Origin: a virus
IMG/VR virus record: IMGVR_UViG_3300045988_174698
Strand: one strand, 5' to 3'
DNA: 64,000 nt
The notes under the pieces were generated by a model. It ran no database searches and was not told the origin of the DNA. It worked only from the letters and a program-made list of their open reading frames with translations. A program made the translations under genes and the position numbers. Of the stretch, positions 1 to 64,000 are shown piece after piece; within the stretch, counting starts at the first letter, position 1, and every line of letters starts with the position of its first letter.

Positions 1-975
1 AATTGAATCAGCTGTGGAATAGGAGTTCTCTATTACTCAGAGAATATAAAAAGTTTTGGAGTAGCTTTATTACAGCTAGTAACTCCAGATAGTGGTAGTG
101 TCGGAAAGGGGAAGTATATAAACGGCGGAGACGTAGATAACTCCAGTTCAACATATACTACTTTAAACACCATTGGAAAAACATGATTTAATAATAATTA
201 TATTGCATCAATATTATTAGCAGTTAGTCTACATATATATTCTCTAAAGAATCTAAAGACTAAAAATGTATATTTGTTAACAGAATCTATATCTAATTTA
301 TCTACTTCTATAAATGATGTTTTTCTAGAATTTAATAGAGAAGATAGAGTTGTTGATATTCAATATAATAGAGTCTCTTTATTAGATGCTAAAATTGATA
401 TTGATTTTGAAGAATCAGGAAAGTACTCTAATGTAAACTTAAAAAATTTAGGAAGAATAACAGACCAAAAAATTGTTAAATCTAATAGTGTAAAAGTTGA
501 AAATATAGAATGATATACTTTAGATAGTATAAACAATATAAACTTTAATTATCAAAGTTTATTTAATTTTATTGACGAGTCAAGAAATAAAATATTAGAA
601 TATAGTAATGTCGACCCAAGTTCATTATTATGTGATTTACCAACCACACGAGATAATCCATTGTATAATTTTGCTCACGCATTAACTGCAATGTTAAAAG
701 TACATAATGCGTCTAGTAACAATAATAATATTTATAATGATATAATTTGCAATAAAGATTTTACTACAGATGATATAGGTGGTGATGTTGCTCCTGCAAT
801 GAGAGATGGAACTATTGGTAACTCTATACTTCCAACTATATCTATAATAAATGAATCGGATAGAATAACTATTTTAGAACCGCCTGAAACAATGGGCAGT
901 AATATTGATTCTTTAATGCAAGTTACTCAGGAATTTAAAGAGACTTACAAGAGTATAACAACAGACATAACATAA
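1..975 (+). CDS. hypothetical virion/structural protein, 5'-partial (open in frame 1 from nt 1; TGA at 511-513 read as Trp; TAA at 973-975)
   Basis: Track ORFs 274..513 and 661..975 share frame 1 and are separated only by TGA. The frame is open back to position 1. Confidence 0.5.
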
Positions 976-3900
976 TGAAATTAAATCTTACGGCAAAAAA
1001 ATTTTATAGTGAGGGAGATATTACTCATGAATATAACCCACTTCATAACAAACTAACAGAAGATGGTAGTCTTCAAGATTTTGTTACTGATGAAATTTCA
1101 TTAGATCTAAATAATCCAGTAAGTATTGAATGCCAACCATCATATGATGGAACTGTTAATCTAATAATTAATGATGATAAAAACCCTCCTAGAATAGTAA
1201 ATACTACTTATACAACAATAGAGGATAATCGCTATAGGAGAATAGTTAGAAATCAAACAGAGCAGACAAATATCTATAGAGAAGGTAAGATAGACACTCA
1301 AACTAGATTATTTAGAAATATAAATAAGATTCCAAAAATAGATCTTGTAAATGTATCTTATTCTGGACAATTAAAAGGAGGTAATTATACTTTTTATATT
1401 AAATTAGCAGATAATGATTACAATAAGACAGATATTGTAGCTGAATCTGGTATGATTTCAATATTTAAAGGATCATTACATGAAATTAACACTATATCAG
1501 GAACATTAGAGGATGAGAGAACAGATAAGTCTATAACTTTGATGTTAACTAACATTGATGTTTCTTTTAATAAGATATTCATTTACTGCAAAAGAGAATA
1601 TTCTGATTTAAATGGAGTAATTAAAGATGAGACATACTTTATTACTAAGCCATGTGAAATTAAAGGCACAAGTCAGACTATAACTATTAATGGGTTCGAG
1701 GAGATTACATCTATAAATGAAGAAGAATTAAACATTAAATATAACATATGTACTGGGGTTAAAACACAAGCTCAGGTTCAAAACATGTTATTTCTAGGAA
1801 ATATACAGCAAACTATATTGGATAATGCAACTCTTCAGAATTTATCATATTATATAAGAGTAAAATTAGTTCAAAGAGAAGATAGTATAGGTTATATTAA
1901 TCCTGGGTCTTATACTAAGATTTCTGAAGATGAAATTACAAAAACAGAGTATTATCATCCTTTAAATATATATTATTATTTAGGATATTGACCATCGGAA
2001 TTATATAGACTTGGAATAGTGTATATTTTTAATGATGACTCATTAAGTCCAGTTTATAACTTGAGAGGATGTGAATTTAGTGATTTGGACACAGTAAATT
2101 ATATAGGTGTATATAATAAGGATGAACATATTTCACAAGATGAATTTTTTATTCCTAATACGGATGGTACAAACTTATCTAATACTAAAGGAGTATTTAA
2201 ACTCCCAGATAAGAGTATCTATAGTAAAGACGGAACAAAAGGAGTACATCCTTTAGGATTTGAATTTACATTCGATTCAGGATTAATTAATGAATTAAGG
2301 AACAATAAAAAACTTAATATAAAAGGATTCTTCTTTGTACGTCAGAAAAGAATTCCAAACATTTTATGTCAAGGATTCTCAATAGGAGTAGACAGAACAT
2401 CTTATATACCATTAATATACGGAGTACAGGATGAAGAGGGGTATACTACAGAATCCTTTATAGATTCTAGCTTAGGTTTAAGTACTGATTATAGTAGTAG
2501 ATTAATTAGTACAGCTAATATACAAAGTAGTGGATTATTAAGTGTTGACACTATAGTAAACTATCAATTACAATCTATGTTTGATAATTCTGAGTTTATT
2601 GTAGAAAAAGCATATGAAACCATGAATAGTGAAGATAAGTTATCAACGTCATTATCTAATAAACGTCATTACTATATAAATACTATTAAAGAATCCGCAG
2701 ATAAAAAGTATGCAACTAAGGCCAAATGTGTATATATAGATACTGATATACCATTAAAATATTATGATAGCTATGGATTTTCAACCAGAGTAGGATCATC
2801 AGAGGACTGTAAAGATGTTAGGTTTTTAGGTTCAAAAAATTATGAACAAAATAATAATAAAATAGTAAGAGGAATCTATTGTCCTTTTATTGGAACTAAT
2901 AAAGTTTTAGATCCAAGTTGTATCTATAATATAAAATCTGGAAATTATTCTTCTACATTTATGAGTGAGTATTTTAAGATCAGAGGTAATGATCTCTCTC
3001 CATTTATGGCAATTAGTCCCAGATACGAATTGAATGATAGTAAGTTACAGTCTCGTTACGATTTATATAAGAGGACACAAGATAAAGTTGAGTTGATTGA
3101 AGAGAATGTACTAACTATTGATAAAAATAAATATGTTAATACATCTACGGAGGAATACTATTTAGAAGAAGTAAAATTCACTCCAACTGTATTTAGAGGG
3201 GATTGTTTTACAAATACAGTAACAGTTAGAATTATAAGGAATTTTATAGATTCTGAAACTCCAACTAATGATATAATAGTTGATCCAGAAACTTGGAAAA
3301 ATGGGTATAAAGGATATAATCAAACTACTACCTCTGATTGAAAAGAGATTAACAGAGCAGATGTGAATACTGTACCTCTTGGAATGTGAGTTACTTATAA
3401 ATGTCTTTCAAATTATAATTTAGGGCTACGATCTGAGGATACATCTTATGTTGATGAAATGGCATTAATGGGAAATCCAAGAGGCTTCTATCCTTTACAT
3501 GGTATAAATACAGCTCCGTCAAGTAAAATACCCGAAAGTACTCTATTAAACGCAGGATATTCTACAACAGTACCTTCTAAAAAATACTTTACATCCCCTG
3601 ATGTACCTTATGTAAAGGATGTATTTGATACTAGAATTATGTTTAGTAATGTACAAGTAGAGGATGACTTTAGAAATGCATATAGAATATTTCAAGGGTT
3701 AGATTATAAAGATATAGAAAGACAATATGGGGCTATTGTAAAACTAATATCTTATGGAACTAACTTATTCTGTGTCTTTGAACATGGATGCGCCTTAATT
3801 CCTATTAATGAAAAAGCACTTATAGCTACTACTACAGGTCAATCTATACACATGTATGGTGCAGGAGTTTTACAAAATCAAGTTACTCCTATTTCTCAAG

Positions 3901-5723
3901 ATTATGGAAGTATTTGACAAGAATCAATTATTAGAACACCAAATGCAATTTATGGGGTTGATACTTACGCTAAAAAAATCTGGAAATACAATGCAGAAGG
4001 ATTTAGGCTAATATCTGATATGGTAGTTCAGAGATTCTTGAATGATAATATAATATTAAATGAAGAGGATAAGTATCCTATAGTAGCATTAAAGAATGTA
4101 AAGACTCACTACAATAACTATAAAGGTGATGTAATGTTTACATTCTATAATGGAAATAAGGTATGAGATTTATGCTATAACGAACGTCTAGAGAAGTGAA
4201 TCACTAAATATAGTTGAACTCCTTTATCTTCAGCCAATGTTAATAACATTTTCTTAACTTTGGATCGTCAGAGAGCTTCATTATATGGAATTATATATGA
4301 TAATATTAACACAAATTCAGGAGCTCATATTGAGGAAAGATTCGAAGAAAACGAGGTTGATAAATTAAATAATGAAAAAGAGAGTTTAGAGAAGGGAAAT
4401 TTACCAGAGAATTCTACTAGAATAGAAGAAATTGATAGAAGGATTGAATATATTGATAAAAACTTTATTTCTGGAAGAACCTGTGGTAATCTATGAGAAT
4501 ATGATAATATCAAGAGAACTATAGTTATTAAAGGCTATGATTTCTTTGAGAAATTTGGAATAAGAATAACATCTATTACATCATCTATTTTAGATACAAA
4601 TGGAGTTGAGCATATAGTTGAGTTCACAGATTCTCCAAAAACAGAATATGATATTAAATGTAAAATTATTAATGGATCTTACAAACCAGATGGTTCAGAA
4701 TCTGAAATAGAATATTCTCAATACTTAGTTGGAGATATAGATCCAGAAAGACTTCAGAAAAAAATTGGTATAATCCAAAATGGAAGGAACTTGGAATTAA
4801 CTATAAATGATTTTGAAGAAGTTTCAAAATTATTATATTTAAAAATTGATTTTGAAGTAACTCCAAAAATAGTTTCTACATATATAGATAATTCTGAGAA
4901 TATTTCAAGTCAAACTAATGAAAATAAAGTATCATCTTCTAGTAATTCATTTAAGGAATCTATAGTATTAATTAGAGACTATAACTATTTAGTTCAGTCT
5001 AAGATGGAGGATAAAGTTAAAGAATATGATCTACTACTTAAGAATGGATTCTATATGCATGGTAGAGCGGGTGTATTTGATGAAATAAATTATTTCGATC
5101 AAAATCCAAATAATGAGATACATCCAACTAAATGATATGACAAACAAGAACCATTTGAGTTTGAGTTTGTAGTAAATAATCCAGCAGGAATTCATAAGGT
5201 ATTTGATAATTTAGTCTTAATATCTAATAATGTAGAGCCAAATAGTTTAGAATTTGAATTAGTTGGTGATGTTTATGATTTTAATAAAGCTGGGATTTAT
5301 CAATCAGAACATGTAGATAAGGAATCTTATTGAAATCCTGATGGATCTTTTGATGAAGATAAATATAACAATGATAAACATTCTAAAGAATTTAGTGGGA
5401 CTGAATATAGCCAAGAATTTAGTGATAATATATCTATTGATAGAGATCCTGTGTTAAATCAATATTTTATCAAGGTAGATCAACCTGTTCTTAATATTAA
5501 GAGAGTAGGAAGGCGTTTAGGAAATATTGAATATAAGGAAGATAGGTGATATAATACTATTACTCCAATTCACTATAAAATTAAACGTAAAGACGGAGTA
5601 AAATCTGACTTAAAGTCTACTAGAATTAGAGACAAGTGATTAAAAATTAGAATTAAGTATACTGGCGATAAACTAGTAGTTATAAATGCAATCCAAACAT
5701 TATTAAGATTAAGTTATGCTTAA
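975..5723 (+). CDS. giant structural protein (~1580 aa), function unknown (tail or receptor-binding candidate)
   Basis: Track ORFs 975..1991, 2019..3341, 3459..3917, 4260..4496 and 4791..5135 are all in frame 0 and separated only by TGA. The first non-TGA stop is TAA at 5721-5723. Confidence 0.6.
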
Positions 5724-7068
5724 ATATAATTTGAATAACTGGGTTTCCCTTTCTAATGCTGCTTTTGGTGGCAACGGAAAGGGAACTGGTAAAATAACTA
5801 TACCAAATGCTATAGGGACTCAAAGTATAGTTAAAAAATCAGATTTAGGTCCTGTTATCAGTGAATCTAAATTAATATCTGCAACTAAATCTCTAAATAA
5901 AGTTGCACCAGTAAAAGAGGATAAAGCTTTAAATAAAAAGATACAAACAGAAGTTAATAATAAACTCTCAAAATCAGCTAACAAACCGTCTTTTGGGCAG
6001 AAATTATCTATGCTTGATGCAGAACATGGAGAAACATTTAATGCAATAGGATCTGCAATTAGTGGGATTAATGCATCATTAATAGGAGATGAAAAAACTG
6101 GTAAGGGGGCTGAGACAGCTCATAGTATAACTAACACCGTTAATTCATTAATTCCTAGTAGTGGTATAGGAAGTATGGCAAATGCTGCTGGAGGAATGAT
6201 TGGAAACCTAATAGGAGGCACTAAAGATAGAGTTCATGGTACTGGATCTGCAGTTGTTGGCACAGTTTCTAAAGTGGCAAGTAATTTTGGTCCAGTTGGT
6301 ATGGCTGTTGGCGCCGCTTTAAATTTATTAAATGGCATTGGAGGTAAGAGAGTAGATTCATTAGCTGACATGACTGACCAATTTGGGTCAGGTTATGGAG
6401 GTTCACAATCAGATGTTTCGGAATCTATTAGTAAGTACTCAGGGAAAAAGGCTGGATTGTTTGATTTTGGATTTGCCAAAAAAGGAAATAAAGCAATACA
6501 AGAAGCTAGAAAAACTCAAAATACAATATTGGGTATTATGGATGAGGCTAAACTAAGAAAATCAAACTCTGCAGCGGATACTTATTTATCTCAAAATCAA
6601 AATAGATATGCAGGATATGAGCCTAAACTATTATTGTCTAAGAGAGGTATGAAATTTCCTGAATTAGATCGTGCTAGAGAAATCATTAGTTCCTGATCAA
6701 CCAAATCTACAGAAAATCAAGATACTCAGAAATTTCAACTTGGAGGTAAAATGAACCTAATTCCAGAGGGAGCTTTACATGCTAGAAAACACAATTTAGA
6801 GGAAGTAAATCCAGAATTAGAAGGGCAAATTACAAAAAAAGGTATTCCAGTAATAACTCATTCAGAAGGAGGAGTTACTCAAACTGCGGAGATTGAAAAG
6901 AATGAATGAACTCTTAGAAAAGAATTTACCGATCAACTAGAATCTTTGTATAGTCAATATCAGGAGGATCCTTCAGATGATATAGTTATAGAAGCAGGTA
7001 AACTAGTTTGTTTTGAGTTGTTAAAGAATACAGATGATAGGAGTGGTTTAATTAAAAGTATAAAGTAA
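5716..7068 (+). CDS. Gly/Ala-rich virion protein (internal-core or tape-measure-like)
   Basis: Frame 1 with TGA at 6694 and 6907; TAA at 7066. Repetitive G/A/S-rich segments (GSAISGINASLIG, GIGSMANAAGGMIGNLIGG). Confidence 0.55.
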
Positions 7069-7069
7069 T

Positions 7070-7963
7070 ATGCCATTGGATATAAGATCACAAGTTGTTA
7101 CAGCTCTGGATAATATTAATAGAAATCCAGAGCTGTATACTCCTACAAAACCAACTATACCTTTAGAAGCAAGAATTAATGATCTAAAAGAAACTAATCC
7201 TAACAAATATAGAGAATATATTTCTACATTAACATCTTCTGCAAATAGTGGAAATGAAGAAGCCAGAGAGTTGTTAGGAAAGATAGGAGAGGATGCTGCT
7301 AGGCAGAGAAGAGGGTATGAAGGATTAAACGAATTTATGGCAGCTTCAACTGGAGGATTACCTGGAATAATTGCAAATTACTTACCTAAAATAATAGGAA
7401 GTGCTTGAAATGGATATAGTATGTTTGATCCAGATAGTCCTGGCCTATTTACTAAAAATTACCAAGAAACACACCCTAAAACTACACTTGGCCTAAATAT
7501 AGCATTAGGGGCCATAGCTGGATATCCATTTATAGTTAAACAAAAGCCTTTAAAAAGTGATATTCCAATCAATGCTACTATAAATACTAATAAGCCAATA
7601 TTTTATCCAAAACTTCATTTTGTAAAAAATAGTCAACATAATAATATCACTTATTTTGATATATTTGCTGGGAAAAATAATAATATTGGTAAAGTTGCTT
7701 TAGAAACTATAGGAAATAATCAGGCACATATTCATCCTGAGTTGAGTCGTAATTTGAGAGGAAAAGGATTTGGAAAAGCTACATATTTAAATATGCAACA
7801 AAAGTATCCAAATTTACAAATTCGCTCATATTTACAGAATGCTGGAGAACAAGGAATCAGTGAAGCTGCTAAACGTGTTTGAAAATCCTTAGTTCAAGAT
7901 GGAGCAGCCTATTCTATTGGGGATAATTATTTATTTAAACCTAATTTATGAAAGAAACAATAA
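7070..7963 (+). CDS. protein with C-terminal GNAT acetyltransferase-like motif
   Basis: ORFs 7070..7408 and 7421..7882 joined through TGA (7406, 7880); TAA at 7961. 'RNLRGKGFGKATYL' fits the R-x-x-G-x-G/A acetyl-CoA-binding motif A of GNAT enzymes. Confidence 0.45.
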
Positions 7964-8565
7964 TTGAAATAGCAGATAAGAAATATAAGGTCTTAGTTGC
8001 AGAAACTGAAGAAGAAAAAACCCAAGGACTTTCTAATGTAGAGTCTATGGAGGATTCAGAGGGTATGTTGTTTAATTACTCTAGTAATCCACAAGGTTCT
8101 CTAGTATTTAATACTAAAGATATGGATTTTCCTATTGATATTATCTTTATAAATGATGATGATGAAGTAGTTGCAGTAGAATATGGGGAACCTAAATCAG
8201 ATGAAGTTATAGAGTGTATTACAGATCCTGATGAAAAATTAGTATATGTTCTTGAAGTTAATGCTAATTCTGGAATTCAAATAGGAGATGAATTAGACTT
8301 TGAGGATGATGATATTTCTGATGAAGAGGTAGAAAAGATGTATATATTAGGATCAGATGGCAAGCCTCAAATGGATCTAGTTGGTGGTGAGCGGATTATA
8401 TCAATTAAAGAAACTAAATCATTAATTAGTAAAGCGAAACGTGCCAATAAATCTAAGAAGGATTCTGACTACAAGAAATTAGGAAAATATATATTCAAAA
8501 TATTAAAAAAACAAGATGAAAGAAAACCAGAATATGTTTTGGGTCCTAATAAAAAAGGAGAGTAG
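7948..8565 (+). CDS. acidic DUF192-like protein
   Basis: Uninterrupted ORF. 'FNTKDMDFPIDIIFINDDDEVV' resembles the DUF192/COG1430 core. Acidic C-terminal half. Confidence 0.45.
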   Translation: MKETIIEIADKKYKVLVAETEEEKTQGLSNVESMEDSEGMLFNYSSNPQGSLVFNTKDMDFPIDIIFINDDDEVVAVEYGEPKSDEVIECITDPDEKLVYVLEVNANSGIQIGDELDFEDDDISDEEVEKMYILGSDGKPQMDLVGGERIISIKETKSLISKAKRANKSKKDSDYKKLGKYIFKILKKQDERKPEYVLGPNKKGE

Positions 8566-8581
8566 AATAATTCTACTCTCC
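8557..8581 (+). terminator. perfect hairpin ggagagtagaa-taa-ttctactctcc overlapping the stop codon of the 7948 gene; no U-tract
   Basis: 11-bp inverted repeat read directly from the sequence. It is followed by a 300-bp AT-rich non-coding stretch. Confidence 0.4.
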
Positions 8582-8878
8582 ATAAGAAGATACTAACTAT
8601 CCTCTTTAACCCTATATTATCTAATGTTTAATCTAGCATCTCCTTAGAGAATGAAATAGACTCTATTTTATATTCTTGGGTTGTGTTACAAAGATAATAA
8701 TATATATTTAATATGTCAAACAATTTATACAAAATTTATCACAGAAGTAATTTTTATAGAATTTATTTGGATATTAAAAACTAAAGTATTATCTTTGAGC
8801 ATTAAATGAATATATGATAATGAAAGAGTTAACTAGAAGAATTTATAAAATTATTAATTAAATAAAGTAAATATTTAT

Positions 8879-9163
8879 ATGAAGGTAATTAAATTTATGC
8901 AGGAAGGTGGTAGTGCTCCTGCACCTGCTGCACAACAGCCAGCAGCAGCACAGCAAGATCCACTTGTAGAAATTGCTAATATGATGGCTCAAGGATTACA
9001 GTCAGGTGACTGTAATATGCTAGCACAGGCTTGTGAGGCATTCCTTTCGTTACTTTCACAGGCACAAGCTCCTGCACAAGAACCAATAGGAGCTCCTGTT
9101 GATTCGGAGCCTGTTTTCAAGAAGGGTGGTAAGCTTGTAAAACGCAAGAAATGTCGTAAGTAG
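8879..9163 (+). CDS. small (94 aa) protein, Ala/Gln-rich with basic C-terminus; isolated between two hairpins
   Basis: Standard-code ORF ending in TAG. Its N-terminus MKVIKFMQEGG resembles the N-termini of the next two genes. Confidence 0.55.
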   Translation: MKVIKFMQEGGSAPAPAAQQPAAAQQDPLVEIANMMAQGLQSGDCNMLAQACEAFLSLLSQAQAPAQEPIGAPVDSEPVFKKGGKLVKRKKCRK

Positions 9164-9176
9164 ATCATTGAAAGAT

Positions 9177-9211
9177 AAAAGGGGGATTGTAGATGATCAA
9201 TTCCCCTTTTT
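9177..9211 (+). terminator. rho-independent terminator (13-bp stem aaaagggggattg/caattcccctttt plus U-run)
   Basis: GC-rich stem, 8-nt loop and a T-run immediately after the 8879 gene. Confidence 0.7.
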
Positions 9212-9234
9212 AAGTATAATATAAGTGTGATAGA

Positions 9235-12200
9235 ATGGCACAGATAATTAAATATCAAAAAGGTGGTTCTACTTCTAATAAAAGATATGGTACTTTTACT
9301 ATTGATGGAAATAAGTTTGAAGTTGATGATAATTTTTTAAATCAATTGACAAACTATGGTAAATCATTAGACGACGAAACAGCCTATCAATTTAGTAAAA
9401 TTACAGATGCTCTAAGGAATGGAGAAAATTTATCCTATGATTCTAATGCTGATAGATTAGATGGAAATGTACAATTTGATGTTACAAATAGTCAAAATAA
9501 TCGATTGGGGAATCGTCGAAGTAGAATAGGAAGGTTTTTTGGTAATTCGTGAAGAGGTAAGGAAAATGCATCTAGAAATGCAATTAATGCTTTAAAGGGA
9601 TTTACTTATACTACTCCTACTCCTGGTAATTCGATATATGATTGATCTAATACTATAAATGTCGAGTATAAAAGAGACAAGGACGGGAACTATGAATTAG
9701 TTAATGGAAATAAAGTTTTTATACAAGGAGCTAATAATTTACAAGTTATAAGAAGACTTCAGGCCCTAAAAGATATTGCTAGTTATACTGATAAAGATAC
9801 ATTTAAGGGTTATGGTAATCTTGATAAACAAGCTTATATAGATCTTTACAATCGTTTAGGGGATGAAGGTATTAAGAGTTTAATAGAACGTGTGGAAAAT
9901 GGGACATGAACCGAAGAGGATAAGCTAGCTCTAGATGATATTGGTATATTTTTAGATAGTAATTCTACTAATAAAAATTCTTCAACTAACCAATCAACTT
10001 CTAGACTTACTGAAAAAGAAGTCAGAGATAACATTGATCCTAATACTCACTCCATTGCTGGTTTAAAAGTTACTACAAATCCAGATGAGTCATATAATTT
10101 AGTAGATGTAGATGGAGATCAAGTTTTTGGTGGTAGTCGAGTATACATAAATGACGAAGTTCTAAGAGATAAGCATCAATTTGATCCCTTAAAAGGATGA
10201 TTTTGGTTTGATGGTAAATTAATCCCAAAGAGTGTTGCAGAAGATGATAACTCAGTATTTTATAGAAACCTAGATCAGTGGATAAATAGCAATAAGAATA
10301 ATATATATGGTACTAATGGAATAGATGTTTGGGGAAATAGTTCTAATCCTTTTACAAGTTATAATGATTCTTTCTTTCTTCCTGGATTAAGAAATAATAA
10401 TAGAGGAATGATGTTTAGAACATTAAAAGATCCCAATGATCCAAATTCAGTAGTATATGAATATTATGATAAAGATTCTGCTAGAGATAGATATGGATTT
10501 GTAACTCCTGAAGCAGTTAAAAGATTAAAGTACAATATTAACACTGGAGAATCTGAGGAGTTAGATCCATTATCAGGAGTTTCTATAAATTACGAGGATA
10601 TTACTAATCCAGTTACTAAATGGTCAGAAAGAGCAAAAGGATACTATGAAATTAATATTCCAGGTTCTAATGGCACCACAGCTGCAACAATCTTTCGAAA
10701 TCCATATGATGTAAATGATGTATGATTTTATAGAGATGGAATGGAACAACCTTATCAAATGACACCAGAAGAAGTTCAATCTTTAATAAACTCAGGAGCT
10801 CTTTCTGCTAATCCTGAAAATCATACATTTACTGGTGCATTATCTCGTAAATGACAGGAAATTCTTTCTCAAAATACTCAGAATTTTAGAGGCAATACAT
10901 TAGGAGGTGTAATTATAGATTCTTCGTTACTTCCAATTTCTACTTTAATTAGAAGTTTATATACTACTAGAACTCCTATGGTTAATGGAGAAAGATGAGA
11001 TAGAGCATCTAGAAACATATTTGATAATAAACCTAAGTTTCAATCAGGAGGTAGAATCAATGCAGCAAAAGTTTCTAATATTGAAAATGATACCACAGCT
11101 AAGACAATAACTGAAAGAACTGACAAAGATGTTGCTAAAACCTCTTTAAAAAATGGAGATTGAAAAGATTTAACTAAAGCGGATAAGATGCAAATAGCTA
11201 GCATTGCTGGCGATTTAGCATCATTAATTGCAGCTATCCCTACTGGTGGTAATCCAGTAGCTGGTGCTTTAGGGTATGGATCAACTCTTGCTCAGTTTGG
11301 AGCTGATGTCAGCCGTGATGGTTTTGATTTAGGAGACCTTGGTAACTTAGCTCTAGGACTGGGATTAGATACAATAAGCTTACTCCCTGGTGTTGGAATT
11401 GGTGGTAAAATGGCTAAAATGAGTAAAACAGTTAAAAAATCTGCTTCATTATTAAAGAATATACTATTAGCCTCAGGAGCTACTAGTGCAGTATCAGCGG
11501 TTAACAATATAGTATCTGGTAAAGGAACTTTAGATGATTGAAAAAGTTTATCTACTGGTCTTTTTGCTGTTAAAGGAATAAAGAATGAAGTCCAAAATAT
11601 AAGATCTACTCAATATAAAGGAAAATCACCTAAATTAGAAGCTAAGACAAAAGAAAGCTTAAAAAGAGAATATATTGATAAAGTAGTTGCTGATAAGGAA
11701 TTAGGATTTGTTGATGGCCAGCCAGCTCGATGGGCTAACTCTGATGGTACTGTTAAGAACTATAAGCAAGCAATTGAAGATTTAACTAAATCAGGCCATC
11801 TAAAAATATCTAAAGCACAAGAGGCTAAATGAACAGCAGAGGCTGCCAAATCTAAAACAAATTCTACTATATCAAATATATTTTCGGGAAGTTGAAATCC
11901 TATGAGTAGAAATTATAGATTTAGAATGTCTAATAGACAACTTCCAGATGATTTTGATATAAGATCTTTAGCAGGCCACACTTCTAAATTAAGAACTTTA
12001 GGAAGAGTTATTAGAAGAAATCCTGAAATTGCTTCTCAATTACAGTCTAATGGATGACTACTTCCATCAACTTTACAGTTTAATTCTAGATATGGAGGAG
12101 ACTGGTTTTATAGAAATCCTGTATTTAAAAGATTTATTAAATTTAAAGCTCCTTCTACGTTAATGTTATCCGAAAGTACTGGAGTACGAGATATACCTGT

Positions 12201-13572
12201 GACTTTAAGTGGCATAAAAAATCCTACTGAGATTCGTAATATTGATCCTTATTTACAACAAGTTGATGACTATATTGGGTTAAGATTTCACAAAAAGGGT
12301 GGTAAGATTATTAAAGCACAAGGAGGTTCTAATAGTAATTGATTTCTTGATAAAAATGGGAAACCAGTAAATGAGCACAGTGAATCAGTTATTGTTACTG
12401 CAAAACCAATAGATGTTTTTTCAAACCCTAGGCTTCCCTCAGATTTCTTAGGAGTTAAGCCTTTAAATGACATTGATCCTAAATTAAGAGAGTCATTAAC
12501 TAAACAGTCTAAAGGAATTAATACAAATAATATTGAGAAGCCATCTTCAAGTATGTTTGGTTCTAGTAGAGATTTAAAATGATCTGGTATTAATCCTGAT
12601 ATGTTACTTGGTATTGGTGATTTTATAGCATCTACAAGAGGTATTAATCGTACTGCTCAAAAGATGAAAGACGCTATTCGTAAGGGAATGATAGGTTCTC
12701 AACAGCAAATGCCAACTGAATTCTACTCTAGATTTAGTGATAATGGTTTGAATAGAATGTATGATGATCGAATCAAGGAAATGCGAAAATATAAAACAGT
12801 CACTAGTGATCCAAATCAAGTAATGGCTGAGAGGTTGATGAGAGATGCAGGAATTGATCAAATAAAGGGAGAAAGAGATACTAAATTTTCACAAATGATA
12901 GATCAGTATAACGATAAACTACTTGCTCAAAAGCAACAGTATGCAAATATAAGAAATCAAATTAGTAATGAAAATAGGAATCGTTGGTATCAAGGATTAG
13001 CACAACTTGATATGGCAGATGCTAATAAGATAGGACAACAAACACAAAATGTTAAAAATCTTATTTATCAATTTAGGCAGGATTATGCTAAAGATTTACA
13101 GAATAGAACTGCTATTGAAGATAAGTTGGATTCTATTAATGCTGAAACTAAATATCAGAATGATTTAAAACAACTTTTTGAAAGCTTTGGTGGTTTTAAC
13201 AGTATGTCTGCAAGTGAAAAAGAGCAATGAGGAAATAATTGGTTAGGATATATAAGTTATAAATATCCTGATCAAGTGTCTAATATACGTAGTAAAGCAT
13301 TTTTTGATATTTATCAAGATCAAGCTAATGATCCTAAGAGAAGACATTCTTGGATTAGATGATTTGATGATTTAAATGTCCCTAGGTATGTTAGTCAAGT
13401 ATCTCCAAAACTATCTGATTCTAAATATTTTAGGTATAAAAGAGGAGGTACAATTCAAAGGTTTAGAGAAACAAATGAACAAGCATTTTTAGATCAGCAA
13501 AAAGCTATTAATAAAGCTGTGAATGACTTAAATAATAATATCATAAGGCTTTTTATAAAAATGATGTCATAA
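9235..13572 (+). CDS. giant virion protein (~1445 aa); contains a DVDGDQ motif resembling the NADFDGD Mg-binding loop of multisubunit RNAP
   Basis: Pieces 9235.., 10408.., 11188.. and 12601.. are all frame 1 and joined only by TGA; TAA at 13570. The motif lies at 10102-10122. Confidence 0.6.
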
Positions 13573-13573
13573 T

Positions 13574-15451
13574 ATGAAGATAAAAAGATATCAAACAGGG
13601 GGTATATACTATACCCCCTTTTCTAGAGATTCAATAGCTCAGCAAGAATCTCAAAACACACCAAGTACAACAACAGATAATAAAAAAGAAGAACTTATAC
13701 AGAAGGAAATTATTAATGTACTGAAGGAAAATGGGCTTCCTAATGATGTTGATTATTTTCTGTCTAGAGCTAACACATTTCTAAGAAAGTCTCAAAATTT
13801 AGGATCGCTGTTTGAAGGAAACCAGGAAACATCTTACGATATGTCAGATTTAATTAGAATACAATCTTTGGCTAATAGAATTAAACATAATAACAGTTTA
13901 TATCAACAGGCTAGCAAACAAATTAATGATGAAGGAGCTGGATCAGAAGTAGCTATTACTAATACTGGTGGCATGTATGTTTTTGATAATGATAATGGCG
14001 TTAAAATAGTATCTTTAGATACATATTATGAAAATCCAGATAAATATAGGATATTAACAAACTCGGAGTTAATCCGACTTAGAGAAGAACAACCAGAGTT
14101 AGCTTACAATAGTGATATTCTAACTGACTTATCAAATACTGTTGGCATGGAGTCAATAGTAGATTATGTGAAATCAACTATTGGTGCTTTTGGTACTAAT
14201 AAATCTTCAAATCAATTTGATAGATATACTTCGAAGCAAAAAGATCAAATTGAAAAAGGATTTGAACAGTTGTTGGGTTTTGATTCTCCTGATGGCATAT
14301 ATAAAGTTACAGAATCTACTAATACTTCTGATCAAGGATATAGTGACGATAAAAGCTTAGAAGCTGCTGTTAATTATCTTTATAGAACATTACCTAGAAA
14401 TATGAAAAATGTCTTAAGAGCCAATGCAACAGCTGAAGGTTTAAATCCAAATGACCCCAAAGATGTTCAAAATTTATTAAAAATAGCAGTTATTGAACAT
14501 ACTGATCATACTAGGGAAATTAAACAACAATTAGATTATGATTCTACAGCTAGTAGTGCTAGTGGAAAAGGGTCATCAAGTAAACAGGTTGAAATGACTC
14601 GTGAGGAAATGATTACTACTGGAAACGGAGGCGTTCAATATACTCCTATAACTATTGCACATTCTAAGTCTAAAGGAGGTATAAAAGCTTTAGCACAGCC
14701 TTATGGCAAACCAATAGATACCACTGGTAAGCAAATTGGTATGGGTACACTTAGAGATGTGTTTGCTAAAGAAGATAGACTGGGATCAAGTTTAGCTTTA
14801 AACTCAATAACATTTGGAAATAGATTACTTACAGAAAGTGAATTAGATAAAGTAGTTTATGATGGAGTAAGTAATATTGAAAGAACATACTTACCGATTG
14901 ATCAAAACATATATGTGACAACAGGTAAGAAAACTCCTGATCTAGATGCACAAAATAGGTTTGAAAAATTCCAAGAATGACTTAATGCTGGATATGGAGT
15001 CACTCCAAATAGTATAACTATGAAGTTGAACGAACTAAATCTTGATATTTATAGAGAACCAGAAACAGGAGAATGAGCATTTAGAGAAGCCCATCCTTTT
15101 ATTATTGTCAATGGGTATGTTAGTGATAAAGCTGTTGACATTGATGACTCTGAATGAGTTGATCATGTAAATAGGGACGAGGGGTCTTATATATTTGATT
15201 TATACTCTAAATATATTAATTATGGGTCAGATACTCCTTCGAAAAGTAAACATAGAAATAACTTTGATGGAGGATTATTTGGTATAGGAGACGCATCCTC
15301 AATGTATAAAAGTGCTATATTTATTCCAATAACAGATAGTGCTATTGCAACAGTAGTATCTAATCATCAATTAACAAGTGCTAGTAATTATACAGATATG
15401 TTAAATCGCAGGAGACTACTACAGGAGTCTCAAATACAGACAAATTTCTAA
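13574..15451 (+). CDS. large virion protein (~625 aa), unknown function
   Basis: Frame 2 with internal TGAs (14978, 15040, 15136...); TAA at 15449. Confidence 0.55.
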
Positions 15452-15453
15452 TT

Positions 15454-18400
15454 ATGATTGAGCAGAAGAAAAATGATTGGTTGGCGACCTTATTCTTTTC
15501 GCCTAATAAAACTCCACAAGACTTAGCTAATTTAGGTATAACAACTGATAATTCCAGCTTATTAGACAAGGAGTATTACAAAAAAGTTCCTCAAATACAA
15601 GAAGCTTTTAAAGACAAGTCTGGTAATTTTGACGATAATAAATTTGATCAGTACTATCAAACAGCTTTAAAGTTATATAATGATGCTGATAATAGTAAAT
15701 TAGTTCAGGATTTACAGGATTTCTATGAATATGATCCTAATGATTACTTTGCTCCTATAGGGGGGAAAGTAACGAATATGAGACCAAAATTAGTTCAATT
15801 TTCTAATCCTGAGAGAAGAAGTAGGGGACTAAGTAATCTTAGAGAATCTTCTGCTCCAACAATGTCTATTAGAGAAGTTGCTCAAACTAATAAGGTATTT
15901 AACTTTGATACCCAGCAATTTGAAGATTGGACTCCTAATGATTGAGGAGGATTATCAGCAGTGACAAGACCTACATTAGTATTAGCTCAATGAGATGAAG
16001 ATGGGGAACATGAGATTAATGGTAGGATTGTTAAGCACAATAAAGGAGACCTAAAATTCAATGAAAGTGGAGATCCTTTTTATGAGACTCTGGGAAATAG
16101 AGATATTGCAAATAAAGATATATTGCATATATCTGACACTTTAACTATCGATGGTAGCAAGTGAGATAAATATAATTTCTTTGATTCAGACGATCTGGAT
16201 AAAAGTGTCGTTGGCACAATGGCTAAAACAGCTTTTAAGGTTGGTATGATGTTTATTCCAGGTGTTGGAAAATATTATGGAGCGATGACTGCTGCTAAGG
16301 AATTAGGAAAATTATTTCCTGTACTTTTTAAAAGTATTGAAGGCATCGCAACTGGAGATATATCAACATCAAGATCAGCTCAGATGGCAACTGATATACA
16401 AGCATGATTTTCTCGGTTCGATAGTAGCGTCTCTGACTATGGAAGACAGAGTTTTTGGAATGTAGAAAATTTAGGTAAATTAATTGAAGATAGCTCTATG
16501 CAATTATTCCAACAAAGAGTTATTGGAAATATTCCAAAGATGTTTATTCCAAAAAATTCTATTCCTAGTGAAAATGCCATTAAATGAGGTAGAGGATTAG
16601 CTTTAGCTTATATGGCTGGAACTTCTTCCACTGAAGCGTATAATGCGTTTAAGGAAGCAGGTGCTTCAGACAGAGTAGCGGGTTTAGGTATGTTATCTAC
16701 TATGGGAGCTATGTATGGTTTGATGAATAATGACTATTTCAAAGACTTTTGGTTTAGAGATACATATTTAGATAAGGCGAAAGTCCGCTCTGTTGTTAAG
16801 GAAGCTGCTGAACAATTATCATCTAAAGAATTTGCATTAGAGACCGCTAAGAAAACATCTACTTCTAAAGGAGCAGCTAAATGGCTTCTAGATATGCAGA
16901 AGAACATAGTAAACCGCATATCTAAGATGAAACCTGGAAATCTAATTCATGATTCTCTAAATGAAGGTGTTGAGGAAACTGTAGAAGAAATAACATCTGA
17001 TGCAATAAAAGCATTATATTCAGGTTTAAATGCACTAGGTATTGCTGATAAAGAAAGGAATTACAACTTTGGAATTACTCCAGAGGATATGATATCTAGA
17101 TATTTTACTTCATTTGTAGGAGGTGGTATTGGTGGCGCTGTATTTAGTTTACATAATAGATTTGATAGGAAAAATAACCCCATACTTAATAGTACACTAA
17201 CTCAAAATGATGATTCTCTAAAAGAGATAATTTATCTTTTAAGAGATGGTAAGGAGAACCAATTAAGAATGGAGTTAGATAGATTACATAAAGCTGGTAA
17301 GTTAGGTAGTACAAATCTTTCAGGCACTGAGTTAGAGTTTGTCAAAGATGGTAATATTACAAAAGCTCAGTATAAAAGTACCAGTTCTGGTGATTCACAA
17401 AATGATCTTTTATATCAACAAATAGGATTTTATATTGATAGAATTAATGAAGTTCTTAAAGAGGAAGGGTTAGATTTAAGTGATGCTGAGTTACAATATA
17501 TTACCCAACAAGCTGATATAGCAGGCAAGTCTATTGAAGAGACTAGGCAAGGGTATCTAAATCTTAAGAAGTTAAGCAAACAACAAACAATAGAGGATAA
17601 GATTATCTCATCTGGTTTGTATAGTCAAATTTTTGAAGATTGGAATAATTTAACTTCTGAAATAATCAAAACCAAAGTAGAACTAGAAAACTTGTTGACT
17701 CCAGCAGATAATGAACCAAAAACTCCAAAAGATATTGAAGCTCGTATTGAGGCTATGAGAAATAATAGTGAATATCAACGTCTTAGACTTAAGATAGACA
17801 CTCTTAGAGCTCAACGAGATGAAATACTTACTGGAAAGAAAAATGATTTCTATACAGGGCAGTTATTATTTGCTGCAAGTCCTCAATTAGTAGACAATTT
17901 TGTATCAGGATTTGGTATACATAATTATACTCGTTGGAAGTATAAGAAAGAATATGATAGTCTTCAGCAAGATGAAAAAGATAAAATTGATGCTGAATAT
18001 CAAGCATATAGTTCTTTAGAAGAAAAACAAAAAGTACTAACTGCTTATAATATTTTCTCTGAGATGCAGGAAAGTATGATTAATACTATGAAATCAGTAG
18101 GAGAAAAGATTAAAGATAGTAGTAAAATATACCTACCAGGAGCTACAGACTACAATGTTATATATGATCAAATTTCTAATAGACTAAAAGAGAGTAGAAC
18201 TGCTCTAGATAAGGCTATTGAAAATCTTCCAGAAGGAATATCATCTAATGAGGAAATAGATAATTTAAAATTAGATATTTCTAGGTTAGAGAACCACTTA
18301 AATCAAATTAAAAGCCTTAAATTTGAAGTCTTAAATCCAGCATTAAGCGAAGAAGGACGTAATATTCTTTATAGACCTGTAAGAATAGCAGATACAAGCT

Positions 18401-21400
18401 TAGCGTTTGATAACTACACTGATTCATATCTTGGCTATTTAGAATATATTAAGAATAATAATCTATATCTTGACTTAGTTGACTCAGATTTATCTAGTAT
18501 ATTATATAATTGAATTCAAATTAATAATTTAGAGAGTAATAATCAAGCTAATTGAATTAATAGAATTCAGTCTATTCTTGACAGTCAAGGAATTGACTTA
18601 GAAGGAATGGATGATGATATAGCAAACTTATCTAGTGAGTTGATTAAGATAGTTGATTATATTAAAAAGAATAATATTTCAGGAGCATTAGATCACTACA
18701 ATTATATTCTTAGAAGCGATCTGTCTGATACATTTAGTAATATATATCAGCTTGATTTAAAGAGTATACTACCAATTTTATTACCTTCTTTTGGAAGTAG
18801 ATCGTTCTATGATTATTTAGGAGAGGTACTAAATATCAAATCACAAATTGATACTAATCCTATATATGAATTAATTGAAGCGGCTTCAAATGTCGCTGGG
18901 TTAGATAATCAAGAGGTAACTAAATTAATTAGAGAGGAACAATTTAACTTTATTAACTCCAAGAAAGTAGAAGACTTTATTATCAGAGATAGACATTCTC
19001 TTGATAAATTAAAAGAAACAGTTAAATTAATTGATGCTATCTCAGCAATACTTGATGCTTCAGTAGATGGGGGCTTTAATAGCAAAATTAATGAATTTAG
19101 AGAATCATTAGAAAAAGAACTGTTACCTATAATAAGTGTTCAAGGGCAAATTAATATTATTTCTGATCTAGCACGAGTTAAGAATCAGTTAATAACCTTA
19201 ATAGATATTTCTGAAAGAAATCAATCTCAGAAACTTAGAGAGCAGAGAGATATAGCTATAAATATGAAGTCTAAATTTATTAGCTTGCTAACTGATGATA
19301 CTTCTATTCTTAAGGATAGGTTTATTAAGATATTCGGTATTGATTTAAAACAATTATCCTCAGATATTGAAATACCTTCTAGTGGAGAAGATATAGACTT
19401 TCCTCAATTAGAGCAAGCTTCTATAGCATTAGAAACTCGTATTTTTGAAGCAGTTAAAGATCTAAATCTTTCTGCTGATGAAGTAGCCGACAAAATAGTT
19501 TCGTTATTTGATAGTAATGAACTAGTAAAGTCAGCTCCAACTACTCTTAGTAAAAATCCTAGCACTGAGATTACTGTATATGATCAAATGGTTTATATTT
19601 CCACAATACTATCAACTCCTTCTCAAAATTTTTATAAAAAATTAAAAGAAGTAATTAGTAGCGAGGAATTTAGAAACGCTCCAATATTTTCTCAAGAATA
19701 CGCAGTAAGAGTAGCTTATTCTCAAATACTAAATAAGGATTTATTTAATAGTATTATAATTAAATTAAAAGATATTTTCCAGGATAATCCTGATACATAT
19801 ATTAAAACTAAAAGTCCTTTATTTAATTTTACAGTAGTATTTGGAGGAGCTGGAGTTGGTAAGACTAAAGGTGTTGCATTCTTATTAAAGAAGATGTTTG
19901 AAGATGCAAATTATATAACCTCAGCTCCAACGAGAAAGCAAACGGATAGACTTACAGATAGTGTTGAAAGTGATGGAAATTCATTTACTAAGAATGAACT
20001 TATAGAAAAAATACTGGGACGACAAATAAAGGATTCTGATATTTCATACATTAAGGATGGTGATAATAATATTAGTATTACTAGTAATGTTAATATAGAA
20101 GTTCTTAAAACTAATCTATTTGGTGATTCTAAGAATAAGATCTTATTTATAGATGAGATTAGTTGATATGATAGAATAGAGCTAGAGTTGATTAGTAAAT
20201 GAGCTAATACTAATAATGTATCAGTAATAGCATTTGGAGATTATAAACAGAATGCAGTTCAAACAGTATTTGGAAAGGAAGTTATTGATAGTGGAATTGA
20301 GGATACTATTAATATTAAAACTCCTGATCTTATTGCTCCACTACGACCTGATAATATAGCTAAATATGATAATTATATATCCTTGTCTCAGAGATTAGAC
20401 GAGATATATAAGCAATATTATAATAACCCTGCTATAGAGCCAAAATATCTTAGTGAATTTGCTGAAAAGTATTTACAATCTAATCCTATTGAGTTTAAAT
20501 ATTTTGAAGATAGTTTTATATTTGGAGGAGAAAAAATTATTAAAGAAGATGAAGTATTTTCACATATAGAAAAGTTAAAACAGTATTCTTCAGATATTGC
20601 AATAATTACGGACAATCCTAAGAAATATAACACTACCAAAGGAGTTAAAATTGTTCCTTTAAATAGTGTCCAGGGTGATGAATTTGATTATATTATTATT
20701 GATAAAAACTTTGGATTAACAAATGAAGGTAAAAGTCGAGGAGAATTCTATAAATTAAAAGATTTATATACTCTAACTCAACGATCAAGAAAAGGATCAA
20801 TTATTGTATCTAGAGGACTAGGAAATACAATATCTTCTAAACAAGATTCGACATCATCTGGAAACATTGAAATGCCAGAATCTCAAATTCAAGATTTTAA
20901 AGAATGAAGAATAAATGCTATTCCAGATATTACTGAATCAATAGAGTTTGAAGAATATCAATCTCAACAGCCTAATAATGAACAAGCTAACGCTCCTGTA
21001 GAGCCTGCTAATAATTCAGTAGCTACAGAAAATAGCACTCCTACTACAAGCCCAATAGAAAGAGATACTGAAGTTGAGTTTACCAATCCTATAAAGCCAG
21101 AGGTACACCAAGTATCTATGGCTCCTGAGCATACAGAACCTGTAAATAACTTACAAAATACTGTTACTTCAGATATCGAGACTAGTAAACCTATAACTAG
21201 ACCAGCTAAACCAGTAGTAGGAGCTAATGAATATGTAAGTACAGCGGAGAGTTGGATTGATTTTATTAATAATGATCTAATTAAATTTTATCAAACTACT
21301 GATAATAATTTGAAGAATATTATTAATACTACTCCTGAAATTACAGTACAAATTTCAAATTTAGTAAGAGCTTTCTTTGTTAATAATAGACATAAAGATA

Positions 21401-23142
21401 ATAAAGAAATATTTGAAGCATCTCTTAAAATATTGTCTAGAGAAATTCAATCGTTTATTCCTGGATCATTAGGTCGTAAGTATTCTAATGAGATTCTAAA
21501 TCTATTAAAAACTACTCCTAAATTTTATATTATACCATATAATAATAGGGGACTATTAGTAGTAAGATTAACATTAGATTCTAAAACTGTTGATTTCCCA
21601 TTGTTAGTTACAGATCCAGTTATTGGAGAGTACTTTGGGGATATTTTAGCAGTATCGCCTCTTCGTAAGGAAAGTGCTATAGATTCAAATACTTCAGTTA
21701 ATTTATCAAATTTTAGACAATCAGCTATTAATCCAAAAGGATACTTTAGAGCATTTAATAAACCTGTTGTATTATCAGTAAATTCTGCGGAGAGAACTAA
21801 ATATAGTGGCGATCAACAAGAATGATTAAATCAAAGAAATAATGGTAATACATTTATGGTTGTGTCAAGTGACCCTTATGTAACTGATGATGATTTTAAA
21901 GAATTCTTAGCAGCCACTACTAATGGTTCTATTAAAACATATAGTACTCAACATGATTACAGATTTGCTCTAATTGGGATGAACTGATTAGTGTCTATAG
22001 ATGATATCATCAAGCAGTCTAATAATAGGAAAAATTATGATATTATTCCAGGATATAGAAGCTCAGTGATTGCTAAGTATGTATATAAAGTAGCTCCAGA
22101 TAGAGTTAGAGAGGCTATTAGAATACATTTAAATACCTCTAAATATCCTAACCAGCGTATTAGAATAAATGGTATAGTGTATAAAGATGCAGAATTAGCT
22201 ATCCAAAATATATCTAATGATTCTAATATAGAGTTTGGTTATGAAATTAATGGAGACTTTAAATATCAGTCTGGAGTAGCTACTATGAATACTATTTTGT
22301 ATAAGATAGTAAATAGAGAATCAGTAATTTCAATTAATGATGGTCAAATTGAACAATTAAAACAGTTATGTTTAGAGGCTCCTGAATTTAAAATGGGTAT
22401 TTATGGAAGAGATGTTATTGATACTCAAGTTAATCCTGCTGGAGATTATTGGTATGCTATTCAAGGTCATGATTATAATACTAATATACCCATGATTATT
22501 GGTAATGACTATAGTATTGATTTGTCAGCAGTTAATAACGAACAAGCAGCAGAAGATAAAAAAGTAGTAGAATCTGTTAACGAACAATTACAAGAGTTAA
22601 AACTTAATGAAGTTATTGTCACTAAAGATAACATAGATACAGCTATTGAATCTATTAATTCTGAAATAGCTTCTAAAGTTCAATCTACAGAATTTGATGT
22701 AGTTAAAGTTGAAGGAAAAGCAATTACAACAGAATCAGTATTTGATCCTAAAGTAATGATATCTAATCAACTAAATACTCCAAAAGAAACTATTCATTTT
22801 TATAGAGATAAGATTTCTGACTTTGAACCATTTTTTGTATCTTTGCAAGACAAGAATTATACATACGTTCTTGAAAAGAAAAATAATGTGTGAAATATTA
22901 GAACATTTAATATAGCAGATGCGTATATTAAATTTAGAGATGCTATGAATAGTATGAGTGATATTATTGTAGCTAATCCTAATTTAAGTAAGTATATAAC
23001 TGCTTTAATATTAAATCAGGAAGTAGATAAATTAACTGCAGAATCTTATTGAAATGAAATTAATAGTAACACTGCATTAATAGGGCTGCAGCAAGAAGTT
23101 GAAGAATATTTAATTAATAAATTAAAGAACAATGAGTGTTAA
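15454..23142 (+). CDS. giant virion protein (~2560 aa) with embedded SF1B (Dda/RecD/Pif1-like) helicase/ATPase domain
   Basis: Nine track ORFs (15454..15945 through 21991..22893) are all frame 1 and separated only by TGA; TAA at 23140. Helicase-like motifs: Walker A GGAGVGKT (~19850), motif III AFGDYKQNAVQ, motif VI VQGDEFDYIIID and LYTLTQRSRKGS. Confidence 0.65.
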
Positions 23143-26100
23143 GTGTGGATACACAATTAAGTATTATCCTCTATTAAGCAGAGTCTTTAATACAAGTACA
23201 GATGAAGAATTTAAATCGTTTTTAGAGGAATATTTTATAGATCCAGATAGTGTATATAGAATGTTCTTGGGTGGGATTTCAACAAATCCTACCCAGACAT
23301 CTATATTTGAACCTAAGAAAATTAGTAGTAGAACTGGATGAGAAGTAAAAACTGATAGTAAATCAGCACAACAGTTTTATATTGGACAGTCTGTTCAATA
23401 TAATAAGATGACAAGTGACTTTGTTAAGAGAATTATATCTTTATCAGTATTTGATCTAGCAAGTGAGCAGTTTATAGATGCTAATAGAAAAGTTGGAGAT
23501 CTAACAGTATTAAATAGAGGTATTTTTGAATACAAAAAGGAGTTGCTATGATATGTATTATCATATTTAGGAAAACCTTCTCCTAATTTGGATAGTATGA
23601 CTGACGTAGATATTGAATCTACTATAGAAAGTACACTATCTGAATTTAGTAGTTATATAAATAATTCTCCTAATCTTGATAATAAATATTATCAAGCTTA
23701 TAATTCATATGTAACTCTTAGAACATTTGACGATCTATTAAAGCAATTAACACCATTTGTCTCTATTAATCCAGAATATAGTAAGTCTTCAATATATTCT
23801 AGAAATAGATATATTTATAATGGTCCTAATGTTACTCACTATACAGGATTTAGTACTAATGAATTTATGTCTCAAGAAGAAAGTGTTAGTGACCTTGCTA
23901 AGATACTCTTAAATTATCTTCCAGAAGTTAATATAAATGGAGATATTATTGATGGGACCTCTATTTCGTTATCTGGGTTTAATTCTGTAATGGGGAAGAT
24001 GAAATTATGAGCTGAAGAAAGTTCTAATCCAGAAGTAAAAGAAGAGCTTAAGAAAGGAACTAAAATGGATGTTAGTAAGCTCATATCTTTATATGAACAA
24101 GAACTATCTAACAGAAAAGTTTCTAATCCTGAGCATATAACTTATTTAAGATCAAAGTTATCAGCTATAAAAAGATTTATATATGACTCTAAAATGCATG
24201 AGGATATTAAAGACATGTTTACACATCTAATGGAAAAAACTGTTCTCTCAAGTTATGTTAGTTATGAGCAGAAAGATGGTAAAAGCATGGAAGTTAGAAA
24301 TCTAACACAACGTCCTATTAAAATGCAAAGAGAAGCAATAGTAGAAACAGTAAAGGCTATTACTCAATATTGAAAGCAAAATAGATCTAGATTTAATGAG
24401 TTACTTAGGAAGTATAATGTTAGAGGTATAGGTTCTGTTATATCTATTGGAGATAGTAGAATTACATTAGAGGGAAATGGAAAAATATCTATTACTGGTC
24501 CTATAAGTAATTTTAATGAAATAGTTGGGGACTTTGTTAATTTATTAATATCAGATGATTTTGATCAGGTAGCTAGTCAAGTATTTCCAAATAGTAACTA
24601 TACTAAGTATGAGTTATATGCTCCTGTATTAGGAACTGTAATTTTTGATGTTATCAACAACAGTAATACTAATCTCAATTTTGGACAGAGTAATGATTTA
24701 GGTAGAGTACTCAGTGTTATTAATGGATCAGATACAGTTAATGTCATTAAAAATGCAGAAGGTAATAACTTACCATTATATCAGATGATTTGTTTAAGTT
24801 ATCAACATAATGGTGTTTTTAATGAAATTAGTAAACAGATTGATGATAAAGATCTATATATGTCACAGTATCATGACAATGCTGTATATAAAAATATACA
24901 ACATGTCAAAAGTCCTAAAATTCGATCAGAAGTAACTATTAATGGAGTTACAAAGCAATCTTCTGCTCTTACAGCAAATGACGTTATGCACTTATCTATT
25001 GTATATGACTTTTATCAAGGCCTAACTATGGATCAATCTCATACTGAAGGATCTAGGTCTAAATCAGGAATTGTTGGTATTCAAAGTCATGTATATTCTG
25101 ATAAGAATAAACACTTTGTAATGCAGTTTGATTTAAATCAAACATGAGATTTTGGCAACGGTAATTCATTTAATATCAAATCTGTCCTAGATCAGTACTT
25201 TAAATCTGGAAATGAAATTGATTTAGAACCTATAAAGAAAGCTTGGTTTGAAAGTAATAAATCTCAGATAGAGAGTGTGATAGAAACTATTCTATCAGAT
25301 TATAGACAAGTATATCCAAATAAAGAATTTAATTCTATACATGATATTAAGGTATTCTTAGCTAAGAATAAAATAAATAAGGTTAGGGAAGATTTTGCTA
25401 GAGCTAATGTTGAATTTATTGATGAAATACATGCATCTAAAACTAAAGCAGGATGAGTGTTTAATGAAACTTTAGAAAATTTTGCTAATATATTTAGTAA
25501 TAGAGATAAGTTTAATGAGTTTTACAAAAGTCAGTTTACTAAATTTTTAGAGGATAGTTCTGGAGCTTGGTCCACTATTTCAGTAGATCAAAATATTGTT
25601 AACTCTTTTAAACAGAATAATCCTAAATTTGTAAAGGATGGTAAACTTCTCAAAGAAGTTAATGGGGTTATTAATCCTTTATTAGGTGCTTATTTTATTA
25701 CCGATTCATTTCTATCAAATGAATATAATAAAATGATGGTCGGAGATGTCTATGCTCACCCTAATAAAGAAAAAGAAAGTCCTACCACAAATGGATATCT
25801 AGATCATAGTCTAGCTTCTAGATGAATATCTCAGGTAAAACGTATGGTTATTTATGGAGCTACATATCATTCTCTCGCACAAGGTTTAAAAAATGGAGTG
25901 CCAGAAAGAGTTAAAATGGCTGTTATGTCTGATATGGGATCAAATGTAAGTAACATATCTGGAATGTCTAGTACTGTAGATTCTATGGATGGTTCAGGTT
26001 ATACTAGTCCATTTATGTCTAGATGAGAGAATGTATCTCTTATAGACGCTGCAGTAGGAGCTAACAAGAAAACTATCTTTCATGATGTTGATGCTAAACA

Positions 26101-28672
26101 CGGACTACCGAAATTACTTAAATGGGCTGAATATGAGATAACTAATGCTATCAGAAGAAATAGTTCTGATACTAGTATGGAAAACATCTTCAAGAAAATG
26201 CACAGTTTGGAATTGCCTTTAGATGTTACCATAGATTATGACAAGCAATTTGATGATCTATTCTTTAGGGATAATGTCAGTGGAAAATATTATAAAATAT
26301 TACATATTAATATCTCAAATAATGTAGCTCATAGAGAATTAGTTGAAGTTACTAAAGAAGGTGTTCCTATTAATCCTGATAATATTATTACTAATGATAA
26401 GCTAATTAAAAGTATATATGATATAGATCAAACATTTGGTGGTGCATGAGCTATGAAAATAGATAATCGTACCAATAATCTTCAGTATTCAGAACATAAT
26501 CTAGATTATACTAATCAAATTATTTGTGATTATGATCTTAAAGATTCTATGATTAGTTGGTTGGTAAATAAGTCAGCTATTAAAGTTGGAGCTTCAAATA
26601 TTAATGATGTAACTTCTTGAAATGATGGTACTCCATTATTATTTACTACAATGTCTACTAAGTTTGGAGGTGTTCAAATGAATGCTGATCATGAACTTGA
26701 TGAAGCAGAGGTAACTGAAATGACTCAAATGATTAGTGGTCTTGAACAAAACGGATATACTCATCATTTAGCAACACGAGTTTATGAAGAAATTGGTAAA
26801 TTCTGTTATGATGCTATTAGTAAAATTCAGGATATTATTTATAATGGAAATAAGGATGATCTTTACAAAATATTTGGAAAAGCTGTTATTAACGCATTTG
26901 CTGGCGGTAGTAAGGATACTCTAGGTTTAGCTCAGTCCTTTGTAAAACTTGCTCAGGAAGGACTAGAAAATAATAATTTAGAATATAGAATACCTTTTAG
27001 TTCTTCATCTATCAATGGCATTTTTAACTCTACAGTCACATCCTCTCTAGTAAGAGATGCGATTAGGCGTCACTACAATGGTGTTGCGGCAGTATTAAAT
27101 CCCTCATATAATGTAGTTCAATATCATACAATTAATGGTAACAATTATCGATATGAAGAATTAATAGATTTAATTGCAGAAGCTACAAGAGGTACAACTT
27201 ATGAGGGAATGACCGTAGATGATGCTGTAAATAAAGTTTTTGTTGTTGATACAAATGGAAATGTGGTTGTAAATCCATTTATTGATGATATTACTCCAGA
27301 TAACCCAGTAGATTTTGAGGATACTATTATCGTATGAGGAGAAAATAATCAAGTAGTAAAAATAGATAAAATAGATAGTTACAATAAATATATATACTAT
27401 CGATTATATGAGCCTGGGCGTATTAGTAGGTGGACAACTAAAGCTAAAAATCTTAAAGGATCAGATACTACTTTTGTAGCTAATGGACGTAAATATAGTA
27501 TGTTTGAAAGTCCTTATACTCAGGTGCTTCATTATTTTATTGAAAGTGATAGTAGTGCTACTAATATAGAGACCCTTAGAGATGAGCTACGTAGTGAAGT
27601 AATAAAATCAATACCTAATGAAAGAGCTGATGAAAATGTTATAGAGAATATAGTAAATAGCAGATTACAACTTATAGTAAATGAAATTACTCCATTTATG
27701 CCAAAAGGATTTACAGAAAAAACTTCATTTACAAAATATATTCCTAATATTAAAAAAGCTTTAATCAAAAAGCAGCAATCTGTTCTTAATAATTTAGCTG
27801 ATGGTAAGCCTATTGATTGAGGAGGATTAATGTTAAATGCTACAGAGTATAAAGTTATCCCAGCACAGATTATTATGGGTAAGCTTTATGCTAAAGAGTT
27901 AGGATTGCTTCCTGGTGATTCTATTGCTAAAATTAAGGAACAAGGTCCAGAGTTCTTTATAAATAGAATTGATGGCTACTACAATTTCTATGATAATGCA
28001 GATGAGTTAACTTATGACTGAACTTTATTTGATGGTGCAGGAAATAAGTTATATGTTAAACTTAGAAATCCTAAGATTAATGAACTGTTTACTAATTCAT
28101 CTTTAGATTCTGATTATAAGATTATTGATGGTTCAGTATACTTTAATGGTAATGAAATCTGCTCTTCTGAAGGAAAACAATTCTTAAAATATACTGATTC
28201 TGATAATGTTCAACATAATGTAGTTATTATTGATTCAATAGATAGACTCAAAGAGTTAGAAAATTCTAAGATGTTTACCTATACTCATAGAAATTATAGA
28301 ATTGATAACTATGTTGACTTAGTAAAAGAAGAGTTTGGAGAAGGAACATCTATTCAATTAACTTACCGACCAACTGGAAGTAGAAAATATACTACTAGTA
28401 ATATTGCTGAATTTAATGATAAACTTGAAATAATTCGAGCATTAGCTGAAAATCAAGATTATAATTGAACTAAACAAATTAGAAAATTAGCAGAAAATAA
28501 GTATAAATCTTTTGAAAAGAGTTTATATTTTGTTGGTACACGTATTCCTTGTCAGTCTATGCAATCGTTTGCTCCTATGGAAATTATTACATTTACTGAT
28601 AGTGAAGTAAATGAGGTATACGTTCCGACACAAATTTTCTACTTGGAAGGATCTGACTTGGATAAACTTTCT
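23132..28672 (+). CDS. exon 1 of an intron-split giant virion gene (~1847 aa of a ~2830-aa product)
   Basis: Eleven track ORFs from 23132 to 28468 are all in frame 2 and joined by TGA. The boundary is placed at U 28672 by frame arithmetic and a UUUCU/GGAAA P1 pairing. Confidence 0.55.
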
Positions 28673-29577
28673 ATGTTCAAGTAAAACTCTTTTAATTGCT
28701 GGAAACCCCTAACGTAAAGACGAGGGCAATCAGCAGCCAAGCCGTAACAAAACGGAAGGTTCAACGACTAATATTAATAACTTAATAATTCGACTTTAAT
28801 AGTATGAAACAGTTAAAAACACATTTAAATAAAATAGGAAGAAATTTAATAATTGCTATGTCTATAGGGGATGGGCATATAGCTAAAAAAGGATATTTAG
28901 ATATAAATCATTGTGAAGCTCAGAAAGAGTATTGTTTATGAAAATGGCAACTTTTAAAAGATAATGGAGTTAAAGTTGGCACGTTTAGAGAATGAAAACA
29001 AATAAATGGATATTCTAAAGGTAAAGAAGTAACTAAATATGGATTTCAAACAACAGTACTTGATTTTTGTAAAGTACTTAGACGAGTTGAATATGAGTAC
29101 GGAAAAACTAAATATAATAAAAAGTTACTTAAGCGACTTGGAGCTCAAGGGTTAGCAATATGAATAATGGATGATGGAGCATTACTTCGTAGATCTAAAA
29201 CAAATAAAGATGGAATACGAACATATTCAGGATTTTATATTACAATATCTACGTATTGTCCATTAGAGCAAGCTAATGATATTATAGAATATTTTAATGA
29301 AGAATGAGATATTTATCCGACTAAGGTTTTTGATAAAAGGCAGCAATCCTATATAATTAATTTTTGTGCCAGAGAAGGTAGAAAATTAATAGAAATTATA
29401 AAACCTTATATGTGTCCCCACATGATGTATAAGGTTCTTCCTGATAAAATAGAATGTGAAAACTACATGAAGTTATTAAAAGAAACAGCTGAAACTGCTG
29501 TTGAAGGTACACTAGAAATAGTGGAAATGGAGAGCGCGAAAGCGAAGATATAGTCTGATCTATATAGAAATATATAG
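28673..29577 (+). mobile_element. group I self-splicing intron 1 (905 nt) with a homing-endonuclease ORF
   Basis: Conserved group I P7 elements GGTTCAACGACTA (28758-28770) and AAGATATAGTC (29545-29555). Frame is restored with omega-G at 29577. It contains a LAGLIDADG ORF. Confidence 0.6.
28804..29553 (+). CDS. LAGLIDADG homing endonuclease (double-motif, ~250 aa), intron-encoded
   Basis: Motif 1 LIIAMSIGDGHI; motif 2 LAI-W(TGA)-IMDDGALL; C-terminal PYMCPHMMYKVL resembles I-SceI PYLIPQMMYKLP. The TAG stop lies inside the P7 3' strand. Confidence 0.85.
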
Positions 29578-30260
29578 TTAACACAATTGATAGATAAACA
29601 ATATATCCTTGGCTATTCATTATCATCTAATGGTCGTATTAATACTGATGAAAACTCAGCACCTTATTTACGAGCTGATGCATTAAGAAATAGAGTTGTA
29701 GATGGTGTATTTAGTATTATTCTTAATCCTAGAAACCAAATTAACTTAACAATGCCAGTAACTACTGATCGAATGCAAAGTCTTGCTAAAAGATCTAAAA
29801 TGGGTGAAGCTGCTAAATATATGAGTCCTTACAATCCAGCAAGTAAGTACTTAATGCAGATTCAAAATATGGTTGGTAAAGCAGTTATTGGTAATGTTGC
29901 TACGGCATTAAAAAGTTTCTTTGCCTTAAGCAACGTATATAATACCAAGTTTAGAGAGATTAATGAAGCAATTCAAACTGGTAATTTTGATATAGCTAGA
30001 ACGATGTTAAAAAGATATACATTTATCCATAATGATAGACTAATAACATTAGCTAATGTTAATATGGAAGTATTTGAGAGTCTACCTGAAAATACTCCTG
30101 AAGATATTAGACAAACTCTAGCTCAAGTAATTAGTTATGAGGATGCCTTAGATGATCAATCTATGGTACTTGGAGAACTTTTAAATAGTGCTACTGATTT
30201 TTTCATCAGAAAATTATTGAATAACTTGCCTATATTAATTTTTATTATTATCTTTGCACT
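29578..30260 (+). CDS. exon 2 of the split giant virion gene (~228 aa); the 3' boundary is uncertain
   Basis: Frame-1 protein-like ORF (track 29587..30264) lying between two complete sets of intron P7 elements. It is not HE-like. Confidence 0.5.
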
Positions 30261-31450
30261 ATAGATAAAAATAATTTAAAACAAATTAATATGGCAAAGA
30301 AATTAACAAATGAAGAAGTTGAAAAACTTCATAAAATGTATTTAGAAGGAATGACTTGTGAAGAAATTGGAAAACTTACAGGTCATAAAACAGAAACAGT
30401 ATCTAAATATCTAAAAGAGAATTATGATATAAAGCCTCAAAGAAAAATTGATTTAGTAATTTTATCAAAACTAGCAAAAGAGGGAAAAACAACTAAAGAA
30501 ATGGCAGAATATTTTAATGTACATCCTTCTGCTATATGCTATTGAAAAAAGTATTTTAATGAAGGAGATCTAAAGATTTCGCACCCTTTTTTGCAAGAAG
30601 ATCATCAATTATCTCATCTACAAGAACAAATGATTCTTGGCAGTTTATTAGGAGATATGAACATAGGAAAACCTAGAAAACATCATCCTACTTGTAGATT
30701 ATCCTTAGTACACTCAATTAAACAAAAAGAATTATTTATGAAGAAAGTAGAAATTCTTGGAGAATTTATGAGTAATTATAGAGAATATAGTTATTTAGAT
30801 AATAGAACAAATAAAATATATTCTACTATAAGAGGAAATAGTAAATCTCATAAAGTATTTAATGATATGTATAATAAACTATATATTAATGATATTAAAA
30901 CAATTACTAAAGAATATTTAGATATGATTAATCATCCAATAGCATTAGCTTACTGATTTATGGATGATGGAACGAATTCTGGACAAATAGCTACAAATTG
31001 TTTTTCTTTTGAAGAGGTTAAATTACTATCGAATTGACTAGAAAACAAATTTGGTATTATTACAACAATGCACAAAAATTTAAGAAATTATACTTTATAT
31101 ATAGTTGCTAGCTCTAGATTTGAATTTGATAATTTAATTTCTCCTTATATTATTCCTTCTATGAAATACAAATTAAAATTTTCTGAAATAGCAGAGTCAG
31201 TTAACTCCGTGAAAACGGGAAAGCCCTTAGAGATTTAAATACTAAACTATTATAGTAATATGATAGTGGCTAAGCTAATCACTTAGATATAGTAATAAGT
31301 TTAAATATTGGGTAATCCGTTACTAAGCTTCCTAATAGGAAGAAAGTTCAACGACTATCGAAATGCAGAAATGACAGAGTAGAGTAGAACTTAAGTAAGT
31401 TCGAAGTGCGGAGATCCTGTATAGGATAAGATATAGTCTGAACTCATAGG
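30261..31450 (+). mobile_element. group I self-splicing intron 2 (~1190 nt) with a homing-endonuclease ORF
   Basis: GTTCAACGACTA at 31346-31357 and AAGATATAGTC at 31428-31438. The putative omega-G at 31450 restores frame 0 of the downstream exon. Confidence 0.55.
30291..31238 (+). CDS. I-SceI-like LAGLIDADG homing endonuclease with N-terminal HTH domain (~315 aa)
   Basis: LGSLLGDMNIG (motif 1); ALAY-W(TGA)-FMDDG (motif 2, identical to I-SceI LAYWFMDDGG); LISPYIIPSMKYKL tail. Two in-frame TGAs (30543, 30954). Confidence 0.9.
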
Positions 31451-33761
31451 AAACTATGAGAGAACTTATGGAAACGATAAGTTCGTAACAAAATTGAATG
31501 CAAAGGAATTAATCCTTAAAAAAATTAATGCAGATACAAACTGGGTAGATATTTATACTATTTCTCTTATGTTAGGTGAATCACTAGATGAAATTGGTAA
31601 TTTAATGATTGATGATGATATAACAGAACTAGTAAATGATTTTACTACTAGTATGTTTAGTGATGAACAGAACTATGATAAAGTTCGTTATGTTGCTGAT
31701 AAAGCATATACCTCTGAAGGAGAGAAAAAAGAGAAATATCTACAATTGCTGGATAAAGTTATATCTGCGGATGAAGTACGTATCTTAGGAAAGATACTTA
31801 AAATTAATCAAGGTCTTCCTACAAACACTTCTGATTTATATAGTTATATTAAATCTATTGAAAAATATATAGAAAGTAGGTTTAATAGACAAATACTAGA
31901 AAAACAAGAAGAATATTTAAGAATTGAAAAGGAGTTAGAAAAAACTTGATTAACTCCTGAAAAGAAGGAAATATTAAAAGAGGAACGAAGATTACAAAAA
32001 ATATATCCAGAATTAGAAGAAGGGTCTTCATTATATAATTTCTATAATAAATACAATTTAATATATGAAGATATAAATGGTAATATTAGACATGGAGATT
32101 TAGAAGCCAAACTTGGTAAACCTAAAGAAGCTATAAAGGCTAGACAAGATTACTTTAAGTCTAGAAAAGAAATGGCTAATATCTGGCAATCTTTTGACTT
32201 AGTTAGATTTATTACCGATCCAATCTACAAACAGGAAAGTATTGAAAAATATGAACAAAATAAGGTTAATTTTAATATTTTGGAAGTAATCAGTGCAGTT
32301 CCTCATTTTAGAGAAATGTTTAATGTTCTTGCAATTAACAAAAGTGTTCTTAATAGTTTATCATCTAGAAATAGGTTAGAAGATATAATTCTAAACCAAC
32401 TTAGTAGGAACTTTGCTGGAGTTCGTATGGATGTAAGCAAACCACTAAATAAACTTGAAATTAGAACTATAAAAGATCAGATAGATAAGTATCTTATTAG
32501 ATCTTGGATTATTAGTAAAGGAATTGAAATAAATGTTCCCGCTAGTCCTAAGAATCCAGCTCCTTATATATTAAGATTGGATAATGAAAATAATATTAAC
32601 AAGTTTAGAAGTTATGTTGAAAACTACGCTATTCCTTTATTAAAGGATAAGTTGAAAAATAATAAGTTTGTTCAGCTATTAACTTTTGGACTAAGACAAG
32701 GAGTTCCATTCTATAAGCTACCACTTAACATGGTTCAAGTTGATAACACTCAGAAGACTAGGGCTTTATACGAAGAAGCATTATATGCTTTTAATAACCT
32801 TAATAAGGTCAAAATAACTGGTATAGATATGAACTTAGTGGATATGTTTTATCTATATAACTTAGTTGTTAATCAAGATAAATTTGGTCCTAATTCTATG
32901 ACTAGGATATTTGAAGACTTAGTATCATCTGGTAATGAAGATCTTCTTATATATGATTTTAATAATTGAATTGATAGTCAAAATATTGAAGACTTAGTTA
33001 ACAGATTTAGAACAGAAGAAAATAGTATTAGGTTTAATTTAGTAGAATCAACTCCTATTGTAGATGACACAAATTCTGATATTGGATTTAAAGAAACTCC
33101 TTTAGAAGAGGATATTGAAGAGGCTCAATATGAAGAATTAGCAGATAATCCTGTTAAAGAAAATAATGAAGTAGCTGAATATTATCAAACTAACCCTTCA
33201 ACTAAATCAAAACTTATAACAATAATTAAAGAATCTAATTTAAAAGGACTTCACATAGTTACAGATTCTGATTTAGTTAATGAAGATTCTACTACTAGAA
33301 ATGCTAGGGGATTTGTGAAGAATGGTGAAATCTATATTAATGTAGATAGAGCCGAAGATGATACAGTAGTCCATGAATTTAGCCATTTATATTTAGCAGA
33401 TGCTAAAGTAAATAGTCCTAATGAATACTATTCAGTACTAAGTAGAGTTAGAAATACAGGTACTTGGAAATATATGAGAGAGATACCTGAATATCAAAAT
33501 AAAAGAGGATCTGATTTTGATGAAGAGGTTCTAGCAACTTTAATTGAGCGAGCATATAATGAGGGATTAGGAGGAGCAGATTATGATGTTGCAATAGATG
33601 CTCTGAATCTTACATCTCCAGAATTTAAATCATTTATAAAATCTGATATTCTACCATCATTAGGAGAGACATTAATAGAGAATTATAAGGTATCTCAAAA
33701 GATAGCTACACTTAAAAATAAGCTCATCAAAGATAATATTATTAAAGAGGATTGTAAATAA
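31451..33761 (+). CDS. exon 3 of the split giant virion gene (~770 aa); contains an HExxH zincin-like motif (VVHEFSHLYL, ~33366-33395)
   Basis: Track ORFs 31494.., 32172.. and 33315.. are all frame 0 and joined by TGA; TAA at 33759-33761. Confidence 0.55.
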
Positions 33762-36700
33762 TGGAATGTACATATGAAACTACAATAAACGGTAAGAAGA
33801 TAAAGTTCAGCTCCGAAATGGAGCTGGACAACTTCTTATCAAGTAAATTAGCAGATTATCAAATAAACGAATCAGATTTAACTTTTCAAATTAATCCTAT
33901 AGATAGTACTATAGAGAAGGTAAATGCTATTACAAGTAAAGTTAAAAATGCTTCTATAGAATCTGTAATTATAAATGATGATGGAGATTCAGAAACTATA
34001 CTTAAGATTCCTGACTCAATAGGTACTACTAGATTTATTACATCTAATGGGGATCCTTCTAATATGCAAAAGGAATTAGTTCCTCCTTTTAACTTAAATG
34101 ATTTCTTAAAAAAAGAAAGAGAAAGATTAAGTGCAGAAGGAATGACTAAATCTCAAATTGATTCATATTTAGAAAAGTTACAAAAGTCTTGAACTCAGTT
34201 AACTGATTATGGTACTGAAATACATTCCTTATTTGAAAGTATTATTAATAATACTACATTCAAACCAACTAATTTGAGTGAAGAACAGGTATTACGTTTA
34301 ACTGAAGAATTTAAATCCTTTATTGAAGATATTAAATCTAAATATGGTAAAAATGCTAAAATCTTAACAGAAGTTCCTATAATATCAGATAAAATTCATG
34401 AAGCATATCAATCAGAAGGAATTAAAAGTATTAATGGTAGAATTGATATGCTAGTTATTGACCAGAGAGGATTTGCTCATATTTATGATTTTAAAGTTTC
34501 TAGAAAAGAAGTAGGAATATGAGAGGATACTAGAAACATACAAGGATCAACTACATGGCACTCTACTAAAAAACGTTCTGTGGGGTATCAGTTAGGAATA
34601 TATAAGAATATTCTAGCACAATATGGCATTACTGTAGGAGAAACAAACGTTGTTCCTATTAAAATAGATCCAGAATATAATGAAGATGGAACTATTAATA
34701 AGCTAAATGATGCTTATATTGATTTTACTAAAATAAAAGTAAATCCTAATGCTCCATATACAGAAACTATAAATACTATTCTTCCAGTAAAAACATTACT
34801 TGATGATATTGATCTTATAAACTCAATTCAGGAACCAATGACTAAATTTGTTCCTAATTATGCAGTAGAAACTCAGGTACAGAGAAATACAGTTACTGTG
34901 GATAAATACATTAATAATCCTAGAATTGTACACTATATTGATGACACTGACCCAGAACGAAAGTTTGGAAAATACTGAATTTGGAATAAATATAAGAAGA
35001 ATCGTAAAGTATATGCTAAAACAGAGGAGGAACTCAGAGAAAAAGTACAAGAATTAGTAAATGAAGAAAATAAACATATTCACTCTGAAATGTCTACCTT
35101 AGCGGATACCATTCAACAAATTATTGAAGGATATGGATCCATTGATGACTTAGCTGCTGATAACCCATTTAAGTCTGATTATTGTAAAAAGATATTTAGA
35201 AAATATTTAGTAAAAAAGAGTGAAACTGACTATGGATGAACTTTTCAAAATAATCCTAAATTTATAGCTGCAGGTATATTTGTATTTACTAAGGATGGTA
35301 AAATGGAAATAATATCTGTTACTCATAATGATATTCATTCAGTTGTTAATTTAGGTCTTGGCAAATCTATTCAAGGAGCAACTAAAAAGGATAGTGATAT
35401 TGATAGTCATGTAATAATGCAAGCATCTAACGGTAATATTGACCTTGTTAAAGTTATGTGTTTATTAAATAATATGCCTGAGGTACTTAAAGGATACAAA
35501 GTTAATAAAATAGAATCACATAATATTTGAATTCAAAAAGGTACTGAGACCTATTTAGAAACTCTTTTAGATAATTTTTCTGAATTATGCAGGATACATG
35601 GTATTACCAATAATCTTACATCTCAAAATTTTGCAACAACATTAGAAGCAGCTGTAAATATAATAAGAGATACTGCTGGTGAAGAATTACTATCTCACAT
35701 GGGTAATTGAGAATTTAATTTTAGTCCTAATGATATTGTAAATGGAGTTCCATTCATCTTGCAGAAAATGGAACAACTAAGAAAATTAAAATCTGCAGAT
35801 GGCCTTCGTACTGCTTTAAGAGAAGGCAAATGAAATTTTGATGATCCTATTCAGCTAGCATATATGTTATTAGGCAGAGCACTAAATAAACTTAACGGAT
35901 ACTCTATTTATATTGAACAAGATCCTAAATTGTGAGTAAATTTTTCTAGGGAAGGATGATACACTGGTTCATATGTGAATAGTGCTAGTAACTCTTCTTC
36001 TAAAAATATTCAAACATTAAGTAAAATATTTTCAGTAGCAGAAGCTCATATTAGAAGGAAAGAATTATCATACAAACCTAGGATTAGTAAAGTAGTTAAG
36101 GCTTTATATGAATACAATCACAGAAATAGACTTATTGGAGGTGAGGTTAAGTTTTTTGATAACTTATTTGTTAAGGATACAAACGGTAATATAGATAAAT
36201 CATTTAGACTAAAAAATCCTTCAGATAGTAGTTTGGCTAAGGAAGAATCTGACTTTATTAAGATGTTTCTAGAGATAGTAAATGATTTTAGATTTGATGG
36301 TAATCAAAGTAAAATAGCTAAAGCCATTGAAGACGGTTCTTACTATGAAGTTCCTGTTTCTATGGGAAGTACATCTACTCAAATCCACAATAAAGGATAT
36401 AAACAAGCCTTTACATCTAAATATAATGAAGCTTTAAACTTTCTAAAACTTCTTCCTGAACAAGAGCAACAATTTAGGGAATCAAAAGGAGAGCCAAAGG
36501 TATATAATAAATATAGATTAAATGGACTTAGTAGATCTGATTTAATTGAAAATTATGGGATAGATGGTCTAGAAACTCAACTTGAAGATTTGCTATTAAA
36601 TGTCATCCATACATACACAATGGAAGAAGTAATGAATGAATATCTTCCCAGACTTCAAGGTATTAAGATTGCCTTACAATATCAAACTGGGATGTTTGGA

Positions 36701-38161
36701 GTAGTTACTGATCATGTTTTAGAATATATAGATAAATTTATTGATGCTAACGTTTATAGTAAGCCTATTATGGCTAAAGAATTGCAAGGTGCATATAAGA
36801 TGTTATCTGTAGTTAAATCAATAACAACAGCTACCGCTCTCGGTTTAAATCTTAGATCAGGTATTCGAGAAATGATGCAGGGAATGTGAATACATCTAAG
36901 TAGAACTATGGCAGAAGCTTATGGAAAGGATCAGTTTACTAAAAAAGATGTTGCTAAAGCATGGGCTATTATATTTAAACAAAGTGTTAAAGATATTAAT
37001 ACTTTAACATTAATTGATGCCTTAAATGTGGATTATGGAATGGCTAACGCCGATCCCCATCAAGTCCAAGAGAGACTAAGTTCATCTAAAGCAGGTATTA
37101 AAAATTTAGATTCTGATTCACTATACTTCTTTAATAGAGTACCTGACTCGTATCATAGAATGGGATTATTAATTGCTAAGATGTTGCATGACGGATGTTA
37201 TGAAGCTCATAGTATTGTCAATGACCAACTTATCTATGATTTCAAAAAGGATAAAAGATTTAGTTTATTGTCTGATTCTAAAGCTGATAAGAATTCTATA
37301 GAGTATAAAAAGCAACATGCTTTATATACTGCTATGAGAGAACAGTTTAATAGAGAAGGATGAAATATCCAAGATGGAGATGATTTACCACGGGCTTATA
37401 CTATTCAAGAAGGAACTAGTATTAAATCGTTTGCGGAATTATGCTTTGGGCACTATGATAAAAGTACGCAAATGCTTATGAAACAAATGTTTCTAGGTGC
37501 TATGATTCTACAATTCAGAACATTCCTATCAGCTAAGTTTGAACAGTGGATATTAAAGCCAGATACTTATAATCAAGGTCAATACACTGAAAAATTTGAT
37601 GAAAATGGAGTAAGATATATTCGTATATTTACATTTGATGAAAAAGGAATTCCATCTGTTAGAATCGGTCTTGAAACAGAATTAAAACCTGATGATATTT
37701 GGGAACCTTACATTGAATGGCAAGGCAGATTTATGGAGGGAATTGCATATTCAATAATTAGTTTTGGAAAAACATTATACAAGTTAGATTTTAATGGTTT
37801 TAAAGAACTATGAAAAAATCCAACTAAAAGAGCTAATTTCTATTTATTCTTACATGATATGATCTGAATGTCTATACTTATGTGAATTGTTAAAGCTCTA
37901 TTTTTATCTGAAGAAGAAGATCTTGGACCTGTGGGTCATTTAGTAGGTACTTCATTATATACATCTTTTTCTGACGGGCCAATTACTAATATTATGGCTT
38001 CAATGTTTGGAGATTTAAATCCACCTATGCATAGCATAGTTGTGAACTTATATAGACAAACTTCTGGAATAATTACAGGAGATGTTAATTTATTTGATGC
38101 TGGTGTCAATTCATTTGGAGCATTAAATAGTTTAAAATATATTGGTGATCAGTTAGAATAA
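33761..38161 (+). CDS. giant virion protein (~1467 aa) with N-proximal PD-(D/E)xK (RecB/Cas4-like) nuclease motif
   Basis: Eight track ORFs 33761..38161 are all frame 2 and joined by TGA. 'GRIDMLVIDQRGFAHIYDFKVSRK' matches D...(D/E)xK nuclease motifs II-III (~34430-34510). Confidence 0.55.
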
Positions 38162-38210
38162 AAAAAGAACCCCTTTGTCGTACGCATAGTACAACAAAGG
38201 GGTATTTTAT
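38162..38210. terminator. bidirectional rho-independent terminator between the convergent arms
   Basis: Stem cccctttgt / acaaagggg flanked by an A-run upstream and a T-run downstream. It lies between the + gene ending at 38161 and the - gene ending at 38229. Confidence 0.65.
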
Positions 38211-38228
38211 AAATTTATAGTTAATAGA

Positions 38229-38735
38229 TTACTTGGGAATTAACACCATGTTCATTCTTTTACCTTCCAACTTTGGTTTAGATTCAACTTTAGCAATATC
38301 TTCAAGATCCGTAGTCAAACGTAACAAAAGAGATTCTCCCTGATCTTTAAACATAATTTCTCTACCTTTAAACATTATGTATGCTTTTACTTTAGCTTTT
38401 GAATTGATAAATTCTCTAGCATGTTTTAGTTTAAATTGATAATCATGTTCGTCTGTCTGTGGACCAAATCTTAGTTCTTTAACTATAACTTTCGCTTGAC
38501 CTGCTTTTAAGACTTTTTCCCGTTTTTTCTGTTGGTATAGAAATTTCTGATAATCTTGAAAAATACATACTGATACTTGGTTTTTATTGTTATCAATATA
38601 TACTGATAGTTCAATTAAATCAGTATTAGTATCTACAGCCTTCCTTAAAGCATCAGAAAGAGAAATTAACTCCCCGCTATCTTTTATTCTGATAATCTGA
38701 GAGTTAATTTCATAATTTATAGAGTAATTTTTCAT
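38229..38735 (-). CDS. infC: translation initiation factor IF-3 homolog (full length, both domains)
   Basis: The 168-aa product aligns along its whole length to bacterial IF3: DYQKFLYQQKKREK...KELRFGPQTDEHDYQFKL...FKGREI...VESKPKLEGKRMNMVLIPK vs E. coli DYGKFLYEKSK...KEIKFRPGTDEGDYQVKL...FRGREM...[20 protein letters not shown]. Confidence 0.9.
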   Translation of the reverse strand: MKNYSINYEINSQIIRIKDSGELISLSDALRKAVDTNTDLIELSVYIDNNKNQVSVCIFQDYQKFLYQQKKREKVLKAGQAKVIVKELRFGPQTDEHDYQFKLKHAREFINSKAKVKAYIMFKGREIMFKDQGESLLLRLTTDLEDIAKVESKPKLEGKRMNMVLIPK

Positions 38736-38903
38736 TTACTTCTTTACTTTCTTATCATTATTACATACTGTACAAGTACCTACTCCAGTTTTTTCATTTA
38801 TATTAAAAACTCTTTTAAATTTACCGTAAGTAGTATCTTGAAACTTGTGAACAATATTATTTTGTGCACAGCTGTTACAGTATTTTATTTCTGTATTTGC
38901 CAT
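38736..38903 (-). CDS. small Zn-ribbon protein (55 aa; CNSC...CTVC) immediately upstream of infC (TAA-ATG junction)
   Basis: Hand translation of the minus strand gives MANTEIKYCNSCAQNN...GTCTVCNNDKKVKK. It is below the track size cutoff. Confidence 0.5.
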   Translation of the reverse strand: MANTEIKYCNSCAQNNIVHKFQDTTYGKFKRVFNINEKTGVGTCTVCNNDKKVKK

Positions 38904-38924
38904 TTTTATATATTTTAAAATTAA

Positions 38925-39620
38925 TTATTTAAGTATTTTAGAAGCTAAATCTGAAACTTTATTAAATAGATTCTCGATACTTCCATCATTATTAATGATA
39001 TAATCAAATTTATTATTTTGAAATAGTTCTATTACTTCACTTTCACTACGATGAGACCCTGGAATTTGATTTCTGTCTATATAAATAACTATTCCATTAT
39101 TATTTTTTACTTGTTCATATTCATTAATAAATCTTAAATCTGATATAATAATATTATCTTTATCTAATAAAGTTCTTAGTACTCAGAAGTTATTTCCAAA
39201 ATATTCTCTTATTATTTCAGTTCCAAATATTTGTAAAAGTTGTCTAATACTAATATAATAGTTTGATATAACATTTAACTTTTTTGATTTTATCATTCTG
39301 CTTAGTTGCTTATCTGTGATCATTAGATTATTATCAGGAAAAGCTGTAATATGGATACTCTGTAGGTTAATATATCAATTCTCCTTGAAATCTCTATCAT
39401 TAAATTTTTCAACTGGAACATTAATTAAAACAGATAAAGCTTCCTTCATTGAAGAGGCGAAACTTGTGATTTCATATTTAGATACAATAAAATCATATAC
39501 TAGGCAATACAACCAATATTGTCTCATTCATTTGGGAACTGAAAGACAATATCTTATCATATGGGCAGTTAAATCCTTACCAGAATTTTTAAGCCCAGAA
39601 ATTGCTATAATAGTCTTCAT
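38925..39620 (-). CDS. deoxynucleoside monophosphate kinase (T5 Dmp / T4 gp1-like)
   Basis: Code-4 translation: Walker A AISGLKNSGKDLTA (T5: SGVKRSGKDTTA). C-terminus IINNDGSIENLFNKV resembles T5 ITNDGSLEELFSKI. Two in-frame TGAs. Confidence 0.65.
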
Positions 39621-39623
39621 TAG

Positions 39624-40838
39624 TTATTCAAGTGTAAATTTAGCAGTAAAGTTCATATTAGGATATGAATCCTTAAGGGACCCATTATACACTGAATATA
39701 ACTTTTTTATAATGCTGTCCTTAATAAAGTTTCTAGATAGTTCTTTGTCTTTGCTGTTAGTACTATTTAAGTACAATTTGTCTATTATATAGTTAATAAA
39801 CCCCTCATAAACTTCTTCTTTTTTTATCTCTAAAATAGATAATATATAGTTAAATGACTTAGAATTATAAATGTTAGATTCTTTAATAATTTTCCAATTG
39901 TGTAAGAGATAAATACTAATTATGCATTGGTACTTTTTTATATTATACGAAGATAGAAGCTTTATACCTAAAGTAATATCATCAAGATTAGTAGATAATA
40001 TCATTTTACCTAAGCTTACAACACTATCTTCTGTTAATTCAAGTTGATTATTAGCAACAATTTCATTTAAATCGGAATCATACATAATATCTGAATATTT
40101 TGTTTGTAAATTTTCGATAAATTCAACTTCTTTAATATTAGATAGTAAAACTACAGAACCATAATATATTTGTTTACAATCGTTTGGTAACACAGATCCA
40201 TTTATTAACATAGAGGCCCATCCATATAGTCCTTCAAGATTTGGATCTTTATATTTGTTAAATACAGAGTTGAAATATGAAGATTTATTAGGGTCTAAAA
40301 TCTTATCTATAATATAGTCTATAAAATAATAGCAGTTTTTACTTGAGGAATACAAAATTAAAACGTCCTTAATCTTTTTAGATGATACTAACGATGATAC
40401 TTCATAGGTCTCAAAAGATATTTTATCGCTTATAACAATAGCATCTGCTTTAGATGGGTCTAAGCAACGTTTAATATTAGTTAAACTATTAAGGTTACGT
40501 CGTGGATATTCACTGGTAGGATCAAAATATATCTTTTTTAAGTTAAGTTGACTACTAATTCTATGCTTAGAATTAATTTTATTATTAATACAAGTACTAT
40601 CTCCAAGATATATACCTTTTGCAGTCACAGGTGTAGTAACTATTTTACCATTCTTATAGTATAGATAAGAAGAACTATAAAAATCAGCATTATACCAAAT
40701 ATAACTGTGTTCAGTGTCTCCAAAGTCGTTTAATCATACCAGATCTGTTAAACTAGCATCCTCAACATTAGTATCAAATCTTGTTTTTTGGTTATATATA
40801 ATATATTTTATATTATTTTTATTAATATGTAATAACAT
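39624..40838 (-). CDS. hypothetical protein (~404 aa) adjacent to the MoxR/VWA pair
   Basis: Track ORF 39624..40628 extended upstream through a TGA to an ATG at 40836-40838. Confidence 0.5.
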
Positions 40839-40839
40839 T

Positions 40840-41922
40840 TTAAATAAGTTTTGCAGCTAATTTTGGGTTAAGTAATAGTTTATTACATTTACCAGGATAG
40901 TGTTTGTTTAGTGTTCTTACTAGGCTAAAGAGTAGATCTTCAGTTAACAATAACTTATCATTATCAACTATCCTAAGAATACGATCTATAATTAGGTCCA
41001 TTTTACACCCAGGTTTACTAAGATATAATAAGCTATAATTTATAAATCTAGTGGTAATTACAGAAGCTATATCGGCACGATACTTACCTTTATCATATAA
41101 TTGATTCTCAAGTATCCTTTTAATATCGTTCCAATCCGTATTAACTAGTTCTTCTGGGGAAGGAAGTTTATCTAATTTATTAGCTATGAATGTAGTAAAT
41201 AATCCCCCAACAATATCATCACTATCAAGAAAACATCCAGAAGCTATTTGCAGAATAAAGGATAAATTCTCAGGTTTAGACCAATCATCAATACTAGAAA
41301 TAGTATTAATAAACATAGTATAATTGCGAGCATTAATTTTAGACTGCCTAGATTTTGAACGGTCCATTAATTCATCACTATAAAGAAGCATAAAGTTAAT
41401 CGCCTGATTATTATACCCTTTTTCCTCGGCATATTTAGCCCAATCATATTTATCAAACTTAATATTAAAGTTTAACATACGGGTTTTTATAGCCTCATCA
41501 ATTTCTGTTACATTAAAATCTCCCCCTTCAGGATTAGCTGTTAAAATAACAGTACTATTAGGAGGTAATTTCCAAGAGAAATATTCTTGTCTTGATATAA
41601 GCTCCATAATAGCAGCCAATACAATTGGAGAGCTACGATTCACATCGTCAAGATTCAAAATTGTAGGTTTACTTAGATCAATACTTTTTATCCATTCTGG
41701 AATTGCATAGCTCATTCTAGTTTCCTCAGATATTTCCCAACCTGCTTTACTATAACTTTCTATAAGTTCTGCAGTTATCCATCTACATTCATCATTTTTA
41801 CATACATAGTGCTCTTTAATTGGCCACCCGCAAATTTCTCCTGGGTCTGAAATTTGACTAAGGTTTTTCTTGATGTAATTAGCACCAATTTCACTAGCTA
41901 TTTGTTCGATTAAACTCGTTTT
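40840..41922 (-). CDS. MoxR-like AAA+ ATPase, exon 2 (from KTSLIEQIA of Walker A onward; 360 aa)
   Basis: Walker B/sensor region ILNLDDVNRSSPIVLAAIMELI...VILTANP matches the MoxR/AAA_5 pattern (ADEINR ... NP). Confidence 0.6.
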   Translation of the reverse strand, partial: KTSLIEQIASEIGANYIKKNLSQISDPGEICGWPIKEHYVCKNDECRWITAELIESYSKAGWEISEETRMSYAIPEWIKSIDLSKPTILNLDDVNRSSPIVLAAIMELISRQEYFSWKLPPNSTVILTANPEGGDFNVTEIDEAIKTRMLNFNIKFDKYDWAKYAEEKGYNNQAINFMLLYSDELMDRSKSRQSKINARNYTMFINTISSIDDWSKPENLSFILQIASGCFLDSDDIVGGLFTTFIANKLDKLPSPEELVNTDWNDIKRILENQLYDKGKYRADIASVITTRFINYSLLYLSKPGCKMDLIIDRILRIVDNDKLLLTEDLLFSLVRTLNKHYPGKCNKLLLNPKLAAKLI

Positions 41923-43338
41923 CAATTTTGTTATCTCTAGAGCTTTTTATCTCTAGATTCTATATCTTCATATTCGATATAGTTCAGCATATCTTTTCAC
42001 CTCTAAAAATAGTAAGGTGGAGCACACTCGTGGGAAAATTATATTCTGTACAACAGGTTCATTTCCTATGCGTTGCACTGTAGCAAATCATTTAAATCTG
42101 CTATTAGCTCAGGATTAGCATCTCAGCCTTCCCTGAATTTGCGCTCTAATAATTTTAAAGATTTCTCTTTAAAACGGCAATCTTTGATTTTATTAAATAT
42201 TTGATATTTTCTATCTAAATAAATTGTTGATTTATAATATAGGTGATATAAGTAGGCAGTTGCCTTTATTCCCGAAAAACTAAATGCAAAAGTAAAATCG
42301 CTATGATTATTAGAAAACAAATGTCTAGGCTCTAAGTAGCTTACCATTTTACTTAAAAATTCTTTTGCACCTAAACAGCTTATTTCTGGTTTATCATATA
42401 ATCCTAATGACCCATCACCATCAAAATATCCTCTAATAAAATGTCTTATTAAATCTTTAGACTTAAAGATATTTTCATTAGGAAATTTTAAAGTCAGTGA
42501 CTTTTTAGGAGTACATCCGTAAGAATTTAATGTTTCTCATAAGTGTTTATTTGTTAGAGCAAATCTACATCTAAAATATTGCTTATTGTTACATATAATA
42601 GATGATATTTTTACTCTATTACCTGTTACTTGAAAAAACTTCTGTAATTTATATAAATGTTCCACATCAGATCCTTTTAAAGAAACTTCAAAATTATAAT
42701 GAGGTTTTCCATTTTTAGGAATTGAAGCAATATATCCATCAGCAAAAATAAAACCCAATCAATAAGCTTTTTCTTCGGTATCTATAATATCAAAAATGTG
42801 TTCATTAAATTTTAGCATATTTTGAGTATTAATAACTGGTATTCCAAGTTTCTTTAATCTAATAGAAAAATTGCTTCGACTAAATTTATATTTATTACTT
42901 ATTTGTGTTAGGCTATAACCATTACTATACATCTGCACTGCCTCTTCAAAGTAAGTATCTAAATTACTCTTTCGTATATTAATGTTATTATTATGAAGAA
43001 TAGTGGAAATAGTATTTCTGGATACATTATATAGTTTAGCTATATCACTACAAGTTTTACCCAAATTATATAGTTTACAAATATTAATTTTTTCAGATAA
43101 TATTAATTTACTACACTCTCTACAAAGAGAATTTCTATTAGCTACACGACTAACTGTAGTAGGATGTACTTTACAAATTTTACTTATATCTTTAATCTTA
43201 TAACCTTGATTATATAAATCAATAATCTTATTTTCTAAATCATTACTAATTTTTTGCATAATATTTAAATTTTAAATAAATTAAATCTATGCAAAAGTAA
43301 TAATATAAAACAATTTAATCAAATATTTTATAATAAAT
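41923..43338 (-). mobile_element. group I intron (~1416 nt) carrying a LAGLIDADG HE, splitting the Walker A codons of the MoxR-like ATPase
   Basis: Exon 1 ends GGU AUA GGU|U and exon 2 starts |AAA ACG AGU after an omega-G, giving LPGIG-KTSLIEQIA. An AAGATATAGAATC P7-3'-like element and a perfect P9-like hairpin tctagagataaaaagctctaga lie just upstream of the 3' splice site. Confidence 0.55.
42123..43259 (-). CDS. LAGLIDADG homing endonuclease (~378 aa) with N-terminal repeated HTH domains
   Basis: Track ORFs 42759..43259, 42537..42758 and 42123..42347 are in frame and joined by TGA. Motifs LGFIFADGYI and IRGYFDGDGSLG. Confidence 0.85.
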
Positions 43339-43461
43339 TACCTATACCAGGAAGTGAAGTAAGTTGAACACTTATTGGAAATTCTCCTCTTTCTTGGAGA
43401 GATCTATTATTGTTTATAATATATTTTAAAATAGGTTTTATTTCTCCTAATGTTAGTTCCA
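43339..43461 (-). CDS. MoxR-like AAA+ ATPase, exon 1 (41 aa, MELTLGEIKP...VQLTSLPGIG, first half of Walker A)
   Basis: Small ORF starting one codon after the VWA gene stop. It ends in GPGIG at a U that fits a group I 5' splice site. Confidence 0.5.
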
Positions 43462-43467
43462 TATTTA

Positions 43468-44619
43468 TTACGGTATTAATACAGTTATTCCTGGAAACTT
43501 CTGAGATTTATTCCCATCAGATGTAATAATCCAGATTAAGTTTTTACAAGTTGAAAATGTAAATTTAGATAAGTAACCATCAGTAAATATCACACAAGAA
43601 CTAAATTCTTTGTGTTCTTTATAGAAGTCTAGAGCTGGGCAAACATCAGTACCTCCACGACCAATAAATTCAAATTTACTTTTTTTATCATATTTACATA
43701 TCTTAGTGATATTAGTATCACACTCTATAATTGTTATATCTACACCTGTTTTATATATATGATTAACTTCAGATATAAAATTAGAAAAGTCATTCATATT
43801 TATAGAACCTGAAGTATCAATAACAACACATATGTTTGGTTTTCTTTTTAAACGAGTTCCTCTAGCATCAGGTAATCTTTTTGAAGGTCTCATCCTAGTT
43901 AATTGTAGATCACTACTAATAGAATCTCCAACTACTCGTCTAAAATAGTTTCTCCAGTTAAAAACTGGAGGATTATTTCTTATTTTTTCAAGTATTTCTT
44001 TTAATTCTCCAGGTATGTGGCCTACTTGTTTATTAACAAGAGCTTCTGTTTCTTTTAACTTAGACTTTACTTGATTTTCATATAATTTACGTTCGGCTTC
44101 CGATATATCTTTAGGCCACATATCATGATTATCTATACTTTTAAAGTCGGCTAATCCTTCAGTACCAGGGATACATTTTTCAGGGTGTTCTTTAACAAAC
44201 TTTTGTATTTCATTATAATAATACCACGCCCCTCTATTGGGCTCTAGGTTCTTTCCAATTAACTTAGAAAGATTCTGTAAAGTAACACACCCATCAGGCA
44301 ATCCTGTAACTATTTGGTTCACAACTACATCTGTTGCTATATTCATATTATCATGATTATCTGCTTTGAAATCATCAGTAAGATGAAATAAACATATGTG
44401 TACTAACTCATGGGTGAGCACAGCAATACATTCAGTATCAGTAAGGTTATTCCAAAATGTTTCATTTACATATAATGTAAAATTGATACCATTAGGACCT
44501 ACAGCAGCTGTTTTTACAGGATGATTATCACTAACAATCTCCTTGCGTAGATTTAGCAAGAAAAGTCCATAAAAAGGTTGCTGAATAAGAAGCTCTTTAC
44601 ATGCTTTAATTAATTGCAT
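43468..44619 (-). CDS. DUF2201-type putative metallopeptidase (HExxH) fused to a VWA domain (MIDAS DxSxS)
   Basis: HELVHICLFH at the N-terminus and ICVVIDTSGSINMNDF...GGTD at the C-terminus. This architecture is the classic partner of MoxR AAA_5 ATPases. Confidence 0.7.
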   Translation of the reverse strand: MQLIKACKELLIQQPFYGLFLLNLRKEIVSDNHPVKTAAVGPNGINFTLYVNETFWNNLTDTECIAVLTHELVHICLFHLTDDFKADNHDNMNIATDVVVNQIVTGLPDGCVTLQNLSKLIGKNLEPNRGAWYYYNEIQKFVKEHPEKCIPGTEGLADFKSIDNHDMWPKDISEAERKLYENQVKSKLKETEALVNKQVGHIPGELKEILEKIRNNPPVFNWRNYFRRVVGDSISSDLQLTRMRPSKRLPDARGTRLKRKPNICVVIDTSGSINMNDFSNFISEVNHIYKTGVDITIIECDTNITKICKYDKKSKFEFIGRGGTDVCPALDFYKEHKEFSSCVIFTDGYLSKFTFSTCKNLIWIITSDGNKSQKFPGITVLIP

Positions 44620-44791
44620 ATTCTATTTCATCTTTATTAAGCCAACGTTTAAATGTTAATCTAACAACGCCTTTTATAGGTGCATCTAACATTTTATAGT
44701 CAGCATTACATTCATAAAAAATCCTAGGATTGTTGGTATCATAAGTCCAACAAATCCCAGGATATTCGTTAGTTAAACAATATTTTCTCAT
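44606..44791 (-). CDS. small hypothetical protein (61 aa)
   Basis: Track ORF; its ATG overlaps the upstream stop (TAATG). Confidence 0.35.
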   Translation of the reverse strand: MRKYCLTNEYPGICWTYDTNNPRIFYECNADYKMLDAPIKGVVRLTFKRWLNKDEIEYAIN

Positions 44792-45375
44792 TAGTGTTGT
44801 TTACAATATATTACGCCTTGATAACGGCTATTAAAGCAAAGATTACATTTTCTGCAATCTCCTTTACATCTTACAGCATTATTTGGTAAATTATTAAATT
44901 GAAACTTATCTACACAGAAAAACCAACGGTGTGCTTTAATATTTGGAGAAGAAGAATTTACTATAAAGTGAACTCCGCTAAAATTTAAGTCCTCTCTACA
45001 GGTATAACAATATGTTTTAATTCCAAAAACTTTATATAACCATCGTCCAATATTAGATCACCTGTCAACAGACTGTTGATCTGGAAAATCACCCGCTTCA
45101 TTAAGTCTAACGTATTTAATCTTAACAGGAGCATTTAATATATAATACATTAGCATGTCCTTAAGATCTTTATCATCCCACAAATACATGTATGACTCAA
45201 TCAATGTGTTTTTGTGCAAGTATGCTTTATATATACGTTCACATTTTTTAGCATAACATACTTTACTACATCTACAGAAGCCTAATCTTTCCGAAGGACA
45301 ATGTACTGCAGATGTAATATTTACTATGAGTGTTTCTTTTGGTAATTTGGCATTCCCATATGAAAATACTTGCAT
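44791..45375 (-). CDS. Cys-rich putative metal-binding protein (~194 aa, 15+ Cys)
   Basis: Track ORF 45058..45375 extended through TGA (45055) to TAA at 44791. Clusters HCPSERLGFCRCSKVCYAKKC and CKGDCRKCNLC. Confidence 0.5.
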
Positions 45376-45403
45376 ATTACCTAAGCCTCATCGCTCTTGA
45401 AAT

Positions 45404-45859
45404 TTAATAATATTCGTATTCATCATAGTTTTCATTATAATAGTCTTCATCTCCAGTATCATCTCCTATAGGATTATTAAACCCATATTTAACGGAAGTT
45501 GCTTTGAAAAGAGGTAATCCATAGTAGGCATAATTATCATTAGACCAATTTTCCAAACCTTCTTCAAGGATCCAGTTCCACATCTGCACCACCTCAAACA
45601 TTAGACTCGAAGAAATGCCTCTTTTATCTAAGGCTTTCTCAAAACCAAAAGCAACATCTTCTTTAAGCTGCTTCAGTACATTCTCTCTGGTAAAAGGAAT
45701 AGTCTTTTTATCCCATTCTTCCTTAGTTACGTTATCTTGAAGAGTTAGACCACAAAAAGGAAACATTTCAAAGGGAATGAATTCTGCAAGTCTATATAAA
45801 TCTCTTCCATCTATCGTAGGACTTTTATATGCTACTTTAATCTGTTCAAGTGTTTTCAT
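45404..45859 (-). CDS. hypothetical protein with acidic Tyr-rich tail
   Basis: Track ORF. Confidence 0.45.
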   Translation of the reverse strand: MKTLEQIKVAYKSPTIDGRDLYRLAEFIPFEMFPFCGLTLQDNVTKEEWDKKTIPFTRENVLKQLKEDVAFGFEKALDKRGISSSLMFEVVQMWNWILEEGLENWSNDNYAYYGLPLFKATSVKYGFNNPIGDDTGDEDYYNENYDEYEYY

Positions 45860-45928
45860 CTTCTATATGTTATATTTTAGCTGTCATCTTTAGATAATTT
45901 GATGTTAGTACTTGATAATATATCTTCT

Positions 45929-46168
45929 TTATCTTTTGTTAAGTTTAAATTTACCACAACGTAAAGAACCACTAAGCCCTAAATCTAAACTACCATAAAC
46001 ATAAGATTTATAGAAACTTCCATATGGGTTAGCCTCAAGACTCCAATCCTCTAAAGCTCCAATCTGATACATAATACTATCTATATTATCAATAGGAATC
46101 ATCGGTAAATCTAATTCTCTATTACTAGAATTGAGAAATTCTTCTATTAGTTGTTTAATCGTTTCCAT
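45929..46168 (-). CDS. hypothetical protein
   Basis: Track ORF overlapping the thyX stop. Confidence 0.4.
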   Translation of the reverse strand: METIKQLIEEFLNSSNRELDLPMIPIDNIDSIMYQIGALEDWSLEANPYGSFYKSYVYGSLDLGLSGSLRCGKFKLNKR

Positions 46169-47069
46169 CTAATAAGTTTCTTTTAATAAACTCTTCTTTT
46201 AAAGGAATAGCTAGTTCCTGAGCCTGAGGATGAGCTGCTTTATCAGTTCTAAGTTTAAAGAATCCTCTCCACTGTTCAATAGTACCAGTCATAATTAATT
46301 CTGTTTTTGTGCACAATGGAAGAATTTCTCTAGCCTCTTGAGCTTTACAACCTCTGTTAATAAGAGCTTTATAATTCACTTCAGCTGATTCACACTGAGA
46401 TAAGAAAATGTCAACAGAGTCTCCTTCAAAATGTTTTAGTATGGTATTGGGAATATTATTTTTATCTGCAGCATCTACCCAATCGTTATCCCAATATTGA
46501 TATCTAGCCTCCTTTAAATCAGTCCAATAAGGAATAATAAACGTAAGTTCGTTATTAAATTTATCGGAATTGTAATTGCAATATCTTGTTGATTGTTCCG
46601 CAAATGATAACACGCGATGGCGACAAAACTCACGACTTATAGAAATTGGAAGAATAAACTTTACTGTAATTCGTTTTTCATGATATTCAGTAGGTTCACA
46701 GAGATGTTTTAAATCGTCAAGCCAGCCATTTTCATATAAAACTCTGTAATTAGTTGTGATATGATAATTACCATAAGAATCTGTATTAATAACTGAGTAA
46801 GAATTAGAAAGGTATTGTTTAATTACCCAATTATCACCTATTATATTGGAAGCATGATCCTTATGAATATAAAGATATACAGTGCCATGTTCAAGCATTG
46901 CGGTATGCTGTCTATCCTTAATCATATTAACAAACTTCTCTGCAGAATCTTCTGTAATACGATCCTCTGACTTATAACATGTTCTTCCTGCTCTTTCAAT
47001 TTGTTTATATATTCCTTGAATACCTGGCTCTTGTTCTAAAATTTCAAAACTACTTTTAATAAGTTTCAT
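46155..47069 (-). CDS. thyX: flavin-dependent thymidylate synthase ThyX
   Basis: ThyX signature RHRxxSxxxxSxR present as CRHRVLSFAEQSTRY. Length 304 aa. Confidence 0.9.
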   Translation of the reverse strand: MKLIKSSFEILEQEPGIQGIYKQIERAGRTCYKSEDRITEDSAEKFVNMIKDRQHTAMLEHGTVYLYIHKDHASNIIGDNWVIKQYLSNSYSVINTDSYGNYHITTNYRVLYENGWLDDLKHLCEPTEYHEKRITVKFILPISISREFCRHRVLSFAEQSTRYCNYNSDKFNNELTFIIPYWTDLKEARYQYWDNDWVDAADKNNIPNTILKHFEGDSVDIFLSQCESAEVNYKALINRGCKAQEAREILPLCTKTELIMTGTIEQWRGFFKLRTDKAAHPQAQELAIPLKEEFIKRNLLDGND

Positions 47070-47077
47070 ATAATTAT

Positions 47078-47374
47078 TTATTCTTTTTGTTTATAAGTTA
47101 TAGTTGGAATTGCAATAAATTCTGAAACAAAACAGGGTTTATCAATATCTTTCCAACTATTCTCCTCACTATATAATTTAGAAGGCCCAGTTATACCAAT
47201 ATATCCGTTCTCACACTCATATACATCTGTTGAGATTTCATACCATCTATGTTCATCTATATACAGATTACTAGCAACCTTTTTAATTCTATTATTGATA
47301 AATTCTTCAGCACTATATAATGAATATAGAGGATAATTATCCCTTATTAAGTTTACTGCTTCATTAACTTTCAT
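47078..47374 (-). CDS. small protein, tandem paralog A (98 aa)
   Basis: Similar to the adjacent gene: VYECENGYIGITG vs IYQCEDGFVAITG, and shared ...IPT(V/I)(M/T)Y..K tails. Confidence 0.5.
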   Translation of the reverse strand: MKVNEAVNLIRDNYPLYSLYSAEEFINNRIKKVASNLYIDEHRWYEISTDVYECENGYIGITGPSKLYSEENSWKDIDKPCFVSEFIAIPTITYKQKE

Positions 47375-47673
47375 TATCGACGATATTTTGGAGCATACAT
47401 TACAGTAGGAATTTCAATATATTCTTCTGCAAATGCTGCTATATTAAATTCCTCATAATCTTTCTTTTTTATATTATTCTTAAGACCTGTAATTGCAACA
47501 AACCCGTCTTCACATTGATAAATATTTGTTACTATATTAAAATATTTATGCTTTGTAATATTATAGTTCTCAACTACAATATCATCCTTATATAAACCTA
47601 CAGCTCTAGTTGCTTCAATTAAGGAATAATAATCAGTATTACTAATTATGGATATAACTTCTTTTACTTTCAT
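47374..47673 (-). CDS. small protein, tandem paralog B (99 aa)
   Basis: See paralog A. Stop and start overlap. Confidence 0.5.
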   Translation of the reverse strand: MKVKEVISIISNTDYYSLIEATRAVGLYKDDIVVENYNITKHKYFNIVTNIYQCEDGFVAITGLKNNIKKKDYEEFNIAAFAEEYIEIPTVMYAPKYRR

Positions 47674-47684
47674 TTTATTATATA

Positions 47685-47870
47685 TTATATTTTAATAATT
47701 TTATCACAACTTTTCAAGTGAACTTTTCCACTAAGATCATATTTTAATTTGATTCTTTCTGCAGTAAATCCTATAACTTCTGCTTTTACAAACCAAGATG
47801 AAGTTCGTGATCGCTCAATACAAATAACTTGATCTCCAATTGCTAATATGTTACCTAACCAATCTTTCAT
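47685..47870 (-). CDS. small hypothetical protein
   Basis: Track ORF. Confidence 0.35.
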   Translation of the reverse strand: MKDWLGNILAIGDQVICIERSRTSSWFVKAEVIGFTAERIKLKYDLSGKVHLKSCDKIIKI

Positions 47871-48328
47871 TATGTATTCATTTTATAAAACATTTGTATC
47901 TTTTCTTTCAAATCATATAGTATTGCTTTTTCCTGAACAGTATTTACAAATAGTTCGTACATATTATACTTTTCATCATTATATATTAACAACATATCAT
48001 TAATACTTACATCAATATAATTACCTCCTATATAATATCGTAATTTAAAATTAATATATGAATTATTACATTCATACTTAATATCTGTATAACATTCTGA
48101 AGCAATATTTAATAAATTATTAATAAAGTTCTTTGTATAAGATACAACCATTCTATTTGTAATTGGAATCCTACTCTTTGTTCGGTCTTCAATATTTCTA
48201 ATAACATCATTTACAACACTATCCCTTGCTATTATTGTAGCTTGATCTGATTCAATTTTACAAGTTCGAGATTGAAGATTAGAAACAAACAGTTGAATTT
48301 CTTTTAAAGTTAAATTTTCATCATTCAT
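47870..48328 (-). CDS. hypothetical protein (152 aa)
   Basis: Track ORF. Confidence 0.45.
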   Translation of the reverse strand: MNDENLTLKEIQLFVSNLQSRTCKIESDQATIIARDSVVNDVIRNIEDRTKSRIPITNRMVVSYTKNFINNLLNIASECYTDIKYECNNSYINFKLRYYIGGNYIDVSINDMLLIYNDEKYNMYELFVNTVQEKAILYDLKEKIQMFYKMNT

Positions 48329-49253
48329 TAAAATAATTTTAATTGTTTATGCTTAAACATACATACGATTTTTTGTGCTGCAGCTATATAAAAAGAATAA
48401 TTAATATTAGATGGTAATTCATCAGATTTATTAATAGTATTCAAAATTGTTACGCCAGAGTCAGTTAATAGTTTAATATAGTTATATCGTCTACCATTAG
48501 AATCTATTTTACATTTATATAGCCATGGACCATCAGTAGATATATAATATCGGTTAATACGTTGAATTAACTGACCATCATATTCTACAGAATAATCTTT
48601 ACTAACTTTTTGATAAGTTATAAACTTATTAATATCCTTACAAGCATAAATAGTATCTGCAACAGGAATTCCATCTGCTAAACATTTATTAATAGCTTCG
48701 GGAATAATAACTGCATCCATACCTTTGCCAAGTTTTACCTTGTCGATAAACATACCTTTTGTCTTTAAAAGACTTGGATCTTTTGTTTCAGAATAACCTT
48801 CCTTAATTGCAAGATAGTCATTAATAGCAAACTGATACATTGCTTCAAATCTATCCTCTTCAAGAGTAAGTTTAGTTAAGATTTCCCAATTCTTGCAAAT
48901 TTCTTGTACATTGGTATATTTGTTTCGTTTTAATAGTACAAATAATCCATCAGTATTAGCTTGAATTATTCTACAACCTGCTTGAACTAATTTCTCCGCT
49001 AACATTAATAACATCAATTGTCCATTAATTCTAATTTGCATAACAGCATATGGAGAATAACAAAAATTATGTTCATTTTGTAGATTACCAGACAAACCGT
49101 TTAAAGCAAGTTTTAGAGTTTCATTCTTAACTTTATTTCCATTATGTTTAGCTTCTAATCGTTCATCTCGAATTTGAGAGTAAACTTCAAGGAATTCTTT
49201 ACCAAGATGTTTTGGATAAAATCCATATTGTATAATAATGCTAGGATATAGTG
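48328..49253 (-). CDS. family B DNA polymerase, exon 2 (from SLYPSIII of motif A to the C-terminus; degenerate motif C ANTDG)
   Basis: Hand translation upstream of track ORF 48328..49095 gives ...ALYPSIIIQYGFYPKHLGKEF... The exon begins after an omega-G. Confidence 0.8.
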
Positions 49254-49638
49254 CATATCCATTTTAATTTTCGACTATATCTTAATTTTTATATCTAATT
49301 TGTTCTGAATTTAATTCAATGTAGTGTCATTTAAAGCCTTTATATGAAGCTTTTGTACCTTGACAACAACAATAAATGGATATAACCAAATTAAATTTAT
49401 AAAAATTCGCGGCGTTTCGAATAAAACCTTATAAAGTTTTATCCTACTCTCTTTCGAGATAGTCTGTGAACCTTGATCCTATAAGGATCCTTGGCTGCGG
49501 ATTATAATACTTATTAAGTTTTTACTTTCTCATAAGCGTTATCTTATGTGCTACACTATGTATTACTACTAGCTGCAGTATTAATAAGTTAAATTAAGTT
49601 CCCGCAATTAACCGCGTTTTACTTGCGCCACTATATTA
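49254..49638 (-). mobile_element. ORF-less group I intron (385 nt) inside motif A of the DNA polymerase
   Basis: Contains AAGGTTCACAGACTA (plus 49452-49475) and AAGATATAGTCG (plus 49272-49283), near-identical to the Tetrahymena P7 strands. P1 pairing UUGCGU/GGCGCAA. Splicing yields DIDVA-S-LYPSIII. Confidence 0.75.
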
Positions 49639-50662
49639 ACGCAACATCTATATCAATAAGCATTTCATCTTTTGTAGGTATAATTTCCTCAGGTTTATTA
49701 ACACTATGAATACCTCCAACTCCAACAGTATATTCTAATTCATCAAATATAAAATGTTTCTCATATCCTTTACGTCCAGGAGAAACTGTTTGCTTTTTCA
49801 TATCAGCTAATACACTTTTAAGTATAGGTGATTCAAACTCAATAAAAGGTAAAATAACCTCATTTAATGGAATTAAATCGCAAGGTGACCTCAAATCTTT
49901 AATTTGATTTCAGGTTTGTCCTGTTTTTTCAAGATACTTTTGAGTAATAATTTTCATTCCAATATTAACTCCATCTTTATTAAGTACCTTTACTCCATAC
50001 TCATCTTCAATAGCTATACGTAAATCAATATCCTTTTTACATCTATTTAATAATTCCTCAGTAGAATCAACATCATTAATATTATATTCTATCATTTTAG
50101 GAATTTCAGATACAGGAAGATAATCTTGGAAATCGCCTTCATATTCTTGAACATTTCGAAACTGCATAGTTACTTGCATCTCCTTTAACCCTACTCTCAA
50201 CTTTTGAGAATAAAGCATAGTTAACAAGTCTAATGTTTCAAAATAAATTTTATATTTCCACTTTGTTCAAGAACTAAAATTAGTATCAGTAGATTGAATT
50301 ATTAAATTACTAAGTTTAAATAAAGATGCGCATATCTCTGAATACGACATCTTTAACATTACTTTATGAAAATCAATAATATAATTAATAATAGGATTAT
50401 CATAATGAATATTATTGTATCCACAAAATATTTTATCTGTTTTAAACTGTAAGTTTGTAGTATAGTTTCTTTCTCAAATACCAATTTGAGATTGATTTCT
50501 AACAGTTCAAAATAAATCTACTAACTCTTGTAAATTATTCTTACGTTCAGATATTTCAAAAAATAAGCGTTCTCCTGTTTCTGTATTTTTTACAACACAG
50601 TGAAACACATTAGGAAATATTTCAATATCATAAACGTATACAGTTTTATTTCTAATTAACAT
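49639..50662 (-). CDS. family B DNA polymerase, exon 1 (3'-5' exonuclease domain and palm up to DIDVA)
   Basis: Code-4 translation gives Exo I YVYDIEIF, Exo II FCGYNNIHYDNPII and a second YNINDVDS block. Start ATG overlaps the upstream stop (TAATG). Three in-frame TGAs. Confidence 0.8.
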
Positions 50663-50925
50663 TATACCTCATCATATGTAATTCTAAATATTTCAGGTTT
50701 GCAAGGATAAAATTCATTCCTAACTCCTCTGATAATATAATCTCCAACTGAAGCTTTCATTATACCTTCAAGAGTTGGAATTCCAAGCGAATAATCATTT
50801 TCTTCTTGTGTATTGTTATAACGCAAAAGTTGATTTCCGACAAACTCTTCAACTTCTTCAACATTATTTCCAATATACTGAATAGCCTCTATTTCTACAG
50901 GTTTTTTTCTATATTTCTTTATCAT
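50662..50925 (-). CDS. hypothetical protein (87 aa)
   Basis: Track ORF. Confidence 0.4.
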   Translation of the reverse strand: MIKKYRKKPVEIEAIQYIGNNVEEVEEFVGNQLLRYNNTQEENDYSLGIPTLEGIMKASVGDYIIRGVRNEFYPCKPEIFRITYDEV

Positions 50926-51115
50926 TTATAACGGTATATATTTTATTAAAATCATCTTCATTAATCCAAAATCTGTATCCGTTCCAGTTGCAATAAAAAC
51001 CATTTACTCTTTTATTCTCAGTATGCTGAACTTGCATTTTTAATATTTGATGATTATAATCAAATTTTGTCATTGGCTGAACTTCAACTTCGAGGTTTTT
51101 AACTTTTGCTTTCAT
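50909..51115 (-). CDS. hypothetical protein (68 aa)
   Basis: Track ORF. Confidence 0.35.
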   Translation of the reverse strand: MKAKVKNLEVEVQPMTKFDYNHQILKMQVQHTENKRVNGFYCNWNGYRFWINEDDFNKIYTVINDKEI

Positions 51116-51390
51116 TAAAACAAACTGCTAATCATCACACTTAAATATAACAAGTTATCTTGTAAAGCTATATTATTAAGCTCACATAGATTGTTATATA
51201 TCTTTATATAAAGTTTACAAATATTTAACATTTTCCTATTAATTTTAACCAATCTTCCTCTACAAAGTAAGACATTCAACCATATTGATCTAATCAACTC
51301 TCTTCATTAATAAGACAGGCATGTTCATTAAAGTCAGGATGTTCCATTAACTCCTGAGTATACGGTCATTCTACAATTACATATTTCACA

Positions 51391-51837
51391 TTATAGCTCA
51401 TCTAATTCTGTTTGTAACATTTCAGGATAATATTTCCGATAAAACATTCGAATTGTATCTTCTCCTACCTGTAAATCCCTATTTTTATCCCTTTTAATAG
51501 CTTCATAGTATGGGATAACTATTTCCTTATATTGAATATTTGCATTGAATTTAGACGCTATTTCTTCCCATTTAGCCTTAGTTTTAGGATTAAGATTAGT
51601 GGCATCAATAACTACATTATATCCATTAGTTAAAGCCTCTTCAATCATTAGTTTTTCATAGATACTAATTAACTTTTCTCTAGAAGGTACCCAATAATCT
51701 CCACACATTAATCTAATATCATCCCGATTTATTCTAATCCAAGTACTCTTATCTTTCACAAATTCTTTTGCAAAATAGGTTTTACCAGATGCTGGAGGTC
51801 CAACAAGTACTAATAATATCTTATTCTCGTCTTTCAT
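51391..51837 (-). CDS. P-loop kinase, polynucleotide-kinase (Pnk kinase domain/AAA_33)-like
   Basis: LVLVGPPASGKTYFAKEF Walker A and a downstream RINRDDIR motif. 148 aa. Confidence 0.55.
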   Translation of the reverse strand: MKDENKILLVLVGPPASGKTYFAKEFVKDKSTWIRINRDDIRLMCGDYWVPSREKLISIYEKLMIEEALTNGYNVVIDATNLNPKTKAKWEEIASKFNANIQYKEIVIPYYEAIKRDKNRDLQVGEDTIRMFYRKYYPEMLQTELDEL

Positions 51838-52330
51838 TACACTCTTTCCACATTTTGTATATAGGCTCAGAAATCGTTATAAAATCTTTAAGAGGATTAA
51901 CAATTTTTCCTTTGAAAACGTCAATTCTATTTACTTTAGATTCTTTGATAATCTGAATTCCCCATAAACATTCTCTGGTAATATCCATATCTATATTAGG
52001 TAAATCCTTATTTATACCTTGTAAATAAGTTACCCTGGCAATAATATATCTTCTAAGTTTAATAATATCAGGTTTTTCATAAATATTTACATATTCTTTA
52101 ATCTTACCTGATTTAGAAAGAATAGAACATACATACGGTAACAAACTACCAGATTTCATTCTTAAAAATCAATCATCTAAGCTAAAGAATGTAACATTAT
52201 CATTTTTAGAAGTTATATTATCTCCAACAACAATATATTCATAACCTTCTTCATAAAAAGAACAAGGAATCTTATATATAAATTTGATATCCTTGTTCTC
52301 TTTTAGTTGCCTTATTTCTTCTTTAGTCAT
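51821..52330 (-). CDS. hypothetical protein (~169 aa)
   Basis: Track ORF 51821..52159 extended upstream through TGA to an ATG at 52328-52330. Confidence 0.4.
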
Positions 52331-52593
52331 TATACTAATGCATCAAATTCTCCAGGAACTGCTAAAATATCTTCAATATTCTTTTTAACATAATCCTCAA
52401 CCTTTATAGTTACTAAACCTACAACTTTTAATTTAATTTCATCTAGGATGAGGTAGGTAAAAATAATAGTATTACGGTTATCTATTCTTTTATATAGTGA
52501 TAAATAAACATTTGGTATATATTCTTTATTTTCATCTAACATAAGAGAAAATTCTATAGAGTAAACTTTATTTTTTCTTAGAATTATACTCAT
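52330..52593 (-). CDS. hypothetical protein (87 aa)
   Basis: Track ORF. Confidence 0.4.
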   Translation of the reverse strand: MSIILRKNKVYSIEFSLMLDENKEYIPNVYLSLYKRIDNRNTIIFTYLILDEIKLKVVGLVTIKVEDYVKKNIEDILAVPGEFDALV

Positions 52594-52777
52594 ATCTCTA
52601 TATCTAATATAACCTTCTTCAACAGTTCAGGTGTTTAAAATAGTAAGTATTTGTTCGTTTGTTAACATATTATTCATATATCTATAGTACTTTATTAAGT
52701 TCTTCGGCTCCATATTAAGAATACTACTAACTTAAGTTTATAAGCTTCAATTTTACCAGGATCCATTAACATCTTTA

Positions 52778-53686
52778 CTAGTACTTGATTTCATTTGATA
52801 CTACATCTTTTGGTACACATTTTTTACAATAAGGGCTAATCCAGCCTCTAGTTATATATTTAGCTTTGGCCCCACAACATATACATGTTCTTTCTGAAAG
52901 TTCTTCGTACGTATTAATGATAGGATATTCACAACCATTTGGAGAACCATTAGAATACCAAGCAAGCATCCCAAACTTCTCCTTAATCTGCATAATCCTA
53001 TACTTATATAGGTAATTATGCTTTTTGAGAACTTTCTTCAGATCCTTACACATCTGTATACCAAAAGCTTTCCTTCACCCAGTAGGCATATCATCTAGTT
53101 CTGTAGATGTAGGGATAAAACAGATTCTGTTTATAATATTATCCCAAATAAAAATAATAGAATTGTACACTTTCTTATAGAACTTATCTACGCAAATTTT
53201 GAGTGTTTTAAAAGCAAATCCATAATTATACTTTGTTATCTTATTTTTATGAACATGATATATAATATATGGATAATTAGTAAATATATTAGTAGAAGTA
53301 GTTATACCAGTAATAGTAAAGCCCTTTCCAACATGTTTCTGAAGATTAAATTCAAGCGGCGAATCAATGTATGTACTTTCAAATTTTAATATACCAGAAG
53401 GGGTTAAGTTAACATTGAAATTATATTTACCAACATCTCTAATGATAGAATTAAATTCAGTGCATTCTTTAGGGTCTTTATAAAATTTATATGATAAATT
53501 AATTTCAGTATAAGCTTTTTTGTAATATTTATTACTTAATTTCACAAGCCAATTAGGACTTACTTGATGTTTGTCTGTAAATCTATTTCTAGGGTATAAA
53601 AAAGGAAATCTAATACACAAGTAGACACACTTAGGAATTCTAAGTATCCTATTTATTTTATATTTTAATCTATGAAGGTATTTCAT
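52778..53686 (-). CDS. hypothetical protein (~303 aa) with C-terminal Cys4 Zn-ribbon (CICCG...CKKC)
   Basis: Track ORFs 53075..53686 and 52778..53053 are in frame and joined by TGA at 53075. Confidence 0.5.
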
Positions 53687-54032
53687 CTACACATTTTTTA
53701 AAATCTAAAAACATCTTATTCTCCGAATGATTTTCAAGTAATTCATCTAATGATGATGCTACATCTGAAACTAATTCAGAATTAGGGTCAGAAAGGTAAT
53801 CATATAGCTCATTAAATGTAGAGAACTTGTTTTTATCTGAACCTATAGCATACAACCATATTAACTCAGAGTTGTATTCTCCAAAGTATAGTTCCAATAA
53901 AATACATACAGTACCACAAGCTAGTTGTTTTATTTCTATTAAATCTTTAGAGCACTTAGAATCTACAAACCGTGTTTTTTGAATGCATACTATTATAGCT
54001 AACAAATCTTCTCTGTTTAATTTATGTTTCAT
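53670..54032 (-). CDS. hypothetical protein (120 aa)
   Basis: Track ORF. Confidence 0.4.
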   Translation of the reverse strand: MKHKLNREDLLAIIVCIQKTRFVDSKCSKDLIEIKQLACGTVCILLELYFGEYNSELIWLYAIGSDKNKFSTFNELYDYLSDPNSELVSDVASSLDELLENHSENKMFLDFKKCVDEIPS

Positions 54033-54192
54033 TATATATCAATTTTATATTTTAAAGTCTTCATAATAAGTAGTTAGGAATAGGCTTATCTGCGGCAGTA
54101 TAATTAAAATATTTAATTATTACTAGCTTTATATCTGATTTCGTCCTTGCAGTATCTCTTAAATAAATTAGTATTAAGTATTATCATCCTTT

Positions 54193-55562
54193 TGATATAT
54201 AATTAAATCACTTGTAGTACGACTACAGGCTACATATTGTAACTGCCGAAGTTCTTCTTTATTTGTACATCTCCAGATATTCTCCATATCTATCATTACA
54301 ATAGAATATTGAGATGACTGTGATTTATGAGTTGATATACAATATCCATAATCTAGTGATTTACGTTTAATTATCCTATTATCGTATCTTATATCAAAAG
54401 TAGTTAAAAATGATTCTGATAAATCATAATATTTACGCCATAAAGCATTAACTCTTTTTTTATATACATTATTCTTATCAGCATTAACCGTAGATAACCT
54501 AAGTCATTCTAACCTATAAGCTAGATTATTAATATTTTTTTCTGAATTATCTTTAGATAATACTATTACTTTAAAAGTAGAATCATCTGATTTTAACCCT
54601 AATTCCCAAGCATTTAATTCTAAATACTTAGTTTTATTTACTGATGTTATAATATAATCACGAGAATTTTCTATTTTTAATCCTAAATAGTTAGTTGTGT
54701 CATAACCTGTTAGAACTTCTCCAACAACAAATTCTTCTTTATATCCTAAATATTCTCTAATTAATTTATTTAATGCTTTAATTCTATTATTAGTATAAGA
54801 AACTAATTTTATTAAATTAGAATCACTAAAATCTTTAGATATTTTAAATAAATAACTATACTTTTTAAGCATTTGTACAATATTGTTACATACTGTAATA
54901 TTAGAATAATCATCAGAAATGCTTTTAAATTTATATAATGGCTTTTCTCTTAAATAATTTAATACTTTAGATAAACAACTTTCTTTTTGTCTATATATCT
55001 TATTTAGATAAATTGTTCTATTACTAAATGCTTTAGAAGGTTTATTTTCTTTTACAGAATAAAGCTGTTTAGGATCTCCTACAAATACTATCTTTGATGA
55101 CTTATATTCTTTTAATAGTAAATCATATAGATCACTATTAATCATACTACACTCATCTACAATAAGAACATCATATTTATACACTTGATGTGATCTTTTG
55201 AAAGAAGTATCTAAAAATTTAAATTCTAATTGTGAAGCATCAAAATTTAATACATTTAAATTAGGTCTAAGATTTAGTAGAGAATGTATTGTTAAAGCTT
55301 CTCTTCCTTTCATTCCTTTTGATTCTAATACTAATTTTGCCTTATTTGTTGGAGCAATAAAAGCAGTCCAGTATCCGTTATCAGCTAATATGTCATATAA
55401 CATACTAGCAATCATACTTTTAGAAGTTCCCGCTGACCCAGTTAAACAAATGCAGTGTTCATCACTAGTTATAAAAGAAGTCAAATCGGATAATGCTTTT
55501 CTTTGAGCATCGTCCAATCTGACTTTGTATTCTTTTTCTAATTTATTTATATCATAATTCAT
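54193..55562 (-). CDS. Dda/RecD-like SF1B DNA helicase (~456 aa)
   Basis: Walker A LTGSAGTSKS, Walker B VLIVDECSM and motif III VFVGDPKQL. After an in-frame TGA at 54504, motif VI CISTHKSQSSQYSIV and YVACSRT. Confidence 0.75.
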
Positions 55563-56077
55563 TACTTACCTGTTGATCCAAATCCACCACGAGAATAGGA
55601 ATCTAAATTATCAACCCATTCAAACTTGATTTTAGAAGTAAATAACCACTTAATTTTTTGCCAAATAGTAGCCTTCTGACTTAGTTGAATTCTAAATTGA
55701 CAAATACGATCTCCCTTTTTAATAACAGTACGTTCTAAAGAAATTGCAGGAAATTTCCATTCATCATCATTTCCAGAGTAAGTATTATCGATAATTCCAA
55801 GGGAATTAGATTGAACTATTTTAAAATTCTTAAATGTACTGCTTCGAGGTACTATATGAGCCTCAAATCCTTTTGGAAGAATCATAGCAAATCCGAGTCG
55901 TATAAGACAACTATCAAACGACACATCTCTAAATCGCTTACCATTTAACTCATATTGTACCCCAGCTTGCGGTGCTACAAGTTCTATATCTTCGGCTGCA
56001 TGGAGATCAATCCAATCTCCTTTTTCAATAATTTCAAATTTACTCCCTTCAATAATTTCTTTAACTTTAATCCTCAT
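55562..56077 (-). CDS. dut: dUTP pyrophosphatase (trimeric dUTPase)
   Basis: All five dUTPase motifs: GDWIDLHAAED, IVPRSS, GIIDNTYSGND, GDRICQF and C-terminal RGGFGSTGK. Confidence 0.85.
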   Translation of the reverse strand: MRIKVKEIIEGSKFEIIEKGDWIDLHAAEDIELVAPQAGVQYELNGKRFRDVSFDSCLIRLGFAMILPKGFEAHIVPRSSTFKNFKIVQSNSLGIIDNTYSGNDDEWKFPAISLERTVIKKGDRICQFRIQLSQKATIWQKIKWLFTSKIKFEWVDNLDSYSRGGFGSTGK

Positions 56078-56438
56078 ATATATGTTTATTTAAATATTTA
56101 TTTACAACGGATAGTATTTCATGTAACGTATCCCACTCATCATCATTCAAATCAAGATATCTATCAGATACAAATTCTGCTATATAATCATCATTATATT
56201 CGTTATATCTGAAAATTAATATAGTATAACAATTTTCCTTTGACTTAAAACAGCTTTTGTGTACTCTGACAGAATGAGTTCCGTCTAAATAAAATTCACC
56301 TTGTTTTTCAAAATTTGACTCAGTGCCATAATAACTATTCGGATAATACTTTACAATTTCAAATGAAATATATTTAGGTAATTCTCCAATATATGTACAT
56401 GGTTTGAATTCTAAATTTTTTATTCTATATGTTTCCAT
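56067..56438 (-). CDS. hypothetical protein (123 aa)
   Basis: Track ORF. Confidence 0.4.
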   Translation of the reverse strand: METYRIKNLEFKPCTYIGELPKYISFEIVKYYPNSYYGTESNFEKQGEFYLDGTHSVRVHKSCFKSKENCYTILIFRYNEYNDDYIAEFVSDRYLDLNDDEWDTLHEILSVVNKYLNKHIYED

Positions 56439-56474
56439 ACTTATATCTTAAATAAAATATTAGTTACAACGACT

Positions 56475-57902
56475 TCAGCCGCAGGACATACAGCTTACAC
56501 ATCCTGAAGTAGCAACCAATGGTTCCCCACATTCTGGACATACGTTTTTATTATCATGATTGGCATTTATTGAAGGTTTTGTATCTGGAACACTAATCTG
56601 CTCTTTTTGAGGAATTTTTACATTATCTTTTATAGCTTCTGTAATTACTCTTGATATAATATCTGGGCATGACAAACCATCAATATTAATTTTTCTAGCC
56701 TTACATGTACTACAAGCAGGACAATTAATTCCTCTTATCTGATCAATTATCTCATCGACTTTAACACCACTTCTAAGATTAAGAGAAATTAATCTTGTTA
56801 CAGCATTCATGTTAGCTTGACAGATACCACCTTTAGATGTATGTGTGAACACTTCTACAAGATTACCCTTATTATCCTTATTGCAAGTTATATATAATGT
56901 TCCACATGCACATTTTTTACAAAAAGTTGCACCATGTGTTGTACCAAGTGTTTTGCGTGAAACTGGTGCAATGGAATCAAATTTGAAAGATTGTTTTTCT
57001 TCTTCAACTTTAATAGATTCCCCCATAATAGCTGGTCTACTATTTTCCCTAAATATCGTTAACCCTTTTAAACCAGCTTTCCATCCAGCTAAATATAATT
57101 TTTCTACATATTCTTGTGATGTATCTTTCTTAAGATTAATTGTAGAACTTATTGCTGTATCAATATACTTTTGTAATGCTGCTTGAAGCTTTATACGATC
57201 ATATGAATCAATATCATATGCTGTTACAAGAATATCATCATCTATAGAAGAATTAGGAACAGAATCAAGATATTCTTTTACAATTTTAGCATAAACATCA
57301 TATACCTTTTCTTCTTTATTAAGAGATACTGTTTTTCTCTGAAATTTCTTCATAAACAGGGGTTCCAAACCGCCCGATACTCCAAGCATAGTTGAAATTG
57401 ACCCAGTTGGTGCTATCGAAAGTAGTGAACAGTTTCTAAGACCAAATTTTTTCATTTTTTCAAGTTCATCGCTTGAAAAGGCTTCTTTCATTATACTAGA
57501 TTCAAATACCTTGTCTGAATAGCCAGGAAATGTTCCAAGTTCTTTAGCAAGATCATATGAGGTAAATACAGAATTTCTGAAAATAAGTCTCATAATATTT
57601 TCTGCAAGTTTTATCGACTCTAGGCTTCCATATTTAATATTCAATTTTATAAACATATCATGAAGTCCCATAATTCCTATGCCAAGGTTTCGGTATTTAG
57701 CAATTTGTTCTTGTTGTTCCTTAAGAGGGTGGTTATGAAGATTTTCATCTATAATCCTATCCATTTCCCTAACAATAATCTTTATATCTGAAACTAGTTC
57801 AGAATAATTAACTGTTGCAAATTTTGTAAAAGGATCTTTTACATATTCAGATAGATTTATTGAGGATAAGTTACAGGACATATTTTTTGGCAAAGGTTGT
57901 TC
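56475..57902 (-). CDS. ribonucleotide reductase catalytic subunit (class II NrdJ-like, monomeric), exon 2 (from EQPL...CNLSSINL to a C-terminal Zn-ribbon)
   Basis: CNLSSINL, SLLSIAPTGSISTMLGVSGGLEP, GLKGLTIFR and C-terminal CPECG...CVSCMSC. No NrdB-like gene nearby. Total length 739 aa. Confidence 0.8.
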   Translation of the reverse strand, partial: EQPLPKNMSCNLSSINLSEYVKDPFTKFATVNYSELVSDIKIIVREMDRIIDENLHNHPLKEQQEQIAKYRNLGIGIMGLHDMFIKLNIKYGSLESIKLAENIMRLIFRNSVFTSYDLAKELGTFPGYSDKVFESSIMKEAFSSDELEKMKKFGLRNCSLLSIAPTGSISTMLGVSGGLEPLFMKKFQRKTVSLNKEEKVYDVYAKIVKEYLDSVPNSSIDDDILVTAYDIDSYDRIKLQAALQKYIDTAISSTINLKKDTSQEYVEKLYLAGWKAGLKGLTIFRENSRPAIMGESIKVEEEKQSFKFDSIAPVSRKTLGTTHGATFCKKCACGTLYITCNKDNKGNLVEVFTHTSKGGICQANMNAVTRLISLNLRSGVKVDEIIDQIRGINCPACSTCKARKINIDGLSCPDIISRVITEAIKDNVKIPQKEQISVPDTKPSINANHDNKNVCPECGEPLVATSGCVSCMSCG

Positions 57903-58208
57903 CTATATATTACCTATTTAGCTTTTTATCTAGATATTCTGGAAGTTTCCTTCATACTCTTTATTGCCATTAGAGATACGTCTGTCAATTCAGACCAGTT
58001 TAGCATATATTTTCACTATAAAGTGTTGGGCACTCTTGGTGGAATTATATTTATTCATCCACTATGCGTTACAATGTTTCATAGCCTATTCGTAATCTAT
58101 GAAATTATCTCGGTATTATCATGCAATAATTTGTTTAGACTTCACCGATTTTACCCAATTTTTTACATGAGGCAAACAATACAACTAACTGATAACCAGC
58201 CATTTACT
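57903..58208 (-). mobile_element. intervening sequence (306 nt, probable ORF-less self-splicing intron) within the RNR active-site loop
   Basis: Exon 1 ends ...NPCG at a U (GGU|). Exon 2 starts after a G with GAA CAA CCU UUG = EQPL, rebuilding the universal NPCGEQPL...CNL motif. The insert contains stop codons in all frames. Confidence 0.65.
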
Positions 58209-59000
58209 ACCACATGGATTACTAGTATCTATTTGATACTCAGTAATATACTCCATCAAATTATAATTTCTGAATCTATTCATAAACATGACTCCAGGCT
58301 CTGCATGTTCATATGCATTTTTCATCATAAGTTTATAAATTTCAATTGGAGTTATATCATAATCAGGATATCCCTTAAACTTAGATTTAATATGAAGGGT
58401 TATAACTTCTCCTGTCTCATAAAACTTATCTACGGCATTCATAAAGTTATCATCAACTTCCACAGAAAGGTTTGCATTATTGATCTTTCCAAGATTGCTT
58501 TTAATAGTTATGAAATCTTTTATTTGTGGATGATCTGCTGAAAGAGACATCATTAATGCGCCTTTACGTGATCCACCCTGAGAAACAGAAGCAGTTACAG
58601 TATTAAATATCTCCATAAATGGAACAATACCATCTGTTTCATATCCTGAAGAAAGTTTTGATCCTTTTGGACGAATATCAGATAAAGATAATCCTTGACC
58701 TCCCTGAGCTTTGAACGTTAATCCTATATTTTTTGCCGTTTGAAGAATATCATCAAGATTATCTGCAATTTTACCAGACGAGTAGCAATTTGAGTACGAA
58801 GCCTGTCTGTCTGTTTGTCTGTTTGATAGAGTTCTTCCTCCAAATAAGAACTTTTTAGCAACAATTAACTTTCTTAGTTCTTCATTTCCACCACTAACTC
58901 TATCAAACCACTCGTCTAAAGACTCATTATTATATCTATACTTTTTATTTCAAATATCAATTCCTAATTGATCATTATTAAGCCATTCTTCAACAGTCAT
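58209..59000 (-). CDS. ribonucleotide reductase, exon 1 (264 aa; GGSRKGALM and NPCG motifs)
   Basis: Track ORF 58185..58616 extended in frame upstream to ATG 58998-59000. Sequence ...YETDGIVPFMEIFNTVTASVSQGGSRKGA... matches the RNR consensus. Confidence 0.8.
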
Positions 59001-59023
59001 ATATTATATACTTAATTAATAAT

Positions 59024-59596
59024 TTATTCAAACTCTCTATTTTTTCTTTTACTTATTCTCACATCTGCTTCATCTACTCCAAACACAATATACTGACCTA
59101 ATTGAGTTCGTACTGAAGGAGTATATTCCATCTCAAAATCAATATCACTAGAATAGTACACTGTTTTCCCATATATATTCTCTTGACACTTCTTTATTAG
59201 TTCTTTTGATAACTCTATTGCTTCTGTTTTATTACTAGCAGTTCCTAAGAGTTGATTATCTTTTTGAGTTCGAATTTCTATAACCCGCTTAAGTTTACAA
59301 CGACCTTTTCTACGGACACTGTTAATTTTAAAAGGATTTTTTCTAGTATCTTCAACTCCAGAAGTAACGGTAATAATTATACCTGCTCCTTTAAAATCAA
59401 ACATACCCTTTTCCTCTAAAAAATCTGCGGCGTATATATTTAAGTCTTTCGTAAGTATAGGAGAGCCTGCTTTCTTCCAATTTTTTGTAGCATCTTGTAC
59501 TACGGTAATACCTGCTTGAAAAGCTATAAGTTTTGCCTCCTCTAAGGAGTGAGCTTGAATTTCTATCTTCTGCATACTAAACAAATATAATATCAT
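59024..59596 (-). CDS. hypothetical protein (190 aa)
   Basis: Track ORF. Confidence 0.45.
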   Translation of the reverse strand: MILYLFSMQKIEIQAHSLEEAKLIAFQAGITVVQDATKNWKKAGSPILTKDLNIYAADFLEEKGMFDFKGAGIIITVTSGVEDTRKNPFKINSVRRKGRCKLKRVIEIRTQKDNQLLGTASNKTEAIELSKELIKKCQENIYGKTVYYSSDIDFEMEYTPSVRTQLGQYIVFGVDEADVRISKRKNREFE

Positions 59597-60617
59597 CGGA
59601 ATAATAATTCATCTCACAATATGCAACCATCTTAAGAAGTTTACAAAATTCTTTACGCCCTTGTTCTAGTACCTCCTTGTTAATTGGGTATACTCCAACA
59701 CTATTAGTAGATGTAGTTTCAACAACAATAACATTACATTTTACAGTTCATTCTTCTGAATTGTATCCATACTTTTTTTCACAATATCTAAGTAGAACTC
59801 AAATATAATATGCGAATTGTCTTGAATAAGAAAATATTTCAAATGATCCACCAGGTTCCATAAATTGATATAATAAATGACCTGTTGTTTTTAAATCATT
59901 TAAGGTGATAATTTTATTTTCAAGATCAATTGTTCAATTATCAGCTTTCATTTTAAGCTTAAGAGTATGTTGATTACCATTATAAGATGCGTTTATATCA
60001 ATAAAGAATGCTTCCTCATTATATGTTTCAATAGCATCTCCAAAGATATCAGTAGGATATAATAGATTATTTACTTGTCTATTAGAATTAAGATTATTAA
60101 TACACTTTTCTACTGTATCTCGATCCTTAGATGATAGAATAATAGTATTATTATCTGTTATAAGTTTAAGATTATAGTAATATCTAAACCCATCTTTAAT
60201 AATACTTTTTATTCTAGAAGGGGTTAAGCTTAATTCATAATAATGTATCTTTCCACAAGCTTCTACTATGGCACTATATATAGGTAGATTCTTTTTTCGT
60301 AGCTTAAATATTTCATCAATTACCAGTCCTAACTTAGCTGAGGGTTTACCTATGTCTGGGCCTAAAGTAAAGACATCTTTCTGGAGTAGTAGTTCATGGA
60401 TTGCACTGCCAATACTTAATGATATTGTGGTTTCTCCAGTAAATCCTTCTTTATATTTGCTTGGAGACCCATTTTGATTAGGATTAATCAACTTTAAACG
60501 AGAATTTGATATATAGTTGGTATATTTACTTGAAAAATATTCCTCATCAGACATTTTCTCACGACGGACACTTTCTAAATTAGGAGATAGTTTTATATCA
60601 TTTAAATTAACTGTCAT
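59577..60617 (-). CDS. putative PD-(D/E)xK-family nuclease/exonuclease (~346 aa)
   Basis: Track ORF 59934..60617 continued through three TGAs to TAG ~59577. Candidate motifs GSAIHELLLQ ... IDINASY ... LNDLKTTG (D/E-x-K). Confidence 0.4.
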
Positions 60618-60706
60618 AATGTTTTATAAAGTGGTACTTATTATTAGAAATACCCATAAGAACTTTGTTAGCTTCTTCTACTTTATATTGTGAAACTAAA
60701 TTATAT

Positions 60707-60952
60707 TTAACTTTCAAGTTTCCTTTTTGGTCTATCATCTTCTATCTTTGTATCTCCTGTTTTATTCATATTAACTAAAGCAGTTAAAAATAGCTCGCAT
60801 AGTCTCGCAGAAAGACCTAAATTTGCTTTTAAATCTGTGATTTTTGGTTCAAAGGAAGGTTTATAGTCCAAGTTTCCTTTATCGTCTAGACTAAAATCTA
60901 GAACGATTTTCTGTCCTGTGCTGTGAATAAATTCTACTTTACAAGTTTCCAT
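60707..60952 (-). CDS. hypothetical protein (81 aa)
   Basis: Track ORF. Confidence 0.4.
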   Translation of the reverse strand: METCKVEFIHSTGQKIVLDFSLDDKGNLDYKPSFEPKITDLKANLGLSARLCELFLTALVNMNKTGDTKIEDDRPKRKLES

Positions 60953-61358
60953 ATTTCTTAATTAATTCATAAAAAAAATCTTTCGGTATCATAACCACTT
61001 CTCCAACTGACCTAAATGTAGACTCTGTTGGTTTAATTTTTTTTCAAAAGATAACAAATGGTTTATCTTTAAAAGGACATGAGTTTAAAATTCCAAAATA
61101 ATCTGGAGTATTAATAGTTGCTTTTAACTGAGGATTAAAAAATAGTTTATTTTCAACATCAACTAAATCAACCTTTCTATCATCCATACTTTTACTTTCT
61201 GATCTAGAGGTAACAACACCTGTAAAACCAAGGTCTCGTAACTCTTTTGCTATCTGTACCTCATAAGCATTTCCTCTAGCTCTATTCCTCTTTAAATTTC
61301 TTGATTTCTTCTCTTTCCCCCTCTGATTTTCCTTTAATATATTCTTTTGCGCTTTCAA
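60939..61358 (-). CDS. Hjc-like Holliday-junction resolvase (PD-(D/E)xK), ~139 aa
   Basis: RGNAYEVQIAKELRDLGFTGVVTSRSESKSMDDRKVDLVDVEN resembles the archaeal Hjc core KGSxxERELVxxLxxxGFAVVRAxxSG...D(I/L)(I/V)A. Extended through TGA at 61044. Confidence 0.5.
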
Positions 61359-62319
61359 TTAGACTAACAGTTTTATCATGTTTATATTTGGCATAAAAGT
61401 CAGATATATCTTTAGCTTTATATTCTCAAGGTATTCATATTGGAATAACTTCAGGGAATTTCTTTTTAATAGATATCATTGCTCTCAATCCTGGACGATC
61501 ATTATCATATAATAAGATTATATGTTTAAATCTTTCTTTAAGACGATGATATTGAGCCTCAGATAAGAAACAATTTTCTGATATTGGGGCTATTGCGGGA
61601 ATTCCTAAATTATACAATGTCATTACATCTTTTAATGACTTAGTAACAACAAGATATTCTCCCATTTTTGGTAACATGTGAGATCCTTGTAGTCTTAGTG
61701 ATTTTCAATTAGATATAAATTTATATTTTCTATTATTAGGGAAATAAATCCGTCAACGTTCAATATCTTCTCTTATACCTCCATAATATCCAAATACTAA
61801 TTGTTTATCTTTAAACAAATGAAACAAATTATTATTAAGGAATACATTTTTACAAGAAAATACCTTGAACTTGTTTAGTGTTCGCAAATCAATACCAAAC
61901 TTAGCCCATCAATCTAACTCATATTGTTCGAAATCTTTTATTTCAACTTGAATAATAGCATCAGTAGTATCTTCAAGTTTTGTATTAGAATACTTAATCT
62001 CCTGCGGTATATTATTTTGTCTGGGAATTAAACCTATATCACTTGCAACTATGTTTAATGCCTTATAATACCCACAGCCATATTTATTCATAACCACATA
62101 TACTCAATCTCCGCAATAATTACTTCCAAAGTCTTTTATAATAATCCTACCCATGCGATTTTTATAATATGCTACAGTAGGTTTTGAATCGTTTCTTACT
62201 TTAGACCTAAAAAGACCCTTTTTTACAGGTTGCCCATAATAAGTATACATTAATGTTTCTTGAGAAACCTTAGATTCAATTAAATCTCTAGTTATAACAG
62301 CAGGAAACTTGTATTCCAT
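61276..62319 (-). CDS. DnaG-like DNA primase with TOPRIM domain (~347 aa)
   Basis: Track ORFs 62104..62319, 61909..62097 and 61435..61677 plus intervening pieces are in frame and joined by TGA. TOPRIM motif HIILLYDNDRPG. The Zn-finger region is degenerate. Confidence 0.7.
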
Positions 62320-62438
62320 ATCTTACCTCTTTATACATAAGTTTACGATTATTTATAATATAATGTACAAGCATACTTCTTTCAGTAACGAAGAAGATAT
62401 GCTTGTACATGCGTCATATAACTATAACTTATTTATTA

Positions 62439-63101
62439 TTAGAAAGGCAGATCACTGTCGTCATTGTTCATACTATCTTCTTGAGGAGAAAAGTCTTCAC
62501 GCAGATCATCAAGTTCATTATTACGTTGGCGCATATCAGTAGGCTTTGCATTTGCTGCACTGTCAATAGCTGTTTTTTCTTTTGCGGTTAATACAAGATC
62601 ATGACCAATTATTTTTGTAGTCATATAAATTGCGTTATCCTTACTGAGACGTGCTACAAACCCAGGAAAACCTACAAAGTTCCCAGTAGTTGGCACAAGC
62701 TTAATTTGTGTCTGAGTTCCAACTTTCTTATCAAGATATTTCTTAAGAAGAGCAATGAAGGAGTCAAAATCTGGAGCAGCAAACTTATCTCCATCTGCTT
62801 CAATCTTATGTGCAAGTTCAGGATCAAGAGCATCAATTACTTGCTTGATTTTACACATAAACTGCTCAGATTCAGATGGATTTGTACCATATTGACTTTG
62901 GGTTCTTTCTTCTGAGCGGGGTTCGAAAATTCGTTCATTGTGAATACCACTACCATCTACTGCCTCAAAACGAAGTTCAATTGCATTAAATCCATCCGCT
63001 TTATCAATTCCTTTAAAGATTACATTGTGAATTCCAGCACGAAGGAAATTATTAGATACTACCTTAGCGTCCTTGACGCCACCCATATTAAACATACTCA
63101 T
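62439..63101 (-). CDS. putative single-stranded DNA-binding protein (acidic C-terminal tail ...DDSDLPF)
   Basis: The C-terminal D-rich tail ending DLPF resembles the SSB C-terminal peptide (DDDIPF). Confidence 0.5.
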   Translation of the reverse strand: MSMFNMGGVKDAKVVSNNFLRAGIHNVIFKGIDKADGFNAIELRFEAVDGSGIHNERIFEPRSEERTQSQYGTNPSESEQFMCKIKQVIDALDPELAHKIEADGDKFAAPDFDSFIALLKKYLDKKVGTQTQIKLVPTTGNFVGFPGFVARLSKDNAIYMTTKIIGHDLVLTAKEKTAIDSAANAKPTDMRQRNNELDDLREDFSPQEDSMNNDDSDLPF

Positions 63102-63108
63102 ATTATTA

Positions 63109-63564
63109 TTAAATTAAAGTTAATTCATTATTTTCAGTAATTAAACTAAGATCAGCGGGGATGAGGTCTGCCTCGTTAATTGGATCCATTCTAAACATCC
63201 CAGGTTTATACTCCTTAATTTTAAACAACTGACCATATTTAGTTAAGATTGTTTTCTGTGTTCCCTTAAAAGACACAGTATTGTTCTTGCTTACTTTATT
63301 ACCAGCATTTGGATCAGCAAAAGCTTCCGCTTTACCAATTACAGGAATTGTAATTTCATTATTTTTTTGAATATAATTCACAGCAATTCTATCTCCATAT
63401 TTGACTGACATAAGTTCTATTGCTTTAGGGGAGATAATTAGTCTACTATCTTCAACTTCAACAACTGGTAAGTTTATGTTATCATACTTAGGAGGTACAT
63501 CTACTACCTTAACGTTAGTAACAGCCCGTGATTCTATATCAAAATCAAAAGATATTTTTAACAT
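63109..63564 (-). CDS. hypothetical protein (151 aa)
   Basis: Track ORF. Confidence 0.4.
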   Translation of the reverse strand: MLKISFDFDIESRAVTNVKVVDVPPKYDNINLPVVEVEDSRLIISPKAIELMSVKYGDRIAVNYIQKNNEITIPVIGKAEAFADPNAGNKVSKNNTVSFKGTQKTILTKYGQLFKIKEYKPGMFRMDPINEADLIPADLSLITENNELTLI

Positions 63565-63571
63565 AAAATTT

Positions 63572-64000
63572 CTATTTTACAAGAGATGGGTAAATACGTT
63601 CCCAATGTGGTACAAATGTTCCATCTTCTTTACGTTCAGCAATAATAATATCTTTACCAGCTAAATGTTTGCATCGAGACCCAGTTAAGATTTCACCATT
63701 GTTTCCAAAATTAACACATAAATTACCATCTAGATCTCTATGACAGAACCCAATACCATCTGACTTAGCGGAAAGAATTCGTTTTGTTTTTCCAACAAGA
63801 TCAAGATCTTTTACACTACCTTCAAGTCCCTCGTTCAATGATATACCTTTTACATGGCCACATAAGATGATATTTGGAGCACATTTTGATACCATATCAA
63901 TAATCTTTTCTAAGGCTAAGCGCGTCCACATATATCCCTGACCAGAAGGGAGATGAGTTACATCCGTAACATCGGCGTATTTATCACTATACACAGGAGA
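63572..64000 (-). CDS. calcineurin-like metallophosphoesterase (SbcD/Mre11-like nuclease?), C-terminal part; N-terminus lies beyond the window
   Basis: IILCGHVKG fits the GHxH motif of metallophosphoesterases. The frame is still open at 64000. Confidence 0.55.
   Translation of the reverse strand, partial: SPVYSDKYADVTDVTHLPSGQGYMWTRLALEKIIDMVSKCAPNIILCGHVKGISLNEGLEGSVKDLDLVGKTKRILSAKSDGIGFCHRDLDGNLCVNFGNNGEILTGSRCKHLAGKDIIIAERKEDGTFVPHWERIYPSLVK

What the first reader, a model, noticed from the sequence alone, without database searches (positions are those of the whole stretch)
57903..58208. Ribonucleotide reductase active-site loop NPCG|EQPL is split by a 306-nt intervening sequence
The minus-strand N-terminal RNR half ends ...DTSNPCG|SKWLVIS*. 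The C-terminal half is preceded in frame by TAG|GAA CAA CCT TTG CCA AAA AAT ATG TCC TGT AAC TTA = EQPLPKNMSCNL. Splicing GGU| to |GAA restores NPCGEQPLPKNMSCNLSSINL, the universal class I/II RNR catalytic motif with both catalytic cysteines. The exon ends in U and the insert ends in G, as for a group I intron. Its P7 does not obviously match the other introns, so the intron class is uncertain. Phage RNR genes are known intron hotspots (T4 nrdB/nrdD, Bacillus phage bnrdE).
Basis: partly seen in the sequence, partly recalled or inferred. Interest (0 to 1): 0.7.

Follow-up and report, generated by a model that had tools for sequence, protein, structure and literature searches.

The report
Group I intron in phage RNR gene
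A 306-base self-splicing-type (group I) intron with no gene of its own interrupts the catalytic-site codons of a gut phage's vitamin-B12-type ribonucleotide reductase gene; it is real and precisely bounded, but it is an ordinary member of a widespread, already known kind of phage intron.

Summary
On the minus strand, 57903-58208 is a 306-nt non-coding insert (nine in-frame stops of all three kinds) between ...NPCG and EQPL... of a class II ribonucleotide reductase (NrdJ). Removing it gives a 739-aa protein that aligns without a gap across the junction to Thermotoga NrdJ.

The insert is a group I intron:
- The 5' exon ends in U and the intron ends in G.
- Intron nt 30-43 pairs 13/14 with the ligated junction (P1 + P10).
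- The core P3-P9.1, including the P3/P7 pseudoknot, is backed by heavy covariation in 38 relatives (94.7% paired; 40/53 pairs compensatory).

A covariance model of the family also scores the annotated terL intron of Lactobacillus phage JCL1032 (186.6 bits) and the Twort orf142 introns (43 bits). Rfam's group I model misses the whole family but finds the Twort controls.

The same catalytic-loop site is a hotspot for selfish elements in related phage nrdJ genes:
- a same-family intron with a GIY-YIG endonuclease at the identical position;
- a different LAGLIDADG intron 5 nt upstream in near-identical phages;
- an intein at NP|C;
- intron-less alleles.

The host is a crAss-like phage that reads TGA as sense. 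Verdict: new member of a known kind, modest interest.

The parts
58209..59000 (-). nrdJ exon 1 (aa 1-264, MTVEEWL...DTSNPCG). Ends in U (58209).
   Evidence: Pfam and PDB alignments of the spliced product.
58950..58952 (-). In-frame TGA (codon 17, GAT ATT TGA AAT) that must be read as sense, presumably Trp.
   Evidence: There is no ATG/GTG/TTG between this codon and 58616, although conserved RNR sequence lies in between. Window-wide, reading TGA as sense raises long-ORF content from 12.7k to 22.4k aa.
57903..58208 (-). Group I intron, 306 nt, with no ORF.
   Evidence: Nine in-frame stops. Family model R1 scores it 166 bits over the full model. Structure.
58185..58187 (-). First in-frame stop (TAG), 7 codons into the intron. 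It would halt ribosomes on unspliced RNA before the ribozyme core.
   Evidence: The general property of phage and bacterial group I introns is described in PMC2504315 and PMC3984707.
58166..58179 (-). Internal guide sequence UUGUUU|GCCUCAUG. The 3' part pairs with exon-1 end CAUGUGGU (P1, U.G at the splice site). The 5' part pairs with exon-2 start GAACAA (P10).
   Evidence: 13/14 pairs; only 9 of 2000 shuffled introns do as well anywhere. L137 has two compensatory changes in P1.
58152..58158 (-). P3 5' strand UUGGGUA.
   Evidence: Pairs with 58026-58032. 99.2% of cells paired and 5/7 pairs compensatory in 38 sequences; also found by RNAalifold.
58073..58148 (-). P4-P5-P6-P6a domain: P4 UCGGU/ACCGA, P5 GUC/GAU, P6 GAU/AUU, P6a UUUCAUAG/CUAUGAAA.
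58063..58067 (-). P7 5' strand GCAUA, preceded by J6/7 GUAAC. The putative guanosine-binding helix.
   Evidence: Pairs with 58003-58007. 100% paired, with a G-C to A-U switch at one position in 14/38 sequences. It crosses P3, forming the pseudoknot.
58039..58062 (-). P7.1 hairpin GUGGA/UCCAC with the family-invariant loop UGAAUAAAUAUAAU.
   Evidence: 5/5 pairs compensatory. The loop is invariant in A2.
58026..58032 (-). P3 3' strand UGCCCAA.
58014..58025 (-). P8 hairpin CACU UUAU AGUG.
   Evidence: In relatives the GIY-YIG ORF sits in this loop (L137).
58003..58007 (-). P7 3' strand UAUGC, preceded by J8/7 AAAAUA.
57939..57998 (-). P9 domain: CUGG/CCAG closing three small hairpins, one capped by a GAAA tetraloop. 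The extension is shared with L004, L042, L064 and L137.
57915..57936 (-). P9.1 hairpin UAUCUAG/CUAAAUA with the conserved loop AUAAAAAG.
57903..57903 (-). Terminal G of the intron (omega-G), at the same model position as the terminal G of the JCL1032, Twort and second window introns.
   Evidence: cmsearch alignments.
56475..57902 (-). nrdJ exon 2 (aa 265-739, EQPLPKNMSCNL... plus TSCPD domain and C-terminal Cys-rich tail). Ends at TGA 56475-56477, or four codons later if that TGA is also read as sense.

Best explanation
57903-58208 (minus strand) is an ORF-less group I intron in the nrdJ (class II ribonucleotide reductase) gene of a crAss-like phage that reads TGA as sense.

Inferred mechanism, which is the standard group I pathway:
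1. The intron RNA folds into the P3-P9 core.
2. Its guide sequence (nt 30-43) pairs with the last 8 nt of exon 1 (P1, U.G wobble at the splice site) and the first 6 nt of exon 2 (P10).
3. A free guanosine bound at P7 attacks after U58209.
4. The terminal G57903 then takes the guanosine site, and the exon-1 3'-OH attacks the 3' splice site.
5. This ligates ...CCAUGUGGU|GAACAACC... and restores the catalytic loop NPCGEQPL.

A TAG seven codons into the intron stops ribosomes on unspliced RNA.

What is shown: exact boundaries, the coding continuity of the spliced product, the P1/P10 complementarity, the covariation-supported core, and membership of a large phage intron family that includes annotated and published group I introns. 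What is inferred: catalysis itself, and whether it is protein-independent in vivo. The intron has no homing endonuclease. A relative at the identical site in a distant nrdJ carries a GIY-YIG gene in P8, so this copy is most likely an endonuclease-free member of a lineage that homes to this site.
For: Boundaries and coding continuity:
- Boundaries and stops.
- The spliced protein is a contiguous NrdJ.
- Six distant viral homologs (L131-L136, 37-39% identity) are colinear across residues 264/265 with no insert.
- A different intron 5 nt upstream in near-identical phages (L126-128, L130) gives the same ligated sequence TGTGGTGAACAACC.

Splice-site pairing:
- The guide sequence pairs 13/14 with the ligated junction; 9/2000 shuffles match this.
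- P1 covaries in L137: exon CUUGUGCU with guide GGCGCAAG.

Core structure:
- P3, P4, P5, P6/6a, P7, P7.1, P8, P9 and P9.1 are 94.7% paired against 32-40% when partners are slid.
- 40 of 53 pairs have compensatory changes, and 0/500 shuffles reach the observed values.
- RNAalifold independently recovers the same nested helices.

Links to known introns (model R1):
- Window intron: 166 bits.
- An independent second copy in the window: 150 bits.
- JCL1032 terL intron (CDS annotated as a 2-piece join): 186.6 bits.
- Twort orf142 introns: 43, 26.5 and 15.9 bits, each full length.
- JCL1032 is cited as the Lactobacillus phage proven to have self-splicing group I introns (PMC6669764).

Selection on the exons: between the window and L126, nucleotide identity is 93.2-98.9% while amino-acid identity is 97.0-99.4%. 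The gene is therefore under purifying selection and must be expressed intact.
Against: - Rfam RF00028 gives no match to this intron even at E<=10, although it detects the Twort introns at 64-101 bits.
- No RNA data are available, so splicing is not observed.
- P1 has one U-U mismatch. An alternative hairpin (intron nt 6-10 with nt 36-42) competes for the guide sequence; I saw this by reading the sequence.
- There is no P2.
- Only one extra helix (P7.1) lies between P7 and P3', so the exact subgroup (IA1, IA2 or IA3) is unresolved.
- The family alignment was collected with a pattern requiring the conserved P7.1 loop, and I drew the structure partly from this sequence. Both favour it somewhat in the controls.
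Confidence: 0.9

Rival explanations
1. Genes-in-pieces: the two halves are translated separately and assemble without RNA splicing, as in Aeromonas phage Aeh1 nrdA-a/nrdA-b or Thermus phage phiYS40 nrdJ-a/b.
For: Split RNR genes that work without splicing exist in phages (PMC3653736). An AGGA lies 7 nt upstream of the TTG at 57893 that the ORF listing takes as a start.
Against: A product starting at that TTG would begin MPKNMSCNL and lack EQPL, including the catalytic Glu of NxCxE. The break falls inside the active-site loop, not between domains. The insert has every structural hallmark of a group I intron and a guide sequence matching both exon ends.
Confidence: 0.03
2. A decayed or splicing-dead intron: the ribozyme no longer works and the nrdJ gene is a pseudogene, or splicing depends wholly on a protein cofactor supplied in trans.
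For: There is no intron-encoded protein. P1 has a mismatch. No P2. No RNA evidence.
Against: The intron scores 166 bits, within the range of the other family members scored with R1 (131-187 bits), with all core helices intact. Both exons are under purifying selection relative to L126-L130. A 99.8%-identical copy is kept in an independent contig, L129.
Confidence: 0.06
3. Another kind of intervening element: a group II intron, an intein, or a translational bypass (hop) as in T4 gene 60.
For: All three are known in phage genes (PMC12350094 title and abstract; intein in L138).
Against: On a group II intron: 306 nt is far too short, there is no GUGYG...AY, and Rfam gives no group II match.
On an intein: there are nine in-frame stops of three kinds.
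On bypassing: there is no matching take-off and landing codon, and 306 nt is six times the gene 60 gap (read from the sequence).
Confidence: 0.01

Closest known systems
Lactobacillus delbrueckii phage JCL1032 terL group I intron (Riipinen & Alatossava 2004, as cited in PMC6669764)
   Same: Same intron family. R1, built without it, scores it 186.6 bits over all 218 positions, with the same P3-P9.1 helices, the same P7.1 loop (UGAAcAAAUAUAAU), the same P9.1 loop and the terminal G at the same model position. RefSeq annotates terL there as a two-piece join.
   Different: The host gene is the large terminase, not RNR. The host phage is a Firmicutes siphovirus, not a crAss-like phage. It has a short plain P9, whereas the window intron has a branched P9 domain. 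I could not read the 2004 paper to confirm that terL is one of its two spliced genes.
Staphylococcus phage Twort orf142 group I introns (subgroup IA2; crystal structure 1Y0Q, from memory)
   Same: Same order of elements and recognisably homologous junctions: CCNGAGCUAA before P6, GUAACG before P7, GAUAUAG-type J8/7, a P9 hairpin with a GNNRAC-like loop, and ...AACAUAAUUG at the 3' end. R1 aligns full length at 43 bits.
   Different: Twort has P7 GACUA/UAGUC and the P7.1+P7.2 pair. This family has P7 GCRUA/UAYGC and a single P7.1 with a 14-nt invariant loop. Rfam RF00028 finds Twort (64-101 bits) but not this family.
Group I introns in phage and Bacillus RNR genes: T4 nrdB and nrdD, Twort nrdE, SPbeta bnrdE/bnrdF, B. 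cereus nrdE IVS2-5
   Same: Self-splicing introns lodged in the most conserved, functionally critical codons of ribonucleotide reductase genes, often next to or alternating with inteins and other introns (PMC3653736, PMC2504315).
   Different: Those are class I or class III genes. Here the host gene is class II nrdJ, and the site lies between the fourth and fifth codons of the NPCGE motif, one codon after the catalytic Cys. In the 2013 survey I read, the two split phage nrdJ genes were phiYS40 (two ORFs 12 nt apart) and a Synechococcus podovirus whose description was cut off in what I read. I found no described group I intron at this nrdJ position.
Intron- and intein-rich crAss-like phages with stop-codon reassignment (Yutin et al. 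2021, PMC7886860)
   Same: The window's DNA polymerase is ~74% identical in nucleotide sequence to crAss-like phages. TGA is read as sense, mostly in one gene block. There are at least three group I introns in 64 kb. This matches the paper's description of the Delta and Zeta groups.
   Different: That paper recognised introns through their encoded protein domains. This intron has no ORF and would escape that approach, as it escapes Rfam.

Membership tests
Group I intron | The 5' exon ends in U, which forms a U.G wobble in P1 with an internal guide sequence near the intron 5' end. | tested here: met
   Exon CAUGUGGU pairs with intron nt 36-43 GCCUCAUG: 7/8 pairs, with U.G at the splice site. 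L137, at the same site, has exon CUUGUGCU with guide GGCGCAAG, giving two compensatory changes.
Group I intron | The intron ends in G (omega-G), and P10 forms between the guide sequence and the start of the 3' exon. | tested here: met
   The last base, 57903, is G. It aligns with the terminal G of the JCL1032, Twort and second window introns. UUGUUU (nt 30-35) pairs 6/6 with GAACAA.
Group I intron | Conserved core of P3-P4-P5-P6-P7-P8-P9 in that order, with P3 and P7 forming a pseudoknot. | tested here: met
   53 pairs on 38 sequences are 94.7% paired, against 32-40% when partners are slid by 1-3 columns. 40 pairs have compensatory change. P3 (cols 4-10/137-143) crosses P7 (102-106/188-192). 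RNAalifold recovers the nested helices on its own.
Group I intron | Guanosine-binding site: a conserved G-C pair in P7 next to an unpaired nucleotide on the 5' strand. | tested here: inconclusive
   The first two P7 pairs (G-C, C-G) are invariant in 38/38 sequences and are preceded by an unpaired C or A. This is consistent, but the assignment of the binding pair is by analogy only.
Group I intron | Match to the curated Rfam model RF00028 at or above its gathering score (50 bits). | tested here: not met
   No hit at gathering or at E<=10. The family element is also not hit in any of 24 other family loci. Positive control: the Twort introns score 64-101 bits. This is a limit of the model, not a structural failure.
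Group I intron | Detectable homology to experimentally established self-splicing group I introns. | tested here: met
   R1 hits the Twort orf142 introns at 43, 26.5 and 15.9 bits, full length, and the JCL1032 terL intron at 186.6 bits. JCL1032 is cited as proven to have self-splicing group I introns.
Group I intron | Guanosine-initiated self-splicing with exon ligation. | not testable with these tools
   Needs RNA work: GTP labelling of an in vitro transcript, or RT-PCR.
Group I subgroup IA2 | Two extra helices, P7.1 and P7.2, between P7 and P3' (Michel & Westhof scheme, recalled from memory; P7.1/P7.2 are named as classifying elements in PMC3984707). | tested here: inconclusive
   There is one covariation-supported extra helix (P7.1, 5/5 compensatory pairs) followed by a 6-nt single strand CAAGAG. 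No second helix was found. The intron is IA-like; the sub-subgroup is not assigned.
Group II intron | 5' GUGYG, 3' AY, six domains including domain V, and a usual length over 600 nt. | tested here: not met
   The intron starts AGUAAA, ends AUAUAG and is 306 nt. Rfam gives no group II match.
Intein | An in-frame uninterrupted ORF between the exteins, with a nucleophile at +1. | tested here: not met
   Nine in-frame stops. By contrast, L138 does carry a true intein at NP|C: CFSGD...VVHN|CAEEPL.
Class II ribonucleotide reductase NrdJ (host gene) | RNR barrel domain with the NxCxE loop and the second conserved Cys, closest to B12-dependent enzymes. | tested here: met
   Pfam Ribonuc_red_lgC 4e-99 plus TSCPD 5.5e-19. 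The best solved relative is T. maritima B12-dependent RNR, 1e-63, with NPCGE and CNL aligned. B12 dependence itself is inferred.

The most novel reading that the evidence does not exclude
The endonuclease-free intron may be kept because it protects the gene. At least three other selfish elements compete for the same ~10 bp that encode NPCGE:
- a LAGLIDADG intron 5 nt upstream in near-identical phages;
- an intein at NP|C;
- a GIY-YIG version of this same intron.

By sitting in the middle of that target, the intron would split the recognition sites of their homing endonucleases. This would make the allele immune to invasion and to double-strand breaks during co-infection, at no coding cost.
Probability: 0.15. 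Interest if true: 0.5.

Novelty: new member of a known kind. Interest (0 to 1): 0.3.

Why it matters
For annotation: without removing this intron and reading TGA as sense, the phage's only ribonucleotide reductase is called as three or more fragments and looks broken.

For RNA databases: this intron family is not detected by Rfam's group I model. ORF-less copies like this one are therefore systematically missed. RefSeq crAss genomes cr131_1 and cr7_1 have terL truncated at such an intron.

For biology: it adds a class II RNR example to the long-noted clustering of introns and inteins at RNR active sites. It also gives a compact natural set for studying competition between homing elements, since four different occupants and empty alleles are found at one catalytic loop. 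None of this changes what is known about how group I introns work.

Tried and rejected
- Rfam scans of the whole window at gathering, and of 56000-61000 at E<=10: nothing relevant. The same holds for related loci. This was rejected as evidence against a group I intron after the Twort positive control and the custom model.
- T4 td as a second positive control: neither Rfam nor R1 spans it, because of the 1-kb I-TevI ORF inside the intron. Uninformative.
- tRNA search for a TGA suppressor in the window: none. The source of TGA decoding remains open.
- My first by-eye hairpins (AAUCU/AGAUU, CGAG/CUCG) were wrong. I replaced them once the 100-sequence alignment showed the real covarying partners.
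- Landthaler et al. 2002 (Twort nrdE introns) could not be read, so I could not compare insertion sites with nrdE codon by codon.
- I looked for a close intron-less allele for an empty-site comparison. The nearest relatives all carry either this intron or the LAGLIDADG intron. Only distant homologs at 37-39% identity are empty.
- I could not find a convincing P1 for the second window intron (43339-41923) by eye and did not pursue it.

Full report
**1. The observation**

On the minus strand, exon 1 of a ribonucleotide reductase gene ends ...AAT CCA TGT GGT at 58209. A 306-nt insert runs from 58208 to 57903, starting AGTAAATGG and ending ATATAG. Exon 2 starts GAA CAA CCT TTG at 57902.

In the exon-1 frame the insert has nine stops of all three kinds, the first being TAG seven codons in. 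It is therefore non-coding under any single stop reassignment. Joining the exons is in phase 0 and gives NPCG|EQPLPKNMSCNL.

The spliced 739-aa protein has these properties:
- It matches Pfam Ribonuc_red_lgC in one stretch, residues 78-547 (E 4e-99), plus a TSCPD domain.
- It aligns to Thermotoga maritima B12-dependent RNR (1XJE, E 1e-63) with no gap at the junction: NPCGEqpl...sCNL against NPCGEIGL...ACNL.
- Six distant viral NrdJ homologs (L131-L136, 37-39% identity) are colinear across residues 264/265 with no insert.

**2. What the insert is**

Rfam finds nothing here, neither at gathering thresholds over the whole window nor at E<=10 over 56000-61000. However, blastn of the gene against phage genomes matched the middle of the insert to other phages:
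- In Staphylococcus phage vB-SscS-F1 and Clostridium phage vB_CpeS-1181, the match lies between split pieces of the large terminase gene.
- In crAss-like phages cr131_1 and cr7_1, it lies directly after the annotated end of terL.

Alignment of about 100 of these showed obvious covarying stems. On a 38-sequence alignment (A2) I wrote down P3, P4, P5, P6, P6a, P7, P7.1, P8, P9 and P9.1. Results of the pair count:
- 94.7% of 2007 cells form standard pairs, against 32-40% when 3' partners are slid by 1-3 columns.
- 40 of 53 pairs show compensatory changes.
- No shuffle out of 500 reaches the observed values.
- P3 (columns 4-10/137-143) crosses P7 (102-106/188-192). This is the pseudoknot that defines the group I core.

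RNAalifold, run independently, recovers P3, P4, P5, P6/6a, P7.1, P8 and P9 with the same pairs.

**3. Splice-site definition**

Intron nt 30-43, UUGUUU|GCCUCAUG, is complementary to the ligated junction CAUGUGGU|GAACAA at 13 of 14 positions. That is 10 Watson-Crick pairs, 3 wobbles (including the U.G pair at the 5' splice site) and one U-U mismatch. Only 9 of 2000 shuffled introns do as well anywhere. This is P1 plus P10 in the canonical arrangement.

L137, a nrdJ only 36% identical in protein, carries an intron of the same family at the identical position (NPCA|EEPL). Its exon end CUUGUGCU faces the guide GGCGCAAG, giving two compensatory changes in P1 relative to the window.

This sub-lineage has no P2. 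The P9 domain is branched and includes a GAAA-capped hairpin.

**4. Link to proven group I introns**

A covariance model (R1) built from A2 without the pseudoknot strand gave the scores below. All matches cover the full length of the model.

| Target | Score (bits) |
|---|---|
| Window intron (in the training set) | 166 |
| Second, independent copy in the window, 41920-42149 | 150.4 |
| Third, more distant intron, 31202-31499 | 31.2 |
| Twort orf142 introns | 43, 26.5, 15.9 |
| Lactobacillus phage JCL1032 terL intron (not in the training set) | 186.6 |

- RefSeq annotates JCL1032 terL as a two-piece join at this place.
- JCL1032 is cited as the Lactobacillus phage proven to have self-splicing group I introns (Riipinen & Alatossava 2004, cited in PMC6669764). 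I could not read the original paper.
- As a control on Rfam, RF00028 detects the three Twort introns at 64-101 bits. In the 24 other family loci scanned it never detects the family element. Its single hit in L027 is a neighbouring, different intron.
- The Rfam negative is therefore a coverage gap. Compared with Twort and T4, the family has P7 GCRUA/UAYGC instead of GACUA/UAGUC, and one P7.1 helix with an invariant 14-nt loop instead of P7.1+P7.2.
The third window intron has the GACUA/UAGUC type.

**5. Mechanism**

Shown:
- exact boundaries;
- the P1/P10 guide;
- the conserved core;
- family membership;
- purifying selection on both exons. Between the window and L126, nucleotide identity is 93.2-98.9% while amino-acid identity is 97.0-99.4%.

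Inferred from the established group I pathway:
- guanosine attack at U58209;
- replacement of the guanosine by G57903;
- exon ligation restoring the Asn-Cys-Glu catalytic loop.

The early in-frame TAG fits the known habit of phage and bacterial group I introns of stopping ribosomes before the core (PMC2504315, PMC3984707).

Separate translation of the halves is unlikely. The only start candidate (TTG at 57893) would drop EQPL, including the catalytic Glu.

**6. The site is a hotspot**

Relatives fetched with the spliced protein show five states of this catalytic loop:

| Locus | State at the catalytic loop |
|---|---|
| L129 | The same intron, 99.8% identical. |
| L126-128, L130 (exons 92-99% nt identity to the window, by segment) | A different 851-nt group I intron with P7 GACUA/UAGUC and a LAGLIDADG_2 ORF, 5 nt upstream inside the Cys codon (AATCCGT|...TTAG|GTGGTGAA). 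They also carry a 1225-nt insert with an HNH-type ORF at IAPTG\|. |
| L137 | The same family and the same site, with a GIY-YIG ORF in the P8 loop. |
| L138 | An intein at NP\|C (CFSGD...VVHN\|CAEEPL). |
| L131-136 | Empty. |

This is the familiar clustering of introns and inteins at RNR active sites (PMC3653736, PMC2504315), here in class II nrdJ. It invites, but does not prove, the idea that the ORF-less intron blocks the target sites of its competitors.

**7. Context**

- Reading TGA as sense nearly doubles long-ORF content (12.7k to 22.4k aa). It also creates 1450-2584-aa ORFs in 1-38 kb.
- nrdJ itself has a TGA at codon 17, with no alternative start downstream.
- The DNA polymerase is ~74% identical in nucleotide sequence to crAss-like phages.
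- No tRNA gene lies in the window.
- All this matches the intron-rich, recoded crAss-like groups of Yutin et al. 2021.

**8. Verdict**

This is a real, exactly bounded, ORF-less group I intron. It is a new member of a known kind, in a new host gene class and site.

Interest is modest (0.3). The mechanism is textbook, and introns in phage RNR genes are expected. The by-products have some practical and evolutionary value: an intron family invisible to Rfam, and a five-state hotspot at one catalytic loop.

Caveats:
- There is no RNA evidence.
- R1 E-values are rough.
- The family sample was collected with a motif that is part of the structure.
- The subgroup is not assigned.

Noticed in passing
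window 1-64000; e.g. 58950-58952 (-), and ORFs 939-5720, 9220-13569, 15388-23139, 23126-28681, 33758-38158 (+): TGA is read as sense. Treating it as a codon raises stop-free segments of at least 150 aa from 12.7k to 22.4k aa in total, and gives giant ORFs with 12-16 in-frame TGAs each in the plus-strand block. The minus-strand replication genes have 0-6 each. No suppressor tRNA gene lies in the window.
   Followed up: partly
window 41923-43339 (-): A second intron of the same family (R1 150 bits at 41920-42149). It carries a 401-aa LAGLIDADG/HTH ORF (43271-42069) and splits the Walker A motif of an AAA ATPase (SLPGIG|KTSLIEQ). I did not find its P1 guide sequence.
   Followed up: partly
window ~30200-31499 (+): A third group I intron, of the Twort/T4 type (P7 GACUA/UAGUC; R1 only 31 bits). 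It has a LAGLIDADG_2 ORF (30225-31235) and interrupts a large gene (29578-30261 and 31437-33758). Its 5' boundary was not determined.
   Followed up: partly
L126, L127, L128, L130 (IMG/VR contigs 3300045988_175444, _159576, _168178, 3300000288_000016): Near-identical phages carry a different 851-nt LAGLIDADG intron 5 nt upstream of this intron's site. They also carry a 1225-nt insert with an HNH-type ORF at IAPTG| (aa 431/432), which the window lacks. The exon segment between the two sites is only 93% identical to the window, against 99% further downstream, as expected from co-conversion with foreign donors.
   Followed up: partly
L138:2290-3256 and L137:361-1500: Distant phage nrdJ genes have other occupants of the same loop. 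L138 has an intein using the catalytic Cys as +1 residue (NP|CFSGD...VVHN|CAEEPL). L137 has this intron family with a GIY-YIG endonuclease gene in P8 at exactly NPCA|EEPL.
   Followed up: yes
L001 (NC_055902.1 crAss cr131_1) 1440-2345; L002 (NC_055895.1 cr7_1): The RefSeq terL CDS runs into a family intron and ends at a TAA inside it. In cr131_1, a ~640-nt 3' exon up to the portal gene is unannotated. It contains only TAG in-frame stops, as does the annotated part, which suggests TAG recoding. cr7_1 has the same layout (terL annotation ending at the intron, then an unannotated ~830-nt gap before the portal gene), but I did not type its stops.
   Followed up: partly
24 family loci (L001-L004, plus 20 of L005-L048) and the window: Rfam RF00028 (group I intron) detects no member of this widespread phage intron family (0 of 25 loci scanned at the family element), although it detects the Twort introns. 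L027 has a Twort-type intron (6369-6595, 85 bits) about 115 nt upstream of a family member (6711-6947).
   Followed up: yes
window 56475-56477 (-): The nrdJ ORF ends at a TGA. If TGA is sense here too, the protein is four residues longer (…SCMSCGWSRCN). Which stop is used cannot be told from the sequence.
   Followed up: no
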